DNA from: an uncultured Rickettsiales bacterium
GTDB lineage: Bacteria > Pseudomonadota > Alphaproteobacteria > Rickettsiales > UBA8987
Reading direction: 5' to 3'
Assembly: GCA_964445765.1 (NCBI GenBank)
Contig: CAYULD010000004.1
Location: 83,296-147,295, forward strand
DNA length: 64,000 nucleotides
Shown: positions 1 to 64,000 of the stretch, in pieces
Position numbering within the stretch: the stretch's first letter is position 1
Layout: the number at the start of each line of letters is the position of its first letter
Made by a program: the position numbers and the translations under genes
The notes under the pieces: generated by a model
The model's input: the letters and a program-made list of their open reading frames with translations, nothing else
Databases searched by the model: none
What the model was told of the DNA's origin: nothing

Positions 1-494
1 TCTAAGGCTGTTTGAGTGCAAAGCCCTAATAGAACAGGGTCTCTTGGCTTAAGATTTGCCATATTCCAGTGAGTTCTATTTCTAATATCTTCAATAGTTT
101 TTTTAGTAGTTCCAATTAGTTTAGAAATTTGTAAATCAGTTAATTCTGGGTGTGTTTTAACTAGCCAAGCGATAGCATCTGGCTTATCTTGCCTTCTAGC
201 AACGGGGGTGTATTTACTTTTTTTACGCTTCTTTTCAACTTTGATATAATCTTGGTAATCACTAGCAAATTCAATGCTTCTTTCAGGGTTTTTCTCAGCT
301 AATTCAATAGATTCCCTAGTTGTAACGCCTTTAAGAACAGGATCCATACCAATAACACCATTTGCAACATCACCATCTGCAATGCCTTGCACTTCAAGCG
401 GATGAAGCCCGCAAAAATCTGCGATTTGATCAAAGGTAAGTTGAGTATTTTCAATAAGCCATACGGCTGTTGCTTTTGGCATTAAAGGTTGCAT
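1..494 (-). CDS. DUF1013-family protein (TrcR-like); C-terminus runs off the window
   Basis: Absent from the ORF track because the window edge truncates it. My translation from the ATG at 494-492 reads MQPLMPKATAVWLIENTQLTFDQIADFCGLHPLEVQGIADGDVANGV... This is the conserved N-terminus of alphaproteobacterial DUF1013 proteins. Confidence 0.7.
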   Translation of the reverse strand, partial: MQPLMPKATAVWLIENTQLTFDQIADFCGLHPLEVQGIADGDVANGVIGMDPVLKGVTTRESIELAEKNPERSIEFASDYQDYIKVEKKRKKSKYTPVARRQDKPDAIAWLVKTHPELTDLQISKLIGTTKKTIEDIRNRTHWNMANLKPRDPVLLGLCTQTAL

Positions 495-504
495 ATCTCT
501 AGAG

Positions 505-530
505 ATTAGGGGTTGGGGGTTAGGGGTTAG
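505..530. repeat. G-rich heptamer tract GATTAGGGGTTGGGGGTTAGGGGTTAG (C-rich on the strand of the adjacent gene)
   Basis: Read directly. On the minus strand it lies 10 nt upstream of the ATG at 494. A related tract occurs at 33315-33346 and in the tails of the cco-region repeats. Confidence 0.9.
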
Positions 531-761
531 AAAATTAACCAATAACCTTAATTAAAAATTTTGAGGTTTTATTATATATAAATAATTTGCAAGTCAAGGT
601 TAAATTGCTTGACAGCTTGAAATATATTATTAGAAACACAAGGCATTCTTTGCCTGCTTACAGGATACTAATCAAAGCATTTTAGAATTTATTTTACTTT
701 AATTTCTAAAACTAAGCCTTTGGGCAGTAAGAAGGTTATTAACCCAAAAAGAGTAATTAAA

Positions 762-1382
762 ATGTCAAAAAGATTATCAGCAAAATATAAAATTTCTCGC
801 CGTCTGGGCGTTAATTTATGGGGTAGAGAAAAAGACCCTTATGAGAGAAGAAATTTCGTTCCGGGTCAGCACGGGCCAGTTATCGGAAAGAGAATGAGCT
901 CTGATTTCGGTAAGCAGTTAAATGCTAAACAGCAATTAAAAGGTTATTACGGAAATATCGGTGAAAAACAATTCAGAAAAATCTTTAAGGAAGCCCTTAG
1001 GCAAAAAGGTGATACCGGTGAAAACTTTATCGCGCTTCTTGAAAGAAGGCTTGATGCAGTAATTTATAGAATGAATTTTGTGCCTACAGTTTTTGCGGCT
1101 AGGCAGTTTGTTAATCATAAACATATTTTAGTTAATGGTAAATGTGTTAATATTCCAAGCTATCAGGTTAAAGCTGGTGATGTGATTGAAGTTAAAGAAT
1201 CTTCAAAAAATATTCCTATTGTTATTGAGGCTACTGAAACACCTGAAAGAAATATCCCTGAATATCTTGAAGTTGATTTGAAAGCTAAAAAGGGTAAATT
1301 TGTTAGAAATCCTGCTTCTCACGAAGTTCCTTACCCAGTTAAGATGGAAGTTAACCTTGTTACAGAATTCTTCTCAAGGTAA
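762..1382 (+). CDS. rpsD: 30S ribosomal protein S4
   Basis: [22 protein letters not shown]... is the canonical S4 N-terminus, and the S4 domain is near the C-terminus. I use the ATG at 762 (in frame, 42 nt inside the track ORF that starts at TTG 720). Confidence 0.95.
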
Positions 1383-1404
1383 TTTTTACATTATATATTA
1401 CTAT

Positions 1405-1437
1405 AAAGCCCTGTTTAACAGGGCTTTTTTATTTTTT
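1405..1437 (+). terminator. Rho-independent terminator after rpsD
   Basis: Stem AAAGCCCTG (1405-1413), loop TTTAA, stem CAGGGCTTT (1419-1427), followed by a T-run. Confidence 0.75.
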
Positions 1438-1440
1438 GCT

Positions 1441-2052
1441 ATGCCTAATTTAGAATTGGAAAATAGTTTTAATGGAATTATAGCCGGCGTTGATGAGGCG
1501 GGCAGGGGGCCACTTGCTGGGCCTGTAGTTGCTTGTGCATTGATATTAAATAAATCAAAAATCCCTGATGGTTTAGATGACTCAAAAAAACTAAGTAAGA
1601 AAAAGCGGGATTATTTATTTAACTTGTTGATTGATAATCATAATTTTGGTTTAGGAATTATTCAGGAGTCTATTATTGATCAAGTTAATATTTTGCAAGC
1701 GACAATTCTTGCGATGAAGCAAGCAATTTCAAATTTATATACTAAGCCTGATGTAGTTTTAGTTGATGGAAATAGGGGCTTTGAGTTTGAGGGTTCTAGA
1801 ATTATCCATGTTGTTAAGGGTGATAGTAAATCGCTTACAATAGCTGGTGCATCAATAGTTGCGAAGGTTACTAGAGATAAAATTATGGAAGAAATTGACG
1901 CTGAATTTCCGCAATATAATTGGCTAAAAAACGCAGGCTATGGCACTAAAGAGCATATGGAAGCTATAGAAAAATATGGTGTTTGTAAATATCATCGCAC
2001 TAGCTTTGAGCCTGTAAAATCAATGCTTATAAAGCTGGATAAAAAGAATTAA
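1441..2052 (+). CDS. rnhB: Ribonuclease HII
   Basis: IAGVDEAGRGPLAGPVV is the RNase HII active-site motif. I use the ATG at 1441, just after the rpsD terminator. The track's upstream extension from 1300 crosses that terminator. Confidence 0.9.
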   Translation: MPNLELENSFNGIIAGVDEAGRGPLAGPVVACALILNKSKIPDGLDDSKKLSKKKRDYLFNLLIDNHNFGLGIIQESIIDQVNILQATILAMKQAISNLYTKPDVVLVDGNRGFEFEGSRIIHVVKGDSKSLTIAGASIVAKVTRDKIMEEIDAEFPQYNWLKNAGYGTKEHMEAIEKYGVCKYHRTSFEPVKSMLIKLDKKN

Positions 2053-3484
2053 AAATTCTGCCATTAATGAAAAATTTTGTTTTAGCATTTTTGATTTTTC
2101 TTATTTCCCTTTCTTCAATTTCGGCAATCTCATTTTTTAATTCTGTATCTCTATTTTTGTAAGTGGTTTTATCAAGATGTTGATATTTAAGGTGATTATT
2201 CTGTTTGTTTATTTTTTCTTTATGCTCAATTAGTGTAACTTCTTGCTTAGAAATTACAGAATTTTGCTGAAACCTTTTAATTTGCTCTTTAAGAGTTTGC
2301 CTTGTTTTTGAGAGTTTTTGTCTTTCATATTCAACTAACTTTTTTTCTTCATCAGTTAGAGAGTTATAATCTTGCTCTTTCCAATAACCTCTATTGATAA
2401 CCTCCACCAAACGCAAAGCCCACTTTTCTTCAATTTCTGGCTCTTTAACATCTTGATCATTGAAGGTTTTGCCTTTTCTTTCCCTTCTGCGATTATCTTT
2501 TTTTCTGCTGTTAATATTTTCTAAGATTGAGGGATCAACAATTTCACTCATATCTTCTATAAGCCCTAAATTTTTTAGGGCAAAGGCAAGGCCATAACTG
2601 CTTAATACAAAAATTGTGTTATTGCTTCTTCTTCTTAAATCTTGAATTTTTTTTCTCGCACCAACATCTTCAGAAATTACAAGAGTTACAAGGCCTTTGT
2701 TAGTTTCACGCCTTTTTGAAAGTAAAAAATTTTCAATTGATTCTTCGCCTTTATCGTGCCTGAATATAGAAAATTCATCATCATTTTTTAAGCTATTTGA
2801 AGTTATAACACTTGTATAAATAGCCTGTAAAATAAAGGGTGTTGATTCTGGCAAAGCTCGCATTGTTTTTTGAAAAGTTCTAGATAATTTCAATTTTTCT
2901 GCGTGCTTAAAATCTTCTTCTATAAATTTATCATCAAAACCTTTTAGGCGATCTTGAAATTCAATTCTTCTATAAACTTTATCAAGCTCTTTGAGTAAGA
3001 TTTTATAGGCAGTTTCAAGTTGTAATCTGATTAATCTATAATCATCTTTAACCCTTTCGTAAGTTAGTGAAGAAAGCCTTTCGGGGTAATATTTTTCAGT
3101 AAATTTATTAAGCTCATTAAAAACTTTATCCCTCAGATTATTTTCATCAATAATCTTGAAAGCCCTAATCATAAAATAGAATTTATAGGCTTGGGAAATA
3201 TCTGTTTCTACGAATAGAATATTGCCTTTATTTCTTCTATAAAATTCGTGGAAAGCCCCATTTTTATCAAAGTTTGAAAGTTCAGTTTCTAAAAATTCAA
3301 TGAAGATTTTTCTTTTTGTTTCAATGCCAACTTGAAGTGGGATAAGAAAGTAACTGCCATCAAAAACAGGCCCTTGTTTTGTTTCTTGAGTGAGGAGTTC
3401 AAGGCCCCTAAGAACATTTTTTCCTGAGCTACAGCTATCAAATATAATCTCTAAAAAACTGCGTTTTTTATAAGTACTCATCAA
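2027..3484 (-). CDS. Hypothetical protein (485 aa) with a K/E-rich coiled-coil C-terminal third
   Basis: A long uninterrupted ORF in AT-rich DNA with no motif I can assign. The track start at 3484 is TTG, and an ATG follows at 3481. The 3' end overlaps the rnhB 3' end convergently by 26 nt. Confidence 0.6.
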   Translation of the reverse strand: MMSTYKKRSFLEIIFDSCSSGKNVLRGLELLTQETKQGPVFDGSYFLIPLQVGIETKRKIFIEFLETELSNFDKNGAFHEFYRRNKGNILFVETDISQAYKFYFMIRAFKIIDENNLRDKVFNELNKFTEKYYPERLSSLTYERVKDDYRLIRLQLETAYKILLKELDKVYRRIEFQDRLKGFDDKFIEEDFKHAEKLKLSRTFQKTMRALPESTPFILQAIYTSVITSNSLKNDDEFSIFRHDKGEESIENFLLSKRRETNKGLVTLVISEDVGARKKIQDLRRRSNNTIFVLSSYGLAFALKNLGLIEDMSEIVDPSILENINSRKKDNRRRERKGKTFNDQDVKEPEIEEKWALRLVEVINRGYWKEQDYNSLTDEEKKLVEYERQKLSKTRQTLKEQIKRFQQNSVISKQEVTLIEHKEKINKQNNHLKYQHLDKTTYKNRDTELKNEIAEIEEREIRKIKNAKTKFFINGRIFNSFYPAL

Positions 3485-3490
3485 TAGAGT

Positions 3491-3566
3491 GATTACGGAT
3501 TAATTTAGGTATTGCACCGCCTAAAATAACTTCAAATTTAGTATAATACCTAAATTAATTGTAATC
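3491..3566. repeat. 76-bp imperfect palindrome with ~21-bp arms (GATTACGGATTAATTTAGGTAT / ATACCTAAATTAATTGTAATC)
   Basis: Read directly. The arms are separated by 33 nt. The left arm begins 7 nt upstream of the 485-aa ORF start. Weaker complementarity extends to about 3485-3574. Confidence 0.8.
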
Positions 3567-3673
3567 TAACTCTAGCCTCATTATACCATAAAATATAGGT
3601 TTTTGGAAGGGTTTTAGTAATTTTTATAATATTTTACTAAATTAATTTATTCTGTTGCTTTTTTGATGATTGG

Positions 3674-4531
3674 TTAATTATAAAACTTATTTTGAATTTC
3701 TTTTGCTTCTTGAAGATTTTTAGGGAAGGGGGGCAGAATATCTTGATATTGCTTATCATAAGCATTGCCATAAATTTTTTGAGGAGGGGTAATTTTTTCT
3801 TTAAGCCCCAAATAAACACCTTCTAAGATTTTATTTATTACATCTTTAGGGTTAGCATCTGCCCCAGCAACTCTATGTTCAATATGTCGGGAATTTTCAT
3901 CAATGGTGCTTGCAGGTATTCTAATTGCGGTAGTGCGATTATTACCCCCCCAACTAACATTTACAGGGGCATTATTGTGGGCAACCATAGGGTTTGCTTG
4001 TTTATGATTATTTCTGATAGAGGTAAATCTAAAATATGATTCTTCAAAAGGTGCAAAATATATAAAATTCTTTAGCATTGAAAAGCACAAGCCACCTATA
4101 GCATTTAGCATTATTTCGCTTTCAGTATTTTCATTAATTCTTTTTAATGCAGAATTTCCAGAATCATCAATCAATGAAATATGAATATGAAGGCCACTGC
4201 CGGGTAAATCTTGATAAGGTTTTGCATCAAAAATTGCATTATAACCCTCATTTTTAGCAGTTTTTGTAATAAATTCCTTCGCCCAATTAATTTCATTAAT
4301 AGCTATAACGGGCTTTTGAGGTGTAAGTGATATTTCAAACTGCCCTTCGGTAACTTCTTTATCAAGGCGGTGAATTTTAATATTTGTTTTTGAAAATTCT
4401 AGCAATAGCTTTGATAAAAATTCAGTTTCAGAGGTGGAATTTCTTTTAGGGGCTGGCTCAAGATAAAATTCTATTTCGCAAGCAATTTTGCAGTTTAGGG
4501 AAAATTCATTATAGATTAGTTCTTCATACAT
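3674..4531 (-). CDS. Glutamine synthetase-like gamma-glutamyl ligase, catalytic domain only (285 aa, no N-terminal beta-grasp domain)
   Basis: It has the GS motifs EIEFYL, GSGLHIHISL and NRTTAIRIP...RHIEHRVAGADANP. It is far shorter than a canonical GlnA. Confidence 0.75.
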   Translation of the reverse strand: MYEELIYNEFSLNCKIACEIEFYLEPAPKRNSTSETEFLSKLLLEFSKTNIKIHRLDKEVTEGQFEISLTPQKPVIAINEINWAKEFITKTAKNEGYNAIFDAKPYQDLPGSGLHIHISLIDDSGNSALKRINENTESEIMLNAIGGLCFSMLKNFIYFAPFEESYFRFTSIRNNHKQANPMVAHNNAPVNVSWGGNNRTTAIRIPASTIDENSRHIEHRVAGADANPKDVINKILEGVYLGLKEKITPPQKIYGNAYDKQYQDILPPFPKNLQEAKEIQNKFYN

Positions 4532-4974
4532 TGTGAAGGTGTATTAAATTTTTTATTAAGAACATCATCAAGCGAAATTTTGCTAAAAAAATCTTCAACG
4601 AAATATTCTAAAGAATCCCATAATTCGTGCGTGGCACATTTAGCTTTTGTAGAAAGACAGCCAGAATTTGCTTCGCCAGAGCATCTAACCATTTTAACTT
4701 TATCATCAACTGCTTCAATAATTTCTGCGATAGAAATTTTATCAGCTGGTTTTGATAGGCAATAACCGCCGCCCGGCCCCCTTACAGAGTGAACAATTTC
4801 TGCATTTTTTAGTTTAGAAAAAATTTGTTCTAAGTAAGGCACAGTTATTTCTTGGCGAGCTGAAATATCGGCAAGCCCAACTATTTTTGAAATATCACCG
4901 CCGGCTTGCTTTATCTGAAAAGCAATATCAACTAACGCCATTACGGCATATCTACCTTTAGAAGTTAAAAGCAT
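4516..4974 (-). CDS. Rrf2-family transcriptional regulator (IscR-like, with potential Fe-S ligands)
   Basis: MLLTSKGRYAVMALVDIA is the Rrf2 N-terminal wHTH signature. The C-terminal part has three Cys plus His (RCSGEANSGCLSTKAKCATH). The 3' end overlaps the GS-like start by 16 nt. Confidence 0.85.
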   Translation of the reverse strand: MLLTSKGRYAVMALVDIAFQIKQAGGDISKIVGLADISARQEITVPYLEQIFSKLKNAEIVHSVRGPGGGYCLSKPADKISIAEIIEAVDDKVKMVRCSGEANSGCLSTKAKCATHELWDSLEYFVEDFFSKISLDDVLNKKFNTPSQCMKN

Positions 4975-4990
4975 ATATATTTTTCAAAAA

Positions 4991-5704
4991 CTAATTTTTA
5001 TTAATCCAACCTTCAGCGGTTTTTTCGGCTTCTTTGTTATTTCTTTCAATTTCTTCAAGCCTTTTAGATAATATATCAATTTGCTTAGATAAATTGTCAA
5101 TAATTAACTGCCTAGAATCTATATCACCTGCAGAAGTTGCCGCATAAGCAGAAAATTTTTCGGAATCTTTAATTTCTGATTTTTTAACTACTTTTCTAGC
5201 TGGAATACCAACCATAATAGCGTTTTCTTCAACATCAGAAATCACTACTGCATTTGAGCCAATTTTTGCACCTGATTTTACTTCAATAGCACCAAGTAGT
5301 TGAGCACCTGAGCCAATAATAACATCATTGCCAATGCTTGGGTGCCTTTTTGCGCCTTTTGCAACATCTTGCGGTGATACACCACCAAGAGTTACACCAT
5401 GATAGATTGTAACATTATCACCAATAATTGCGGTTTCACCAATAACTACGCCCATTCCGTGATCAATAAATAAATTTTTACCAATGGTTGCACCGGGATG
5501 AATTTCAATGCCGGTTAAAAATCTTGAAAATGCAGAAATAAATCTCGCTAAGGTTTTGAAATTTTTTCGCCATATCCAATTAGCAAGCCGATGAAAAATT
5601 ATTGCGTGAAAACCGGGATAGCACAAAAAAACCTCAAGCCTGCTTCTTGCGGCTGGGTCTCTTGAGAAAAATGAATCAACTTCTTCTAAAATTTTTTTGA
5701 ACAT
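4991..5704 (-). CDS. cysE: Serine O-acetyltransferase with a C-terminal coiled-coil tail
   Basis: [19 protein letters not shown] is followed by hexapeptide repeats ([44 protein letters not shown]). I use the ATG at 5704. The track start is a TTG at 5713. Confidence 0.9.
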
Positions 5705-5860
5705 TTGTTGCAACTTATACTCTGAATTTTTAGCTTATATAATCTTTTCAATTTATTTCAATATTTTAACTTGTTAATAATAGCTTGTTATTTACAAAAT
5801 AAACTTAATAAGTTAATAGCACATCAAAATTTTAGAAATAGCAATCTTAGAGGTAAAATT

Positions 5861-6562
5861 ATGCCTGAAGTAATTATCCCCGGTCCAGCTGGAAGAATTG
5901 AAGGAAGATATCACCATAATGATGATGGAAACTCTCCAGTGGCACTTGTTTTGCATCCTCACCCAAAACATGGTGGCACAATGAATAACAAAGTTGCGTA
6001 TAGTATTTACAAAGCATTCGCGGTAAATGGATTTTCTGTTTTGCGTTTTAATTTTAGAGGGGTTGGAAAATCTGAGGGGAGTTTTGATAACGGAATTGGC
6101 GAGCTTACAGATGCGGCAGCTTGTTTAGATTGGCTTCAAAAAATGAACCCAGATGCTTCAACATTTTGGATTTCCGGTTTTTCTTTTGGTGCTTGGATTT
6201 CATTTCAACTTCTTATGAGAAGGCCAGAGCTTGAGAGCTTTGTTTGTGTATCTCCGCCTGCAAATATGTATGATTTTTCATTTCTTTCACCTTGCCCTCG
6301 TTCGGGTTTAATTGTTCAGGGTGATGAAGATAGCATTGTTGATGAGCCCTCAGTTAGAAAACTTGCAGATAAATTGAATGCCCAAAAAGATATAGAGGTT
6401 GATTATCGCATTATCAGGGGTGGTGATCACTTTTTTAGGGGTTTAGGTGATAATTTAGATGATGCACTAAGGCAATATGTTAAAGTATATTCTGAGCCTC
6501 TAAAGAAAAGGGGAAGAATCAAGCTGGACAAAAAACGCCGCCAGTTGCCGAAGACATCTTAA
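5861..6562 (+). CDS. Alpha/beta-fold hydrolase (COG2945-like)
   Basis: HPHPKHGGTMNNKV and the nucleophile elbow GFSFGA are present. I use the ATG at 5861, preceded by AGAGG. The last 15 codons are encoded by direct-repeat copy 1. Confidence 0.8.
   Translation: MPEVIIPGPAGRIEGRYHHNDDGNSPVALVLHPHPKHGGTMNNKVAYSIYKAFAVNGFSVLRFNFRGVGKSEGSFDNGIGELTDAAACLDWLQKMNPDASTFWISGFSFGAWISFQLLMRRPELESFVCVSPPANMYDFSFLSPCPRSGLIVQGDEDSIVDEPSVRKLADKLNAQKDIEVDYRIIRGGDHFFRGLGDNLDDALRQYVKVYSEPLKKRGRIKLDKKRRQLPKTS
6517..6562. repeat. Direct repeat copy 1 (46 bp, AATCAAGCTGGACAAAAAACGCCGCCAGTTGCCGAAGACATCTTAA)
   Basis: By direct reading it is identical to 8844-8889. Read on the plus strand it supplies the hydrolase C-terminal tail IKLDKKRRQLPKTS and the stop. 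Confidence 0.95.
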
Positions 6563-6624
6563 AATATTTGATTTTTTTTAGAAAATTGTTAAGTTTATAG
6601 GGTTGATTTTAATTTTTTAATCCG

Positions 6625-7215
6625 ATGTCATATCAGCCTAGATATACTTCTCAAAAGGTTCTAACAGAATTTATTTTCAGGGATTTAGAAAAGACTGTTC
6701 TTCTAACTATGCAGCAACTTTTAAGTGTGCAGCAAACGGAAGATATGGATCTTAGTTCTTATTATGATCGGATTAGGACAAATAATTTTACACAAGAAGA
6801 ACTTAATAAAATAATAAATTTTTCATTTAACTTTGACTTATTAAATTATAATTTAGTAACAACAATAGCAAATACATTTTGCCAATATGATATAAATCTG
6901 CCACCAGAAGAGCTTTCTAAAATTATAGAATATTCGCTTGGTTATATAAATAAAAGACAAGAAAAGGGTTCTAGAAGAGCTTTTATTATAATTGATTTAT
7001 TAGATATCTCAGAAGAAGAAAAGGATAACTCATTGTTGCTTAAAGATGAAAATGGAAAAATTTTTGTAAATAAAAAATTATTAGAAGAAAATACAGAATT
7101 ATTTCTAAAACTTAAATCTTGTGTGTTATCAGAGGCTGTAAATATTTATACTTACTTGCAAAACAATCTAAAAGATAAAAAAAAGGTATTTTTGATGATA
7201 ATAGGGAAATCGTAA
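6625..7215 (+). CDS. Hypothetical protein (196 aa), first ORF of the repeat-bracketed cassette
   Basis: ATG-initiated ORF with no recognisable motif. It lies inside the 2281-bp segment between the 46-bp direct repeats. Confidence 0.5.
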   Translation: MSYQPRYTSQKVLTEFIFRDLEKTVLLTMQQLLSVQQTEDMDLSSYYDRIRTNNFTQEELNKIINFSFNFDLLNYNLVTTIANTFCQYDINLPPEELSKIIEYSLGYINKRQEKGSRRAFIIIDLLDISEEEKDNSLLLKDENGKIFVNKKLLEENTELFLKLKSCVLSEAVNIYTYLQNNLKDKKKVFLMIIGKS

Positions 7216-7256
7216 AATATTCCCTTCAATTTTTTGCACTTGTATGTTCAAATCTA

Positions 7257-8843
7257 ATGAAGTTAGGGAAAGACTATTTAGATTTATTAGAGCGAGATGC
7301 AAATGATGCAAGTTTTATTGCTGGCTCAACAGGTTCAGAAAAGCAAGGATTATGGTCTTTAAATGAGGATATTAATAGCATTTTTTATGATACATTAAAA
7401 AAAATTGATATAGCACAAACATTAGGTTATCAACCTGCTTTTCTCTATGATTATGATCTTAGGGTTGAATTTATGAAAAATAATTTGTTATTTGAATCAA
7501 CAGATAATTTGGGTGGTAAAGAGTTACGCAATAAATATTTTAGTTATTTATTTAAAAGTGATGAAAGTACTGAATTAAGATTAGCAAATCCAAATATAGA
7601 AGTCTTTGATAAAACTTTACTTATCATAAAAGAAATTTCTATGCATCCTATTTCACAGGGGAATAGATATTTTGAGCTTGTTAGAGGGTATTTATATGAT
7701 TCAGTAATAGCGTCTTATAATGTTTCTATGTTGTTTTTAGTAAAAGAGCATCTGACTAACAAAAAAAATCGTAATAAACAATTTAATATGATGTTTTTTA
7801 GATTATTTTCTACTTTGGGTTTTATGCACCAAATGGTAAATGATTGTAAAGATCCATTCAAGGAATATAAAGGAAGCGATGCCTTAATAGATTTTGAAAA
7901 TTCAGAATTAACCGTTGTTACTAATCAGATTTTTAATCAAATAGAAAAAAAATACTTTTCTTCTGGGCAAGCTAGAAGAGATCTTCTAAATGGAGATGAA
8001 GAGCCAAGAGATTTTACCTTTAAAAAATACAAAATAGGAAATATAGTGTATGATCTTTTTGAAGAATGTCTACATAGAGTTGATAGCAAAATTATAAGTA
8101 TGCCTAGCGATGAAGTTATGAATAGTATAGATAAGGTTACTGATGTTAAAAACTTAACAAGAGATCAATTGATTGATCTATATAATTTTGGCGGGTCTAT
8201 ATTTCAAGAAAATAGCGTAACAAATGATGATTTAGAAATTGCTAAAACTCAGCTCAGATTAATTAGAAAAATAAAAGATAAATTATTAAATCACTTGTCT
8301 TTTTTTGACATTAGAATTCCCGGAAAAAATAAAATTTTAGATCTGTGGATTGAAAAATATAGTTCAGGAATAGAAGAAAAAGATGGAAAAAGATTTATAA
8401 ACAAAGACAAAATAAAAAATGATTATCCAAATGAGGCTTCGCATCCTAAAATTTTTTTATATAACTTTGTAATTGAGTCTAAAGATCTTAAAGCACTTAC
8501 ATCTAAAATAAAAGTTTTTAATGAGAAAATTCAGTCGGGTAAAATACCTAATCAACAAGCCATTGAAGCAAAACACATTGATGATTATATTAGAAGCGGA
8601 ACAATAAAGATAACAGATTCTGATTTCATAAAAGGTGGTGTATTTGAGTTATGCAAAGGGCTAATGAATGGAGAAATTTGTTCAGATAAAGGAAAAGGGG
8701 CAAGCATATACTTTTACTTTAAGAGAGGCTTTGCTATTGGTGATGAGCAAAAGGGGAGTATCTTTAATGATAGATTAAATGTTACTCAAAAATTGGAGCT
8801 TGAGACTCTCGCTAATAATTTAATTAAGAAAAGGCAACGATAA
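7257..8843 (+). CDS. Hypothetical protein (528 aa), second ORF of the repeat-bracketed cassette
   Basis: A long ATG-initiated ORF with no Walker, nuclease, integrase or other motif I can recognise. Its stop TAA at 8841-8843 abuts direct-repeat copy 2. Confidence 0.6.
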   Translation: MKLGKDYLDLLERDANDASFIAGSTGSEKQGLWSLNEDINSIFYDTLKKIDIAQTLGYQPAFLYDYDLRVEFMKNNLLFESTDNLGGKELRNKYFSYLFKSDESTELRLANPNIEVFDKTLLIIKEISMHPISQGNRYFELVRGYLYDSVIASYNVSMLFLVKEHLTNKKNRNKQFNMMFFRLFSTLGFMHQMVNDCKDPFKEYKGSDALIDFENSELTVVTNQIFNQIEKKYFSSGQARRDLLNGDEEPRDFTFKKYKIGNIVYDLFEECLHRVDSKIISMPSDEVMNSIDKVTDVKNLTRDQLIDLYNFGGSIFQENSVTNDDLEIAKTQLRLIRKIKDKLLNHLSFFDIRIPGKNKILDLWIEKYSSGIEEKDGKRFINKDKIKNDYPNEASHPKIFLYNFVIESKDLKALTSKIKVFNEKIQSGKIPNQQAIEAKHIDDYIRSGTIKITDSDFIKGGVFELCKGLMNGEICSDKGKGASIYFYFKRGFAIGDEQKGSIFNDRLNVTQKLELETLANNLIKKRQR

Positions 8844-8889
8844 AATCAAGCTGGACAAAAAACGCCGCCAGTTGCCGAAGACATCTTAA
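8844..8889. repeat. Direct repeat copy 2 (46 bp)
   Basis: Identical to 6517-6562. Read on the minus strand it encodes the native AnmK C-terminus KMSSATGGVFCPA and the stop. Confidence 0.95.
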
Positions 8890-18064: not shown

Positions 18065-20149
18065 TTACGCAACTTTTGCTTTTACTTCCTCAGCAATAGC
18101 ATTTGGAACTTGTGCATAATGAGCAAATTCCATAGTAAATTGTGCTCTACCTTGAGATAAAGAACGAAGCTGAGAAACATAACCAAACATTGATGCAAGC
18201 GGAACTTTTGCATTAATAACTTTAGCATTTCCTCTATCATCCATTGAGTTAATTTGCCCACGACGAGAGTTAAGATCGCCGATTACATCACCCATATAAT
18301 CTTCAGGGGTTACAACTTCAACTTTCATTATTGGCTCAAGAAGAACTGGCCCCGCTTTTTCCATCGCCTCACGGAATGCCGCACGAGCTGCAATTTCAAA
18401 CGCTAATGCACTAGAGTCAACATCGTGATAAGCACCATCATTTAGTGTAACTTGAAAATCAATTGTAGGGTAGCCTGCAATTACGCCAGTTGTAGAAGCT
18501 GATTGAATACCTTTATCAACAGCTGGAATATATTCACGAGGAACATTACCGCCCGTTACTTCATTAATGAATTCATAGCCTGTTCCAGCCTCTTTTGGTT
18601 CAAAAATAACATTGATTTTAGCAAATTGACCAGCACCGCCAGATTGTTTTTTGTGAGTATAAGTAAGCTCATATCTTTTAGTGATAGTCTCACGATATGC
18701 AACTTGAGGTGCACCAATATTAGCCTCAACATTAAATTCGCGTTTCATTCTATCAACGATAATTTCCAAGTGAAGTTCACCCATACCTTTTAAGATAGTT
18801 TGGCCAGTTTCTTCATTAGATGTAACCCTTAAAGATGGATCTTCCGCAACTAATCTTCCAATAGCAATACCCATTTTTTCTTGGTCTGCTTTTGTTTTTG
18901 GCTCAACAGCAATTTCAATTACTGGCTCTGGGAAATCCATTCTTTCTAAGATAATTGGCTTCGCAGGATCGCATAAAGTATCACCAGTTGTAGTATCTTT
19001 TAAGCCAGCAACCGCAACAATATCACCTGCAACCGCTGATTTGATATCTTCACGGTTATTTGCGTGCATTAATAACATACGGCCTATACGCTCTTTCTTA
19101 TCTTTAACAGAGTTAAGAAGTGCATCACCCGAGTTAAGTGTGCCAGAGTAAATACGAATAAATGTTAAAGAGCCAACGAATGGATCATTCATAATTTTGA
19201 ATGCTAATGCAGAAAAAGGCTCTTTTTCATTTGCTTTACGGCTCATAGCTTCATCAGGGTTATTAACTGAACAACCTTGAACATCAGGAATATCAATAGG
19301 TGATGGCAGATAATCAACAACGCCATCAAGAAGCAACTGAACACCTTTATTTTTGAATGCAGAGCCAGTAAAAATTGGAACGAATTTCAAGGCAATAGTT
19401 CCTTTACGGATTGCTTTTTTGAGTTCTTCTTCTGAAATTTCTTTGCCTTCAAGATATTTTTCCATAAGGGCATCTTCAACTTCAACTGCGGTTTCAACAA
19501 GTTTTTCACGATATTCTTTCGCTTGTTCTTGCAAATCCGCAGGGATTTCAACATATTCAAACTTCGCACCTAATTCATCACCTTTCCAAACAACACCTTT
19601 CATTTTAATTAAATCAACAACGCCTTGTAAATCAGCTTCAGCACCAATTGGAAGTTGCATAACTAGAGGTGTTGCACCAAGCCTTTCCTTAATCATTTCA
19701 ACGCAACGGAAGAAATTAGCCCCAGTTCTATCAAGTTTATTAACAAAACACATACGAGGAACACCATATTTATCAGCTTGCCTCCATACTGTTTCAGATT
19801 GTGGCTCTACACCTGCAACGCCATCAAATACTGTTACGGCACCATCTAAAACCCTAAGAGAACGCTCAACTTCAATAGTAAAATCTACGTGGCCGGGGGT
19901 ATCAATAATGTTAATTCTATGATTATTCCAAAAGCAAGTTGTTGCGGCAGAAGTGATTGTAATTCCACGCTCTTTTTCTTGCTCCATCCAGTCCATTGTT
20001 GCTGCACCTTCATGAACTTCACCGATTTTATGAGATTTACCAGTGTAATATAAAATACGCTCTGTAGTGGTTGTTTTACCGGCATCAATGTGCGCGCAAA
20101 TGCCTATATTGCGATATTTTTCAATGGGGTATTTCTGACCTGCTGACAT
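18065..20149 (-). CDS. fusA: Translation elongation factor G
   Basis: [28 protein letters not shown] and full-length collinearity with EF-G (694 aa). Confidence 0.97.
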
Positions 20150-20285
20150 ATTAATTAATTTTAGTTGTTTATTGTAAAAATGATAATTTGAGGCTTGAAA
20201 TTTGCTAAACCTGAAATTTAAGGTTGGCTTAATGCAAAAGAATTATAATTGCAAGAAATTTGTTTGAGTTTTGTATTTAATGCTT

Positions 20286-20314
20286 AACATCTGGGTAAAA
20301 TTTACCCAGATGTT
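20286..20314 (-). terminator. Hairpin downstream of the 1517-aa gene (possible terminator)
   Basis: A 14-bp stem, AACATCTGGGTAAA / TTTACCCAGATGTT, sits 23 nt after the stop. No strong T-run follows on the minus strand. Confidence 0.45.
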
Positions 20315-20336
20315 TAACGGGGAATAAATCTAAATT

Positions 20337-23300
20337 TTAAAAGCTAAATGAGTCCACTTGATTTAGTGGGTCAACTTGATTTGAATCAGCTTGATTTAGT
20401 GTGTCGCTATTTATTTCTATAAATTCAACAGGGGCAATTGAGCTAGCAATTAAGTCGCCATCTACTAAAATTGAATACTCATTATAATCAGAATTGATAA
20501 TATTTGGTGCAAGTTCAATATTTTCAACCTCGGAAACTAAATTTGTAAGTTCTGTTACCTTTGCATTAATAATTTTTTCAAGTGGGCCAGTGATATTTCC
20601 AATTAAACTCTTACTTAAAAACTTACCTAAAGATTCATTGATGTCCGCAACAGATTCAGATAATTTTTCTATTTGATCTGTTAAAACGGTTATTTTTTTA
20701 AAAGCGTCATCAATATCAAAAGGTTTTTTTGGTAAACCTTCTCCAATGATTTTAACTTCGAAAGATTTTTCTAATTTAGCACCTGCAATAGGCTCTGATC
20801 CTTGATATGCTTCAATGTATTTTTTAAAAGAAAGTTCTAGATTATCCCCCTTTGCTAAATTTTTAGTAACATAATCTAATGCTTCTTGATTTTTAAGCAT
20901 AATTTGTATTCCTATTTCTCCACCCTCAGCATTTTCTATGCCTTTCCAATCAAAGAGTTCTTCAAAGTTTTTGCCATTTAACCCTTTTAATATAGGTTGG
21001 TCTTTCATTCCAATATTTGCATTGTCGCTATTATGGTCAAAGATAATGGTGGCAAGTGGTTGAGATAAGCTCAGGTGACTTTCTTTAATTTCAACTTTTT
21101 CAGTGCCATTTTCATTGTTTGAATTTAACATCTGTAAAGTTAGAGAAATATCGTTTGTAGATTGAGCTAAAACATCATCACTTGCAGGTGCAGTTACTGG
21201 TACAGAAGTTTGATTTGAGCTTGAAGCTGTCGCTGATGTTTGCTTAGCAGGTGCAGTTAGTGCATCATCACTTGCAGGTGTAGCTACGGAATTATTACTT
21301 TGATCTGCATCAAAAACATATAATCCACTATCATTATTAATATTTGCACTTAAAACTGATGCATCTGTTCCGTTTCCATTTCCTGAGTTGCTTACTGGTC
21401 CTTTTGAAAAAGATGAATACCAAACGAAGCCATCTTTCAAATTATTAGAGCCGTATGAACCTTCATATGGTATTTTTGTAATTAAGAAGTCATTTGATCC
21501 AATTAATTGATTGAGCTTATTTTGACCCGTGGCCGTTATACCCATAAAGCCAGTTCCATCGGGTGCAACTCCTGCTAAAATATCCGTTCCAACCAAAAGT
21601 GACCCAACATTTTGCCCTTGTGTTGTATAAAGTTCAATAGTTTGGGCATTTATTTTGAAAGTATTAAAAGTTTGATTAGTGCCAGTTACAAACTGAGTTA
21701 TTGCCTGTTGAGGGTTAACTTTAGAAATATCAAAATTATAAAAGGCATTCGTATCGTTTAGTGCTAAATTTCTAAAACCAAGCACATCCTTGTTATAATT
21801 ACCAACTAGTTTAGTGGTGTCAGCTGTGTCTTGATCTCCTTCATCAATGCTGGCCTTTTCTTGCCAAGCATCCATAGGTTTTCTATTCATATCATAAAGA
21901 TCTTTGATAACATTTGGTGGTGTTGGTGTAGGAGATATGCTGTTGCCACCCCCATTATTATTTCCACCGCCTGTATTGCCACCAATTGTAGAATTAGTAA
22001 AAGCTACAATAAAATTGTTATTATCAGAACCTAAAGAATTTAAAAAACTATTTCCTGAGAGCTGACCAAAAACTGGGTTATTACCAGCTTGTTGCATTAA
22101 ACCGCTTAGTAAGCTGTATCCTGCTGGCGTTAAAAATACATTTATAACTCCGTTATTAGCTACATTAAAATCAAGATGTGTTCCTGCTTTTAAGGAAATT
22201 GATAGGTTTGGATTTCCAAAAACACTCAAATTTAGATCTCCTAATATAGCAAAGCCATTTGTGATACTTGGATCTTTTGGTGTTGCAACAATTAGAGGTG
22301 AATTTGCACTTATTGCTGAGAAACTAAATTGATTATTAACAGTTAAGTTGCTAGGGAAAGTAAAAGTATAGCTGTCTACATCATTACTACCCGCGGGGCC
22401 TGATGGGTCAAATGACATCAATGTAGGATTGCCGGGGGTTTTGCCAACAGTTAATGAGCCACCATTGTTATTTCCGCCAACTAATTGAGAGTTTGCATTG
22501 GCAGATGTGCCAGTGCTATTATTAATTGGTACTGCCGTAGATAAGTTTGAGGAAGAGCTTGAATTCAGGTTATTGTTACTGGTTCCCAAGTTATTTGATA
22601 TTGAGCTATTATTTGTGCTAGTTGACAAGTTATTTTGTGTATTAATTTGGCTTTGTTGCATAGCATTTGTTAAGCTTCCCATATTAAATAATCCAGAGCT
22701 TACTGAGTTAGAACTTCCCGAGTTAGAAAGATTATTATTTATTGGAGTTGAAGAAATTGGGTTGCTCTGTTGCATTCCAATATTCGCCATATTGCTTTGA
22801 TCAATATCAGTAGTTACTGGGTTAATACTAACTGAATCTAGGGAGTTATTGTTTGCATTGCTACTATCTGATAATGAGGTGCTTTTTGTGATTGGAACTG
22901 ATAATTGGAAGTAATCAACATCACCTTTTGCATTTACGAATCCAACTGCGTTTTTAGCATTTATTGTTATGTTTTGTTGAAATTGTGATGGAATGTTTTT
23001 GATTAAATTTACACCAGCTTGGGTTAAAGAAAGTTGACCGTTAGAAACAACATAATGCGTATTGAGTTGTAATTGAAGGGTTACAACGCTTGTTCCTACG
23101 GTTTGGTAAGAAACATCTAGTTTTCCTAAAATTGGATTCTGATTAACGCCCGTTGAGCCTGAAAAGTAAACTAGAGGTTGATTTGCTGATAAATTTGTAA
23201 TATCAATTGCTTGTTTATTGCTTGTTAATATAGAGGGGTTTAGGCTTGCTTTAATTAAATCAACATCGTTATTACTAGAATCGGTTATAAGGTTAGGTTG

Positions 23301-24890
23301 TTGAACTAATGAGGTGTTATTTTGTGAAGTGTTGCTAGAATTTGTGTTTGAGCTTAATGATGTATTATCATTAGAACTAGATTGTTGGCTTGAATTTGTT
23401 CCAGATGTATCATTTGTATTTCCAGAGGAGCCACCATTGACACCAGATTGTTGACCGTTTGATTGGTTTGAACTGCCAGCTGATGAAGTTATATCATCAA
23501 GAATTTGTTGAATTTGATCGTATGTTTTGCCAGTCGCATTAGCAATTGATAATAGATCTAAATGATTATTAAATAAGTATCCAAATACTTCCTGCTCTGT
23601 TTCAGCATTCATTAATTCTTTCAATTCTTGAATTGAACTTATCAAATTATAGTTAACACCATTAAGCTCATTAGGAGGTAAAAAATTGCCTCCGATTTTT
23701 AAAATCCCATAATATGGTATCCATATAGCTCCCTTTGATTTAATTTCTTCTTGAATATGAAAAAATGGAACTCCGTGATTGGATATTACTGAGCTAAGAA
23801 TTTCTTTTGCAAGATCTTGATCGCTTAATTGTGCTAATAAGTATTCACCTAAGTGAGCAGAAAGCCCGCTTCCGAAATCATAATCAACTTTTTTTCCAGC
23901 AAAATTTGCTGTACCAGATGTGTAGGCGTTTATACCTTGCCACACTCTATCACCTAGTGCAACAGCCGCATTATCTAATCCAGAATTTTCAACATCCCTG
24001 TATGTTTCGCATCCATTGCTAAGATCTGTTTCAATTTCCATTAAAAATTTTCCTAGTGGTGGCCTTTCTCTGTTTGACTCATAAATTGTAAAATTAAAAC
24101 TTACTAGGCTTGCTCCATTACCATTAATATTATCTGTAATTCCTCCTATTATAGAAGCACCATTTTGTGTTAAATTAATTGATACTTCTGTTCCGGTGTC
24201 CACTATAAGATAATCCTGATTTATTTTCATAGTGTAATTTACAGAGCCTTTTGTAACTGTAATGTTTCCAAAAACTCCAATATCCAATCCATTTAATGAA
24301 GTAAATTTAACTATTGTATCTCCTTGTTTTAAAAATTCTACTGCGTGTAACTTAGGGCTTAATTCTACGCCTAGCTGATCATTTCCTCCAGATGCATCAA
24401 TAGGGTTTGCTTGATTCAGAATATCTTCGGTGGTTAAAAATTCAGCGTTTCTATATACATTTTGTTCAGCAATTATTGTGTTACTAGAACCTTGAGTTAC
24501 ATATACTCCAAAATCAAAACTTATATCATTATTAAGAAGTCCTGCGGTTTCTGCAATTATCATTAACGATTTTGTTGCTTGCGTTGTTAAAGCATAATTT
24601 CCTGATTGTGTAGGAATAATAGGGTTGCTAGGAAATGAAAAATTATTTGGGAGACTAATACCCTGAGATGATAATTGTGCTAATATTGTGGAAGGAGAAG
24701 TTAAATCTAACGTTATTTCTGAGCTTCCATTTATAATTTTAATAGATTTTAGGGCTACTTTGTCTGTCAGACCTTTTCCCGTTACTTTAATAATGTCTAA
24801 AGGTTGAAATTGAGTGAATTGTGTTGCTGTCATTAAAGACTCAAAAAGATTTAATTGGTTCCCATTATTGTGCGTGATTAAAATTGTCAT
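20337..24890 (-). CDS. Giant low-complexity protein (1517 aa), probable secreted or surface protein without a signal peptide
   Basis: A 4.5-kb uninterrupted ORF in AT-rich DNA. It has N/S/T/G-rich linkers between beta-rich segments. A GGGGGA SD sits 3 nt before the ATG. No hydrophobic N-terminus. Confidence 0.8.
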   Translation of the reverse strand: MTILITHNNGNQLNLFESLMTATQFTQFQPLDIIKVTGKGLTDKVALKSIKIINGSSEITLDLTSPSTILAQLSSQGISLPNNFSFPSNPIIPTQSGNYALTTQATKSLMIIAETAGLLNNDISFDFGVYVTQGSSNTIIAEQNVYRNAEFLTTEDILNQANPIDASGGNDQLGVELSPKLHAVEFLKQGDTIVKFTSLNGLDIGVFGNITVTKGSVNYTMKINQDYLIVDTGTEVSINLTQNGASIIGGITDNINGNGASLVSFNFTIYESNRERPPLGKFLMEIETDLSNGCETYRDVENSGLDNAAVALGDRVWQGINAYTSGTANFAGKKVDYDFGSGLSAHLGEYLLAQLSDQDLAKEILSSVISNHGVPFFHIQEEIKSKGAIWIPYYGILKIGGNFLPPNELNGVNYNLISSIQELKELMNAETEQEVFGYLFNNHLDLLSIANATGKTYDQIQQILDDITSSAGSSNQSNGQQSGVNGGSSGNTNDTSGTNSSQQSSSNDNTSLSSNTNSSNTSQNNTSLVQQPNLITDSSNNDVDLIKASLNPSILTSNKQAIDITNLSANQPLVYFSGSTGVNQNPILGKLDVSYQTVGTSVVTLQLQLNTHYVVSNGQLSLTQAGVNLIKNIPSQFQQNITINAKNAVGFVNAKGDVDYFQLSVPITKSTSLSDSSNANNNSLDSVSINPVTTDIDQSNMANIGMQQSNPISSTPINNNLSNSGSSNSVSSGLFNMGSLTNAMQQSQINTQNNLSTSTNNSSISNNLGTSNNNLNSSSSSNLSTAVPINNSTGTSANANSQLVGGNNNGGSLTVGKTPGNPTLMSFDPSGPAGSNDVDSYTFTFPSNLTVNNQFSFSAISANSPLIVATPKDPSITNGFAILGDLNLSVFGNPNLSISLKAGTHLDFNVANNGVINVFLTPAGYSLLSGLMQQAGNNPVFGQLSGNSFLNSLGSDNNNFIVAFTNSTIGGNTGGGNNNGGGNSISPTPTPPNVIKDLYDMNRKPMDAWQEKASIDEGDQDTADTTKLVGNYNKDVLGFRNLALNDTNAFYNFDISKVNPQQAITQFVTGTNQTFNTFKINAQTIELYTTQGQNVGSLLVGTDILAGVAPDGTGFMGITATGQNKLNQLIGSNDFLITKIPYEGSYGSNNLKDGFVWYSSFSKGPVSNSGNGNGTDASVLSANINNDSGLYVFDADQSNNSVATPASDDALTAPAKQTSATASSSNQTSVPVTAPASDDVLAQSTNDISLTLQMLNSNNENGTEKVEIKESHLSLSQPLATIIFDHNSDNANIGMKDQPILKGLNGKNFEELFDWKGIENAEGGEIGIQIMLKNQEALDYVTKNLAKGDNLELSFKKYIEAYQGSEPIAGAKLEKSFEVKIIGEGLPKKPFDIDDAFKKITVLTDQIEKLSESVADINESLGKFLSKSLIGNITGPLEKIINAKVTELTNLVSEVENIELAPNIINSDYNEYSILVDGDLIASSIAPVEFIEINSDTLNQADSNQVDPLNQVDSFSF

Positions 24891-24944
24891 ATATCCCCCG
24901 ATAGAATAAAAATAAATTAGTTAAAATTTTATATTAATTTTTGT

Positions 24945-24993
24945 ATTATATATTAAAAATTAGTTAATATCAAGAAAATTAGTAAAATTTTAA
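24945..24993 (-). promoter_or_regulatory. Predicted sigma-70-type promoter of the 1517-aa gene, within a conserved block
   Basis: On the minus strand: -35 TTGATA (24973-24968), a 17-nt spacer, and -10 TATAAT (24950-24945). An upstream A/T 19-mer follows. The block recurs at 32392-32440. Confidence 0.55.
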
Positions 24994-25108
24994 CCGTTTC
25001 TTATTTGTATCTCTAACATATTGAAATCTAATAAAAATTGTATTTTTAAAAATTTATAATTAAAAGCTTGAATTCAAATTCAATATTGTTATTATAGTGT
25101 TTAACTAA

Positions 25109-25130
25109 GGTGGGCTTGCCCGCCTTTTTT
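25109..25130 (+). terminator. Terminator-like hairpin in the rimP-nusA leader (possible attenuator)
   Basis: GGTGGGC-TT-GCCCGCC followed by TTTTTT, 46 nt upstream of the rimP ATG. A candidate promoter lies just upstream: TTGAAT (25068-25073), a 16-nt spacer, then TATTAT (25090-25095). Confidence 0.5.
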
Positions 25131-25175
25131 GTTGCTTAAATTTATAACCTGTTTCACTTGAACAATTATATCTAA

Positions 25176-25679
25176 ATGATTGAAAATCAAATAAAAAACC
25201 TTCTGGAAGATGAATTGAAGGTGGCTGGATATAAGTTGGTTCAAGTTAAATTTGGGGCAATGGTTGGTAAAAATAAAGCATTGCAAATATTTGCTGAAAA
25301 GCTAGATTTCTCAACGCTTTCAGTGGGTGATTGCCAAAATATTAGCAGGTTAGCTTCTAATATTCTTGATGCTGAAGATATAATTAAAGATAAATATTTT
25401 TTAGAAGTTTCTTCCCCCGGTATTGATAGGGAGTTACTTGATTTAGAAGATTTTAAGCGTTTTGAAAATTTTATAATTAATCTTAAAACCAAACTCAAAA
25501 TTGATGAGTCTAGAAGGTTTAAGGGTAGGTATAAAATTTCCAATAATGATGGTGTGGAAGGGGTAAAAATTTTTTGTGATGATATTAAAAAAGAGATTTT
25601 TGTTGATTTTAACAATATAGATACAGCAAAAATTATCATCACAGATGCTTTGCTAAAATCTAAGGGCGTTATGAATTAA
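25176..25679 (+). CDS. rimP: Ribosome maturation factor RimP
   Basis: LEVSSPGIDREL motif, correct size, and position directly upstream of nusA. Confidence 0.9.
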   Translation: MIENQIKNLLEDELKVAGYKLVQVKFGAMVGKNKALQIFAEKLDFSTLSVGDCQNISRLASNILDAEDIIKDKYFLEVSSPGIDRELLDLEDFKRFENFIINLKTKLKIDESRRFKGRYKISNNDGVEGVKIFCDDIKKEIFVDFNNIDTAKIIITDALLKSKGVMN

Positions 25680-25736
25680 GCCTTCAGAAACAATAAGAAT
25701 TATAAAATAATTAAAGTTAAAATAAGGGGTTTTTTT

Positions 25737-27308
25737 ATGGCTAATGCTTCGTTCTCAATTACTGGTGGTTTGGAGATTATTCAAGTTGCTGAATCAGTTG
25801 CTAGAGAAAAAAATCTTAAAAGAGATATTGTAATTTCAGCTTTGGAAGCTGCGGTAGTTTCGGTGGCTCGTAAAAAATATGGTCATGATTTAATTATAAA
25901 AGCTCAAATTTCTGAAAAAGATGGTTCAATTAAAATCTTTAGGGAGCTTCAAGTAGTTGAGGTAGCTGAAGATACTAACACACAAATTGAGCTTAAATTT
26001 GCTAAAAAGAAAAATCCAGATGCTGAAATTGGTGATGTTATAACGCAAGAGCTTCCGCCTATTGATTTTGGCAGGGTTGCAGGGCAAACTTTTAAACAAG
26101 TTTTAATGCAAAAAATTCGTGATGCTGAAAGAGAGCGTGAATTTGATGAATTCAAGGATAGAGTTGGTGAAATTGCCTCTGGCACTGTTGAAAGAATTGA
26201 AAATAATGGGGATTTAGTAATTAATTTTGGTAAAACTGAAACTGTTCTTCCTAAAAATGAACTAATACCTAGAGAAAACTATCGCAAAGGTGATAGAATT
26301 AGAGCATTTATTAGTGATGTTAGAAGGGAAAGAAAGGGGCCACAAATCTTCCTTTCTAGAAGGTCAAATGAGTTTTTGGCGGCGTTATTTACGCAAGAAG
26401 TGCCTGAAATTTATGATGGCATAGTTAAAATTGCTGCGGTTGCGCGTGATTCTGGCTCTCGTGCTAAGATTGCAGTTTATTCAGAAGATTCATCTATTGA
26501 TGCGGTTGGCTCTTGCATAGGCCCTAGAGGTAGCAGGGTAACTTCAGTTTATAATGAGCTTCAAGGTGAAAAAATTGATATTATTGAATGGTCTAATGAT
26601 CTTGCAACGCTTGCGGTTAATGCTATTGGCTCAAAAACTAAGGATTCAGTTGTTGAAGTTGTAAAAATTGTTATTGATGAAGATAATCATAAAATTATTG
26701 CAGTTGTTCCTGATGAAAATCTCTCAATCGCAATCGGCAGAAGGGGGCAGAATGTTCGCCTAGCTTCTGAGTTAATTGGCTGGAATATTGATATTATATC
26801 TGAAAGTGATGATGCAACTCGTTCAGTTGAAGAGTTTAATAGGCTTACAAAATTATTCTCTGAAAATCTTAATGTTGAAGAAGTTATTGGTCAATTACTA
26901 GCTTCTGAAGGCTTCACTAATATTGAAGAAGTTGCCTATGTTGATAGAGATGAACTTATGAGCATAGAAGGTTTTGAGGAAGAATTGGTTGATGAGCTTC
27001 AAAAGCGTGCGAAAGAATATATGGCTAATAACCCTAAGGAAGAGGTTTTAACACCTAATGCCAACCAAAAGCAATCAAGAAATAACAAGAAGGGCTTGCT
27101 TGGTATTAATGGCGTTACAGCAGAAATTGCTGCACTTTTAATCAAAAAAGGCGTTAGAGAAGTTGAAGATTTAGCTGAGCTAGATTCTGATGAATTGCTT
27201 GCAATTACTGAGCAAGAGGGAGTTGATAGAACGCTTGCAAATTCAATGATTATGGAAGCTAGAAGAAAACTCGGCTGGTTCAAGGAAGATAAAAGAAAAG
27301 CAGTTTAG
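25737..27308 (+). CDS. nusA: Transcription termination/antitermination factor NusA
   Basis: The N-terminal domain, S1, two KH domains (GRRGQNVRLASELIGWNIDI) and the C-terminal acidic repeats are all present. Confidence 0.97.
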   Translation: MANASFSITGGLEIIQVAESVAREKNLKRDIVISALEAAVVSVARKKYGHDLIIKAQISEKDGSIKIFRELQVVEVAEDTNTQIELKFAKKKNPDAEIGDVITQELPPIDFGRVAGQTFKQVLMQKIRDAEREREFDEFKDRVGEIASGTVERIENNGDLVINFGKTETVLPKNELIPRENYRKGDRIRAFISDVRRERKGPQIFLSRRSNEFLAALFTQEVPEIYDGIVKIAAVARDSGSRAKIAVYSEDSSIDAVGSCIGPRGSRVTSVYNELQGEKIDIIEWSNDLATLAVNAIGSKTKDSVVEVVKIVIDEDNHKIIAVVPDENLSIAIGRRGQNVRLASELIGWNIDIISESDDATRSVEEFNRLTKLFSENLNVEEVIGQLLASEGFTNIEEVAYVDRDELMSIEGFEEELVDELQKRAKEYMANNPKEEVLTPNANQKQSRNNKKGLLGINGVTAEIAALLIKKGVREVEDLAELDSDELLAITEQEGVDRTLANSMIMEARRKLGWFKEDKRKAV

Positions 27309-27418
27309 GTGCTCTTAGTAAATTTATAAAACTTTGCTAAATTTACCTAGTATAATTTAGTTTTTTTGGCTTGCGAATAATAAAAAAATAAATAGATATA
27401 ATTTTCTTGTTCTTTTAT

Positions 27419-27495
27419 GACTCCGTAGCTCAGCAGGATAGAGCAACAGCCTTCTAAGCTGTGGGTCAGAGGTTCGAATCCTCTCGGAGTCGCCA
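27419..27495 (+). tRNA. tRNA-Arg (anticodon UCU), CCA encoded
   Basis: Hand-folded cloverleaf. Acceptor GACTCCG/CGGAGTC, D arm GCTC/GAGC, anticodon stem ACAGC/GCTGT with loop CTTCTAA, T arm AGAGG-TTCGAAT-CCTCT, discriminator G, then CCA. Confidence 0.93.
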
Positions 27496-27592
27496 CATTT
27501 CAGATCATCTGTATAACTCAATAGGTTAGTTGGGTTGTTGCAAAATTTGATACACAAATCACCGAATTTTATAGTATTTTAGACTGATGCCT

Positions 27593-27656
27593 TTCATTTT
27601 GAGCGGCGAAACATCTAAGATTCTTCCACTTCGTTTCGCTCAAGGTGCAGGATGAT
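27593..27656. repeat. Degenerate copy of the GTCAT...ATGAC palindromic repeat family
   Basis: TTCATTTTGAGCGGCGAAACATCTAAGATTCTTCCACTTCG...GGATGAT aligns with the reverse complement of the element at 63894-63946. Confidence 0.7.
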
Positions 27657-27851
27657 ATATCATACCTAAACATAATTTAATGTATAAAACTATTTACGAA
27701 GTAGTAATTCTGGTCAGAAAGAAAGAATATTAGTAGTTTTACTAATTTCAGAGCAAGACATCTTAATCTAGGTATAAGACACTATAATTTAAGGCGAAAT
27801 TATGCAACGCTTCTACTAATTTGTCAACACGCCCTAAGCTCAGAAAGCTAA

Positions 27852-29060
27852 CTATATCCCAAATAACAATCTTTGAGGGTCTTCAATAAGTTGTTTAACA
27901 CGCACTAAGAAAGTTACTGCTTCTCTGCCATCAATTATTCTATGGTCATAAGAAAGGGCTATATACATCATATCACGGGCTTGAATTGAGCCGTCATACA
28001 TAACAACAGGGCGTTTTGTGATATTATGAAGCCCTAAAATGCCAGATTGCGGTGGGTTAATAATTGGCGTTGATAACATAGAGCCATATATACCGCCATT
28101 AGTGATTGTAAAAGTGCCACCAGTTAAATCTGCCATAGAAAGCTTTCCATCACGAGCCATTTTTGCAAGCCTAGAAATATCTTTCTCAATTTCAGCAAAG
28201 CCAATTTTATCGCAGTTGCGAACCACTGGAACAACTAAGCCTTGCTCAGTGCCAACTGCAACGCCAATATCATAATAATTTTTATAAACAATTTCATCAC
28301 CATCAATTTCTGAATTAACCGCTGGAAGCTCTTTTAATGCTTGCACGCACGCCTTTGCAAATAATGACATAAAGCCAAGTTTAACGCCGTGGGTTGCGGC
28401 AAATTGCTCATTATACTGGGCACGCATTTTGATGATGTTTGTCATATCAACTTCGTTGAAAGTTGTTAGCATCGCTGCAGTATTTTGAGACTCTTTAAGC
28501 CTTTTTGCAATAGTTTGACGAAGTTTCGTCATTTTAACGCGTTTCTCACGATCAGCATTATTAGTTGCTGTTGATTGTGATGAAGATGATGGGGCAGGCG
28601 GGTTTGCAATAGCATTAAGAACATCACCTTTTGTGATTCTTCCATCTTTACCAGTGCCAGAAATATTAGATGCATCAACATTATTTTCTGATGCAATTTT
28701 ACGAGCTGCAGGGCCAGATTTATCAAGATTAGTTGATGGTTGATGGTTAATAGTTGATGGTTTAGAGGGGGCAGAAGCTGGTTGAGTTGTATTTTGATTT
28801 GCAGGGGCTGAAACCGCAGGTGCAGCACCCGCCTTAATAATTCCAAGAATTTGATCAACCACAACAGTTGTGCCTTCGCCGGCTTTTATATCTTCCAAAA
28901 CACCATTATCAAGGGCGTTGACTTCAAGGGTAACTTTATCAGTTTCAAGTTCAACTAATAATTCATCTTTCTTAACGGCATCACCTTTCTTTTTGTGCCA
29001 TTTAGCAACTGTGGCTTCTGAGATTGATTCACCTAAAGTAGGGGTTTTGATTTCAAGCAT
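27852..29060 (-). CDS. sucB: Dihydrolipoyllysine-residue succinyltransferase (E2 of 2-oxoglutarate dehydrogenase)
   Basis: It has a lipoyl domain ([12 protein letters not shown]), a P/A-rich linker, an E3-binding region and the catalytic DHRIIDG motif. Confidence 0.95.
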
Positions 29061-29206
29061 TTTTGCTCCATAATTAATTATTTAATGACAGATGATTTAT
29101 ATCATTGTGAAATATTAAGCAATAAAAAATAGGATTTTATAATTAGTTTTTGGAAGTTGTGTTTTAGATGTTGGCAGAGGAATTCCTAAATAAGTATATA
29201 TTATGC

Positions 29207-29278
29207 GTCATTTCGAGCAAAGCGAGAAATCTCATAGAGTTATAAAACAACGAGATATCTCGCTTCGCTCGATATGAC
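29207..29278. repeat. GTCAT...ATGAC palindromic repeat (72 bp)
   Basis: GTCATTTCGAGCAAAGCGAGAAATCTC ... GAGATATCTCGCTTCGCTCGATATGAC. The arms are about 27 bp with a few mismatches. Confidence 0.85.
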
Positions 29279-29364
29279 TCTGGTAGAAATCTATACCTAT
29301 TAGTATTGCCTTGGCAGATTGTATCATCAGAATTTAATAAAAATTTTCTATTGAATATATTAGT

Positions 29365-29399
29365 AAAATAAAAAGCCCTGTAATTATAAATTACAGGGC
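29365..29399 (-). terminator. Rho-independent terminator after the 964-aa gene
   Basis: On the minus strand: GCCCTGTAAT...ATTACAGGGC followed by TTTTTATTTT. Confidence 0.8.
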
Positions 29400-29441
29400 G
29401 GGGGGAGGTAAGTCTTAATAATAGTTTTAAGATTTTTATTG

Positions 29442-32336
29442 TTAAGAAATTTCAAAGCAACCACCAAGGCCAAGTTGATTCAATACATTTGCAACGGTTG
29501 CAGCATCTGGGCAAGCTAAATCTCCGCATATATCTCTCATTTCTCTAATAACTAAAACATTTCCAATTTCATTTCCTTGAGAATCTGTGTTTCTAAGCTC
29601 TGAATCCCAAAAGGCTTGATCAATATATCCGCCATTTGTTCTAATAGCTCCACCCCATAATTCCTGACCAACTGGTGTATCAATACCTTCTTCATATCTT
29701 AAACTACAACCACTACCAAGAGAGCTATTCGTAACATTATTAGCAGGTGCCATATTTTGAGATGAATTATCATCATTGTAAAAATCAAAATTATCAAAAC
29801 CTATAGAATAATTTGTTTCTTCAATTTCTTCCACAGGTAATGAGATTTGATTTTGAGTATTCTGAGTTTGTGAAGTCTGATTTGAGTTTGATAATAAATT
29901 ATTTTGCCAGCTTGCGCCAATATTTGAAAATGAATTATTTGCAAAATTCACAATAGGCTCTGCAGGCTGTTGATAAAAATCATTAGCAGGTGCAGAATAA
30001 TTGGAGCTTGAACCTAAAAATGATAAAAATGAGTTAAAGCTATAAGTTGGTGTTGATGGTTCATTAATAGCTGGAACTAATTCAGGCATAACAATATCAG
30101 AGGTTTTTTCTATGGTTGCAACATTTTCTGCACTAGTTTTATCTTCTACAAAATTTAGATTTGATGGTAATTCTAATGGCATCATTGCAAGGCCTGCATA
30201 ACTTGAACTTACTTCAGTGCTCTCTATATTTTCTTGATCTTCTTCTTTAACTTCAGTAACGGTTTGAACAACTTCTATAGTTTCATAATTTTTGTCATTT
30301 GCTTCATCTGCTTTGTTTTGAATAACTTCCTCAAATGATGGCTCTCTTTGTATGGATTTTATGCTATTAGATTCAGACTTGTCAGCAATATCAATGATAA
30401 TAATTCCTTCATTTGTCTCTTCTGAAATTTTATTATCTAATAAGCTTTTTTCTTGTTCTTCTGATTGTTTTGTTGAGTTGCTAGCATATGAAACATCTTC
30501 AGCGCCAGATAATAATGGTTCTTGTTCAACTTCTGCCTCTAATGTATTATTTGTAGAATCAGCTTCTTTAACTATTTGATTATTGTTTAAATTGCCAGTT
30601 AGTTTTTGTGTTAGAGCTGATAATTTTGCTATTTTTTCAGAAAAACTTAGATTTGATTTAGAAAATAAATCACTTATTTCTCTTGCTATGCTATTTTCCA
30701 TATCTGGTTCTTGTTTCTTAGGTTGAATAATATCTTCATTATTTTCTGAGCTGTTTGCTTCAACTATTTCGATATTTTGCTCTTCTATTTGTATTTCTGA
30801 ACCTACTTTCTCATCTAAACTTTTGGGTTGTTCATTCCAATTGCCAAAGTTAAATAATCCAGAGTTGCTTTCTGTTGCAATAGCTTCATTAGAGGAAACT
30901 TCTTCTTTAGCTTCTTGGTTTTCAACAACTATTATTTCTTCTTCAGCTGGTATTTCAACTTGTTTAATATCACTCACAGGTTCTACTGAAGTATTGTTAA
31001 TTTTGCTTAGTAAGAACGCTAAGCTGGAATTTTCAGCGGGCATTGAAACATTTTCATTTTGGGTTGATACTGAGTTGTTTTGAACTGGTTGTGTTTCTTG
31101 AATAGTTTGTTCAACATTATTAGTATTTTCTGAAATCTCAATTGCTCCAATATCTACAATTTCTGATACGATATTATTTTCACTTGGTGCTTGTTCCTCA
31201 ATAGGTTTTTCTATTAAACCCAATTCTACTTTGGCAGAGAATAAATTTTCAAAGCCTAATAATTCAGAGGTTCTTTCTTCTCCAAAATTAATTTCTAAGG
31301 CTGAAATTAAATCTGCTATTTTACCCCTAGCATAAGGACTATCTTCATAATTTCCCAGACCTTTCTTTTGAATGAAATCATAAACACCTGAAAAGTGAGG
31401 AATATTTGCTTGGGAAATGAAAGATGGGATTTTTGAGTTTGAGATGCCTATGAAACCTATCTCTGGAACGAATTCAAAACCTGCTTTTGACATTAAATCT
31501 ATAGCATAGGTTGGTAATGCAGTTCCTTCTGAGTCTTGGTAAATTTCTTTCATTAAGTTTGAAACAGTTCCTTTTTTTACTGCATCAACTAACTTTAAAT
31601 AATATTGTTGATCAACTATATTTGAAGGGTTGTAAGGTACTAAAACTTTAGTGTTTCCTACATTTATTACTTGAGGGTCAACGCCATTGTGTGATGATCG
31701 TTGAAAGCTATTTAAAGGGTGATTTGAATTTGGCCAAGTATAACCTTGCTTAGAAAGAGAGTTCCAAGCTGCACAACCTGCCTGACCTATGTCAAAGGAA
31801 AATTCTACATTTTCAAACCTTGTATTTGGCGTAGTGCTTTGGATTTCTATAAAGGCTTCAAATCTTCCGCCACCTAGCATAACAGCTGTTGAAGCGGTAG
31901 CAATTGCAGAATCAGATAAGAAAAATTCTATACTATTGCCATCAGCTGATAATTTGTGAGTAATCTGGTTTCTAGGAATTATAATTTCTTCACCAGTTCT
32001 ATCTAAGATAATTTTGAATGATAAATTATTTGAAGAATTTGCACTATTAAGACCAATAATATCTAAATCACCCGGCAAGTTAGTGCCATTTGCTGATTCA
32101 AAATTATGGCTATCTTTAACTTGAATCTTAACTAATGGTGTATCTGAGGTAATTCTAGAAAAATACGTTGCAAAAGCAGATACATCAATATCATATTTAT
32201 CGGAAAAGCCTGTTGAGCCTCCATCTATAGTAAGATTGGGATTAAGTATATTAGACATTGCCTCTTCTAATTTTTGAAGTGTATCCAAATATTTTGGATT
32301 GTTGTTACTTGAAGTTTGATTCCATCTCAAAGGCAT
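29442..32336 (-). CDS. Large low-complexity protein (964 aa), probable paralogue of the 1517-aa protein
   Basis: An uninterrupted 2.9-kb ORF with no signal peptide. The centre is E/N/S/Q-rich and the C-terminal ~90 aa contain several Cys. It has the same promoter block and the same GGGGGA SD spacing as the 1517-aa gene. Confidence 0.8.
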   Translation of the reverse strand: MPLRWNQTSSNNNPKYLDTLQKLEEAMSNILNPNLTIDGGSTGFSDKYDIDVSAFATYFSRITSDTPLVKIQVKDSHNFESANGTNLPGDLDIIGLNSANSSNNLSFKIILDRTGEEIIIPRNQITHKLSADGNSIEFFLSDSAIATASTAVMLGGGRFEAFIEIQSTTPNTRFENVEFSFDIGQAGCAAWNSLSKQGYTWPNSNHPLNSFQRSSHNGVDPQVINVGNTKVLVPYNPSNIVDQQYYLKLVDAVKKGTVSNLMKEIYQDSEGTALPTYAIDLMSKAGFEFVPEIGFIGISNSKIPSFISQANIPHFSGVYDFIQKKGLGNYEDSPYARGKIADLISALEINFGEERTSELLGFENLFSAKVELGLIEKPIEEQAPSENNIVSEIVDIGAIEISENTNNVEQTIQETQPVQNNSVSTQNENVSMPAENSSLAFLLSKINNTSVEPVSDIKQVEIPAEEEIIVVENQEAKEEVSSNEAIATESNSGLFNFGNWNEQPKSLDEKVGSEIQIEEQNIEIVEANSSENNEDIIQPKKQEPDMENSIAREISDLFSKSNLSFSEKIAKLSALTQKLTGNLNNNQIVKEADSTNNTLEAEVEQEPLLSGAEDVSYASNSTKQSEEQEKSLLDNKISEETNEGIIIIDIADKSESNSIKSIQREPSFEEVIQNKADEANDKNYETIEVVQTVTEVKEEDQENIESTEVSSSYAGLAMMPLELPSNLNFVEDKTSAENVATIEKTSDIVMPELVPAINEPSTPTYSFNSFLSFLGSSSNYSAPANDFYQQPAEPIVNFANNSFSNIGASWQNNLLSNSNQTSQTQNTQNQISLPVEEIEETNYSIGFDNFDFYNDDNSSQNMAPANNVTNSSLGSGCSLRYEEGIDTPVGQELWGGAIRTNGGYIDQAFWDSELRNTDSQGNEIGNVLVIREMRDICGDLACPDAATVANVLNQLGLGGCFEIS

Positions 32337-32391
32337 AATTCCCCCATTTAATTTAGGATTTTATTTAAATTTTAATAGTTAATATTTTATT

Positions 32392-32440
32392 AATATATAT
32401 TAAAAATTCGTTAATTGCAACAAAATTAATAAAATTTTAA
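32392..32440 (-). promoter_or_regulatory. Predicted sigma-70-type promoter of the 964-aa gene, within a conserved block
   Basis: On the minus strand: -35 TTGCAA (32420-32415), a 17-nt spacer, and -10 TATATT (32397-32392). The block matches 24945-24993 at 43 of 49 positions by hand alignment. Confidence 0.55.
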
Positions 32441-32530
32441 TCATATTTTATTTAAGATAAAAATTATTATTTGATTAGTCTCATTTATAATCTATAAGTC
32501 TTCATCAAAATTTAACTAAGCATTTGAATT

Positions 32531-33304
32531 ATGTATTATATTCAATCTATTGGGGCTTTAACGCTTAGCGGTTTAGAAGCACTTGGCAGAACATTTATAT
32601 TCTTTTTTCAAGCAATAATTGCGGCTGTTACGCCTAAATTTTATCCTAAACAAATATTAAAACAGGTTATGGATATTGGCTTTTACTCTTTGCCAGTTGT
32701 TGGTATGACAGCAATTTTCACTGGTGCGGTGCTTGCACTTCAAAGTTATAGCGGGTTTTCAAGGTTTAATGCCGAAAGCTCAATTGCAACTGTGGTTGTT
32801 TTATCAATTACTAGGGAGCTTGGGCCAGTGCTTGCAGGGCTTATGGTTGCGGGCAGGGTAGGGGCATCAATTGCGGCTGAAATCGGCACTATGAAAGTTA
32901 CTGAGCAAATTGATGCTTTAACCACACTTTCAACTAATCCAGTTAAATATCTAATTGCACCAAGGCTAATTGCCGGCTTTATAACATTGCCCATTTTAGT
33001 TTTAATTGCGGATATTATTGGCGTTATGGGTGGCTATTTGGTTTCAATCAATAAACTTGGCTTTAATTCTGCATCTTACTTAAGAAGCACCTTAGAATAT
33101 TTAGAATTTAAGGATGTTTTTTCAGGACTAGTAAAGGCAAGTATTTTTGGTTTTATAGTTGCCTTAATGGGTTGTTATCACGGCTTTAACTCAGGGCGGG
33201 GGGCGCAAGGTGTTGGCAAGGCAACCACTTCAGCGGTGGTATCCTCATCAGTTTTAATATTAATTGCAAATTATATCATTACGGAAGTTTTCTTTAGTGA
33301 TTGA
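32531..33304 (+). CDS. mlaE: MlaE-family ABC transporter permease (phospholipid transport)
   Basis: The length and the conserved REL/GPVLAGLMVAGRVGASIAAEIGTMKVTEQIDAL motif fit MlaE. Confidence 0.9.
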   Translation: MYYIQSIGALTLSGLEALGRTFIFFFQAIIAAVTPKFYPKQILKQVMDIGFYSLPVVGMTAIFTGAVLALQSYSGFSRFNAESSIATVVVLSITRELGPVLAGLMVAGRVGASIAAEIGTMKVTEQIDALTTLSTNPVKYLIAPRLIAGFITLPILVLIADIIGVMGGYLVSINKLGFNSASYLRSTLEYLEFKDVFSGLVKASIFGFIVALMGCYHGFNSGRGAQGVGKATTSAVVSSSVLILIANYIITEVFFSD

Positions 33305-33314
33305 TTGCTAATCT

Positions 33315-33346
33315 CTAACACCCAACCCCTAACCCCTAATCCCTAA
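33315..33346. repeat. C-rich heptamer tract CTAACACCCAACCCCTAACCCCTAATCCCTAA, ending 2 nt before the murJ ATG
   Basis: Read directly. The complement carries four G-runs of at least 3. It is related to the tract at 505-530. Confidence 0.9.
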
Positions 33347-33347
33347 A

Positions 33348-34913
33348 ATGTTAGCAAAATCTTTCCTAACTGTGTCTTTTATGACCTTACTTTCTAGGGT
33401 TTCAGGTTTTGTTAGGGAAATTTTCGTGGCAAAATATCTTGGAACCTCAGCATTATCGGAGGCCTTTTTTGTAGCATTAAAATTACCCAATTTTTTTAGA
33501 AGATTATTTGCAGAAGGTGCTTTCAACGCAGCTTTTATACCTAGTTTTTCTCAAATTTTACAGAATGAAGGAAAAGAAAAAGCCGAAGAATTTTCGCGTA
33601 ATATACTTGGGTTAATGTTTATAGCATTATCAATTTTTACCATTATTTTTCTAATTTTTATGCCTGCGGTAATATTTGTTATCGCACCCGGTTTTTCTGG
33701 CAAAGGTGAGATTTATAATATCACTATTGAACTTACTAGAATTACATTTCCATACTTAATTTTAATCTCGCTAGCAACCGCTTTTGCAGGGGTTTTACAG
33801 AGTAATAATAAGTTTTGGGCTGGTGGTTTTATGCCAGTTTATTTTAATTTGGTTATTATATTTTTTATGTTGGCTTTGCCCAATTATTTTGAATCTATTG
33901 CTCATACAATGGCTTGGGGTGTTTTTGCATCAGGTATAATCCAGCTAATTTGGATGGGCTATTTTATGAAAAAAAATGATTATTCCTTCAAGCCATTATT
34001 CAAAAATTATTTTTTAGATAATAAAATTACCTTTTTCTTAAAAAAATTTGCCCCCGGTGCGTTGGGAGCAGGAATTTTTCAAATAAATTTAATGGTTGAT
34101 ATTATCATTGCGAGTTTTTTTACTGGTGCAATTGCCTTTCTAAATTACGCAGATAGAATTAACCAACTGCCCCTTTCTTTAATTGGCACCGCTATGGGAA
34201 CAGCCCTTCTGCCGGAGCTTTCAAGAAGGCTTGCCACAAATGATATTACTTCTGCCAAGCAAGGTTTTAATAAGGCTTTGCAGATGGTTTTGCTTTTATC
34301 ATTGCCTGCTTGTTTTTCATTAATTGCAATTCCATTTACAATAATTGGCACTTTGTTTGAAAGGGGGGAATTTAAGGCAAGTGATACTGAGGCCGCTGGG
34401 TTTGCTTTAGTAGCATTTGCAATAGGCCTGCCAGCATTTACATTAAATAAAGTTTATTCATCAAGTTTTTTTGCCCTAAAAGATACTAAAACCCCTGTTA
34501 TTGGTGCCACAATTTCTCTCTTCATTAACATATTTTTTAATATTATTCTTGCGTTTGGATTTAATAAAATTGGTTTTATGCCTCATGTTGGTATGGCACT
34601 TGCAACAAGCATTTCAGGCTGGTTTAACCTCTTGTTTTTACATATAAAACTTAAGAATAAAAACTCATCTCTTACTATTGAAGATGATCTTATAATCTCG
34701 GCAAAGAAAATATTTTTACTTTCTTTGCTTGTTTCTTTGTTTAGCTATGTTTTGGCCGATAAACTTGGCTATGGTTTTAGAAATTTACTAATAAATATTT
34801 CTCTAATTTTAATTATTTATTTTGGTTTGTCATTTAAGCTAAAAATAATTTCTTATATTGAATTTAAGGCATTTTTTAGAAGAAATAAAATTGAAAAAAA
34901 TGAATCTCAATAA
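33348..34913 (+). CDS. murJ: Lipid II flippase MurJ
   Basis: TLLSRVSGFVREIFVAKYLGTSALSEAFFVALKLPNFFRRLFAEGAFNAAFIP is the signature MurJ/MviN N-terminus. About 14 TM segments. Confidence 0.93.
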   Translation: MLAKSFLTVSFMTLLSRVSGFVREIFVAKYLGTSALSEAFFVALKLPNFFRRLFAEGAFNAAFIPSFSQILQNEGKEKAEEFSRNILGLMFIALSIFTIIFLIFMPAVIFVIAPGFSGKGEIYNITIELTRITFPYLILISLATAFAGVLQSNNKFWAGGFMPVYFNLVIIFFMLALPNYFESIAHTMAWGVFASGIIQLIWMGYFMKKNDYSFKPLFKNYFLDNKITFFLKKFAPGALGAGIFQINLMVDIIIASFFTGAIAFLNYADRINQLPLSLIGTAMGTALLPELSRRLATNDITSAKQGFNKALQMVLLLSLPACFSLIAIPFTIIGTLFERGEFKASDTEAAGFALVAFAIGLPAFTLNKVYSSSFFALKDTKTPVIGATISLFINIFFNIILAFGFNKIGFMPHVGMALATSISGWFNLLFLHIKLKNKNSSLTIEDDLIISAKKIFLLSLLVSLFSYVLADKLGYGFRNLLINISLILIIYFGLSFKLKIISYIEFKAFFRRNKIEKNESQ

Positions 34914-35604
34914 AAAATTTTTACCATCATCAAGTAGAAGAAAAGCTAGATCAATTTCGCCAGAAAAATTAAGGCTTATGGTTGAGTTTTTTCCTGAAAT
35001 TGCAATTAAAAGCCCAAATTCATTGCTTGGTAATGAAATTTCTGAAATTATTTCTAAAGCAAAAAATTACAATCAAATTTGTCTTGAAATTGGCTTTGGC
35101 AGTGGTGAGCATCTTTTATTTCAAGCAGAAAATAATCCAGATAATTTGTATTTAGCTTCTGAGGTTTTTTATAATTCAATTTGTGCTACAACGCTGAAAA
35201 TTTATAATAAAAAAATTTCAAATATTCGTATTTTTGATGGTGATGCCAGATATTTGCTTGAGGCGTTAAAATTTCTTAATAAGAATATTTTGTCTAAAAT
35301 ATTTTTACTTTTTCCTGATCCTTGGCCAAAAGAAAGGCATCAAAAGCGAAGGCTAGTTAATCAAGAAACTATAAATTTATTTCATTCAGCTTTATCAGAT
35401 AATGGAATTGTTAGGGTAGCAAGCGATCACCCGATTTATTGTAATTGGTGTTTGGAGCAATTTTCTTTAAGTAATAAATTTCAATTGCTAAATAATTTAG
35501 AAAATCTTGCGGAATTGCCTGTTGGTTACACTATTACAAAATATCACGAAAAAGCTATAAATGAAGGCAGGATTGCAAAATTTATGGATTTTAGAAAATT
35601 ATAA
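34900..35604 (+). CDS. trmB: tRNA (guanine46-N7)-methyltransferase
   Basis: EIGFGSGEHL is the SAM motif, and LFPDPWPKERHQKRR is also present. The ATG at 34900 overlaps the murJ end by 14 nt. Confidence 0.9.
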   Translation: MNLNKKFLPSSSRRKARSISPEKLRLMVEFFPEIAIKSPNSLLGNEISEIISKAKNYNQICLEIGFGSGEHLLFQAENNPDNLYLASEVFYNSICATTLKIYNKKISNIRIFDGDARYLLEALKFLNKNILSKIFLLFPDPWPKERHQKRRLVNQETINLFHSALSDNGIVRVASDHPIYCNWCLEQFSLSNKFQLLNNLENLAELPVGYTITKYHEKAINEGRIAKFMDFRKL

Positions 35605-35626
35605 ATCTAATTTCAATTTCAAAAAA

Positions 35627-36676
35627 CTAATCTTCTCTGGCAAGTTTTTCTTCAAGCTCGTGTTGCTCTTGTGCGGCGATAGTCATTGTTGCTATTGGCC
35701 TAGCTTCTAGCCTTTTTAAGCCTATAGGGTCGCCTGTAACTTCACAAAAACCATATTCACCTTCATCAATTCTTTTAAGGGCGTTATCAATTTTGTTTAT
35801 TAATTTGCGATATCTATCTCTAGTTCTAAGCTCTAAGCCAGTTTGTTCAACGATAGTTGCTTGATCCGAAGGGTCTGGCTCATTCCAAGTTTCAACCTGT
35901 AAATGTTCAATAGTTTCATTAGATTCATTCAGTAATTCTTTCTTCCAAGCCTCAAGTTTTCTTCTAAAATACTCAACTTGAAGTGGGTTCATATATTGTT
36001 CATCTTCAGAAGGCTTATAGTTTTCAGGTAGGATAACTTTTCCAGTTTTATCTTTTTTTACATCAATTTTTTTTGCTTTATTTTCCATCTTTTTATAAGT
36101 TTTTGCGTTGCTATTAGATGGCTTTATCTGCTTTGATTTTTTATTTTTATCAAGCTCTTTTTTTCTATCAGCGATAAAATTTTCTCTTGCATCTGGGAAA
36201 GATGGTATGAGCATCACACTTGGCTTTTTAAGAATTGCCGGTTGGCTTTGGTTAAGTGCAATTTTAAGCTCCCCCTTTACATTTGGAATGTCATTTAATA
36301 AAATAGTTTCTTCTTTCTTTTCTAGCTTTGTAGCTAGCTTTAGAGAAGGTTTTACAATTTTTATTTTATCTTTTGCCTTATCAATTTTAGTGTTAATTTT
36401 TTTTATATTTTTACTTTTTGGTAAAGTTTTTTTAATTTGTTTTTCAGGCTTCTTTAATTGGCTTTGCTTTGAAATTTCTTTCTTAGCAATTTTTTTATTG
36501 CTTTTAGCGATTGGTTTTTTAGTTTTTACTATGCTCTTTTTGTTTGAAGACTGTTTTTTAATAATTTTTTTAGGTGCTTGTTTTACTTTTTTTACAGGCT
36601 TTTTTGTTTGAATTTTCTTAGCAGGCTTAGAAATTTTTTTAGCTGGTTTTACAATTTTCTTGCTTTTTTTTGCCAT
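35627..36676 (-). CDS. dksA: DksA-family RNA polymerase-binding factor with a ~215-aa lysine-rich N-terminal extension
   Basis: The C-terminal 135 aa align with DksA (LPENYKPSEDEQYMNP, tip DPSDQA, GLKRLEARP). The zinc finger reads C-x2-T-x17-T-x2-A instead of four Cys. The N-terminus is built of AKK/KPAKKI-type repeats. Confidence 0.8.
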   Translation of the reverse strand: MAKKSKKIVKPAKKISKPAKKIQTKKPVKKVKQAPKKIIKKQSSNKKSIVKTKKPIAKSNKKIAKKEISKQSQLKKPEKQIKKTLPKSKNIKKINTKIDKAKDKIKIVKPSLKLATKLEKKEETILLNDIPNVKGELKIALNQSQPAILKKPSVMLIPSFPDARENFIADRKKELDKNKKSKQIKPSNSNAKTYKKMENKAKKIDVKKDKTGKVILPENYKPSEDEQYMNPLQVEYFRRKLEAWKKELLNESNETIEHLQVETWNEPDPSDQATIVEQTGLELRTRDRYRKLINKIDNALKRIDEGEYGFCEVTGDPIGLKRLEARPIATMTIAAQEQHELEEKLARED

Positions 36677-36685
36677 AGTAAACCC

Positions 36686-37129
36686 TCATTTTGTTTTAAG
36701 TTTTTTTAGTTTTTCTGCTTCTACAATCGCTCTAGTTTTAATTTCTTCTATAATATTTTTAAGTTTAGCATCTTCCGTGTTTATACTTATATTATTTAAT
36801 CTTGCCTCAATGCTCTGTAAAGTATTATATTCAAAAACCCCTAAAATTAAGGCTTTTTTAAGGTTTTCAAGCTGAGAGAGCAAATCTTTGCCATATTCTA
36901 TAGAAATTTGCCTTGAATTAGAGCTTTCAAAATTAGATATTAAATTAATAGAATTTAGCGGATTAATAGAGTTTATAGCTTGCGTTTCAGAAGAATTTGA
37001 TAGGCTAGTTGTTGCAGTTACATCATCTCCAACAAGAAGATTTGAAAAATCACCACTTACCTTAGATGTTTTTTTTAATTTTTTTAGTTGGGAAATTTTA
37101 TAATTTTCGTTAATATCACTGACTTTCAT
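36686..37129 (-). CDS. fliX: FliX-like class II flagellar assembly regulator
   Basis: The C-terminal pattern LLSQLENLKKALILG...TEDAKLKNIIEEIKTRAIVEAEKL matches what I recall of alphaproteobacterial FliX. The N-terminus MKV... is followed by an S/N-rich linker. Confidence 0.55.
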   Translation of the reverse strand: MKVSDINENYKISQLKKLKKTSKVSGDFSNLLVGDDVTATTSLSNSSETQAINSINPLNSINLISNFESSNSRQISIEYGKDLLSQLENLKKALILGVFEYNTLQSIEARLNNISINTEDAKLKNIIEEIKTRAIVEAEKLKKLKTK

Positions 37130-37182
37130 AAATATTGCATAGCTAAATGAGTATAAATTCTAATTAAATCAAAATCGGGTTA

Positions 37183-37899
37183 ATGTCATTAAATAATATA
37201 TATGTAATACTTTCAAAGCCTCAGATGGGTGAAAATATTGGTGCGGTTGCAAGGGTGATGAAAAATTTTGGCGTTCTTAATTTAAGAATTATAAGCCCAA
37301 GAGATGGTTGGCCAAATGAAAAGGCTTATGAAATGTCTGCCCACGCAAAAGATGTTATAAAAAATGCTGAAATATTTGAAAATCTTAATGATGCAATAGC
37401 TGATTTAAGTTACTTAGTTGCAACAGCAGCGAATAGAAGGGATATGGCAAAAGAAATTATAAACCCTGAAATTTCAGCTAAAAAAATTTCAAAAAAAATT
37501 ATTAATAATAAATGTGGAATATTATTTGGAAGGGAATCAAGTGGTTTGAGTAACGAAGAAATATCGGCATCAAATCAAATGGTTACTATTCCAACTGGAG
37601 AAATTTACCCATCACTAAATATTTCTCAGGCTTGTTGTGTGATGCTATATGAGGTTTTTAAGCAAGTTTCAAATGGTAAAAAATTAATTAATAATAATTT
37701 ATCTGAAATTATTGCAAATAAATCTGAATATTTATCTTTGGTTAATTTTCTTGAAGAAAAATTAGAGCAAAAAAACTTTTTTCAAGTTAAAGAAAAAAAG
37801 AAAAATATGATGTTAAATATAAAAAATATTTTTACAAAAAATGATTATACTGAACAAGAAATTAAAACTCTTAAAGGTATTTTTGCTCTAATAAAATAA
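37183..37899 (+). CDS. SpoU/TrmH-family RNA 2'-O-methyltransferase (TrmJ/LasT-like)
   Basis: GENIGAVARVMKNFG, ILFGRESSGLSNEE and LNISQA motifs are present. Confidence 0.8.
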   Translation: MSLNNIYVILSKPQMGENIGAVARVMKNFGVLNLRIISPRDGWPNEKAYEMSAHAKDVIKNAEIFENLNDAIADLSYLVATAANRRDMAKEIINPEISAKKISKKIINNKCGILFGRESSGLSNEEISASNQMVTIPTGEIYPSLNISQACCVMLYEVFKQVSNGKKLINNNLSEIIANKSEYLSLVNFLEEKLEQKNFFQVKEKKKNMMLNIKNIFTKNDYTEQEIKTLKGIFALIK

Positions 37900-37909
37900 A
37901 GATTTTTCT

Positions 37910-40588
37910 ATGCATAGTGCAACTTATAAAAGGCTATTTATTGTTGATGGATATTCCTATGTTTTTAGGGCTTATCACTCTTTGCCGCCTCTTACAAATA
38001 AGGCTGGGCTTCCAGTTGGTGCGGTTTATGGCTTTACAAATATGATTATGAAATTAAAAAATAAAGTAAGCACAAATAATGCTGAAAATATTTATTTAAT
38101 ATTAGTTTTTGACTCTGGCAGAGATAGTTTTAGGAATGAAATTTACCCAAATTATAAAGCTAATCGCCCTGAAGCACCAGAAGATCTCAAACCTCAATTT
38201 GAAATAGTAAGGGAAGCCGCGATTGCATTAAATCTTGAACCCATTGAAGTTATTGGCTTTGAAGCTGATGATATTATTGCCTCATACGCAAAAGTTGCAA
38301 AGCAAGAAGGGTTTAAGGTTACTATAGTTTCTATTGATAAAGATTTAATGCAGTTAGTTGATGATGATATAAATATGTATGACCCAATGCGGGATAGGGT
38401 TATAACAAGCAAAGAAGTTCAAGAAAAATTTGGTGTTATGCCTCATCAAGTTTTAGATGTGTTGGCTTTAATGGGTGACAGCTCAGATAATATACCCGGT
38501 GCGAAAGGAATTGGAATAAAAACTGCCGCAGAATTAATTAATCAATTTGGTGATATTGACAATTTAATCAATAACTTATCGCAGGTTAAGCAGGAAAAAA
38601 GAAGAAATATTTTATCAGAAAATATAAATAATATTTATTTATCAAAAAAATTAGCCTCATTAGATTTTAATGTTCCACTAAATTATAATTTTGAAAATTT
38701 TAGAATTAAAGAAAATGATGAAAATATATTATATGATTTTCTGAATAAGTATAATTTTAATTCTTTATTGTCAAAATTAAAAATTAAAAAAGAATTAAAT
38801 TTGGAAAACTCTGTTGTAGTAAATAATAATTCCCAAAATAACATTAATATAAGTAAATCCGAATTTAATTTTTTAGAAATTAAAGAGGTTTCTGCTAATC
38901 AACCTTCTGATTTATTGGCGTTATTTGATAGGCGTAGCCTTCAGAATATATATATATATTATTCTGAAATTGAGAGTTGCAAATTGCAAATTTTATTTTC
39001 AAATTATGAATATTGTGTTTTAGATGTATCAGGTTTGTTTGAGGTAAAAGATGGGGAATTATTTACTGAAAATAAAAATAATTACTCAAGAGATTATATA
39101 AATATTATTCAGAAAAAATTTTTTGATAATTCTAATAAATTTATTTTTTATGACGCAAAAAATTTATTAGAAAAAAACATTTTTCAAAAATTACCTAATA
39201 ATTTTGACGATATAAAAATTATTTCATATTTATTATTTGGCTCAGGTGATAAAATTAATTTTAATTATTTAATAAATAAATTTATTTCCGGAGATTATAT
39301 AAATCAAAATGTTAAAGTTAATTTAATGGATTTTATTTATAATAAATTAAATTATTTATTATTTATTTCTAAGCAAAATTTTATTTATAATGAAATTGAA
39401 ATTCCATTAATTAGCATTTTATTTAATATGCAAAAATTTGGAATTAAGTTAGATTTACAAAAATTAAAAGATTTGGAAAGCCAATTTAATAATTTATTAT
39501 TAAAATTAACATCTGAAATTTATTTATTGGCTAATTGTGAATTTAATGTTGCCTCCCCAAAACAATTAGGGGAGGTTTTATTTGATAAATTAAAATTACC
39601 TGCCCCTAAAAAAAGTAAGACGGGTCAATATGTTACTGATATTGATGTGCTGGAAGATTTATCAGCTTCTGGTTTTGAAATTGCCTCAAAAATTATTGAG
39701 CATCGCTCAATTTCAAAATTACTCTCAACTTACATAGTCTCTTTACAAAAAGAAGTTAATAATATTACAAAAAGGGTTCATACTCATTTTAATAATACTG
39801 CAACAACAACTGGAAGGCTCTCTTCAACGAATCCTAATTTGCAAAATATTCCAATAAAAACAGAGGAAGGCAGAAAAATTAGAGATGCCTTCATTGCAGA
39901 AGAAGGAAAAGTTTTAATTGGTGCGGATTATTCTCAGATTGAATTAAGGCTTCTTGCGGAGATTGCGGATATAAAATCACTAAAGCAGGCGTTTTTAGAG
40001 AGTAAAGATATTCACCAAGCAACAGCCTCAGAAGTTTTTGGTGTTCCATTAAGTGAGGTTAACTCAGAATTAAGAAGGAAGGCAAAGGCAGTAAATTTTG
40101 GTATTATATATGGGCAAAGTGCTTTTGGGCTTGCTAATCAGCTAAAAATTTCGCGTGCGGAGGCAAAAAATATCATTGATAGATATTTTTCTCGTTATCC
40201 TGAAATTAAAATTTATATGGATAAAACCATTGATTTTGCCCATAAAAATGGCTTTGTAACAACAATTATGGGAAGAAAAATTTATCTACCAAATATAAAT
40301 GATAAAAATGCAACTTTGCGTGCATTTCAAGAGAGGGCTTCAATAAACGCACCACTTCAAGGTAGTTCAGCTGATATTATAAAATTAGCAATGATAAATA
40401 TTTCTAAGGCAAATATTTCTGCAAATTTATTACTGCAAATTCACGATGAGCTTATTTTTGAAGTGTCTTCAGAAAATGCTAAAAGTGAGGCTTTAATTAT
40501 AAAAAAGCTGATGGAAAATGTAATTAATCTCTCAGTGCCATTAATTGTAGATACAAAAATTGGCAATAATTGGGGCGAGGTTCATTGA
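37910..40588 (+). CDS. polA: DNA polymerase I
   Basis: It has the 5'-nuclease domain (FIVDGYSYVFRAYH, GDSSDNIPG) and polymerase motifs A, B and C (LIGADYSQIELR, RRKAKAVNFGIIYG, QIHDELIFE). The central region is N/I/K-rich and divergent. Confidence 0.95.
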   Translation: MHSATYKRLFIVDGYSYVFRAYHSLPPLTNKAGLPVGAVYGFTNMIMKLKNKVSTNNAENIYLILVFDSGRDSFRNEIYPNYKANRPEAPEDLKPQFEIVREAAIALNLEPIEVIGFEADDIIASYAKVAKQEGFKVTIVSIDKDLMQLVDDDINMYDPMRDRVITSKEVQEKFGVMPHQVLDVLALMGDSSDNIPGAKGIGIKTAAELINQFGDIDNLINNLSQVKQEKRRNILSENINNIYLSKKLASLDFNVPLNYNFENFRIKENDENILYDFLNKYNFNSLLSKLKIKKELNLENSVVVNNNSQNNINISKSEFNFLEIKEVSANQPSDLLALFDRRSLQNIYIYYSEIESCKLQILFSNYEYCVLDVSGLFEVKDGELFTENKNNYSRDYINIIQKKFFDNSNKFIFYDAKNLLEKNIFQKLPNNFDDIKIISYLLFGSGDKINFNYLINKFISGDYINQNVKVNLMDFIYNKLNYLLFISKQNFIYNEIEIPLISILFNMQKFGIKLDLQKLKDLESQFNNLLLKLTSEIYLLANCEFNVASPKQLGEVLFDKLKLPAPKKSKTGQYVTDIDVLEDLSASGFEIASKIIEHRSISKLLSTYIVSLQKEVNNITKRVHTHFNNTATTTGRLSSTNPNLQNIPIKTEEGRKIRDAFIAEEGKVLIGADYSQIELRLLAEIADIKSLKQAFLESKDIHQATASEVFGVPLSEVNSELRRKAKAVNFGIIYGQSAFGLANQLKISRAEAKNIIDRYFSRYPEIKIYMDKTIDFAHKNGFVTTIMGRKIYLPNINDKNATLRAFQERASINAPLQGSSADIIKLAMINISKANISANLLLQIHDELIFEVSSENAKSEALIIKKLMENVINLSVPLIVDTKIGNNWGEVH

Positions 40589-40598
40589 GTTTTGCAAC

Positions 40599-41555
40599 CT
40601 AGTTCAATATCTCAGTAATATTATTATATTTTCTTTCAATAAGGGCTTTTTGACGAAGTTCTTTAATATATCTTTTTGATTGGGTTTCCATTTTTTCAGC
40701 GAATAATTTTTCTCTGATAGAGTTTTTATCATTGGCTGGATCAATAATCTTTCTTTCATTAACAAGAATAATTACATATAAATTGTCAACAAATATTGGC
40801 TCAGAAATTTTGCCAGTTTGAGTTTTCATAACCTCAGATTTAATGGGCTCCATAATTTTATCTTCTTCAATCCAGCCAACTAAACCGCCCCTTATGGCAG
40901 TTTTACCAACTGAATATTTTGAGGCTAAATCACCAAAATCTCGCTCACCAGAATTAACGGTTGTAATAATTTTATCTAGAAGCTCAAATGTTGAAGAATT
41001 ATCATCAAACTCTTTTGGGATTACAATTTCAGAAATATTAACCAAGGTTTGCTTTTTAATATTTGTTAATTCTTTTTGTTTATCGGCAATTTCTTTATCG
41101 GTGATTAAAATTTGTGATCTTAAAAATCTTGAGAGGGTTTTTTTCCATTGCACGCCTGCTTTAATTTGTTCAACGGTTGCATTGTAAGAAACACCCCTTG
41201 CGTTTAAGAATTTCTTAAAGCCCCCTTTTTCAATACCATTTTTAGTTTCTAAATCAGAAATAGCTTGTTTAAGCTCATCTTCAGTGATTTCAATTCCTTT
41301 AGATTTTGCTTCTTGATTTTGTAAAGTTTCATTGATTAAAACTTCCATAGCTTCTTTGGTTACCTTTTCTTTAACTTCCTTGCTATTTGGCATTCCCGCG
41401 GAGCTAATAATAAGATTAACCCTATCTTTAAGTTGGATATTAGAAATTGATTCACCATTAACAACTGCAATAACTTTATAAGTAATAGCATTACTAATAG
41501 AAGGAAGAAGCCCTGCTAAAATAAAGAAAAGATTAAAAATTATAATTTTTCTCAT
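40599..41555 (-). CDS. surA: SurA-like periplasmic chaperone / parvulin-type peptidyl-prolyl isomerase
   Basis: It has a signal peptide, a SurA N-domain-like region and a parvulin domain (GGLVGWI...). It lies downstream of lptD, as in many proteobacteria. Confidence 0.75.
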   Translation of the reverse strand: MRKIIIFNLFFILAGLLPSISNAITYKVIAVVNGESISNIQLKDRVNLIISSAGMPNSKEVKEKVTKEAMEVLINETLQNQEAKSKGIEITEDELKQAISDLETKNGIEKGGFKKFLNARGVSYNATVEQIKAGVQWKKTLSRFLRSQILITDKEIADKQKELTNIKKQTLVNISEIVIPKEFDDNSSTFELLDKIITTVNSGERDFGDLASKYSVGKTAIRGGLVGWIEEDKIMEPIKSEVMKTQTGKISEPIFVDNLYVIILVNERKIIDPANDKNSIREKLFAEKMETQSKRYIKELRQKALIERKYNNITEILN

Positions 41556-41602
41556 AATATTAAATTTTATTAAGAAATATTTATATAGAAAAAATTAATA
41601 GA

Positions 41603-43807
41603 TTAACTTCCAAGATTTGCAAAGTTTAATTGTAATAAAATTTCAGTTGAAGGTTCAATATCTCTATCTCTAGTTAAATCTCTATTAACTTCTAAAGTGG
41701 TTGTTATGCAATCATGCGTATAACTCAAACCACCGCCAATATTAACCCAGCCGGCGGCGGTTGGGTCATTATCCATATTTCTTCTGGCTCTACTTAACAA
41801 AGACCAGTTATTATCAATAGCATAGGAAGCTGTGCCAAAAAGCTCTTGCCTATCTCTACTAAATATTGAGTTATCAACGAATGTGTAACCAACATTCAGC
41901 GTAATTGGCTGATAATTTATGCCAACGCTTGCCTCATTTCTTTTGAACTTAAAGCTATCTTTATCAAGCCTAAACCTGTAATTAGTGAATAAATTTTGAT
42001 TGTTATAAATGCTCACCCTACCAACATAGTCAGAAAAATTATCAGCAAGCCCAGATTCAACGCCAAGTATTGATTCATCAGTGGTAACACGATAATTTTG
42101 ACCAAATAAAACAGATATATCGCCAATTTCTTCTCCTGAAATAACGCTTCTTAAGCCATAATTAACCCTTGCACCACCTTCTAAAATATCTAGCCCTGAA
42201 ATATGATGCTCTTGAAATAGATTATAATCTTGAAGCTCTATGGCTTGGCTATCTTCATTTGGAATTCTTAAATCATTAATGCCATTTGGTGAAACTATAC
42301 CCATTACGATTGGCGAAAATACTAAGTTATAATTTGAAAACTGGTTAATGAAGGGATATTCCCAAGTTAGTGAGCTTTCAGGAACTAGCCTATATATACT
42401 GCCTTGATATTCAACATTATTGGCTTGTGCAACTTCATCAACAAAGAAATAATCACCCCTGCCAGTAACATCTAAGGTAAAAAGCTGACCATTTTCAAGC
42501 GTATGAGAGGCATTGTAAGAGGTTTTTCCAACAATTCTTGTACTTTGTGCACCTTGAGAACGCCTCAAAACCATTGTATTTAAGTCTAAATTGAGTTTTT
42601 GATTATATTCATCATCAATTTTATAAGTTTTACCAGCTTCAACAATAGGTAATACAAATGGTGTAATATCAGGGTTATCACCCACTCTTAAGCCTTGAAA
42701 AGAGAGGGCTTTTGCAACAAAATATTTTCTATCTTCATCTTTGAATCTTTCAATTCTTGCTTCGCTTGTTAGCCAGTCTTGAAAATCAATGTTATATCTT
42801 CTTAAATATGTATCATCAGTTGATCTTCTAGCGTCAAATAAGAACTCCCAATCATTTTCAAATTTATAATTACCAAAACCGAAAATATGGCCTCTAAAAC
42901 CTTTTTCTTGAACTCTAACTGGGGAAGTTAAATCATCAGGGCCATCGGTATAAATGCCCCCCACATCAAATTGGTAGTAGCCGTTATAAAGTAAATGCCT
43001 CATTTGTGTTTGAAGCATAAGCCCATCAAAACTCATATATCTAGGCCTAAAAGTAAAATCCATATTTTGCTTGGCTTGATAATAATATGGAACTTCCAAA
43101 AATGTTCCAAAAATACCAGAAGAGCCAAAGGCAGGCGTTAAAAAACCACTTTTACTTTTTGCAAATGGCGTTGGGTGAGAAATATAAGGCGTATAGCCAA
43201 GTGGACGATTTAGAATATCCATATAGGCATCTTTATAATAAACCCTGCCATCATCTTCGTTATAAACAATATCTTTTGCCCTAATTCGCCATAAATATTC
43301 ATCATTGCAAGGCTTGCAGGGTGAGTAAAAGGAATCTTCAAGTTGATATTTCTTCTCACCTAATATTTTAACTTTTTTTGATTTTAAGATTGAGCCATCA
43401 TCAAGCGTTCCCTCAACATCTTTAAGCACACCTTTAGTAAATTTATCATTTGTAACAAGCTCAGAAGCCTTAAAATTTGTGCCTTGTGCACTTTTGAAAA
43501 TAACCCCTGTTTCGGCGCTAATCATTTGGGTTTTTCTATCATAAACGATTTTTTCTGCCTGTAATTGTTTATCCTGATATTTAATATCTACATTATCAGT
43601 TGCAGTTAAAACTTTTGTGTTAACATCATAGAATAAATTACCTGCTTCTATACTGGCTTTTGGCTCTGCTTTTTTAGGCTTTACTTCATCAATTTTTTTA
43701 ACTTCTTGAGATTTTGAATAATCAATTTTTGAAGATGAAACACTTGTAGAAGCAAATAAAATTGCCACTGAAAATAAAACAGAAAAACTTTTATTATAAT
43801 TTCGCAA
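41603..43807 (-). CDS. lptD: LPS-assembly outer-membrane protein LptD
   Basis: It has a signal peptide, an OstA-like N-domain, a large beta-barrel, and lptG-lptD-surA context. TTG start. Confidence 0.9.
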   Translation of the reverse strand: MRNYNKSFSVLFSVAILFASTSVSSSKIDYSKSQEVKKIDEVKPKKAEPKASIEAGNLFYDVNTKVLTATDNVDIKYQDKQLQAEKIVYDRKTQMISAETGVIFKSAQGTNFKASELVTNDKFTKGVLKDVEGTLDDGSILKSKKVKILGEKKYQLEDSFYSPCKPCNDEYLWRIRAKDIVYNEDDGRVYYKDAYMDILNRPLGYTPYISHPTPFAKSKSGFLTPAFGSSGIFGTFLEVPYYYQAKQNMDFTFRPRYMSFDGLMLQTQMRHLLYNGYYQFDVGGIYTDGPDDLTSPVRVQEKGFRGHIFGFGNYKFENDWEFLFDARRSTDDTYLRRYNIDFQDWLTSEARIERFKDEDRKYFVAKALSFQGLRVGDNPDITPFVLPIVEAGKTYKIDDEYNQKLNLDLNTMVLRRSQGAQSTRIVGKTSYNASHTLENGQLFTLDVTGRGDYFFVDEVAQANNVEYQGSIYRLVPESSLTWEYPFINQFSNYNLVFSPIVMGIVSPNGINDLRIPNEDSQAIELQDYNLFQEHHISGLDILEGGARVNYGLRSVISGEEIGDISVLFGQNYRVTTDESILGVESGLADNFSDYVGRVSIYNNQNLFTNYRFRLDKDSFKFKRNEASVGINYQPITLNVGYTFVDNSIFSRDRQELFGTASYAIDNNWSLLSRARRNMDNDPTAAGWVNIGGGLSYTHDCITTTLEVNRDLTRDRDIEPSTEILLQLNFANLGS

Positions 43808-43851
43808 AATTAAAGAGGTTTAATTTTAATGTATGAAATTTCTGGGAAATT

Positions 43852-44961
43852 CTAGCCATCTTCATAATGAAGCACCAGCCCAACACCTATAAGTAATGTA
43901 ATAATTATCGGCGACCAACCTGCAACAAAAACTGGCAATGAGCCTGATAAACCAAGTGAATAAATTAAATTTGTTACAAAATAAATCACAAAACCAAATA
44001 TTAATGCAAGGGTAATTGAATATCCAGTTTGAGAATGCCTAGCGGTTTTTAAGCAGAAAATTGCACCAATTAAAACCATTGATGCGTAAAAGATAGGGCT
44101 AGAAAGCAATTTATAAAAATGCATTAAATGTCCAAAATAAAAAAAGCCACTATCAGATAATTTTTTTATAAATTTTGGCAATTTCCAAAATGGCACAGAT
44201 TCAGGAACATCAAAACTTTTTTGAATATCATTGAAATTAACATTGGTTTCAATTTCATAATTAGAATAATTATAGGATTGATTTTTCTTATCATAAAAAG
44301 TTGCATTTTCTAAAATCCACTTACCATTTTTTAGAGTTGCTGAAGGTGATTTTATATAAAAAGAATATTTATTCTTTTTATTATAAGCAAAAATATTTAC
44401 ATTATTAAGTTTTACAACCTCACCTTTTTGAGCATTTTCCGCGTGGATTATAATTTCATATTTCTTGTTATTTCTTTTATAAGATTGCTTTATCCAAAGC
44501 CCTGATTCTGAAAACAACATTGGGTTTTCAATGTTAGTTTCAAAATATTTCTTTTCCAACTTTTCGTGGGTGGAATACATAAAAGATGAGATGGGGTTTA
44601 TGACCATTGAAACTAATGCTCCTAACATAAAAGCCGTAAAAACTGCTGGAAATAAAAACTCCCAAACTGAAACACCTGCGGAGCGTATAATAACTAACTC
44701 ACTTTTTTTACTCATATTATTAAAGCATAAAACTGATGTTATGAGGATTATAAAAGGCATCACAGTTTGTAATAAATGAGGCATTTTTAGCAATACCATT
44801 TGAAAAATCACATAAGTTGGAATTGTTCTATTGGCTGATTTTCTAAGAAGTTCAGCCCCATCAACCATAAAGATTAAAACGCTAAAAATAGCCAGTATTG
44901 TTAAGTAGAAAAATACAAAATTTCTAACTATATATGAATATAAAGTTAAGGGTAATATCAT
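43852..44961 (-). CDS. lptG: LptF/LptG-family LPS export permease
   Basis: MILPLTLYSYIVRNF... is the typical YjgP/YjgQ N-terminus. It has six TM segments with a periplasmic beta-jellyroll insert. Confidence 0.75.
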   Translation of the reverse strand: MILPLTLYSYIVRNFVFFYLTILAIFSVLIFMVDGAELLRKSANRTIPTYVIFQMVLLKMPHLLQTVMPFIILITSVLCFNNMSKKSELVIIRSAGVSVWEFLFPAVFTAFMLGALVSMVINPISSFMYSTHEKLEKKYFETNIENPMLFSESGLWIKQSYKRNNKKYEIIIHAENAQKGEVVKLNNVNIFAYNKKNKYSFYIKSPSATLKNGKWILENATFYDKKNQSYNYSNYEIETNVNFNDIQKSFDVPESVPFWKLPKFIKKLSDSGFFYFGHLMHFYKLLSSPIFYASMVLIGAIFCLKTARHSQTGYSITLALIFGFVIYFVTNLIYSLGLSGSLPVFVAGWSPIIITLLIGVGLVLHYEDG

Positions 44962-45089
44962 AAAAACTGAGCTTTTACCTAAATTTTATAAAGAAAATTA
45001 TTATATCGCTAAAAAAATAATTTTAGCTATCTTGCAATAACATAATATGCAATTATATAAAATCTATAATAATCAGAAAAAGGAGATTT

Positions 45090-47021
45090 ATGAGCAAAAT
45101 TATCGGAATTGACTTAGGAACAACAAATTCCTGCGTTGCTATTATGGATGGTAAAGACCCAAAAGTTCTTGAAAACGCTGAAGGCAGAAGAACCACCCCT
45201 TCAATTGTTGGCTTTACAGATAATGATGAAATTTTAGTTGGTGAGCCTGCAAAACGCCAGATGGTAACAAATGGCAAAGGCACTATCTATGCAGTTAAAA
45301 GGCTAATTGGCAGAAGATTTGATTCTCCAACCACTAATAGTATGAAAAAACTTGTGCCATTTGATATTGTTGGTGCAGATAATGGTGATGCTTGGGTTGA
45401 AGTTAAAGGCAAAAAATATTCTCCATCAGCAATTTCTGCATATACACTTCAGAAAATGAAAGAAACAGCTGAGGCTTTTCTTGGTGAGAAAGTTGAAAAG
45501 GCCGTTATTACAGTTCCAGCATATTTTAATGATGCTCAAAGGCAAGCAACTAAAGATGCAGGCAGAATTGCAGGGCTTGAAGTTCTTAGAATTATTAATG
45601 AGCCAACTGCCGCTGCACTTGCTTATGGACTAGATAAAAAAGAAGCAAAAACAATAGCGGTTTATGATTTAGGTGGCGGAACTTTTGATATTTCAATCCT
45701 AGAATTAGGTGATGGTGTTTTTGAGGTTAAATCAACTAACGGTGATACTTTCTTAGGTGGTGAAGATTTTGATTTAAGAATCCAAGATTTCCTAGCTAAT
45801 GAATTTCAGAAAGATAATGGTATTGACTTAAGAAAAGATCCTCTAGCATTAACAAGGCTTAAAGAAGCTGCTGAAAAAGCGAAGATTGAACTTTCTTCTT
45901 CTCAAGAAACTGAAATTAACTTGCCTTATATTACCGCTGATGCAACAGGGCCAAAACATCTTAAAGTTAAAATGACAAGATCTCAACTTGAAAAACTTGT
46001 TGATGATCTTATTGAAAAAACTATTGAGCCTTGCAAAAATGCTCTTAAAGATGCAGGTGCTTCAGTTAGCGATATTGATGAAGTTGTTCTTGTGGGTGGT
46101 ATGACAAGAATGCCAAAAGTAATTCAAAGGGTTAAAGAATTTTTTGGTAAAGAGCCTCACAGAGGTGTAAACCCTGATGAAGTAGTTGCAATCGGTGCGG
46201 CTATCCAAGCAGGCGTTTTACAAGGTGATGTGAAAGATGTTCTTTTACTTGATGTAACGCCTTTATCACTTGGCATTGAAACTATGGGCGGTGTTTTCAC
46301 AAGATTAATTGATAGAAACACAACTATTCCAACTCGTAAATCTCAAATTTTCTCAACTGCGGAAGATAACCAAACTGCGGTTACAATAAGGGTTTATCAA
46401 GGTGAAAGGGAAATTGCCGCACAAAATAAATTTTTAGGCCAGTTTAACTTAGAAAATATTCCACCAGCTCCAAGGGGTGTTCCACAAGTGGAAGTTACCT
46501 TTGATATTGATGCAAATGGTATAGTTAATGTTTCTGCAAAAGATAAAGCCACTAATAAAGAGCAGAAAATTACCATTCAAGCATCAAGCGGCTTAACTGA
46601 GGCTGAAATCCAAAAAATGATTAAAGAAGCAGAAGCAAACGCAGAAGCGGATAAAAAAAGAAAGGAAATAATTGAAGAGAAAAATAAAGCAGATAGCCTT
46701 ATTTACAGCACCGAAAAGAGCTTAAAGGAATATTCTGATAAAATTTCTGACCAAGATAAGAAGGCCATTGAGCAAGCCCTAGCTGATCTCAAAAAATCAG
46801 TTGAAGGTGAAGATGCAACTGAAATTAAGCAAAAAATTGCAAATCTTCAAACGGCTTCCTCTAAAATTGGTGAGGCTATGTATGCGGCTTCTCAAGCGGG
46901 TGCAGGCTCAGAGGGTAATGCAAATTCTTCAGGCTTTTCATCTGGCAACGGCAATAATAACGAGGGCGTTGTTGATGCAGAATATGAAGAAGTTGATGAT
47001 AACAAAAAGAAATCAGCCTAG
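45090..47021 (+). CDS. dnaK: Molecular chaperone DnaK
   Basis: [21 protein letters not shown] and full-length Hsp70 collinearity. Confidence 0.98.
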
Positions 47022-47037
47022 TTATTTTCTGTAAAAC

Positions 47038-47067
47038 ATAAGCCCTTTCATATTTGAAAGGGCTTAT
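47038..47067 (+). terminator. Rho-independent terminator after dnaK
   Basis: A 13-bp stem ATAAGCCCTTTCA / TGAAAGGGCTTAT with loop TATT, followed by a T-rich run. Confidence 0.8.
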
Positions 47068-48841
47068 TAAATTTATTTATGTGAACACTGGTTTTATAAA
47101 AAATTTTTTGGTAATATACAGAAACTATAACAATAGTAATAATGAGTTAATTGAAAATTTTAGAAAATCTGAAAACTTTCCAGTAGCTTCATTTTTAATT
47201 ACAAACAAGGCAAGAAGTGCAATTTTAGCTTTATATAAATTTGCTAGAATTGCAGATGAAATTGCTGATGATAAAAATTTATCTTCGCAAGAAAAAACTT
47301 CACAATTAAATTATTTCAAAAATATTTTATGCGAATATCATAAATTTAATTTTGAGAATTTAGAATCTTTACAAGCCCCAGATTATATTAAAAAATACGC
47401 CCATTTTTGCCATAAGGGGGTTTATGATATTAGGCATATGGTAAATTTGTTGGAAGCATTTTTGCAAGATGCATCAAAAAATCGTTATAATCATTTTAAT
47501 GAAACTTTAGAATATTGCGATAAATCTGCAGCGGTGATTGGAAGAGCTTTTTTAGAGGCCTGCAGAGAGTTTGATTGTGATATTGAAAAATCTGATGATA
47601 TTTGTAGGGTTTTACAACTAATTAATCACCTGCAAGATTTGCAGTCTGATTATAAAAATCTTGATAGAATATATTTTGATGAGTCTTTTTTTCCCTCTTA
47701 TGAAAATCTAAATTTATCAAATGAAACGGAAGATATTACCATTGGAAAAAATAAAATTCTTAAAATTTTATTCAATAAACTTGCAAGGGCAAAAAGCCTG
47801 CCAGAGAAAATTAATAGCCCAAGAATTCGCATTGAGCTTTATACAATAATAAATATTTGCTTTGCATTAATTAAAAAATTAAGAAAAAATGATATTCTTA
47901 AAAAGCGAGTAAAAATAAGTAAAATTGAAGGTTTATATTGTTTTATAATTGCCATTTTTCAATCACTGAAAGTAAAAAAAATTGGCAGAATATCAGAAAT
48001 TATCTCTCTAAAATCTAAAAGTTCTTTTATTTGGCCTCTGAAATTTTTAGCCAAAGACAAATTTCAGGATATGATAAATTTTTATGCGTTCTGCAAGAAA
48101 GCTGATGATATTGCAGATAATATTGATAAAAATTCTGATGCTGAAGATAATATTAAATTTATTAAAAATGAAATTGAGGGAATAAAAAATTTAGATTTTT
48201 ATTCATATCCAAAAAGCTCAATTATTAGAGAATTAAATTTAGTATCCGTAAAATATAATTTGGATAAAAATATTTTTCTTCAAATTATAGAAGGGCAGGT
48301 GATGGATTTATCTGGAAAAATGAAATATCCCAGCTTTGAAGTTTTAGATGAATATATTTATAAAGTTGCCTCTTGCGTAGGTTTAATATCTGTAGAAATT
48401 TTTGGTTATGATAAGAAAAATACTCAAAAAATAAATGAATTTGCAATTAATTTAGGTAAGGCACTTCAGCTAATAAATATCGTTAGAGATGTTGAGGAAG
48501 ACGCAAAAATTGATCGGGTATATATTCCTAAAAATTTAGCGGTGAAATATGGCTTTGATAATGAAATTACTTATAAAATTGCCGTTGATTATTCTAGTTA
48601 TTTGCAAAAAATAAAACCTGCCCTAAAAGAGCTTGCAAGAATGGCAGAAGGCTATTTTTATAAGTCTATGAATATTTTACCAGAAGATGAAAAAGAAAAT
48701 ATGCGAATTGCAATTATTATGGCCAGAGTTTATGAGATTTATCTCAAAAAAATGAAAGAAAAAGATTATGAATTTTCAAAAAATCAAATTTCACTTAATA
48801 CATTTGAGAAAATTGGTCTAATAAATCGTTATATTATTTAA
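47054..48841 (+). CDS. Two-domain squalene/phytoene-synthase-family protein: HpnC-like N-domain fused to an HpnD-like C-domain
   Basis: Domain 1 has ENFPVASFLI...YKFARIADEIADD and NHLQDLQSDYKNLDRIYF. Domain 2 has SSFIWPLKFL...FYAFCKKADDIADN and INIVRDVEEDAKIDRVYIP. The start is uncertain: the TTG at 47054 lies inside the dnaK terminator, and the GTG at 47081 is an alternative. Confidence 0.75.
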   Translation: MKGLIKFIYVNTGFIKNFLVIYRNYNNSNNELIENFRKSENFPVASFLITNKARSAILALYKFARIADEIADDKNLSSQEKTSQLNYFKNILCEYHKFNFENLESLQAPDYIKKYAHFCHKGVYDIRHMVNLLEAFLQDASKNRYNHFNETLEYCDKSAAVIGRAFLEACREFDCDIEKSDDICRVLQLINHLQDLQSDYKNLDRIYFDESFFPSYENLNLSNETEDITIGKNKILKILFNKLARAKSLPEKINSPRIRIELYTIINICFALIKKLRKNDILKKRVKISKIEGLYCFIIAIFQSLKVKKIGRISEIISLKSKSSFIWPLKFLAKDKFQDMINFYAFCKKADDIADNIDKNSDAEDNIKFIKNEIEGIKNLDFYSYPKSSIIRELNLVSVKYNLDKNIFLQIIEGQVMDLSGKMKYPSFEVLDEYIYKVASCVGLISVEIFGYDKKNTQKINEFAINLGKALQLINIVRDVEEDAKIDRVYIPKNLAVKYGFDNEITYKIAVDYSSYLQKIKPALKELARMAEGYFYKSMNILPEDEKENMRIAIIMARVYEIYLKKMKEKDYEFSKNQISLNTFEKIGLINRYII

Positions 48842-48842
48842 T

Positions 48843-49829
48843 ATGAATATTTTAGAAAAAAATAAAAAATTATTTGAGAAAGAATTAAAACTTGTGGATA
48901 AAAAAATTCTATCACTTGGTAATAATCGCCCAGATTTAATTAAAATTTTATTGCAACATATTCTTTCTGCTGGTGGCAAAAGGTTAAGACCAATTATAGT
49001 TATCCTAACTGCAAAAATGTTGGGTGGTAAAAGTAGTAAAATTATAGATATGGCTTGCTGTGTGGAGCTTTTACACACTGCAACTTTATTTCACGATGAT
49101 GTTGTAGATGGTAGTAAACTTCGCAGAGGCAGAAAAACTGCTAATGAATTATGGGGAAATTCAGCAAGTGTTTTGGTGGGTGATTTTTTATTGGCAGAAG
49201 CCTTTAAGCTGATGAGTGATTGCGGTAGTTTGGAAATTATAGAAATTCTTTCAAAAACTTCTTCAATAATTACTGAGGGTGAAATTAAGCAATTAATGCA
49301 TAAGGCAGATATTACAATCTCACTTGAAGAATATATTAATATTATAACTTCTAAAACTGCTGAATTATTTTCTGCTTGTGCTTCTGTTGGTGCGGTTATT
49401 GCCGGTGCAGATAAATCTCAGAAGAAGAAAGCGGCAGATTTTGGAAAGTTTCTAGGTATAGCCTTTCAAATTGCTGATGATAATTTAGATTATTTTGCAG
49501 ATGAAAAAAACTGGGGCAAAAATCTGGGTGATGATTTTAGAGAGGGAAAAGCAACCCTGCCAGCTATTTATACTTATTCTAAAATTTCTGATAAAAATTA
49601 TAAAAAGCATTTAGAAAATTTATTCATTCAAGATGAAGAAATAAGAACTCAGACGGAGTTTAATAAGTTTCTTGATAATATGAAAAAATTTAATGCTTAT
49701 GAATATACTAAAGAAGTTTCTGAAAGTTATTCAAATAAAGCTCGTTTAGCAATTTCTAAAATGCCAGAAAATCAATGTAAAGAATTATTGCTAAATATCA
49801 TAAACTACTCAAGCAATAGAAGTAAATAA
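48843..49829 (+). CDS. ispB: Long-chain polyprenyl (octaprenyl-type) diphosphate synthase
   Basis: LLHTATLFHDDVVDGSKLRRGRKTANELWGN and FQIADDNLDY are the two Asp-rich motifs. The ATG is 1 nt after the upstream stop. Confidence 0.85.
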   Translation: MNILEKNKKLFEKELKLVDKKILSLGNNRPDLIKILLQHILSAGGKRLRPIIVILTAKMLGGKSSKIIDMACCVELLHTATLFHDDVVDGSKLRRGRKTANELWGNSASVLVGDFLLAEAFKLMSDCGSLEIIEILSKTSSIITEGEIKQLMHKADITISLEEYINIITSKTAELFSACASVGAVIAGADKSQKKKAADFGKFLGIAFQIADDNLDYFADEKNWGKNLGDDFREGKATLPAIYTYSKISDKNYKKHLENLFIQDEEIRTQTEFNKFLDNMKKFNAYEYTKEVSESYSNKARLAISKMPENQCKELLLNIINYSSNRSK

Positions 49830-49972
49830 TCTTTTAGTGTCAATTGCAAATAGTTGTTTTAGACATCTAAAATGCCTAATATTCAATGGCTTAAGTCCAG
49901 ATTATCATTTTTCTTGTATTTTAATAATAACAAGTGTTTATATACGCCTTACAAAACAAAAAATTTAATTTT

Positions 49973-50161
49973 ATGGGATTTGGAGTTACTGAGCTTATTC
50001 TTATTGCAATTATAATTTTTGTTATATTTGGGGCGGGAAAATTACCAAAGGTTATGGGTGATCTTGGTAAAGGTATTAAGAGCTTTAAGGAAGCAGTAAA
50101 AGATGAAGATAAAAATTCCGAAGCTAAGCCCTCTGCTAGTGATGAAAAGAATCAAAGCTAG
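49973..50161 (+). CDS. tatA: Twin-arginine translocase subunit TatA/E
   Basis: MGFGVTELILIAIIIFVIFGAGKLPKVMGDLGKGIKSFK is a canonical TatA. I use the ATG at 49973. Confidence 0.9.
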   Translation: MGFGVTELILIAIIIFVIFGAGKLPKVMGDLGKGIKSFKEAVKDEDKNSEAKPSASDEKNQS

Positions 50162-50184
50162 TATCTAACCAATTTTATATTTGA

Positions 50185-52158
50185 ATGACACTGAACACTA
50201 TTCGCAATTTCTTTTTTGGAAAACCTTTAGACCCTCTTGATAATAAAGTTAGACAGCATATAGCACTTGCAACATTTTTGGCTTGGGTAGGGCTTGGTGC
50301 AGATGGTATATCTTCCGCTTGTTATGGCCCTGAAGAAACTTTTCTTGCACTTGGAAGCCATAGCGCGCTTGCAATTATTCTTGCGGTTGCAACTGGTGTT
50401 ACGGTTTTTTTAATTGCGTTATCATATAATCAAATCATTGAAAAATTCCCCTCTGGTGGTGGTGGTTATAAAGTTGCCTCAACATTAATTTCACCTAAAG
50501 CTGGCTTAGTTGCTGGTGGTGCATTAGTTATTGATTATGTATTAACAATCGCAATTTCTATCGCCGCCGGCGTTGATGCACTTTATAGCTTAGTGCCTGA
50601 TGAATATCAGATGAATAAAGTAATGCTAATTTGCATATTAGTTGTTGCCCTTACTTATACTAATTTAAGGGGAATGAAAGAATCAGTAAAAATTTTAATG
50701 CCTATATTTTTGGGTTTTATTATCACGCATATTTTTCTTATTTTATATGGAATTTTTGGTCACGCTTATGGTTTAGAAAAAATTATTCCAGAAGCCGTTA
50801 AAGAAACTAAAATCACTGCAAATGAACTAGGTTGGGTGGGTGGCGCTTTAATATTATTCAAAGCCTTTTCATTAGGTGGTGGAACATATACAGGCTTAGA
50901 AGCTGTATCAAATAGCATTACAAGCCTTGCAGAGCCTAGAGTAAAAACTGCAAAGGCAACAATGTTAGCCCTTGCAACCTCCCTTGCATTTATGGCAATG
51001 GGAACAATTTTAATTTATTTACTATGGAATGTTGAAAAGGTGGAGGGCCAAACCCTTAACGCTACAGCATTTCTTAACATTACTGAAGAATGGAAAATTG
51101 GTGGTTATTATATCTCTGAGCCTTTTGTTTTTGTGGTATTATTATTTGAAGCATTATTATTATTTGTTGCCGCCAATACTGGCTTTATAAGTGGCCCTAA
51201 TGTGCTTGCGGCAATGGCTTCTGATAGATGGCTACCTATGCAATTTAGCTCCCTCTCAAGCAGATTAGTTACCAGAAATGGCGTTATAATTATGGGTGTA
51301 TCTGCCATTATTTGCACTATTTTAACCAAGGGTGTTGTTCATACATTAGTAATTTTATACTCAATCAATGTATTTATAACTTTCTGTTTATCATTAACTG
51401 GCATAACACTTTATAATCTCAAAAATCGCAAATTAGTTGCGAATGGTTATAAAAAAATTCTTCTACCATTATGTGCATTAATTGTTTGTTCAACAATTTT
51501 AACAATGACAATCTATGAAAAATTCTTTGAGGGTGGCTGGCTAACACTTGGCATTACAGGGGCTTTAGTTGCTTTTTGTATTTTTATTAGAAAATATTAT
51601 AAAACTACTGATAAAAAAATTAAAGAATATGAAAATGAAATTGAGCAAAGTTTTAATCAGTCAATCAACTGTATGGAAATTTGCCCTGACCTTGATGAAG
51701 ATAAGCAAACAGCAGTTATTTTGCTTAATGATAAATCCGCAAGTGGCTTATATTCATTAAAGTGGATAAATGATGCATTCCCTAATCAATTTTCAAATTT
51801 TGTGTTTGTTTCAGTTGGTGAAATAGATCACGATGATTTTATTCACGAAGAAGATTTGAAAAAACTTAAGGCAGAAACTAGGGCAAATCTTAAAAAATAT
51901 ATTGATGTTACTAGAAAATTGGGGCTTCCTGCGGAGTATGAAATTAGATACAGTACAGATGTAATTGGCAGTTTAACTGACATTGCAGAAGATGTTGCGA
52001 AGAGATATAAACATTCAATTTTCTTCACTAATAAATTGATAAACGATAAAGATAACCCAATTCTACAATTTTTATATAACCAAATTGCTTATATTTTACA
52101 AAGAAGGTTGCATAATAGGGGTATGGATATGATAGTAATTCCGCTAAGGTTACATTAA
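50185..52158 (+). CDS. APC-superfamily permease with a C-terminal cytoplasmic domain (KimA-like, possibly a K+/H+ symporter)
   Basis: The N-terminus ...FFGKPLDP...SSACYGPEE...SYNQIIEKFPSGGGGYKV resembles what I recall of KimA. About 12 TM segments plus a ~170-aa soluble tail. Confidence 0.6.
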   Translation: MTLNTIRNFFFGKPLDPLDNKVRQHIALATFLAWVGLGADGISSACYGPEETFLALGSHSALAIILAVATGVTVFLIALSYNQIIEKFPSGGGGYKVASTLISPKAGLVAGGALVIDYVLTIAISIAAGVDALYSLVPDEYQMNKVMLICILVVALTYTNLRGMKESVKILMPIFLGFIITHIFLILYGIFGHAYGLEKIIPEAVKETKITANELGWVGGALILFKAFSLGGGTYTGLEAVSNSITSLAEPRVKTAKATMLALATSLAFMAMGTILIYLLWNVEKVEGQTLNATAFLNITEEWKIGGYYISEPFVFVVLLFEALLLFVAANTGFISGPNVLAAMASDRWLPMQFSSLSSRLVTRNGVIIMGVSAIICTILTKGVVHTLVILYSINVFITFCLSLTGITLYNLKNRKLVANGYKKILLPLCALIVCSTILTMTIYEKFFEGGWLTLGITGALVAFCIFIRKYYKTTDKKIKEYENEIEQSFNQSINCMEICPDLDEDKQTAVILLNDKSASGLYSLKWINDAFPNQFSNFVFVSVGEIDHDDFIHEEDLKKLKAETRANLKKYIDVTRKLGLPAEYEIRYSTDVIGSLTDIAEDVAKRYKHSIFFTNKLINDKDNPILQFLYNQIAYILQRRLHNRGMDMIVIPLRLH

Positions 52159-52170
52159 TTTTTTTGTGAA

Positions 52171-52890
52171 ATGAAAAATAAAAAACCTATTGTTGGTGTT
52201 ATTCTTGACTTTGAAGAAGGCGGTGAAAGTAAATATTCGCCCTTTCCATTTTACGCACTGCGTAAAAATTATTTTGATGCAATTTCATTAGCGGGTGGCT
52301 TACCAGTAGCCATTCCCTATGATAATTCTGCAATTGAGCAATATCTTAATATATTAGATGGTTTAGTTATAGCAGGTGGAAATTTTGATATTCCTCCAAG
52401 TTTTTATGGTGATAATGAAATTCACCAAACAGTTACAACTAATGAAGCTCGCACTAATTTTGAATTTTCTCTTACCAAAAAATTTATAGATGAAAATAAA
52501 TCTGTGCTTGGAATTTGTGGCGGTATGCAATTAATTAATGTTGTTTGCGGCGGAAGTTTATATCAAGATATTCCATCACAAATTTCAGGAGCTTTTAATC
52601 ACGAAGTTAAAGATAGGTTAAAAGCTGCTCATAATATAGAAATCTCAGAAAATTCTATGTTATATAAAATTGTAAAATCAACAAAATTAGGGGTTAATAC
52701 TTCTCATCACCAAGCGGTTAAAAAAGTTGCAGATGGTTTTATTGCATCTGCAAAAGCAGAAGATGGAGTTGTAGAAGCCATAGAAAATCCATCTAAAAAA
52801 TTTGTTCTGGGCACGCAATGGCACCCAGAATATTTAATCAGCGAAGAAGAAAAAAACTTTTATAAATACTTCATTAATTCTTGTAAGTAA
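52171..52890 (+). CDS. Class I glutamine amidotransferase-like gamma-glutamyl hydrolase (PuuD / peptidase C26 family)
   Basis: GICGGMQLINV contains the nucleophile Cys. SHHQAV and QWHPE motifs are also present. Confidence 0.8.
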   Translation: MKNKKPIVGVILDFEEGGESKYSPFPFYALRKNYFDAISLAGGLPVAIPYDNSAIEQYLNILDGLVIAGGNFDIPPSFYGDNEIHQTVTTNEARTNFEFSLTKKFIDENKSVLGICGGMQLINVVCGGSLYQDIPSQISGAFNHEVKDRLKAAHNIEISENSMLYKIVKSTKLGVNTSHHQAVKKVADGFIASAKAEDGVVEAIENPSKKFVLGTQWHPEYLISEEEKNFYKYFINSCK

Positions 52891-52898
52891 AAATAATT

Positions 52899-53462
52899 TT
52901 AGCCAAAAAACTTGCTAGTTATTTCAGCAACTCTTTTGCCAAATAATATTGCAGTTTCTATATCACCTGAAGATGGCGTATTTTCTGGTGATGCATTATC
53001 AGATTGCGTCATAAGACCAAGTGATGAGCCCATTCTGTTAATTTGATCTGGCTTTCCGCCGTGTTCTTTTGAGGAAGCTGGCATTTCAGCTTGCCCAACC
53101 CATATCATTCCATTTTGAGATGCGTATATTGAAAGCGTAATTAAAGTGTTTAACTTATCACCACTTAAAGAGCCTGAATTTGTAAAGCCTGCAGCAATCT
53201 TATTTTTCCAAGCCTGAGTAAACCATTTTTTTGAAGAGGCATCCATAAATTCTTTGAACTTAGCAGAAACTGAGCCCATATAAGTTGGTGAGCCAAAAAT
53301 AATGCCATCAAAATTATCTATTTCATCTAAGTTAGAAATTGCCTCATCAGCGTTAAATATTTTAACTTTACTTCCAGCTTTTTTTACGCCTTCTGCAATA
53401 AATTCTGCCACTTTTTTAGTATGACCATAACCGCTGTGATAAATAATTGCTATATTAGACAT
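52899..53462 (-). CDS. Flavodoxin-like NAD(P)H:quinone oxidoreductase (WrbA family)
   Basis: IAIIYHSGYGHTKKVAEFIAEG and FGSPTYMG fit the flavodoxin-fold FMN-binding pattern. Confidence 0.7.
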   Translation of the reverse strand: MSNIAIIYHSGYGHTKKVAEFIAEGVKKAGSKVKIFNADEAISNLDEIDNFDGIIFGSPTYMGSVSAKFKEFMDASSKKWFTQAWKNKIAAGFTNSGSLSGDKLNTLITLSIYASQNGMIWVGQAEMPASSKEHGGKPDQINRMGSSLGLMTQSDNASPENTPSSGDIETAILFGKRVAEITSKFFG

Positions 53463-53530
53463 TTTAATTTTTTTAGTTTGTTACAACTTTACAAATAAAC
53501 TTAGTTGAAAAACTTAATAATTAATTAGAG

Positions 53531-53854
53531 TTAATTATTTCTACCTCCATCTATATCTGGTGCGTTATACCAAGATTTTATTTCCTCTGGAGTCATTATA
53601 TTATTGGGTTTATGTTGATCAGCTATAACGTATTGATATAAAATATTAATCCAGTATTTTACATCAATAATTTTATTGGGTTGAATGTTTTTATTATTTT
53701 GACTTTTTAATAATTCTTCTAAATTATCAAAGCTATTGATAATCTTTGCGTATTTTGAATTTTGAGTCCCTGCATTTTTTAACAAGAAATTGACTTCTTC
53801 TTTAATAGTTAGGAATTTTTGTTCTAGGCTAATTTCAGAGTTATTTTTATTCAT
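53531..53854 (-). CDS. Hypothetical protein (107 aa)
   Basis: An ORF 5 nt downstream of dapA on the same strand. No recognisable motif. Confidence 0.4.
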   Translation of the reverse strand: MNKNNSEISLEQKFLTIKEEVNFLLKNAGTQNSKYAKIINSFDNLEELLKSQNNKNIQPNKIIDVKYWINILYQYVIADQHKPNNIMTPEEIKSWYNAPDIDGGRNN

Positions 53855-53859
53855 AAATT

Positions 53860-54765
53860 TTAAATAAAATTCTTAATTTTTTCTAATGTTTTTGAAAGTT
53901 TAGCTTGGGTTTCGTTGCTAATTTTAACTAGTGGTAGCCTTAGATTGCCAGAGCATAAGCCAAAATATTCCATTGCAAATTTTATGGGTTGAGGTGAAGA
54001 TTCTAAAAATAAATCTTTATGTAAATCTGTAATTTTATTATCTAAAATTTCAGCCTCAGAGAATTTATTGTTAAGGGTTAAATTTTGCACCTCAGAGATA
54101 ATTTTTGGCACTAAATTTGAGCTAACTGAAATACAGCCAACACCTCCTAATTTGTTAAATTCAACGGCGGTTTCATCATCACCCGATAATTGATAAAATA
54201 TTTTATTTTTTAGTTTTGAATTATTTTCAAATATTTTTTTCAGATTTGTTGGACGAGATAAATCACCAGTGGCGTCTTTAATTCCAACAATTCTAGGTAA
54301 CTCAGAAATTCTGGCGATGGTTTCATCTTTTATATCAACAACACTTCGCCCGGGGATATTATAAATAATTATTGGAATATTTGTAGCATCGTGAATTGCC
54401 TTGAAATGCTGGAAAATACCTTCTTGGGTGGGTTTGTTGTAATATGGTGTCATAATCAAAGCACCATCTGCACCAGCTTTTTGGGCGTGAAGAGTTCTTT
54501 CAATAGCTTCACGAGTAGAATTTGAACCTGTTCCAGCTAAAACTGGAATTCTTTTCTTTACAATTTGAACAGATACCTCAATAATCTTGTCGTGTTCAAA
54601 ATTAGTTAGTGTTGGAGATTCACCAGTTGTGCCACAAGGCACAATACCGTGTATTCCTGAAGATATTTGCCTTTCAAGCAAGGCTTCAAATGTTTTATAA
54701 TCAACCGCTTCTAAATTTGAGGCTTCAAAAGGTGTTATTAATGCTGTATAGGAGCCCTTGAACAT
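53860..54765 (-). CDS. dapA: 4-hydroxy-tetrahydrodipicolinate synthase
   Basis: GIVPCGTTGES, the YYNKP motif and the active-site context IVGIKDATGD are present. Confidence 0.93.
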   Translation of the reverse strand: MFKGSYTALITPFEASNLEAVDYKTFEALLERQISSGIHGIVPCGTTGESPTLTNFEHDKIIEVSVQIVKKRIPVLAGTGSNSTREAIERTLHAQKAGADGALIMTPYYNKPTQEGIFQHFKAIHDATNIPIIIYNIPGRSVVDIKDETIARISELPRIVGIKDATGDLSRPTNLKKIFENNSKLKNKIFYQLSGDDETAVEFNKLGGVGCISVSSNLVPKIISEVQNLTLNNKFSEAEILDNKITDLHKDLFLESSPQPIKFAMEYFGLCSGNLRLPLVKISNETQAKLSKTLEKIKNFI

Positions 54766-54789
54766 AATTATTGTTTAGTATTTATATTG

Positions 54790-56847
54790 ATGATGCAAAA
54801 GTTTTTATACACATTAGTAATTTTTTTTACAATTCAATTTATTGGTCAAAGCTCAGTAAATGCGGATATTAATAATATCCATAAATGGCCGGTTAATAAT
54901 TATGAAGTTCAAAAACTTGGCAGTTCTATTAGAGATTTTCGCAGGCAAAATTGGCGTTCTTCAGTGCTTGATAAGAATACGCCCGCAGACCCTGTAATTA
55001 AAAAAATTCTTCGTTGGCGAGAATATGTTGGTGGCTCACCATCAACAACCTTTAAGGAAATTACTGACTTTATAAAATATGATCCATATTGGCCAAGGCA
55101 AGATGATCTTCGTAAAAATGCAGAATATGCTATCACTGAAACCACTAACCCAGAAGATATAATTAGATGGTTTGCAATTAATACGCCAACTTCAAAAGTA
55201 AAAATGCGATTCAAAAGGCCACTAACCCCTAAAGGTATGATTGCCTTAGCAGATGCACTAATTAAAAAATATAATGTTTATAATATTGATAAAGCAATAA
55301 TCTTAACACTTATTAAAGAGGCTTGGTATTTTTATGATTTCACCCCAAATGAAGAAAGAAAGTTTCTTGCAAAATATGGTAAGGTTTTAGTGGAGAGGGA
55401 TTTTCAACGCAAATTAGATAGATTTTTAACTGAAAGAAAATTTGGCGGTGCTTCTAGAATGACAAGATATATTGGTGCTGATTATAAAAAATTATATCAA
55501 GCAAGAATGGCATTGATTAACAATTCTAGAAATTATCAATCATTATTAAGCCAAGTTCCGCAGAATTTACAAAATGATCAAGGCTTGATTTTTGAAAGAA
55601 TTAAATGGCGTCAAAGTAGAAATATGTCTGATGGGGTTTTAGAGCTTCTAAAAATGTTGCCATCACAAGTTGATTATCCAGAGAAATGGTGGAATATTCG
55701 CAAGAAATATGTAACCGATTTAATCCAAAAAAAACGCTATGTTGAAGCCTATTATATGGCGAAAGATCATTCTATTAAACTTGATAGAACAAAAATTGCA
55801 GAGGCAGAATGGTTTGCAGGTTGGCTTGCACTAAGATTTATCAAAAATAAAGATGCGGCAATCAGACATTTTAGAAGAATTTATGATGTTTCCCAAGCAC
55901 CAATTTCAATCGCAAGGGGTGCATATTGGCTTGGCAGAGCTAATGAAGAAAAGGGCAATAAAATTGAAGCGTTAAGATGGTATAGGGAAGGGGCTAAATA
56001 TCCGGTTGTATATTATGGGCAGTTATCTGTTATAAAATCAGGTTCAAGGGTGGCTACAATTCCAATGGCTTCAACAATTTCTTCTGAAGATTTAGCTAAT
56101 TACAGAAATAATGAACTAGCAAAAGCCGCTTATATATTAAATATGATTGGTGAAAATGGCTATGGTAAAGAATTTATTATCGCCGCCGCCGCTGCTGCAC
56201 AAACCTCTGGTGAGCGTGTTTTAGTTGCTCAAATGGGCTTGGAGCGTGGCAGATATGACTATGCTTTAAGGGTTGCAAAAGAGATTTATAAAATCAAAAA
56301 AGAAGTTGTTATAAATTCATTATTTCCATTATTTAAGTTAGAGACTGTAAACGGCACGCCAGTTAAAAACCCCGAGGAAGCTGCTGTTCTTGCAATTATG
56401 AGGCAAGAATCTGAATTTGATGTTAGTGCTTTAAGCCCAGCGGGTGCAAGGGGTTTAATGCAAATTATGCCAGCAACTGCCCAAATGGTAGCAAGGCAAC
56501 TAAAACTGCCATATAGCAGAGATAGGCTAATTTCTGATCCAAGATATAATATCACATTAGGGGCGGCTTATCTTGCAAGTCGCTTAAAAAGATTTGATGG
56601 TAGTTATATGCTTGCGTTTGCCTCTTATAATGCTGGTGAAGGTAATGTGCAAAAATGGATAAATCGCTATGGTGACCCTAGAAATTTTAGTTCTTTAGAG
56701 CAAGTTATTGACTGGGCAGAGCTTATTCCATTTAGTGAAACGCAAAATTATGTTCAAAGGACTATTGAAAACCTGCAAGTTTATAGAATTGCCCTCTCTG
56801 GCAATAAAACTGGTGAAATTTATATTGATAAGGATTTGTTGAGATGA
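54790..56847 (+). CDS. slt: Soluble lytic murein transglycosylase (Slt70-like)
   Basis: The C-terminal SLT domain has MRQESEFDVSALSPAGARGLMQIMPATA and AYNAG. A long superhelical N-domain and a signal peptide are also present. Confidence 0.88.
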   Translation: MMQKFLYTLVIFFTIQFIGQSSVNADINNIHKWPVNNYEVQKLGSSIRDFRRQNWRSSVLDKNTPADPVIKKILRWREYVGGSPSTTFKEITDFIKYDPYWPRQDDLRKNAEYAITETTNPEDIIRWFAINTPTSKVKMRFKRPLTPKGMIALADALIKKYNVYNIDKAIILTLIKEAWYFYDFTPNEERKFLAKYGKVLVERDFQRKLDRFLTERKFGGASRMTRYIGADYKKLYQARMALINNSRNYQSLLSQVPQNLQNDQGLIFERIKWRQSRNMSDGVLELLKMLPSQVDYPEKWWNIRKKYVTDLIQKKRYVEAYYMAKDHSIKLDRTKIAEAEWFAGWLALRFIKNKDAAIRHFRRIYDVSQAPISIARGAYWLGRANEEKGNKIEALRWYREGAKYPVVYYGQLSVIKSGSRVATIPMASTISSEDLANYRNNELAKAAYILNMIGENGYGKEFIIAAAAAAQTSGERVLVAQMGLERGRYDYALRVAKEIYKIKKEVVINSLFPLFKLETVNGTPVKNPEEAAVLAIMRQESEFDVSALSPAGARGLMQIMPATAQMVARQLKLPYSRDRLISDPRYNITLGAAYLASRLKRFDGSYMLAFASYNAGEGNVQKWINRYGDPRNFSSLEQVIDWAELIPFSETQNYVQRTIENLQVYRIALSGNKTGEIYIDKDLLR

Positions 56848-56906
56848 GTAAAAAATATTAATATTCTCAATTTTTTTAGAAATATTAAAACTTAAAGCAA
56901 AGGCAA

Positions 56907-58331
56907 TTAATATCTATCACTTATGAAGATTGATGAATTGCTATCTTGAATGCCAGATTTTAATTCAGTGATTGTAAATTCAATATCTTTTCTATTCTGC
57001 TTTTGCTTGTTTGAAGTTACAAAAACCCTTAATTCTGCAACGGAATTTGCCAAAACTTTTATTTTACTCGGCTTAATTTTAGATGCAGATTGAATTTTGA
57101 TTTTAGCATTTTTTAAGCCTTTAACTTCAAGTTTATAATATTTATCATAATGAGTTTTATTGAGGATTTTTATAACATAATTGTTTCTAATTGAGCCATC
57201 AGAAAGCAGAACAAATAAGGGTGATCTATCGTGTATGGTGTGAATTTCGTGAAGTGTTCTGTTAAGTAATGCATATAAAATTAGCCCGCAAATAAAAGCT
57301 AACATAATTGAATAAATAACGGTTCTTGGGCGTATAAAGCGGAATTTAGAAGGAAGCCCTAACTTAACCCTTTGCATATTTCTTTCAGTGTCATATCTTA
57401 TTAAACCTCTTGGAAGGTTAATCATATCCATAGTTTCATTACAAGCATCAACACATAAACCACAAGCTATACATTCCATTTGAAGGCCGTTGCGAATATC
57501 AATTCCAGCGGGGCAAACATTAACGCACTTCATACAAGAAATACAATGCCCCCTGTTTTCCATTGAATCCCCTTGTTTATATTTACCACGAGGCTCACCC
57601 CTATTTTTATCATAGGTTATGATAAGGCTATCTTTATCAAACATTGCAGATTGAAAACGCGCATAAGGACACATAAAATTACAAACTTGCTCCCTCGCAA
57701 AGCCAGCCATTAAATAGGTGGAAAAGGTAAGGGCAACTATCCAGCCCCAAATTGCAAATGGAACATCTAAGTGGATTATATGATCAAATAGGGTAGGGGC
57801 ATCATTAAAATAGAAAACCCAAGCACCGCCTGTCATAAGCCCAATTAACAGCCATATTATATGGGTAAGTGTTTTTTTATAAATTTTCTTAAAGTTAATT
57901 TTGCCATCTTGATAGAGTTTCTGCTTATCTAAAGCCATTCTATCATTGCGATTGCCTTGCACTATGCGTTCTACCCAGATGAAAAAATCTGTCCAGATTG
58001 TTTGAAAGCAGAAATAACCACACCAAACCCGCCCAAATAAAGAGGTTACAAAGAAAAGCCCTAATGCGGCAACTATTAAAATGCCAGTTAAAATATAAAC
58101 TTCTTGCGGCCATATCTCAAACATAAAGAAGTAACCCCTGCGGTTTGCCATATCTATTAGAATGGCTTGATCTGGTGCGTGGGGGCCTCTATCCCACCTT
58201 ATCCAAGGGGCAAAGTAATATACTATTAACGCAATTATAGTTATAACCCATTTGATTTTGCGATATCTGCCCCATACTCTTTGTGGGTAAATTTTCTTCT
58301 TCTTTTCAAAATATGTGATGGCTGAGGTCAT
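56907..58331 (-). CDS. ccoG: cbb3-oxidase accessory protein CcoG/FixG (4Fe-4S, membrane)
   Basis: It has two ferredoxin-type clusters (CISCMKCVNVCP, CIACGLCVDAC), N-terminal TM helices and the CcoG-typical length. Confidence 0.92.
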   Translation of the reverse strand: MTSAITYFEKKKKIYPQRVWGRYRKIKWVITIIALIVYYFAPWIRWDRGPHAPDQAILIDMANRRGYFFMFEIWPQEVYILTGILIVAALGLFFVTSLFGRVWCGYFCFQTIWTDFFIWVERIVQGNRNDRMALDKQKLYQDGKINFKKIYKKTLTHIIWLLIGLMTGGAWVFYFNDAPTLFDHIIHLDVPFAIWGWIVALTFSTYLMAGFAREQVCNFMCPYARFQSAMFDKDSLIITYDKNRGEPRGKYKQGDSMENRGHCISCMKCVNVCPAGIDIRNGLQMECIACGLCVDACNETMDMINLPRGLIRYDTERNMQRVKLGLPSKFRFIRPRTVIYSIMLAFICGLILYALLNRTLHEIHTIHDRSPLFVLLSDGSIRNNYVIKILNKTHYDKYYKLEVKGLKNAKIKIQSASKIKPSKIKVLANSVAELRVFVTSNKQKQNRKDIEFTITELKSGIQDSNSSIFISDRY

Positions 58332-58379
58332 TAAATAGATGTATTTATTTTGTATAAATTATACATTGTTTTAAGTGTG

Positions 58380-58399
58380 TATCTGCAAAAATGCAGATA
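58380..58399. promoter_or_regulatory. 20-bp palindrome TATCTGCA-AAAA-TGCAGATA, candidate operator 1 upstream of ccoG
   Basis: Read directly. It starts 49 nt upstream of the ccoG ATG. A second copy is at 58446-58465. Confidence 0.4.
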
Positions 58400-58445
58400 T
58401 TTTCAGATTTGAATTAATATTCTATATCAATATATTATTTTAATT

Positions 58446-58465
58446 TATCTGCAAAATTGCAGATA
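58446..58465. promoter_or_regulatory. 20-bp palindrome TATCTGCA-AAAT-TGCAGATA, candidate operator 2
   Basis: Read directly. Its centre is 66 bp from the centre of copy 1. Confidence 0.4.
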
Positions 58466-58546
58466 AATTGGGTTGTTTTATAAAAAAGTTTTACTAAACT
58501 TTTTTAAGTAGATACCCTTTTAACTAAACTAAATACCCGCCACCCT

Positions 58547-58785
58547 ATGTTTTTTCGAACGGAGTTAGGAATCTGGTTAGTATATATTCCTTTTAGATCT
58601 TTCGCTTCGCTCAAGATGACGCAAGTTTTATTATTTTACTTGTCATCTCCGCGAAAGCGGAGATCTAAAACCTATCTTGGATTCCCGCTTTCGCGGGAAT
58701 GACAGTAGTTTTTAAGTGGATACCCCTATAATTTTTTCTTGCTGAAAAAATTCGGGGTATGACAAGCTAAAACCTAAACCCTATC
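58547..58785. repeat. Composite palindromic repeat, copy i (module A + module B), interrupted by a nested palindromic element at 58642-58703
   Basis: It aligns with copies at 59926-60078 and 60838-60989. The extra segment GTCATCTCCGCGAAAGCGGAGATC...GATTCCCGCTTTCGCGGGAATGAC is absent from the other two copies. Confidence 0.85.
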
Positions 58786-58872
58786 TTATTTGCCCTCACC
58801 CTCTGAAAGATAAATTCTTTAAGCTCTCCCAGAGGGAGAGGGAATTTTTTAGAGAGTATAACCAATCAGCAC

Positions 58873-59763
58873 CTATTTCCCACCACCTAGGGAGTGAACA
58901 TAGATAGTTAGTAATTTAATTTGAGTTTCGCTAAGCCTGCCTTCCCAATTTGGCATTTTACCCATTTTAGCATTATAAATATATAAGGGTAAGTCCTCCT
59001 TGGGGTTTTTTACTTTGAGCCATATTGCATCAGAAATATTTGGCGCACCAAAATCTGCGTTGCCTTCACCCTTTTCACCGTGGCAAGATGCACAATTATT
59101 AACAAAAATTTCCTCACCTTCTTTTAAGTAATTAGCTTTTTTGTTACTATTCAATTTGGAAAGCGAAAGCACATAATTTGCAACTTTTTCAATCTCTTCT
59201 TGATTAAGAACGCCATCTTTACCAAAGGCAGGCATTGCGGAATCTCTAGTTTCAGAATCATTAGACATTCTTATTCCGTGTCTAATAGTGTGAGAAATTG
59301 CATCAAAATCACCGCCCCAAATCCAATCATCATCATTTAAGTTGGGATAATTAATTGCACCAGCACCGCCTGTTTGATGGCAAGTTGCACAATTATCCTT
59401 AAAGATAATTTCACCTGCATTTTTAGCGAATTGGAATAATTCATCAGATTTTCTAATCTCATCAAGAGATAATTTTTCTACCTGCTTAATATATTTTGCT
59501 TTTCTCTTAACTATTTCTTTTTGATCATCTTTGAGTTTTTTATATTGTGTCCAGCCGAATGTGCCTTGAGTGGCATTTTTAATAGTTGGCCAAGCAGGGT
59601 AAACCACCCAATATCCGATACTCCAGATTATTGTTATAATAAAAACAATAAGCCACCAGCGAGGCATAGGGTTGTTGAGCTCTTTTAGGCCATCCCACTC
59701 GTGCCCTGTGGTTTCAACGCCGGAATGTTTATCAATTTCTTTTTTATTATTATCGTTACTCAT
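58873..59763 (-). CDS. ccoP: cbb3-type cytochrome c oxidase subunit III (dihaem)
   Basis: It has an N-terminal TM helix, a WDG..ELNNPMPRWW motif, and two CxxCH sites (CATCH, CASCH). Confidence 0.93.
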   Translation of the reverse strand: MSNDNNKKEIDKHSGVETTGHEWDGLKELNNPMPRWWLIVFIITIIWSIGYWVVYPAWPTIKNATQGTFGWTQYKKLKDDQKEIVKRKAKYIKQVEKLSLDEIRKSDELFQFAKNAGEIIFKDNCATCHQTGGAGAINYPNLNDDDWIWGGDFDAISHTIRHGIRMSNDSETRDSAMPAFGKDGVLNQEEIEKVANYVLSLSKLNSNKKANYLKEGEEIFVNNCASCHGEKGEGNADFGAPNISDAIWLKVKNPKEDLPLYIYNAKMGKMPNWEGRLSETQIKLLTIYVHSLGGGK

Positions 59764-59906
59764 TTATCCTCCATAGGAAGTTTAGAAATATCCTCAAATT
59801 TCTTTTTATTTTTTGGCCTGTAGGCATAAAAAACCGCAACCAAAAAGATTGCTAAAAAGAATAAAAGTGAAAATAATTTATAATTTATAATTTCTTGCTC
59901 ACTCAT
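59760..59906 (-). CDS. ccoQ: cbb3-type cytochrome c oxidase subunit IV (CcoQ), 48 aa
   Basis: Below the ORF-track size cut-off. My translation is MSEQEIINYKLFSLLFFLAIFLVAVFYAYRPKNKKKFEDISKLPMEDK. It has a single TM helix and the YAYRP.NK..F pattern typical of CcoQ. Its stop TGA overlaps the ccoP ATG (ATGA). Confidence 0.75.
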   Translation of the reverse strand: MSEQEIINYKLFSLLFFLAIFLVAVFYAYRPKNKKKFEDISKLPMEDK

Positions 59907-59925
59907 AAATTTATTACCTGTTAGT

Positions 59926-60085
59926 GTCATTTTTAACGGAGCGAGAAATCTAGTTGAAGTATATTTCTTTTAGATCTTTCGCTTCGCTCAAGATGACGCT
60001 AGTTTTTAAGTGGATACCCCTATAATTTTTTCTTACTGAAAAAATTCGGGGTATGACAAACTAAAACCTAACCCCTAACTAACTA
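59926..60085. repeat. Composite palindromic repeat, copy ii, filling the ccoO-ccoQ spacer
   Basis: Module A is GTCATTTTTAACGGAGCGAGAAATCT...AGATCTTTCGCTTCGCTCAAGATGAC. Module B is the hairpin ATACCCC...GGGGTAT plus the tail CTAAAACCTAACCCCTAACTAAC. Confidence 0.9.
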
Positions 60086-60089
60086 CCAA

Positions 60090-60803
60090 TCATTTCTTAT
60101 AATTCTTCAAGTCAGCGAAGGTGCCGAGTGCTTGAAGATAAGCAACTAGGGCATCAAACTCTGAAACTAAATTAGGGTTGCCATCAAAATCACGAACATT
60201 AACCTTTTCACCATATCCAGAAGTTAGCGAAGATGAATCTGCTTCAGCGGAAGCCTGTTTTATTGCGTCATTATATGCGTTTTCTATCATCGCATCATCA
60301 TAAGGCACACCAAGCATTTTTAGAGCCTTCATTTGAGATGCAACATCAGATAAATCAACACCTCTATTCTGCATAAATGCATAAGCTGGCATTATGGATT
60401 CAGGCACTAAATCACGAGGATTAATAAGATGTTCAATATGCCATTCATCAGAATATTTGCCACCTAGGCGAGCTAAATCAGGCCCTGTTCTTTTTGAACC
60501 CCATTGAAAGGGGTGATCATATTTGCTTTCACTTGCTAGGGAATAATGGCCGTATCTTTCAACTTCATCACGAAGTGGGCGAACTTGTTGGCTATGACAA
60601 TTATAACAACCTTCACGAATGTAAATGTTATATCCAGCGAGTTCTAGAGGTGTATAAGGGCGAATGCCTTCAACTTTTTCAAAGGTAACTTCGTGGCGAA
60701 ATAATGGCACAATTTCAACCAAGCCACCAATAGAAACCATTATTACTATGAATATTAGTAATAAGATTGAATTTTTTTCTAATTTTTCGTGTTTTGAAAG
60801 CAT
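60090..60803 (-). CDS. ccoO: cbb3-type cytochrome c oxidase subunit II (monohaem)
   Basis: CYNCHSQ haem site, an N-terminal TM anchor, and the conserved GPDL.R.G...S..WH..H motif. Confidence 0.95.
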
Positions 60804-60837
60804 AATTTATTTTTTAACATTTTGTTTTTTTTTTAGT

Positions 60838-60989
60838 GTCATATCCAGCGGAGTGAGAAATCTGGTTGAAGTATATTCCTTTTAGATCTTTCGCTTCGCT
60901 CAAGATGACGCTAGTTTTTAATTGGATACCCCTATAATTTTTTCTTACTGAAAAAATTCGGGGTATGACAAACTAAAACCTAGCCCCTA
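60838..60989. repeat. Composite palindromic repeat, copy iii, filling the ccoN-ccoO spacer and overlapping the ccoN stop codon
   Basis: About 10 mismatches to copy ii over ~150 nt by hand alignment. The ccoN stop (60980-60982) lies in the repeat tail AAACCTAGCCCC. Confidence 0.9.
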
Positions 60990-62392
60990 TTAATATCAAG
61001 CTCTTTACTGGTGATAGTTTTATAAACATTATAAACCATAATCAGCATTCCAGCGATATAAAGCAGGCCACCTAAAGCCCTAATCAAATAATAAGGGTGC
61101 ATTGCCATAACGGTTTCAACAAATGAATATTCAAGCAAGCCATATTCATTATAACTACGCCACATTAAGCCTTGCATAATACCTGCAACCCACATTGCTG
61201 TGATGTATAGAACGATACCTATAGTTGCTACCCAAAGGTGAGTGTTAACTAATTTATTAGAATATAAGCCTTGCTTATTCCATAGCACCGGCACTAAGTG
61301 ATAAAGTGCACCCATTGTAATAAACCCAACCCAGCCTAATGCACCGCTGTGAACATGACCGATTGTCCAATCAGTGTAGTGAGAAAGTGCATTAACCGCC
61401 TTAATTGACATTAATGGCCCTTCAAAAGTGCTCATTCCATAAAAGGCGAGGGAGATAATCATAAATCTAAGAACTGCATCTGAGCGTAATTTATCCCAAG
61501 CACCTGAGAGAGTCATAACGCCGTTTATCATACCGCCCCAAGAAGGCATCCAGAGGATAATAGAGAATGTCATACCTAAAGTTTGTGCCCAATCTGGCAG
61601 AGATGTATAAAGCAAATGGTGTGGCCCTGCCCAGATATAAATAAAGATAAGCGACCAAAAGTGAACGATTGATAATCTATAAGAATAGACAGGCCTTTCA
61701 GCTCGCTTTGGAATAAAATAATACATTATACCTAAGAAGCCAGCCGTTAAGAAAAAGCCAACCGCATTATGACCATACCACCATTGAATTAATGCAGATT
61801 GCACACCACCCCAAACCGGCACAGATTTAATTGATGTTAATGAAAGTGGAATTGATAAAGCGTTGATAATGTGAAGAACCGCAACTGTAACAATGAACGC
61901 TAAATAAAACCAGTTCGCAACATAGATGTGAGGCTCTTTACGGTTTTTAAGCGTCATTAAGAAAATAACTAAATAAGCAACCCAAACTACGCATAGCCAT
62001 AAATCAGCATACCATTCTGGCTCTGCATATTCTTTACCTTGAGTAACGCCGAAAAGATAGCCAAGCCCAGCCATTAATATAAAAGATTGATAACCCCAGA
62101 AGGTGAAATCAGCCCATTTATCACCCCAAAGGCGAGTTTTGCAAGTTCTTTGCACTACAAAATAACTAGTGGCAAATAATGCATTGCCACCGAAAGCAAA
62201 GATTACTGCGGATGTGTGGAGAGGGCGAAGCCTGCCGAATGTAAGATATTCACCAAAATTTAACTCAGGAAATGCCATTTGAAGTGCAATAACCAAGCCG
62301 ACTAAAAAGCCTGCAACACCCCAAAAAATGGTAGCGATTGTGAATTTTTTAACAATATCGTAATTATATATAGTATTAATCTGTGAATTCAT
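60980..62392 (-). CDS. ccoN: cbb3-type cytochrome c oxidase subunit I
   Basis: A 12-TM haem-copper oxidase core with conserved His ligands ([55 protein letters not shown]). Confidence 0.97.
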
Positions 62393-62399
62393 TTTTTAC

Positions 62400-63143
62400 C
62401 TATCGTTCAATGTGATTGATAATAATTAAAATCAAAAACGCACCATTGACTAACATCAAATATGGTGAGTATTTTTTTATATCTGTTCTTAACTTTTTAA
62501 TAAAAAATCCAATTCCGTAATTGCTTAAAGTCAAGGGAATGAAAGTTCCAGCCCCAAAAGATGCAAGAGCCAACGCACCTGTTGCAAAATTACCAGTTGA
62601 AGCCGAGGCGATAAAAGCCGCATATAAAAAAGCACAAGGCAAAAACCCCATTAAAACGCCAAATAAGAAGGAATTATTAAGGGTTTCCTTTGATAAAAAT
62701 TTTTTAGAGATGTTATTTATTGCTGTTGAAAATTTGCCATAATTAAAAAATTTTTTGGCAAAACCGATATTAAAGGCTGAGATAATCATCAGAATAATTG
62801 CAAATGAAAGAATTGCTATTCTAGCAATTTCAAAATATTTTTCAGAGATAACAGAAACTGAAACCCAAGCTACAATACCGCCAATTAATGAGTAAGTAAA
62901 AATTCTGCCTAAATGATATGTTATTAAAAGGCTGTTATAAAATCTTTTTAATTCTGAAAAATTATTTTCATCACATTTATTACAAGAAAGTTTTTTAGTA
63001 GATAACGCAAACGCAAAGGGGGAGCACATCATAGAGCAATGAGTAAAACCGCCAATAAGCCCAGCTATAAACATTGCCCAAAGCACCCCCCCTTCAATAG
63101 TGTAAGATGATAAACAAAATAAATTTAATGAATGATTATGCAT
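62400..63143 (-). CDS. DsbD_2 / TauE-like polytopic membrane protein with an HCSMMC motif
   Basis: About 6-7 TM segments, with GGFTHCSMMCSPF in TM1. It ends 7 nt before the ccoN ATG, so it is probably co-transcribed with the oxidase genes. Confidence 0.6.
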   Translation of the reverse strand: MHNHSLNLFCLSSYTIEGGVLWAMFIAGLIGGFTHCSMMCSPFAFALSTKKLSCNKCDENNFSELKRFYNSLLITYHLGRIFTYSLIGGIVAWVSVSVISEKYFEIARIAILSFAIILMIISAFNIGFAKKFFNYGKFSTAINNISKKFLSKETLNNSFLFGVLMGFLPCAFLYAAFIASASTGNFATGALALASFGAGTFIPLTLSNYGIGFFIKKLRTDIKKYSPYLMLVNGAFLILIIINHIER

Positions 63144-63160
63144 CTATAAATAAAAAGGAA

Positions 63161-63802
63161 TTAGAATTTATAGGTAACACCAACACCGAAAATCCAAGGG
63201 TCAAGATCAACATCACCAGTGATTGCACCATTATTGATTGATACATCAGTGTTCAAGTATAGCCTTTTAATATCAAGGTTTAAGCCCCAATGCTCATCAT
63301 ACATAAAATCAGAACCCATTTGAAGAGCATAGCCAAAGCCATCTTCATATTCAACTCTGTTTAAGCCAGCACCTTTTTCAACATCATAAAAGAAGGTATA
63401 ATTAACACCTGCACCAACATAAGGCTTGATGGTATCACAAATATCAAGGTGATATTGTGCCGTTAAGGTTGGTGGTAAAACATTAACTTTACCTAAATCT
63501 ACATATTGCCCAAGTGATGAGCCTTTTGCAGACATTTCGTGCTCAGTAGTTGCAAGAATTAATTCAAACGCAAGATTTCTATTAACGAAATAAGTTATAT
63601 CAAATTCTGGAACAACATCAGGCTCCGCATTAGCACCGCCACCTATTGATAAAGCTGATTCTGCATCACCTGCATCAACTTTTATTGCCCTTACCCTTAA
63701 TTGCCAAGGGTTAGAATATTCATTATTAGATTTATTACCAGCAAAAGAAGCAGATGAAATTAATGAAGAAGTTATAAGTAAAGTTGATAGTAGTTTTTTC
63801 AT
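63161..63802 (-). CDS. ompW: OmpW-family outer-membrane protein
   Basis: It has a signal peptide, an 8-strand barrel pattern, LPPTLTAQYH and KPYVGAGVNYT motifs, and a C-terminal GVGVTYKF. Confidence 0.85.
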   Translation of the reverse strand: MKKLLSTLLITSSLISSASFAGNKSNNEYSNPWQLRVRAIKVDAGDAESALSIGGGANAEPDVVPEFDITYFVNRNLAFELILATTEHEMSAKGSSLGQYVDLGKVNVLPPTLTAQYHLDICDTIKPYVGAGVNYTFFYDVEKGAGLNRVEYEDGFGYALQMGSDFMYDEHWGLNLDIKRLYLNTDVSINNGAITGDVDLDPWIFGVGVTYKF

Positions 63803-63855
63803 AATATAATTATTGGTTGCGACAGCATTATTATATTATTAACTTTCTGTAATAA

Positions 63856-63869
63856 TTGATTTTTATCAA
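63856..63869. promoter_or_regulatory. Perfect FNR/FixK box TTGAT-TTTT-ATCAA upstream of ompW (and probably the cco genes)
   Basis: Read directly. On the minus strand a TATAAT (63835-63830) follows 20 nt after the box. That puts the box centre near -40, the class II geometry. Confidence 0.6.
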
Positions 63870-63893
63870 GCTATTGCTTGTTTTTTTGATTTA

Positions 63894-63946
63894 GTCATCC
63901 TGAACGAAGTGAAGGATCTTAGATTCTTCGCCACGCTCAGAATGAC
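63894..63946. repeat. GTCAT...ATGAC palindromic repeat (53 bp), with an additional half-copy at 63969-63996
   Basis: GTCATCCTGAACGAAGTGAAGGATCT-T-AGATTCTTCGCCACGCTCAGAATGAC. The half-copy reads ATAGATTCTTCGCTATGCTCAGAATGAC. Confidence 0.9.
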
Positions 63947-64000
63947 AGACCAAATGCTAAAATGCCATAGATTCTTCGCTATGCTCAGAATGACAAGAGC

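What the first reader, a model, noticed from the sequence alone, without database searches (positions are those of the whole stretch)
24891..24995. The two largest genes in the window share one promoter cassette at the same distance from their start codons
The upstream regions of the 1517-aa gene (ATG 24890) and the 964-aa gene (ATG 32336) are collinear. The 49-nt blocks 24945-24993 and 32392-32440 differ at 6 positions by hand alignment. They start 55 and 56 nt from the respective ATGs. Read on the coding strand, each block gives a near-consensus promoter. The first is TTGATA, 17 nt, TATAAT. The second is TTGCAA, 17 nt, TATATT. Each is preceded by an almost identical A/T 19-mer (TTAAAATTTTA[C/T]TAATTTT) placed like an UP element or activator site. 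Both genes also have a GGGGGA Shine-Dalgarno sequence exactly 3 nt before the ATG. No other gene in the window has this arrangement. This argues for a dedicated co-regulated gene family rather than chance AT-rich similarity.
Basis: seen in the sequence. Interest (0 to 1): 0.68.

Follow-up and report, generated by a model that had tools for sequence, protein, structure and literature searches.

The report
Conserved shared promoter with CtrA-type boxes
Two very large, fast-evolving proteins of unknown function in an uncultured Rickettsiales bacterium are driven by nearly the same ~50-bp promoter region, which a sister species keeps upstream of both counterpart genes and which carries several matches to the binding motif of the cell-cycle regulator CtrA, so the two genes are probably switched together.

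Summary
The 49-nt blocks 24945-24993 and 32392-32440 match at 43/49 positions, inside a 70-nt ungapped match of 83%. They are the only two copies in the window. Each reads as a near-consensus sigma-70 promoter (TTGATA-17-TATAAT; TTGCAA-17-TATATT), followed by an unstructured leader of about 48 nt and a GGGGGA Shine-Dalgarno site, in a window where most genes have none.

New evidence: each protein has exactly one detectable homologue, both in one sister MAG (Rickettsiales bacterium GCA_033762595.1), at the same genomic positions. Both homologues carry the same block (43/49 and 44/49 identical to their window counterparts). Four-fold degenerate sites between the species are only 36-58% identical, and the proteins are about 40-48% identical overall. 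The block is therefore under strong purifying selection.

My reading: a shared sigma-70 promoter overlaid with TTAA-N7-TTAA boxes, the alphaproteobacterial CtrA motif. The four promoters hold 1, 2, 3 and 2 perfect boxes within -60..+15, against about 0.1 expected each. This is a plausible CtrA-gated pair, not yet shown.

A true gene family is not established; there is only weak evidence for remote paralogy. I could not scan either whole genome or find ctrA. The finding is a new member of a known kind and of moderate interest.

The parts
24937..25006 (-). Cassette copy 1: the conserved block upstream of the 1517-aa gene (70-nt repeat unit)
   Evidence: (family D5). 43/49 identical to copy 2 and 43/49 identical to the sister-species counterpart in L003.
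24979..24993 (-). Box 1 of copy 1: TTAA-AATTTTA-CTAA (one mismatch to TTAA-N7-TTAA). It is the start of the 19-mer 24975-24993, at about -55..-41.
   Evidence: The box is perfect in the other three promoters.
24968..24973 (-). -35 hexamer TTGATA
   Evidence: The sister-species counterpart has the same hexamer.
24953..24967 (-). Box 2 of copy 1: a perfect TTAA-CTAATTT-TTAA that fills the first 15 nt of the 17-nt spacer (-29..-15)
24945..24950 (-). -10 hexamer TATAAT. The predicted transcription start is near 24938.
   Evidence: The start site is inferred, not mapped.
24894..24899 (-). Shine-Dalgarno GGGGGA, 3 nt before ATG 24890
20337..24890 (-). 1517-aa gene. The protein is acidic (pI 4.35) and N/S-rich, with no Pfam, NCBIfam, PHROG, PADLOC or PDB match and no transmembrane segment. 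Its only homologue is P0002 in the sister MAG.
20285..20314 (-). Perfect 30-nt palindrome AACATCTGGGTAAAATTTTACCCAGATGTT, 23 nt after the stop codon. There is no T-run. It may be a terminator or a stabilising hairpin.
   Evidence: read from the sequence. The function is inferred.
32384..32453 (-). Cassette copy 2: the conserved block upstream of the 964-aa gene
   Evidence: 44/49 identical to the sister-species counterpart in L018.
32426..32440 (-). Box 1 of copy 2: a perfect TTAA-AATTTTA-TTAA (-55..-41), within the 19-mer 32422-32440
32415..32420 (-). -35 hexamer TTGCAA
   Evidence: The sister-species counterpart has the same hexamer.
32400..32414 (-). Box 2 of copy 2: a perfect TTAA-CGAATTT-TTAA (-29..-15)
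32392..32397 (-). -10 hexamer TATATT. The predicted transcription start is near 32385.
   Evidence: The start site is inferred.
32379..32393 (-). Box 3 (964-aa family only): TTAA-TAAAATA-TTAA followed by C, spanning about -8..+7. The sister species has TTAA-CAAATAA-TTAAC at the same position.
32340..32345 (-). Shine-Dalgarno GGGGGA, 3 nt before ATG 32336
29442..32336 (-). 964-aa gene. The protein is acidic (pI 4.18) and S/N/E-rich, with no family match. Its only homologue is P0004 in the sister MAG. The N-terminal ~380 aa are moderately conserved and the C-terminal ~90 aa are highly conserved; the middle is variable.
29375..29399 (-). Intrinsic-terminator-like hairpin followed by a T-run, 43 nt after the stop of the 964-aa gene. 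It implies a single-gene transcription unit.

Best explanation
The block is a shared sigma-70-type promoter and operator cassette. It drives two single-gene units that encode large, acidic, N/S-rich, fast-evolving proteins of unknown function.

**Shown**
- A near-consensus -35/17 nt/-10 promoter in all four copies.
- An unstructured AT-rich leader of about 48 nt (39 nt in one copy).
- A strong G-rich Shine-Dalgarno site, in a window where most genes have none.
- Conservation of the block in four promoters (two genes in each of two species), well above neutral sites and above the proteins themselves.
- The -35 variant follows orthology (TTGATA for the 1517-aa family, TTGCAA for the 964-aa family). 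The two cassettes therefore already existed before the species split.

**Inferred**
- The extra conservation outside the hexamers reflects binding of the alphaproteobacterial response regulator CtrA. Its consensus is TTAA-N7-TTAA(C).
- Box 1 lies at -55..-41, box 2 at -29..-15 inside the spacer. The 964-aa family also has box 3 at -8..+7, and the MAG copy of that family has a box 0 at -66..-52.
- The core hexamers are already strong, and boxes 2 and 3 lie where RNA polymerase must sit. The most likely logic is repression, or dose-dependent dual control, by phosphorylated CtrA. This resembles the two-site hemE Ps promoter of Caulobacter. Box 1 may add UP-like or activator input.
- Under this reading both genes would be expressed strongly and together in one stage of the life cycle.
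For: **Promoter anatomy**
- Searches give the hexamers and spacing.

**Only two copies in the window, above chance**
-.

**Conservation in the sister MAG at the same genomic positions**
- The mlaE-murJ/sucB side is.
- Block identity between counterpart promoters is 43/49 and 44/49.
- Identity at four-fold degenerate sites is 36-58%. Housekeeping proteins are 92-93% identical, and the two large proteins are 67% and 39% identical in their N-terminal domains.
- Conservation ends at the -10 hexamer and resumes only at the Shine-Dalgarno site.

**No RNA structure**
- Leader folding gives z-scores of about 0.4-0.6 and no covariation.

**CtrA-type boxes**
- The -60..+15 regions hold 1, 2, 3 and 2 perfect TTAA-N7-TTAA boxes, against 0.06-0.11 expected each. 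The shuffle P values are 0.09, 0.002, 0.0002 and 0.005.
- 9 of the 25 perfect boxes in 91 kb fall in these four promoter regions.
- Among the window's intergenic regions, 4 of the 5 perfect boxes are in the two cassettes.
- In boxes 2 and 3 the TTAA halves are kept while the N7 spacer varies.

**Literature**
- The CtrA consensus is TTAA-N7-TTAAC. CtrA is conserved across alphaproteobacteria, including all sequenced Anaplasmataceae (order Rickettsiales) (PMC9791040).
- Rickettsia prowazekii ctrA complements a Caulobacter ctrA deletion, so the binding site is conserved (PMC2877005).
- The hemE Ps promoter has CtrA sites at -35 and over -10 that bind cooperatively and repress (PMC11264516).
- In Ehrlichia, CtrA is high at the stationary, infectious stage and is degraded on entry into the host cell (PMC4251998).

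**Context**
- The lineage encodes FliX, part of the Caulobacter-type flagellar hierarchy.
Against: - I recognised the CtrA motif after seeing the sequence, and the DNA is 84-91% A+T.
- Window-wide, TTAA-N7-TTAA is not enriched: 16 found against 15.8 expected.
- The N7 spacer of box 1 is invariant in all four copies. CtrA binding alone does not require this, so another constraint (UP-like A4T4 tract, DNA bending or a different protein) also acts there.
- Box 2 is degenerate in one copy (TTGA-N7-TTAT in the MAG 826-aa promoter).
- The boxes flank the -35 hexamer rather than overlap it. Overlap is the usual position in CtrA-activated promoters (PMC11264516).
- fliX would be a natural CtrA target, but it has no conserved box upstream.
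- No ctrA gene lies in the window or the fetched loci, and I could not search the rest of the genome.
- No transcription start, expression or binding data exist for this organism.
Confidence: 0.6

Rival explanations
1. The block is a plain, strong, constitutive sigma-70 promoter with a UP-like A/T element and no dedicated regulator. The two copies descend from one ancient duplication of promoter plus gene start. They are kept alike only because both genes need very high expression.
For: - Near-consensus hexamers at 17-nt spacing.
- An A4T4 tract upstream that matches the distal half of the UP consensus AAAWWTWTTTT at 9-10 of 11 positions (sequence; consensus from PMC2412878).
- A strong Shine-Dalgarno site where most genes in the window have none.
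- An unstructured leader.
- Weak hints that the N-terminal domains are remote paralogues.
Against: - A sigma-70 promoter does not need 14 of 17 spacer positions conserved, yet three of the four copies conserve them.
- The UP match is 4 nt out of register and lacks the proximal AAA subsite.
- Perfect TTAA-N7-TTAA boxes are strongly over-represented.
- Box 3, downstream of the -10, is conserved between species inside an otherwise unconserved leader.
Confidence: 0.25
2. The block is an operator for a different, unidentified AT-specific DNA-binding protein of this lineage, not CtrA. The TTAA periodicity would be a by-product.
For: - The N7 spacer of box 1 and the flanking TTTT are invariant, beyond what CtrA needs.
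- The block has nested dyad symmetry around the -35 hexamer.
- fliX has no conserved box upstream.
Against: - No candidate regulator lies next to either gene. The DNA-binding or RNA-polymerase-binding regulators in the window are an IscR-like Rrf2 protein and DksA, and neither fits this sequence.
- Rickettsiales have very few DNA-binding regulators. In Ehrlichia chaffeensis only NtrX and CtrA among the response regulators bind DNA (PMC4251998).
- The motif found is exactly the published CtrA consensus.
Confidence: 0.1
3. The conserved block is part of the transcript, for example a 5' leader RNA element or a small RNA, rather than a promoter.
For: None specific; the only point in its favour is that the block is conserved.
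Against: - No stable or conserved fold and no covariation. The consensus energy is -2 kcal/mol, and two of the three z-scores are near zero.
- No Rfam match.
- The conserved part ends exactly at a -10 hexamer and the following ~45 nt are free to vary.
Confidence: 0.02
4. The block serves the divergent neighbours (rimP-nusA and mlaE-murJ), or it is a generic intergenic repeat or chance AT-rich similarity.
For: Both copies lie in divergent intergenic regions.
Against: - The distance to the large-gene ATG is nearly constant (103/104/103/94 nt). The distance to the divergent ATGs varies between copies (coordinates).
- mlaE has its own conserved candidate promoter, TTGATT-N16/17-TATAAG/A. rimP has a separate promoter-like site plus a conserved hairpin.
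- Only two copies occur in 64 kb, and none elsewhere in the 27 kb of sister-species DNA.
- There are no related matches in 185,579 species genomes or in JGI metagenomes.
- The pair scores far above chance pairs.
Confidence: 0.03

Closest known systems
CtrA-controlled promoters of Alphaproteobacteria, especially the two-site hemE Ps promoter and the multi-site pilA promoter of Caulobacter crescentus
   Same: - Several TTAA-N7-TTAA(C) boxes sit within one promoter.
- One box variant, TTAA-N7-CTAA, is identical in form to the hemE Ps second site.
- Boxes overlap the elements RNA polymerase needs, which in Caulobacter gives cooperative repression or dose-dependent control (PMC11264516).
- The CtrA binding specificity is conserved in Rickettsiales (PMC2877005, PMC9791040).
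   Different: - No box overlaps the -35 hexamer, which is the usual position for activation. The boxes flank a near-consensus TTGNNA hexamer instead.
- The genome is extremely AT-rich, so the motif carries less information.
- The spacer of box 1 is invariant.
- Binding and the presence of ctrA in this organism are untested.
Strong sigma-70 promoters with a UP element (the E. coli rrnB P1 type)
   Same: - Near-consensus hexamers at 17-nt spacing.
- An A/T-rich tract between about -38 and -57 with an A-run followed by a T-run.
- The design is consistent with very high expression.
   Different: - The match to AAAWWTWTTTTNNNAAA covers only the distal half and is shifted by 4 nt.
- The spacer between the hexamers is also conserved, which a UP-type promoter does not need.
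CtrA regulon of Ehrlichia chaffeensis (ompA, bolA, surE, gshA/B, gst)
   Same: - It belongs to the same order, Rickettsiales.
- It has stage-specific control by CtrA, with TTAA-N7-TTAAC motifs in target promoters (PMC9791040, PMC4251998).
   Different: - Those promoters are activated by CtrA, and a single motif lies far upstream (for gst, -181 to -166 from the start codon).
- Here the boxes are clustered on the core promoter, and the target genes are lineage-specific proteins found nowhere else.

Membership tests
Sigma-70-type promoter | -35 and -10 hexamers close to TTGACA and TATAAT, spaced 16-18 nt apart | tested here: met
   TTGATA-17-TATAAT (11/12) and TTGCAA-17-TATATT (9/12) in the window. 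The sister species has TTGATA-17-TATTAT and TTGCAA-17-TATATT.
Sigma-70-type promoter | Transcription starts about 7 nt downstream of the -10 hexamer | not testable with these tools
   No transcript data are available. This needs 5'-RACE or dRNA-seq.
UP element | Match to AAAWWTWTTTTNNNAAA at about -57..-41 (PMC2412878) | tested here: inconclusive
   AAAATTTTAYT matches the distal 11-mer at 9-10 of 11 positions, but it starts at -53, and the proximal AAA is TTT in these promoters (read from the sequences).
CtrA-regulated promoter | Presence of the TTAA-N7-TTAA(C) motif in the promoter (PMC9791040, PMC11264516) | tested here: met
   The four promoters hold 1, 2, 3 and 2 perfect boxes within -60..+15, and the MAG 826-aa promoter has one more at -66. 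Box 3 of both 964-family promoters is followed by C.
CtrA-regulated promoter | Motif occurrence above what base composition predicts | tested here: met
   Expected 0.06-0.11 perfect boxes per 75-nt region. P = 0.09, 0.002, 0.0002 and 0.005 from 20,000 shuffles each. The four tests are not independent, because the sequences are homologous, and the motif was chosen after seeing the data.
CtrA-regulated promoter | Half-sites conserved between species while the N7 spacer is free to vary | tested here: inconclusive
   Met for box 2 (N7 = CTAATTT, CGAATTT, CCCTTTT) and box 3 (TAAAATA vs CAAATAA). Not met for box 1, whose N7 (AATTTTA) is invariant.
CtrA-regulated promoter | Box overlaps the -35 position, as in most CtrA-activated promoters | tested here: not met
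   The boxes lie at -55..-41, -29..-15 and -8..+7. This is closer to the layout of repressed promoters such as hemE Ps (PMC11264516).
CtrA-regulated promoter | The genome encodes CtrA, and CtrA binds the site | not testable with these tools
   No OmpR-type response regulator lies in the window or the fetched loci; there is only a 121-aa receiver-only protein. The rest of the genome could not be reached.
Paralogous gene family (1517-aa and 964-aa proteins) | Significant sequence or profile similarity between the two proteins | tested here: inconclusive
   BLASTP E = 0.23. hhalign probability 1.9%, E = 0.026. The score of 24.2 exceeds all but 2 of 150 column shuffles. One of four cross-species pairs has z = 4.7. 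Low-confidence AF2 models give the same order of 12 helices and strands in the same register.
Generic intergenic repeat (REP/MITE-like) | Many copies, not tied to particular genes | tested here: not met
   There are two copies in 64 kb. The 27 kb of sister-species DNA has one copy at each counterpart gene and none elsewhere. No related hits appear in the genome or metagenome collections. The whole source genome was not scanned.

The most novel reading that the evidence does not exclude
A module of promoter plus N-terminal domain was duplicated before the two species split. Since then the ~50-bp promoter and operator has been held almost unchanged, while the two proteins diverged beyond recognition. 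The cassette would be a multi-box CtrA switch that turns on, or shuts off, the two most strongly expressed lineage-specific secreted or surface proteins at one stage of the life cycle (infectious versus replicative). The organism is a flagellated Rickettsiales lineage with a cbb3 oxidase. This would give a direct handle on developmental gene control in uncultured Rickettsiales.
Probability: 0.25. Interest if true: 0.55.

Novelty: new member of a known kind. Interest (0 to 1): 0.4.

Why it matters
Regulatory DNA in uncultured, obligately host-associated Rickettsiales is almost unknown, and these bacteria have very few transcription factors. This ~50-bp promoter is more conserved than the proteins it drives. 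It is shared by two otherwise unrelated-looking giant proteins and carries several matches to the CtrA motif.

It gives a concrete, testable entry point in three ways:
- It nominates two lineage-specific, probably host-facing proteins as a co-regulated pair.
- It offers a short DNA probe for defining the regulon in complete genomes.
- It can be tested with heterologous CtrA in vitro, without culturing the organism.

If the CtrA link fails, the finding is still a well-supported, ordinary strong promoter.

Tried and rejected
**Scanning for more copies**
- A degenerate pattern (box 1, -35 and ATTAA) run against one genome per GTDB species gave 12 hits. I inspected the only Rickettsiales hit (L013); it lies inside an ORF.
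- The known copies were not returned, so neither source genome is in that collection.
- A stricter pattern run against JGI metagenomes gave one hit, which appears unrelated and sits among ORFs that look Bacteroidota-like.
- Extending the window through exact-protein look-ups returned only short Logan contigs of the same strain.
- The genome-wide regulon therefore remains undefined.

**Protein function**
- Pfam, NCBIfam, PHROGs, PADLOC and PDB sequence searches gave nothing for either large protein.
- A third homologue search, with an N-terminal-domain alignment, returned nothing.
- AlphaFold2 on two-sequence alignments gave mean pLDDT of 45.5 and 35.6. That is too low for fold searches, so I ran none.

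**RNA-element reading**
- No structure, no covariation and no Rfam family.

**Independent check of the CtrA idea**
- fliX has no conserved box upstream.

**Other regulators, checked by eye**
- An IHF consensus site, GANTC methylation sites and sigma-28 or sigma-32 promoter patterns are not present in the block.

**Sample origin**
- A literature search on the run and assembly accessions found nothing.
Full report
**What is in the sequence**

On the minus strand, the regions upstream of the 1517-aa ORF (20337-24890) and the 964-aa ORF (29442-32336) share a 70-nt ungapped match: 24937-25006 against 32384-32453, 83% identical.

Each core reads, on the coding strand, as follows:
- the 19-mer TTAAAATTTTA[C/T]TAATTTT;
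- one free base;
- a -35 hexamer (TTGATA or TTGCAA);
- a 17-nt spacer;
- a -10 hexamer (TATAAT or TATATT).

After the -10 hexamer there are 54 or 55 nt before the ATG, and these end in GGGGGA plus 3 nt.

**Is it more than chance?**

An all-against-all ungapped comparison of the 29 intergenic regions gives this pair a score of 40. Unrelated pairs reach at most 22, and only a REP-like repeat family at 58-61 kb scores higher. A profile of the block finds these two places and nothing else in the window (E about 1e-12; next best E > 2). The 19-mer has no other match with fewer than 3 mismatches.

**Surroundings**

The window is about 31% G+C. It encodes housekeeping genes of a Rickettsiales-type alphaproteobacterium:
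- fusA, rimP-nusA, sucB, mlaE-murJ;
- ATP synthase F0 genes;
- dnaK, polA, lptD/F, dksA and fliX;
- cbb3 oxidase genes.

Both large genes sit in divergent intergenic regions, opposite rimP and mlaE. Each is followed by a hairpin:
- a canonical terminator at 29375-29399;
- a perfect 30-nt palindrome at 20285-20314.

They therefore look like single-gene units.

Most genes in the window have no recognisable Shine-Dalgarno site. The G-run before these two start codons is exceptional.

**The proteins**

- Neither protein matches Pfam, NCBIfam, PHROGs, PADLOC or any PDB sequence.
- Both are acidic (pI about 4.2-4.4) and rich in N and S. Neither has a hydrophobic segment long enough for a membrane helix, and the N-termini do not look like signal peptides (by eye).
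- They are not detectably similar to each other by BLASTP (E = 0.23).

**Relatives elsewhere**

The 1517-aa protein has a single homologue among 5.8 billion proteins. It is P0002 (1392 aa, 41% identity), from MAG Rickettsiales bacterium GCA_033762595.1.

The 964-aa protein had no homologue in the word-indexed search. A full HMMER scan of 1.84 billion representatives found one, P0004 (826 aa, 42% identity over residues 8-474). It comes from the same MAG.

Both homologues sit at the same genomic positions as in the window:
- P0002 lies opposite rimP-nusA;
- P0004 lies between mlaE-murJ and sucB.

**The block is conserved in that second species, upstream of both genes**

- The counterpart promoters are 43/49 and 44/49 identical.
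- The -35 variant follows the gene: TTGATA for the 1517-aa family and TTGCAA for the 964-aa family. Both cassettes therefore predate the species split.
- The distance from the start of the block to the ATG is 103, 104 and 103 nt, but 94 nt for P0004. The spacing is similar rather than fixed.
- A G-rich Shine-Dalgarno site is present in all four (GGGGGA in three, GGGGAG in one).

**How diverged are the two species?**

| Comparison | Identity |
|---|---|
| Housekeeping proteins (NusA, MlaE, SucB) | 92-93% |
| Four-fold degenerate third positions | 36-58% |
| 1517-aa family, N-terminal domain | 67% |
| 964-aa family, N-terminal domain | 39% |

(All.) Four-fold sites are close to what composition alone gives.

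The block is thus conserved far above neutral sites and above its own genes. Conservation stops immediately after the -10 hexamer and reappears only at the Shine-Dalgarno site. That is the signature of a promoter or operator, not of a transcribed element.

Folding agrees. The leaders are unstructured (MFE -2.5 to -6.9 kcal/mol, z about +0.4 to +0.6). The consensus fold has -2 kcal/mol and no compensatory changes. No Rfam family matches.

**What explains conservation outside the hexamers?**

A sigma-70 promoter does not need a conserved spacer, yet 14 of the 17 spacer positions are shared by three copies. Reading the block for known alphaproteobacterial sites, I found the CtrA consensus TTAA-N7-TTAA(C) several times. 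The consensus is as printed in PMC9791040 and PMC11264516.

| Box | Position | Sequence and occurrence |
|---|---|---|
| 0 | -66..-52 | TTAA-AATATAC-TTAA in the MAG 826-aa promoter only; shares a half-site with box 1 |
| 1 | -55..-41 | TTAA-AATTTTA-TTAA, perfect in three copies; TTAA-N7-CTAA in the window 1517-aa copy |
| 2 | -29..-15 | TTAA-C..TTT-TTAA, perfect in three copies; degenerate in the MAG 826-aa copy |
| 3 | -8..+7 | TTAA-N7-TTAAC in both 964-family promoters |

The statistics are as follows:
- The 75-nt regions hold 1, 2, 3 and 2 perfect boxes against 0.06-0.11 expected from their own composition. The P values are 0.09, 0.002, 0.0002 and 0.005.
- Of 25 perfect boxes in 91 kb of sequence from the two species, 9 lie in these four promoters.
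- Of 5 perfect boxes in the window's intergenic DNA, 4 lie in the two cassettes.
- In boxes 2 and 3 the variable positions fall in the N7 spacer while the TTAA halves are kept.

**Cautions on the CtrA reading**

- I spotted the motif after seeing the data, and the DNA is 84-91% A+T.
- The four tests are not independent, because the sequences are homologous.
- Window-wide, the motif is at its expected frequency: 16 found against 15.8 expected.
- The N7 spacer of box 1 is invariant, so something more than CtrA constrains it.
- fliX has no conserved box upstream.
- No ctrA gene lies in the DNA I could reach.

**Mechanism proposed**

*Shown:* a conserved, near-consensus sigma-70 promoter with an unstructured leader and a strong ribosome-binding site. 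This design suits high expression, and two genes share it.

*Inferred:* CtrA binds the boxes. Boxes 2 and 3 lie where RNA polymerase must bind, and the hexamers need no activator. The most likely outcome is therefore repression or dose-dependent dual control. The two-site hemE Ps promoter of Caulobacter works this way, with sites at -35 and over -10, cooperative binding and repression (PMC11264516). Box 1, at -55..-41, could add UP-like or activator input. Its A4T4 tract matches the distal half of the UP consensus AAAWWTWTTTT at 9-10 of 11 positions, but 4 nt out of register (consensus from PMC2412878).

*Background from the literature:*
- The CtrA binding specificity is conserved in Rickettsiales (PMC2877005).
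- In Ehrlichia, CtrA is high in the stationary, infectious stage and is degraded on entry into the host cell (PMC4251998).

The pair would then be stage-specific. The sign of control is not known.

**Are the two proteins a family?**

This is not established.
- hhalign of the two two-sequence profiles gives probability 1.9% and E = 0.026 over 243 columns.
- Restricted to the N-terminal domains, the score of 24.2 exceeds all but 2 of 150 column shuffles.
- One of four cross-species Smith-Waterman comparisons has z = 4.7.
- The two low-confidence AlphaFold models give the same order of twelve helices and strands (H-E-E-H-H-E-E-H-H-H-E-E) in the same register as the hhalign match.

Together these hint at an ancient duplication of promoter plus gene, but they do not prove it.

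**Limits**

- Neither genome is in the searchable genome or metagenome collections. The pattern scans returned none of the known copies. The only Rickettsiales hit lies inside an ORF, and the single metagenome hit appears unrelated.
- Exact-protein look-ups reached only short contigs of the same strain.
- The regulon, the presence of ctrA, the transcription start sites and the expression pattern therefore remain open.

**Verdict**

A dedicated shared promoter and probable co-regulation hold; a gene family and a strictly fixed spacing do not. The UP or activator idea is refined to a CtrA-box reading at moderate confidence. The finding is a new member of a known kind and of moderate interest.

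Noticed in passing
window 25107-25135 (+), and L003 about 2319-2347 (-): A terminator-like hairpin plus T-run, AAGGTGGGCTTGCCCGCCTTTTTTGTTGC, lies 40-50 nt upstream of the rimP start codon. It is 29/29 identical in the two species, while the flanking intergenic DNA is barely alignable. No Rfam family reaches its threshold; the only hit is a weak L20-leader match at E = 0.03. It may be a leader attenuator of the rimP-nusA operon.
   Followed up: partly
window 6517-6562 and 8844-8889: A perfect 46-nt direct repeat brackets 2.3 kb holding two ORFs (196 aa and 528 aa) with no Pfam, NCBIfam, PHROG or PADLOC match. The left copy is the 3' end of an alpha/beta-hydrolase gene. The right copy overlaps the 3' end of anmK. 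It looks like an insertion with a duplicated target.
   Followed up: partly
window 58548-58629, 59925-60006, 60837-60918, 29207-29284, 63920-63995: A family of REP-like palindromic repeats (core ...TCGCTTCGCTC...GATGAC...) occurs in intergenic DNA. Copies lie between the cbb3 oxidase genes and just downstream of the 964-aa gene's terminator. The pair 59921-60077 / 60833-60989 is 157 nt long and 94% identical.
   Followed up: no
whole window (start-codon contexts): Most of the ~50 genes have no recognisable Shine-Dalgarno sequence. Besides the two large genes, only a few do (nusA, sucB, dksA, dnaK, ccoP, an ATP synthase b gene).
   Followed up: partly
window 32454-32530 and L018 9805-9906: The rest of the mlaE/964-aa intergenic region is also about 83% identical between the species. 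It includes a candidate mlaE promoter, TTGATT-N16/17-TATAAG/A, back to back with the cassette.
   Followed up: partly
window 29442-29720 (C-terminal ~90 aa of the 964-aa protein): The C-terminal ~90 residues of the 964-aa protein hold 4 cysteines and end in GLGGCFEIS. This domain is almost fully conserved with the sister-species protein, whereas the rest of the protein is about 40% identical or unalignable. The 1517-aa family likewise keeps its last five residues, DSFSF. These may be secretion or anchoring signals.
   Followed up: no
window 38784-38798 and L018 17434-17448: A perfect TTAA-N7-TTAA box lies at the same offset (874 nt) inside polA in both species, with a different N7 spacer. polA holds three perfect boxes in each species. 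Coding constraint probably explains this.
   Followed up: no
window 10492-12756 (-): A receiver-only response regulator (121 aa) lies directly upstream of a family-2 glycosyltransferase that carries an MshEN (c-di-GMP-binding type) domain.
   Followed up: no
window 35627-36676 (-): DksA here is 349 aa, with a ~220-residue N-terminal extension. The sister species' DksA is 153 aa.
   Followed up: no

Follow-up and report, generated by a model that had tools for sequence, protein, structure and literature searches.

Composite palindromic repeats, probably small mobile DNA, in the spacers of a Rickettsiales cbb3 oxidase operon

The ccoNOQP operon for cbb3 oxidase is normally tight. In an uncultured Rickettsiales bacterium, two of its spacers are occupied by copies of one palindromic repeat, and a third copy lies after ccoP, which raises the question of what kind of DNA this is, how it came to lie there and whether it serves the operon. 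The locus was analysed in a stretch of 64,000 nucleotides (64 kb), called the window below, and in the corresponding clusters of relatives.

The operon and its spacers

The cco genes all lie on the minus strand, in the canonical N-O-Q-P-G order and collinear with all relatives:

60980..62392, minus strand, ccoN, cbb3 oxidase subunit I, 470 aa
60090..60803, minus strand, ccoO (FixO), 237 aa; the ortholog carries PF02433
59760..59906, minus strand, ccoQ, 48 aa, counted from the ATG homologous to the start of the relative's CcoQ
58873..59763, minus strand, ccoP, 296 aa; ATGA overlap with ccoQ
56907..58331, minus strand, ccoG

A previous, sequence-only reading had given gaps of 176 nt (ccoN-ccoO) and 183 nt (ccoO-ccoQ) and an ATGA overlap of ccoQ with ccoP; all three were confirmed. 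Its premise of a normally tight operon also held when the operons of relatives were compared as it had proposed: ccoN and ccoO overlap by 11 nt in L008, L009 and L011, and in L009 and L011 ccoO and ccoQ overlap too. Judged from these layouts, the ancestral ccoNOQP operon is a tight, overlapping one. The claim that every spacer of the operon is filled by the repeat stood for ccoN-ccoO and ccoO-ccoQ but not for ccoP-ccoG, a spacer that probably closes the operon instead of lying within it. The ~150 nt nearest ccoG are kept in the relative, together with the first of two further palindromic features of this spacer:

58382..58463, unstranded, paired palindromes TCTGCAnnnnTGCAGA, upstream of ccoG; conserved in the relative
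58793..58842, unstranded, G+C-rich hairpin (CCCTCACCCTCTG...CAGAGGGAGAGGG), directly after ccoP

The palindromes are not part of the repeat and mark the ccoG-proximal spacer as a separate regulatory region. The G+C-rich hairpin is likewise unrelated to the repeat and is terminator-like solely when read on the plus strand.

Copies and architecture of the repeat

The three composites and one insertion within them are as follows:

60833..60989, plus strand, composite copy 1, in the ccoN-ccoO gap; module A 60838-60909, module B 60910-60984; 10-nt overlap with ccoN
59921..60077, plus strand, composite copy 2, in the ccoO-ccoQ gap; module A 59926-59997, module B 59998-60072
58548..58785, plus strand, composite copy 3, after ccoP; degenerate module A 58548-58628, nested insert, module B and tail 58704-58785
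58629..58711, plus strand, nested insertion of 83 nt, exactly at the A|B junction of copy 3

Copies 1 and 2, first described as near-identical and similarly oriented, are indeed 94% identical over a single 157-nt block (A, B and tail) with sharp common ends and flanks without homology. The third copy, found where it had been reported, matches in two blocks (module A 83-85%, module B and tail 96%) and looks the oldest of the three. Among all copies, module B with its tail is 96-97.5% identical, compared with 83-90% for module A. The three composites share one orientation and differ mutually at specific positions; no consistent direct duplication flanks any of them. The module-B fragment once proposed at 58501-58520 did not survive, amounting to a short resemblance (~17/19 nt by eye) that BLAST did not match.

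The composite is a tandem pair of palindromes made of hairpin units starting with GTCAT, the basic unit being GTC-AT[stem-loop]AT-C(C/T). Of the two-module structure originally proposed, module A was upheld as a 72-nt imperfect palindrome with GTCAT/ATGAC ends, and consists of an inverted doublet of GTC-AT units. The "tail" assigned to module B proved not to be separate: it pairs with the A-B linker, making module B a 75-nt palindrome (60910-60984) that surrounds one unit (GTCATACCCCGAAT...ATAGGGGTATCC). Stems of the A-type units covary (CTT/AAG, TTC/GAA, ATC/GAT, CCT/AGG, TCT/AGA). The nested insertion holds a GTCAT...ATGAC palindrome at 58642-58703, an inverted hairpin-unit doublet (GTCATCTCCGCGAAAGCGGAGATC ... 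GGATTCCCGCTTTCGCGGGAATGAC), and its spacer has in common with the composite tail the motif CTAAAACCTA, which occurs 4 times, only in these elements.

The coding sequences on either side of the repeats are intact, and the repeats reach into gene ends at two points. The last codons of ccoN (aaT AGG GGC) and its TAG stop are repeat-derived; the presence of the stop and last two codons inside the element (60980-60989) was absent from the first reading, as was the 83-nt insertion in copy 3. In an alignment of C-termini, CcoN is ~14 aa shorter than in more distant relatives. The ATGAC terminus of copy 2 gives ccoQ an in-frame upstream ATG (59930), at which ORF calling places the start; the start at 59906 is the one homologous to that of the relative's CcoQ (MSEQEIINY).

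Related units in the window and in other contigs

The GTCAT-unit superfamily occupies 6 loci in the window, where GTCAT-N40-70-ATGAC occurs 5 times against 0.67 expected. The loci other than the composites are these:

63894..63995, unstranded, doublet plus extra unit, upstream of the ompW promoter region; 63894-63946 is an inverted doublet
29207..29278, unstranded, solitary module-A-type palindrome, itself an inverted doublet, upstream of sucB; 71-75% identical to the cco copies
27570..27640, unstranded, degenerate A-type doublet, adjoining a tRNA gene

All three composites lie within 2.6 kb and none in the other 61 kb. A random distribution at high density, which would have made such a cluster unremarkable, is thus not found within the 64 kb, and clustering in the cco cluster looks non-random, in the window and in the relative.

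A pattern search in which outer stem and head were fixed and the inner stem was left unconstrained detected module-B units in six other contigs, mostly Rickettsiales MAGs; across these contigs the inner stem varies between copies with pairing retained. The B unit is joined to an inverted sister unit as a doublet in L013 and L015, and in L013 a nested-type unit is inserted in-frame in a MidA-like gene (VIPAKAGIQ...DPRFRGDD). Related units are dispersed repeats in other Rickettsiales MAGs. The A-B junction pattern had 0 matches in metagenome contigs and the composite's open frame 0 at the protein level; when 185,579 species-representative genomes were scanned for module B, the matches did not include the source genome.

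Relatives and the age of the insertions

In the closest relative, L002 (CcoN 95% identical), the corresponding gaps are 71 and 42 nt, without the composite. This genome has a hairpin family of its own (TGTCACCCCGCAyTTrTTGCGGGGTTAA), with members in the ompW|dsbD and ccoN-ccoO gaps and after both ccoP and ccoG; there is no hairpin at its ccoO-ccoQ site. The CcoN truncation is common to the window and P0002. L010 has an unrelated structured element of 250 nt in its ccoN-ccoO gap, and L008 has this element in its ompW|dsbD gap. Divergence is 2.5-10% between copies as against 30-40% at third-codon positions between the window genome and L002. Because the copies diverge so much less, these comparisons indicate that spread or homogenisation of the composite is recent.

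Origin of the repeats

The repeats are probably mobile DNA, small, non-autonomous and able to form hairpins, of the kind represented by REP/BIME/REPIN and Rickettsia palindromic elements (RPE). Among the options raised at the outset, tolerated selfish insertion fits best, because the nearest relative is without the composite, the copies differ much less than neutral divergence between the two genomes would give and related units are dispersed. The best reading is of selfish mobile DNA that is tolerated and transcribed with the operon, forming strong mRNA hairpins (about -50 kcal/mol). As an instance of small mobile DNA within an operon, it is clear though rather ordinary.

Several observations speak against the mobile-DNA reading. 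No transposase or RAYT (including Y1_Tnp) appeared among the 40 window ORFs scanned with Pfam, and in L002 and L009-L011 the genes as called include no transposase; the units have a 5' head of GTCAT, as against GTAG in enterobacterial REPs; no target-site duplication was identifiable; and the composite as such matched nowhere outside the cco operon in the window or public scans. Because of this last result, mobility of the composite beyond this operon is no more than presumed. Local gene conversion could give the same picture.

In the proposed history, the tight operon would first have opened at the 3' end of ccoN, in the common ancestor with the nearest relative, where it is placed because both genomes have the CcoN truncation and a GTCA-CCCC hairpin there. 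The composite was probably present first after ccoP; its spread or conversion into the other two spacers, ccoN-ccoO and ccoO-ccoQ, would have come long after the lineages split. Spread could have depended on an HUH/RAYT-like enzyme that recognises a single-strand hairpin and inserts beside existing units, a behaviour to which the nested insertion between modules A and B points. Translational coupling of ccoN/ccoO and ccoO/ccoQ would have been lost, and the ccoN stop codon placed in a hairpin foot. One or more FNR-type promoters upstream of ompW and ccoN would drive read-through of the elements, yielding strong hairpins in the polycistronic mRNA.

It is unlikely that the copies arose by gene conversion or recombination between spacers, from one post-ccoP ancestor, rather than by transposition. 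Local copying of this sort would account for the confinement of composites to 2.6 kb, with none in the rest of the window or in public scans, and for the greater homogeneity of module B and tail than of module A; the seemingly ancestral GTCA-CCCC hairpin in the ccoN-ccoO gap also offers possible conversion homology. However, copies 1 and 2 are sharp-ended with non-homologous flanks, the relative's ccoO-ccoQ site has no hairpin to seed conversion, related units are dispersed and mobile in other genomes, and the nested insertion points to ongoing insertion activity at the locus.

A broader proposal, put forward tentatively and with considerable doubt, is that the ompW-dsbD-ccoNOQP-ccoG cluster is a real hot spot for colonisation by hairpin elements across this Rickettsiales clade. 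It derives from the finding of three unrelated families in the spacers: the composite in the window, the GTCACCCCGC family in L002 and the 250-nt element in L010 and L008. The elements may home to hairpins already in place, or to DNA that becomes single-stranded in this FNR-induced operon. Alternatively, intercistronic hairpins may have been repeatedly selected after translational coupling was lost, in which case they would be exchangeable mRNA-stability modules for a respiratory operon.

RNA structure and expression of the operon

Read-through of the elements would give an mRNA with the large stable hairpins foreseen in the sequence-only reading: the in-silico folds of the intercistronic spacers have predicted energies of -49.8 and -51.3 kcal/mol (z about -5). 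Hairpins of this kind may affect segmental mRNA stability or processing, as the analogy of REP, ERIC and Correia elements suggests; nothing here indicates selection for that effect. It is improbable, on the evidence that follows, that the hairpin sets are selected intercistronic RNA elements replacing translational coupling and tuning the amounts of CcoN, CcoO and CcoQP. The strength of the hairpins favours such a role, as do the single orientation of the copies, the different-family hairpins of L002 at the same ccoN-ccoO and post-ccoP positions, the third, unrelated structured insert in the ccoN-ccoO gap of L010, and the known mRNA effects of REP, ERIC and Correia (PMC12306157, PMC10969869). 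Yet one orientation in three copies has a chance of 1 in 4, most relatives manage well with genes that overlap and have no hairpins between them, and the 95% relative is missing the ccoO-ccoQ hairpin. The cbb3 subunits also assemble 1:1:1, so differential expression would serve no obvious purpose. For module A, the antisense RNA fold is 5-7 kcal/mol more stable than the mRNA-sense fold, which means that the module's arm mismatches are not G-U-tolerated in mRNA; a selected RNA role for this module is not supported.

It is very improbable that internal promoters or intrinsic terminators within the elements divide the operon into separate transcription units. Correia and other MITEs can carry promoters (PMC10969869), and copy 3 has one promoter-like match (ATGACA-17-TATCTT), though on the plus strand. 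Against this, no sigma-70-like promoter or terminator-like site lies on the mRNA (minus) strand within 59907-60089 or 60804-60979, the region has as many promoter-like matches as shuffled sequence would be expected to give, and the mRNA sequence that comes after the hairpins is rich in A rather than U. Termination after ccoN would, moreover, remove an essential part of the oxidase. The repeat-filled spacers contain no FNR box, whereas conserved boxes stand upstream of ompW and ccoN:

63856..63869, unstranded, perfect FNR/FixK-type box TTGATTTTTATCAA, upstream of ompW; conserved in L002
62446-62459, FNR box with 1 mismatch, upstream of ccoN

Finally, there is almost no chance that repeat-induced misjoins made the pattern: the source is a MAG, and Logan contig L001, an independent assembly of the same reads, breaks within repeats at both ends, but that contig is 100% identical to the window (63918-60953) as far as positions within the repeat, and gene order, intact flanking coding sequences and the distinctness of the three copies all argue against an artefact.

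Relation to known palindromic repeats

The REP/BIME/REPIN elements of E. coli and Pseudomonas are mobilised by RAYT (TnpA-REP) transposases of the Y1/HUH type, and the repeats flank the cognate RAYT gene. E. coli REPs are imperfect hairpin units of 20-40 nt with the head GTAG 5' of the hairpin foot (PMC3479197). Two REPs facing in opposite directions make a BIME, and a RAYT recognises a REP by its 5' head and hairpin, both of which are required (PMC3479197, PMC2817692). The elements here are similar in their hairpin units, which are short and imperfect and have a conserved head on the 5' side, in their inverted doublets and their mosaics with the linker motif CTAAAACCTA in common, in stems that covary with structure kept, and in being sites at which assemblies break. 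Inverted pairs, as in BIMEs and REPINs, are found in module A, the nested element, 29207-29278, 63894-63946 and the B units of L013 and L015. Gene 3' ends and the spaces between operon cistrons are also where REPs were first described. Within operons, REPs are divided into 3'-terminal and intercistronic classes, and they stabilise mRNA or stall ribosomes near stop codons (PMC12306157). REPs typically number >100 per genome, dispersed in extragenic space (PMC2817692). The present elements differ from them in the GTCAT head, in AT-rich units with a core of GCGAAGC or GCGAAAGC, and in that no RAYT gene was seen in the ORFs scanned in the 64 kb or in the relatives' called genes. Heads vary between REP families, so the GTCAT head weighs neither for nor against membership, and the lack of a RAYT gene in 64 kb is a weak guide to the genome as a whole. 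Overlap of one copy with a coding end, and the in-frame position of a related unit in a gene, are unusual for REPs.

With RPEs the repeats share the host order, a palindromic build of ~100-150 bp and the capacity to join coding sequence: frame-keeping insertion into protein-coding genes is seen at the ccoN 3' end, where it supplies the CcoN C-terminus and stop, and in the L013 MidA-like ORF. The NCBIfam and Pfam libraries include RPE-peptide models, and the translated frames of A, B and the nested element matched 0 families in them, even at E<=10. Unlike RPEs, the copies are mainly intercistronic, and the sequence families are different. The composite is its own member within the known kind of small hairpin repeats, distinct in sequence from defined RPE families.

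Chunjie (PMC10969869, ref. 11) is likewise a recently active small repeat within an operon, presumably co-transcribed, but has terminal inverted repeats, target-site duplications and a single insertion in its operon; the present repeat has a hairpin-unit build, no target-site duplication found and three copies in one operon. Correia (CREE) and NIME/dRS3 of Neisseria, and ERIC, are comparable as transcribed palindromic repeats of ~100-150 bp open to RNase III/RNase E processing (PMC10969869). The composite has no Correia terminal inverted repeat, TA duplication, IHF site or mRNA-sense promoter-like sequence. Classical MITEs such as Correia and Chunjie, with terminal inverted repeats and a target-site duplication that derive from a parent IS, do not accommodate it, there being no consistent flanking duplication and no IS related to the composite in the window.

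The nested doublet aligns with Rfam RF02748 FtrB (Francisella sRNA B) through the common segment GUCAUUCCCGCGnAnGCGGGAAUC. Membership was rejected, at 31.1 bits against a gathering score of 66 and with both strands matching, the sequence being palindromic; the match only shows that the hairpin unit is widespread. The nested unit ATTCCCGCnnnnGCGGGAAT may also resemble the neisserial dRS3 pattern.

The cco operon and its repeats

The cbb3 oxidase genes (ccoNOQP) and their neighbors are laid out as follows.

63802..63161, OmpW-like gene, directly upstream of the cco genes together with the DsbD-like gene
63143..62400, DsbD-like gene, directly upstream of the cco genes
62392..60980, minus strand, ccoN
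60803..60090, minus strand, ccoO
59906..59760, minus strand, ccoQ
59763..58873, minus strand, ccoP
58331..56907, minus strand, ccoG

The sequence-only reading had described an operon in which ccoQ and ccoP alone remain coupled, with one near-identical hairpin repeat filling a ccoN-ccoO gap of 176 nt and a ccoO-ccoQ gap of 183 nt. Both figures stand with the gene calls, the ATGA overlap of ccoQ and ccoP is present, and repeat search with MAFFT alignment places the repeat, here termed the composite, at 60833-60989 (copy 1) and 59921-60077 (copy 2), 157 nt each, 94% identical and in one orientation. The third copy that had been placed after ccoP is borne out at 58548-58785 (copy 3), where an 83-nt insertion parts module A, 83-85% identical to the other copies, from module B plus tail, 96% identical. 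This insertion, which lies precisely between modules A and B, has a GTCAT...ATGAC palindrome of its own (58642-58703). Five matches to the pattern GTCAT-N40-70-ATGAC lie in the window where 0.67 are expected, and the repeat observation is therefore real and far above chance. A cruder regex census of GTCAT plus a hairpin was dropped as not discriminating (9 matches vs about 6 in shuffles).

The copies reach into the coding sequence. The final codons and stop of ccoN lie inside the composite (aaT AGG GGC TAG, 60989-60980), and the ATGAC terminus of copy 2 contains an ATG (59930) upstream of ccoQ and in frame with it, which accounts for a longer ccoQ ORF call; the ccoQ start is likely mis-called in annotation. 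The exact CcoN is found in public data on one 154-kb NCBI contig and on an independent Logan contig of the source (L001), which is 100% identical to window positions 63918-60953 and has both contig ends inside repeats. The exact CcoO search of public contigs gave no match, that with CcoN only the 3-kb Logan contig. For annotators, the elements account for the odd spacers, the likely ccoQ mis-call and assembly breaks at the cco locus.

Anatomy of the composite

In the mRNA sense the composite ends are 5'-TAGGGG...ATGACACTAA-3', and the common building unit is GTC, followed by a hairpin bounded at either end by AT and then by C(C/T). Module A is an inverted doublet of A-type units, GTCAT-xyz-GAGCGAAGCGA-z'y'x'-ATCT, whose three variable stem positions covary across copies (CTT/AAG, TTC/GAA, ATC/GAT, CCT/AGG, TCT/AGA); it is therefore the hairpin that is kept, not the sequence. 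Covariation was taken from individual folds rather than from pair counting over an alignment, because the MAFFT alignment of B units misregistered the variable inner stem. Module B is a 75-nt palindrome centered on the unit GTCATACCCCGAAT...ATAGGGGTATCC. Its tail, earlier regarded as a separate appendage, pairs with the A-B linker and so belongs to the palindrome. The window has four copies of the linker motif CTAAAACCTA, all within these elements and one of them in the nested doublet's spacer. No consistent target-site duplication was seen by eye at the three copies.

Derivation from an overlapping operon

That ccoNOQP is normally tight agrees with the orthologous operons of three relatives (L008, L009 and L011; CcoN 84-89% identical), in which ccoN and ccoO overlap by 11 nt, and in two of which (L009, L011) ccoO and ccoQ overlap too; the long spacers are therefore derived. 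The nearest relative, the 'Rickettsiales bacterium' MAG GCA_033762595.1 (L002; CcoN 95% identical), has the gene order of the window and gaps of 71 nt (ccoN-ccoO) and 42 nt (ccoO-ccoQ) without the composite. In both the window and L002 the CcoN C-terminus is about 14 residues shorter, and downstream of the new stop lies a hairpin starting TTGTCA(T)(A)CCCC. From this common truncation and common hairpin, the ccoN/ccoO overlap was probably broken once, in the common ancestor of the two lineages. Filled and empty sites in close relatives indicate how such elements can break up a respiratory operon whose genes ancestrally overlapped and were translationally coupled, and can even give CcoN its stop codon and C-terminal residues.

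Age and mode of spread

Third-codon positions of ccoN, ccoO, ccoP and ccoG are 30-40% different between the window and L002. Module B plus tail differs by only 2.5% between copies 1 and 2 and by 4% from copy 3, and module A by 10% and 15-17%, respectively; on this comparison the copies were made or homogenized long after the lineages split. Copy 3 looks the oldest, being the most diverged and holding the nested insertion. Copies 1 and 2 have sharp common ends and flanks without homology, which fits movement as a discrete unit better than segmental duplication. Across the three copies, identity is 83-90% in module A and 96-97.5% in module B plus tail; the clearly greater divergence of module A could reflect different ages (B having inserted beside an older A), conversion, or stronger constraint on B.

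Evidence that units of this kind are mobile comes from related units in other genomes. A pattern with the module-B head and outer stem fixed and the inner stem left free gave five matches in genome contigs, none from the source genome, and three in metagenome contigs; units of this pattern lie in Rickettsiales and alphaproteobacterial MAG and metagenome contigs (L003, L005, L006, L013, L014, L015), and their inner stem varies between copies yet pairs in each. A pattern for the A-B junction had no match in metagenome contigs, BLAST against a plasmid collection none, and the 51-codon open frame of the composite none among 5.8 billion proteins, where spurious ORFs and in-frame insertions were sought. 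In L013 and L015 a sister unit in inverted orientation accompanies the module-B unit, an arrangement similar to that of a REPIN. The alphaproteobacterial metagenome contig L013 also carries a MidA-like methyltransferase ORF (8580..9653) with an in-frame insert at 9033-9098 from a nested-type doublet (GTCATTCCCGCGAAAGCGGGAATCC); the insert, whose sequence includes …VIPAKAGIQPSKKLDPRFRGDD…, yields VIPAKAGIQ...DPRFRGDD. In-frame insertion into genes is a hallmark behavior of Rickettsia palindromic elements (RPE; PMC10969869). In L015, a 96-aa ORF (2935..3225) that by eye resembles a GIY-YIG nuclease adjoins an inverted doublet of module-B-type units (3248-3345); it may be there by coincidence or be a homing nuclease.

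Apparent repeated colonization of the cco cluster

All three composites of the 64-kb window fall within 2.6 kb. The other members of the superfamily in the window are as follows.

27570-27640, superfamily member
29207-29278, superfamily member
63894-63995, superfamily member

The window has about 49 gene junctions, which puts the chance of three random insertions falling in three neighboring ones at ~6/49^2, about 0.003, a rough and post-hoc figure. L002 carries a hairpin family unlike the composite (TGTCACCCCGCAyTTrTTGCGGGGTTAA) in the ompW|dsbD gap, in the ccoN-ccoO gap, after ccoP (as a doublet), after ccoG and at one further locus in 21 kb; 7 of the 22 junctions thus take four of the five loci, for which our own binomial estimate gives a p of about 0.04. 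In the relative L010, the gap between ccoN and ccoO is occupied by an unrelated structured insert of 264 nt (L010 7456-7719), which is 72% identical over 245 nt, with frame-breaking indels, to the ompW|dsbD spacer of L008 (1967-2202). This element, of about 250 nt and -74 kcal/mol, has no match in Rfam. An 80-aa ORF in the L010 spacer was dismissed as a gene: the homologue in L008 differs by indels that are not multiples of three and is truncated at 34 aa.

From the clustering in the window, the L002 family and the L010/L008 insert, the cluster seems to have been colonized repeatedly by different families. Insertion of new elements beside existing hairpins would account for this, in line with the nested insertion at the A|B junction and the L002 hairpins at the same sites; so would relaxed constraint once translational coupling was lost. 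The locus is of local interest for its lost ancestral overlap, the captured end of CcoN, the three copies in one operon, and the presence of other families at the corresponding sites of sister genomes.

Relationship to known elements

Intercistronic REPs have been known since the 1980s, and the principle is thus not new; REP sequences were reportedly first described, by Higgins et al., as palindromic repeats between operon cistrons. The cco elements match the REP/BIME/REPIN architecture, a mosaic in which units of head plus hairpin alternate in orientation and have linkers in common (PMC3479197, PMC2817692, PMC3116915), but they do not have the 5' head of enterobacterial REPs, and no REP-associated (RAYT) or other transposase was seen among the window ORFs scanned. 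Translated frames of the elements matched no family in NCBIfam or Pfam; as these libraries include RPE-peptide models, the elements fall outside the defined RPE families. A terminal inverted repeat with target-site duplication was not found. Chunjie is a MITE that lies inside an operon without disrupting it (PMC10969869).

Searches of Rfam at gathering thresholds returned nothing. Below threshold, the nested doublet (58617-58726) matches FtrB (Francisella sRNA B) at 31 bits (gathering 66) through the segment GUCAUUCCCGCGnAnGCGGGAAUC, on the strength of which the nested-type hairpin unit seems to be common to very distant Proteobacteria. By analogy the elements would work like REP/BIME/REPIN and RPE elements, and no named family is assigned, given that the head is different and that the searches found no RAYT among the window ORFs, no RPE-model match and no inverted repeats with target-site duplication. 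They make up a previously undescribed REP/RPE-like hairpin-repeat family from uncultured AT-rich Rickettsiales.

Consequences for expression

The large stable hairpins expected between the cistrons are predicted by in-silico folding in the mRNA sense: -49.8 kcal/mol (z = -5.1) for the ccoN-ccoO spacer and -51.3 kcal/mol (z = -4.8) for the ccoO-ccoQ spacer; the ccoP-ccoG spacer folds at -169.7 kcal/mol (z = -11.6). The suggestion that they act as internal promoters or terminators fared less well, simple scans revealing no sigma-70-like or terminator-like site on the mRNA strand within copies 1 and 2. Promoter-like counts across the region equal the shuffled expectation, and the mRNA sequence just beyond the hairpins is rich in A, not in U. 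Upstream of ompW there is a perfect FNR/FixK box (TTGATTTTTATCAA, 63856-63869), and upstream of ccoN one with a single mismatch (62446-62459), both positionally conserved in L002 (8439-8452, 9934-9947), and none was found in the repeat-filled spacers. We infer from these features that ccoO and ccoQP need read-through and that the elements are part of a polycistronic mRNA. L002 and L008-L011 all have a Crp/Fnr-family regulator gene close to ompW, either directly upstream of it or no more than two genes away on that side; in L012, without ompW, such a gene is upstream of the dsbD-like gene.

The predicted fold of module A is 5-7 kcal/mol more stable for plus-strand (antisense) RNA than for the mRNA sense; the mismatches in its arms are therefore not of the G-U type tolerated under selection on the mRNA-sense RNA, and this modelling counts against selection of module A for a function as RNA. 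Hairpins of this kind can be 3'-exonuclease barriers or substrates of RNase III or RNase E, and a hairpin at a stop codon can stall ribosomes (PMC12306157, PMC10969869). The predicted fold puts the stop codon of ccoN at the foot of the module-B hairpin, and by analogy any of these effects is plausible for the cco hairpins. Three copies in one essential operon offer a compact natural test of whether palindromes between cistrons change mRNA stability.

No canonical terminator was found for ccoNOQP. A G+C-rich hairpin after ccoP (58793-58850, CCCTCACCCTCTG...CAGAGGGAGAGGG) is followed by a T-run on the plus strand only, and so would terminate antisense rather than cco transcription. Upstream of ccoG the palindrome TCTGCAnnnnTGCAGA occurs twice exactly (58382-58397, 58448-58463), with three matches in the window at up to one mismatch (0.15 expected). 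The pair is conserved in L002 (about 13520-13610), as are the final ~150 nt of the ccoP-ccoG spacer; the two palindromes may be sites where a regulator binds to control a separate promoter of ccoG.

Other features of the window

A perfect 46-nt direct repeat (6517-6562 and 8844-8889) brackets a 2.3-kb stretch between a convergent hydrolase gene (5771..6562, plus strand) and anmK (8846..9988, minus strand). The two ORFs of this stretch (6625..7215, 7257..8843) have no match in Pfam, NCBIfam or PADLOC, and the stretch looks like an insertion with a duplicated target. A 964-aa ORF (29442..32336, minus strand) with long low-complexity Asn/Ser/Glu-rich regions matches no Pfam family, even at E<=1e-3. 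Between this ORF and sucB lies a solitary A-type palindrome (29207-29278).
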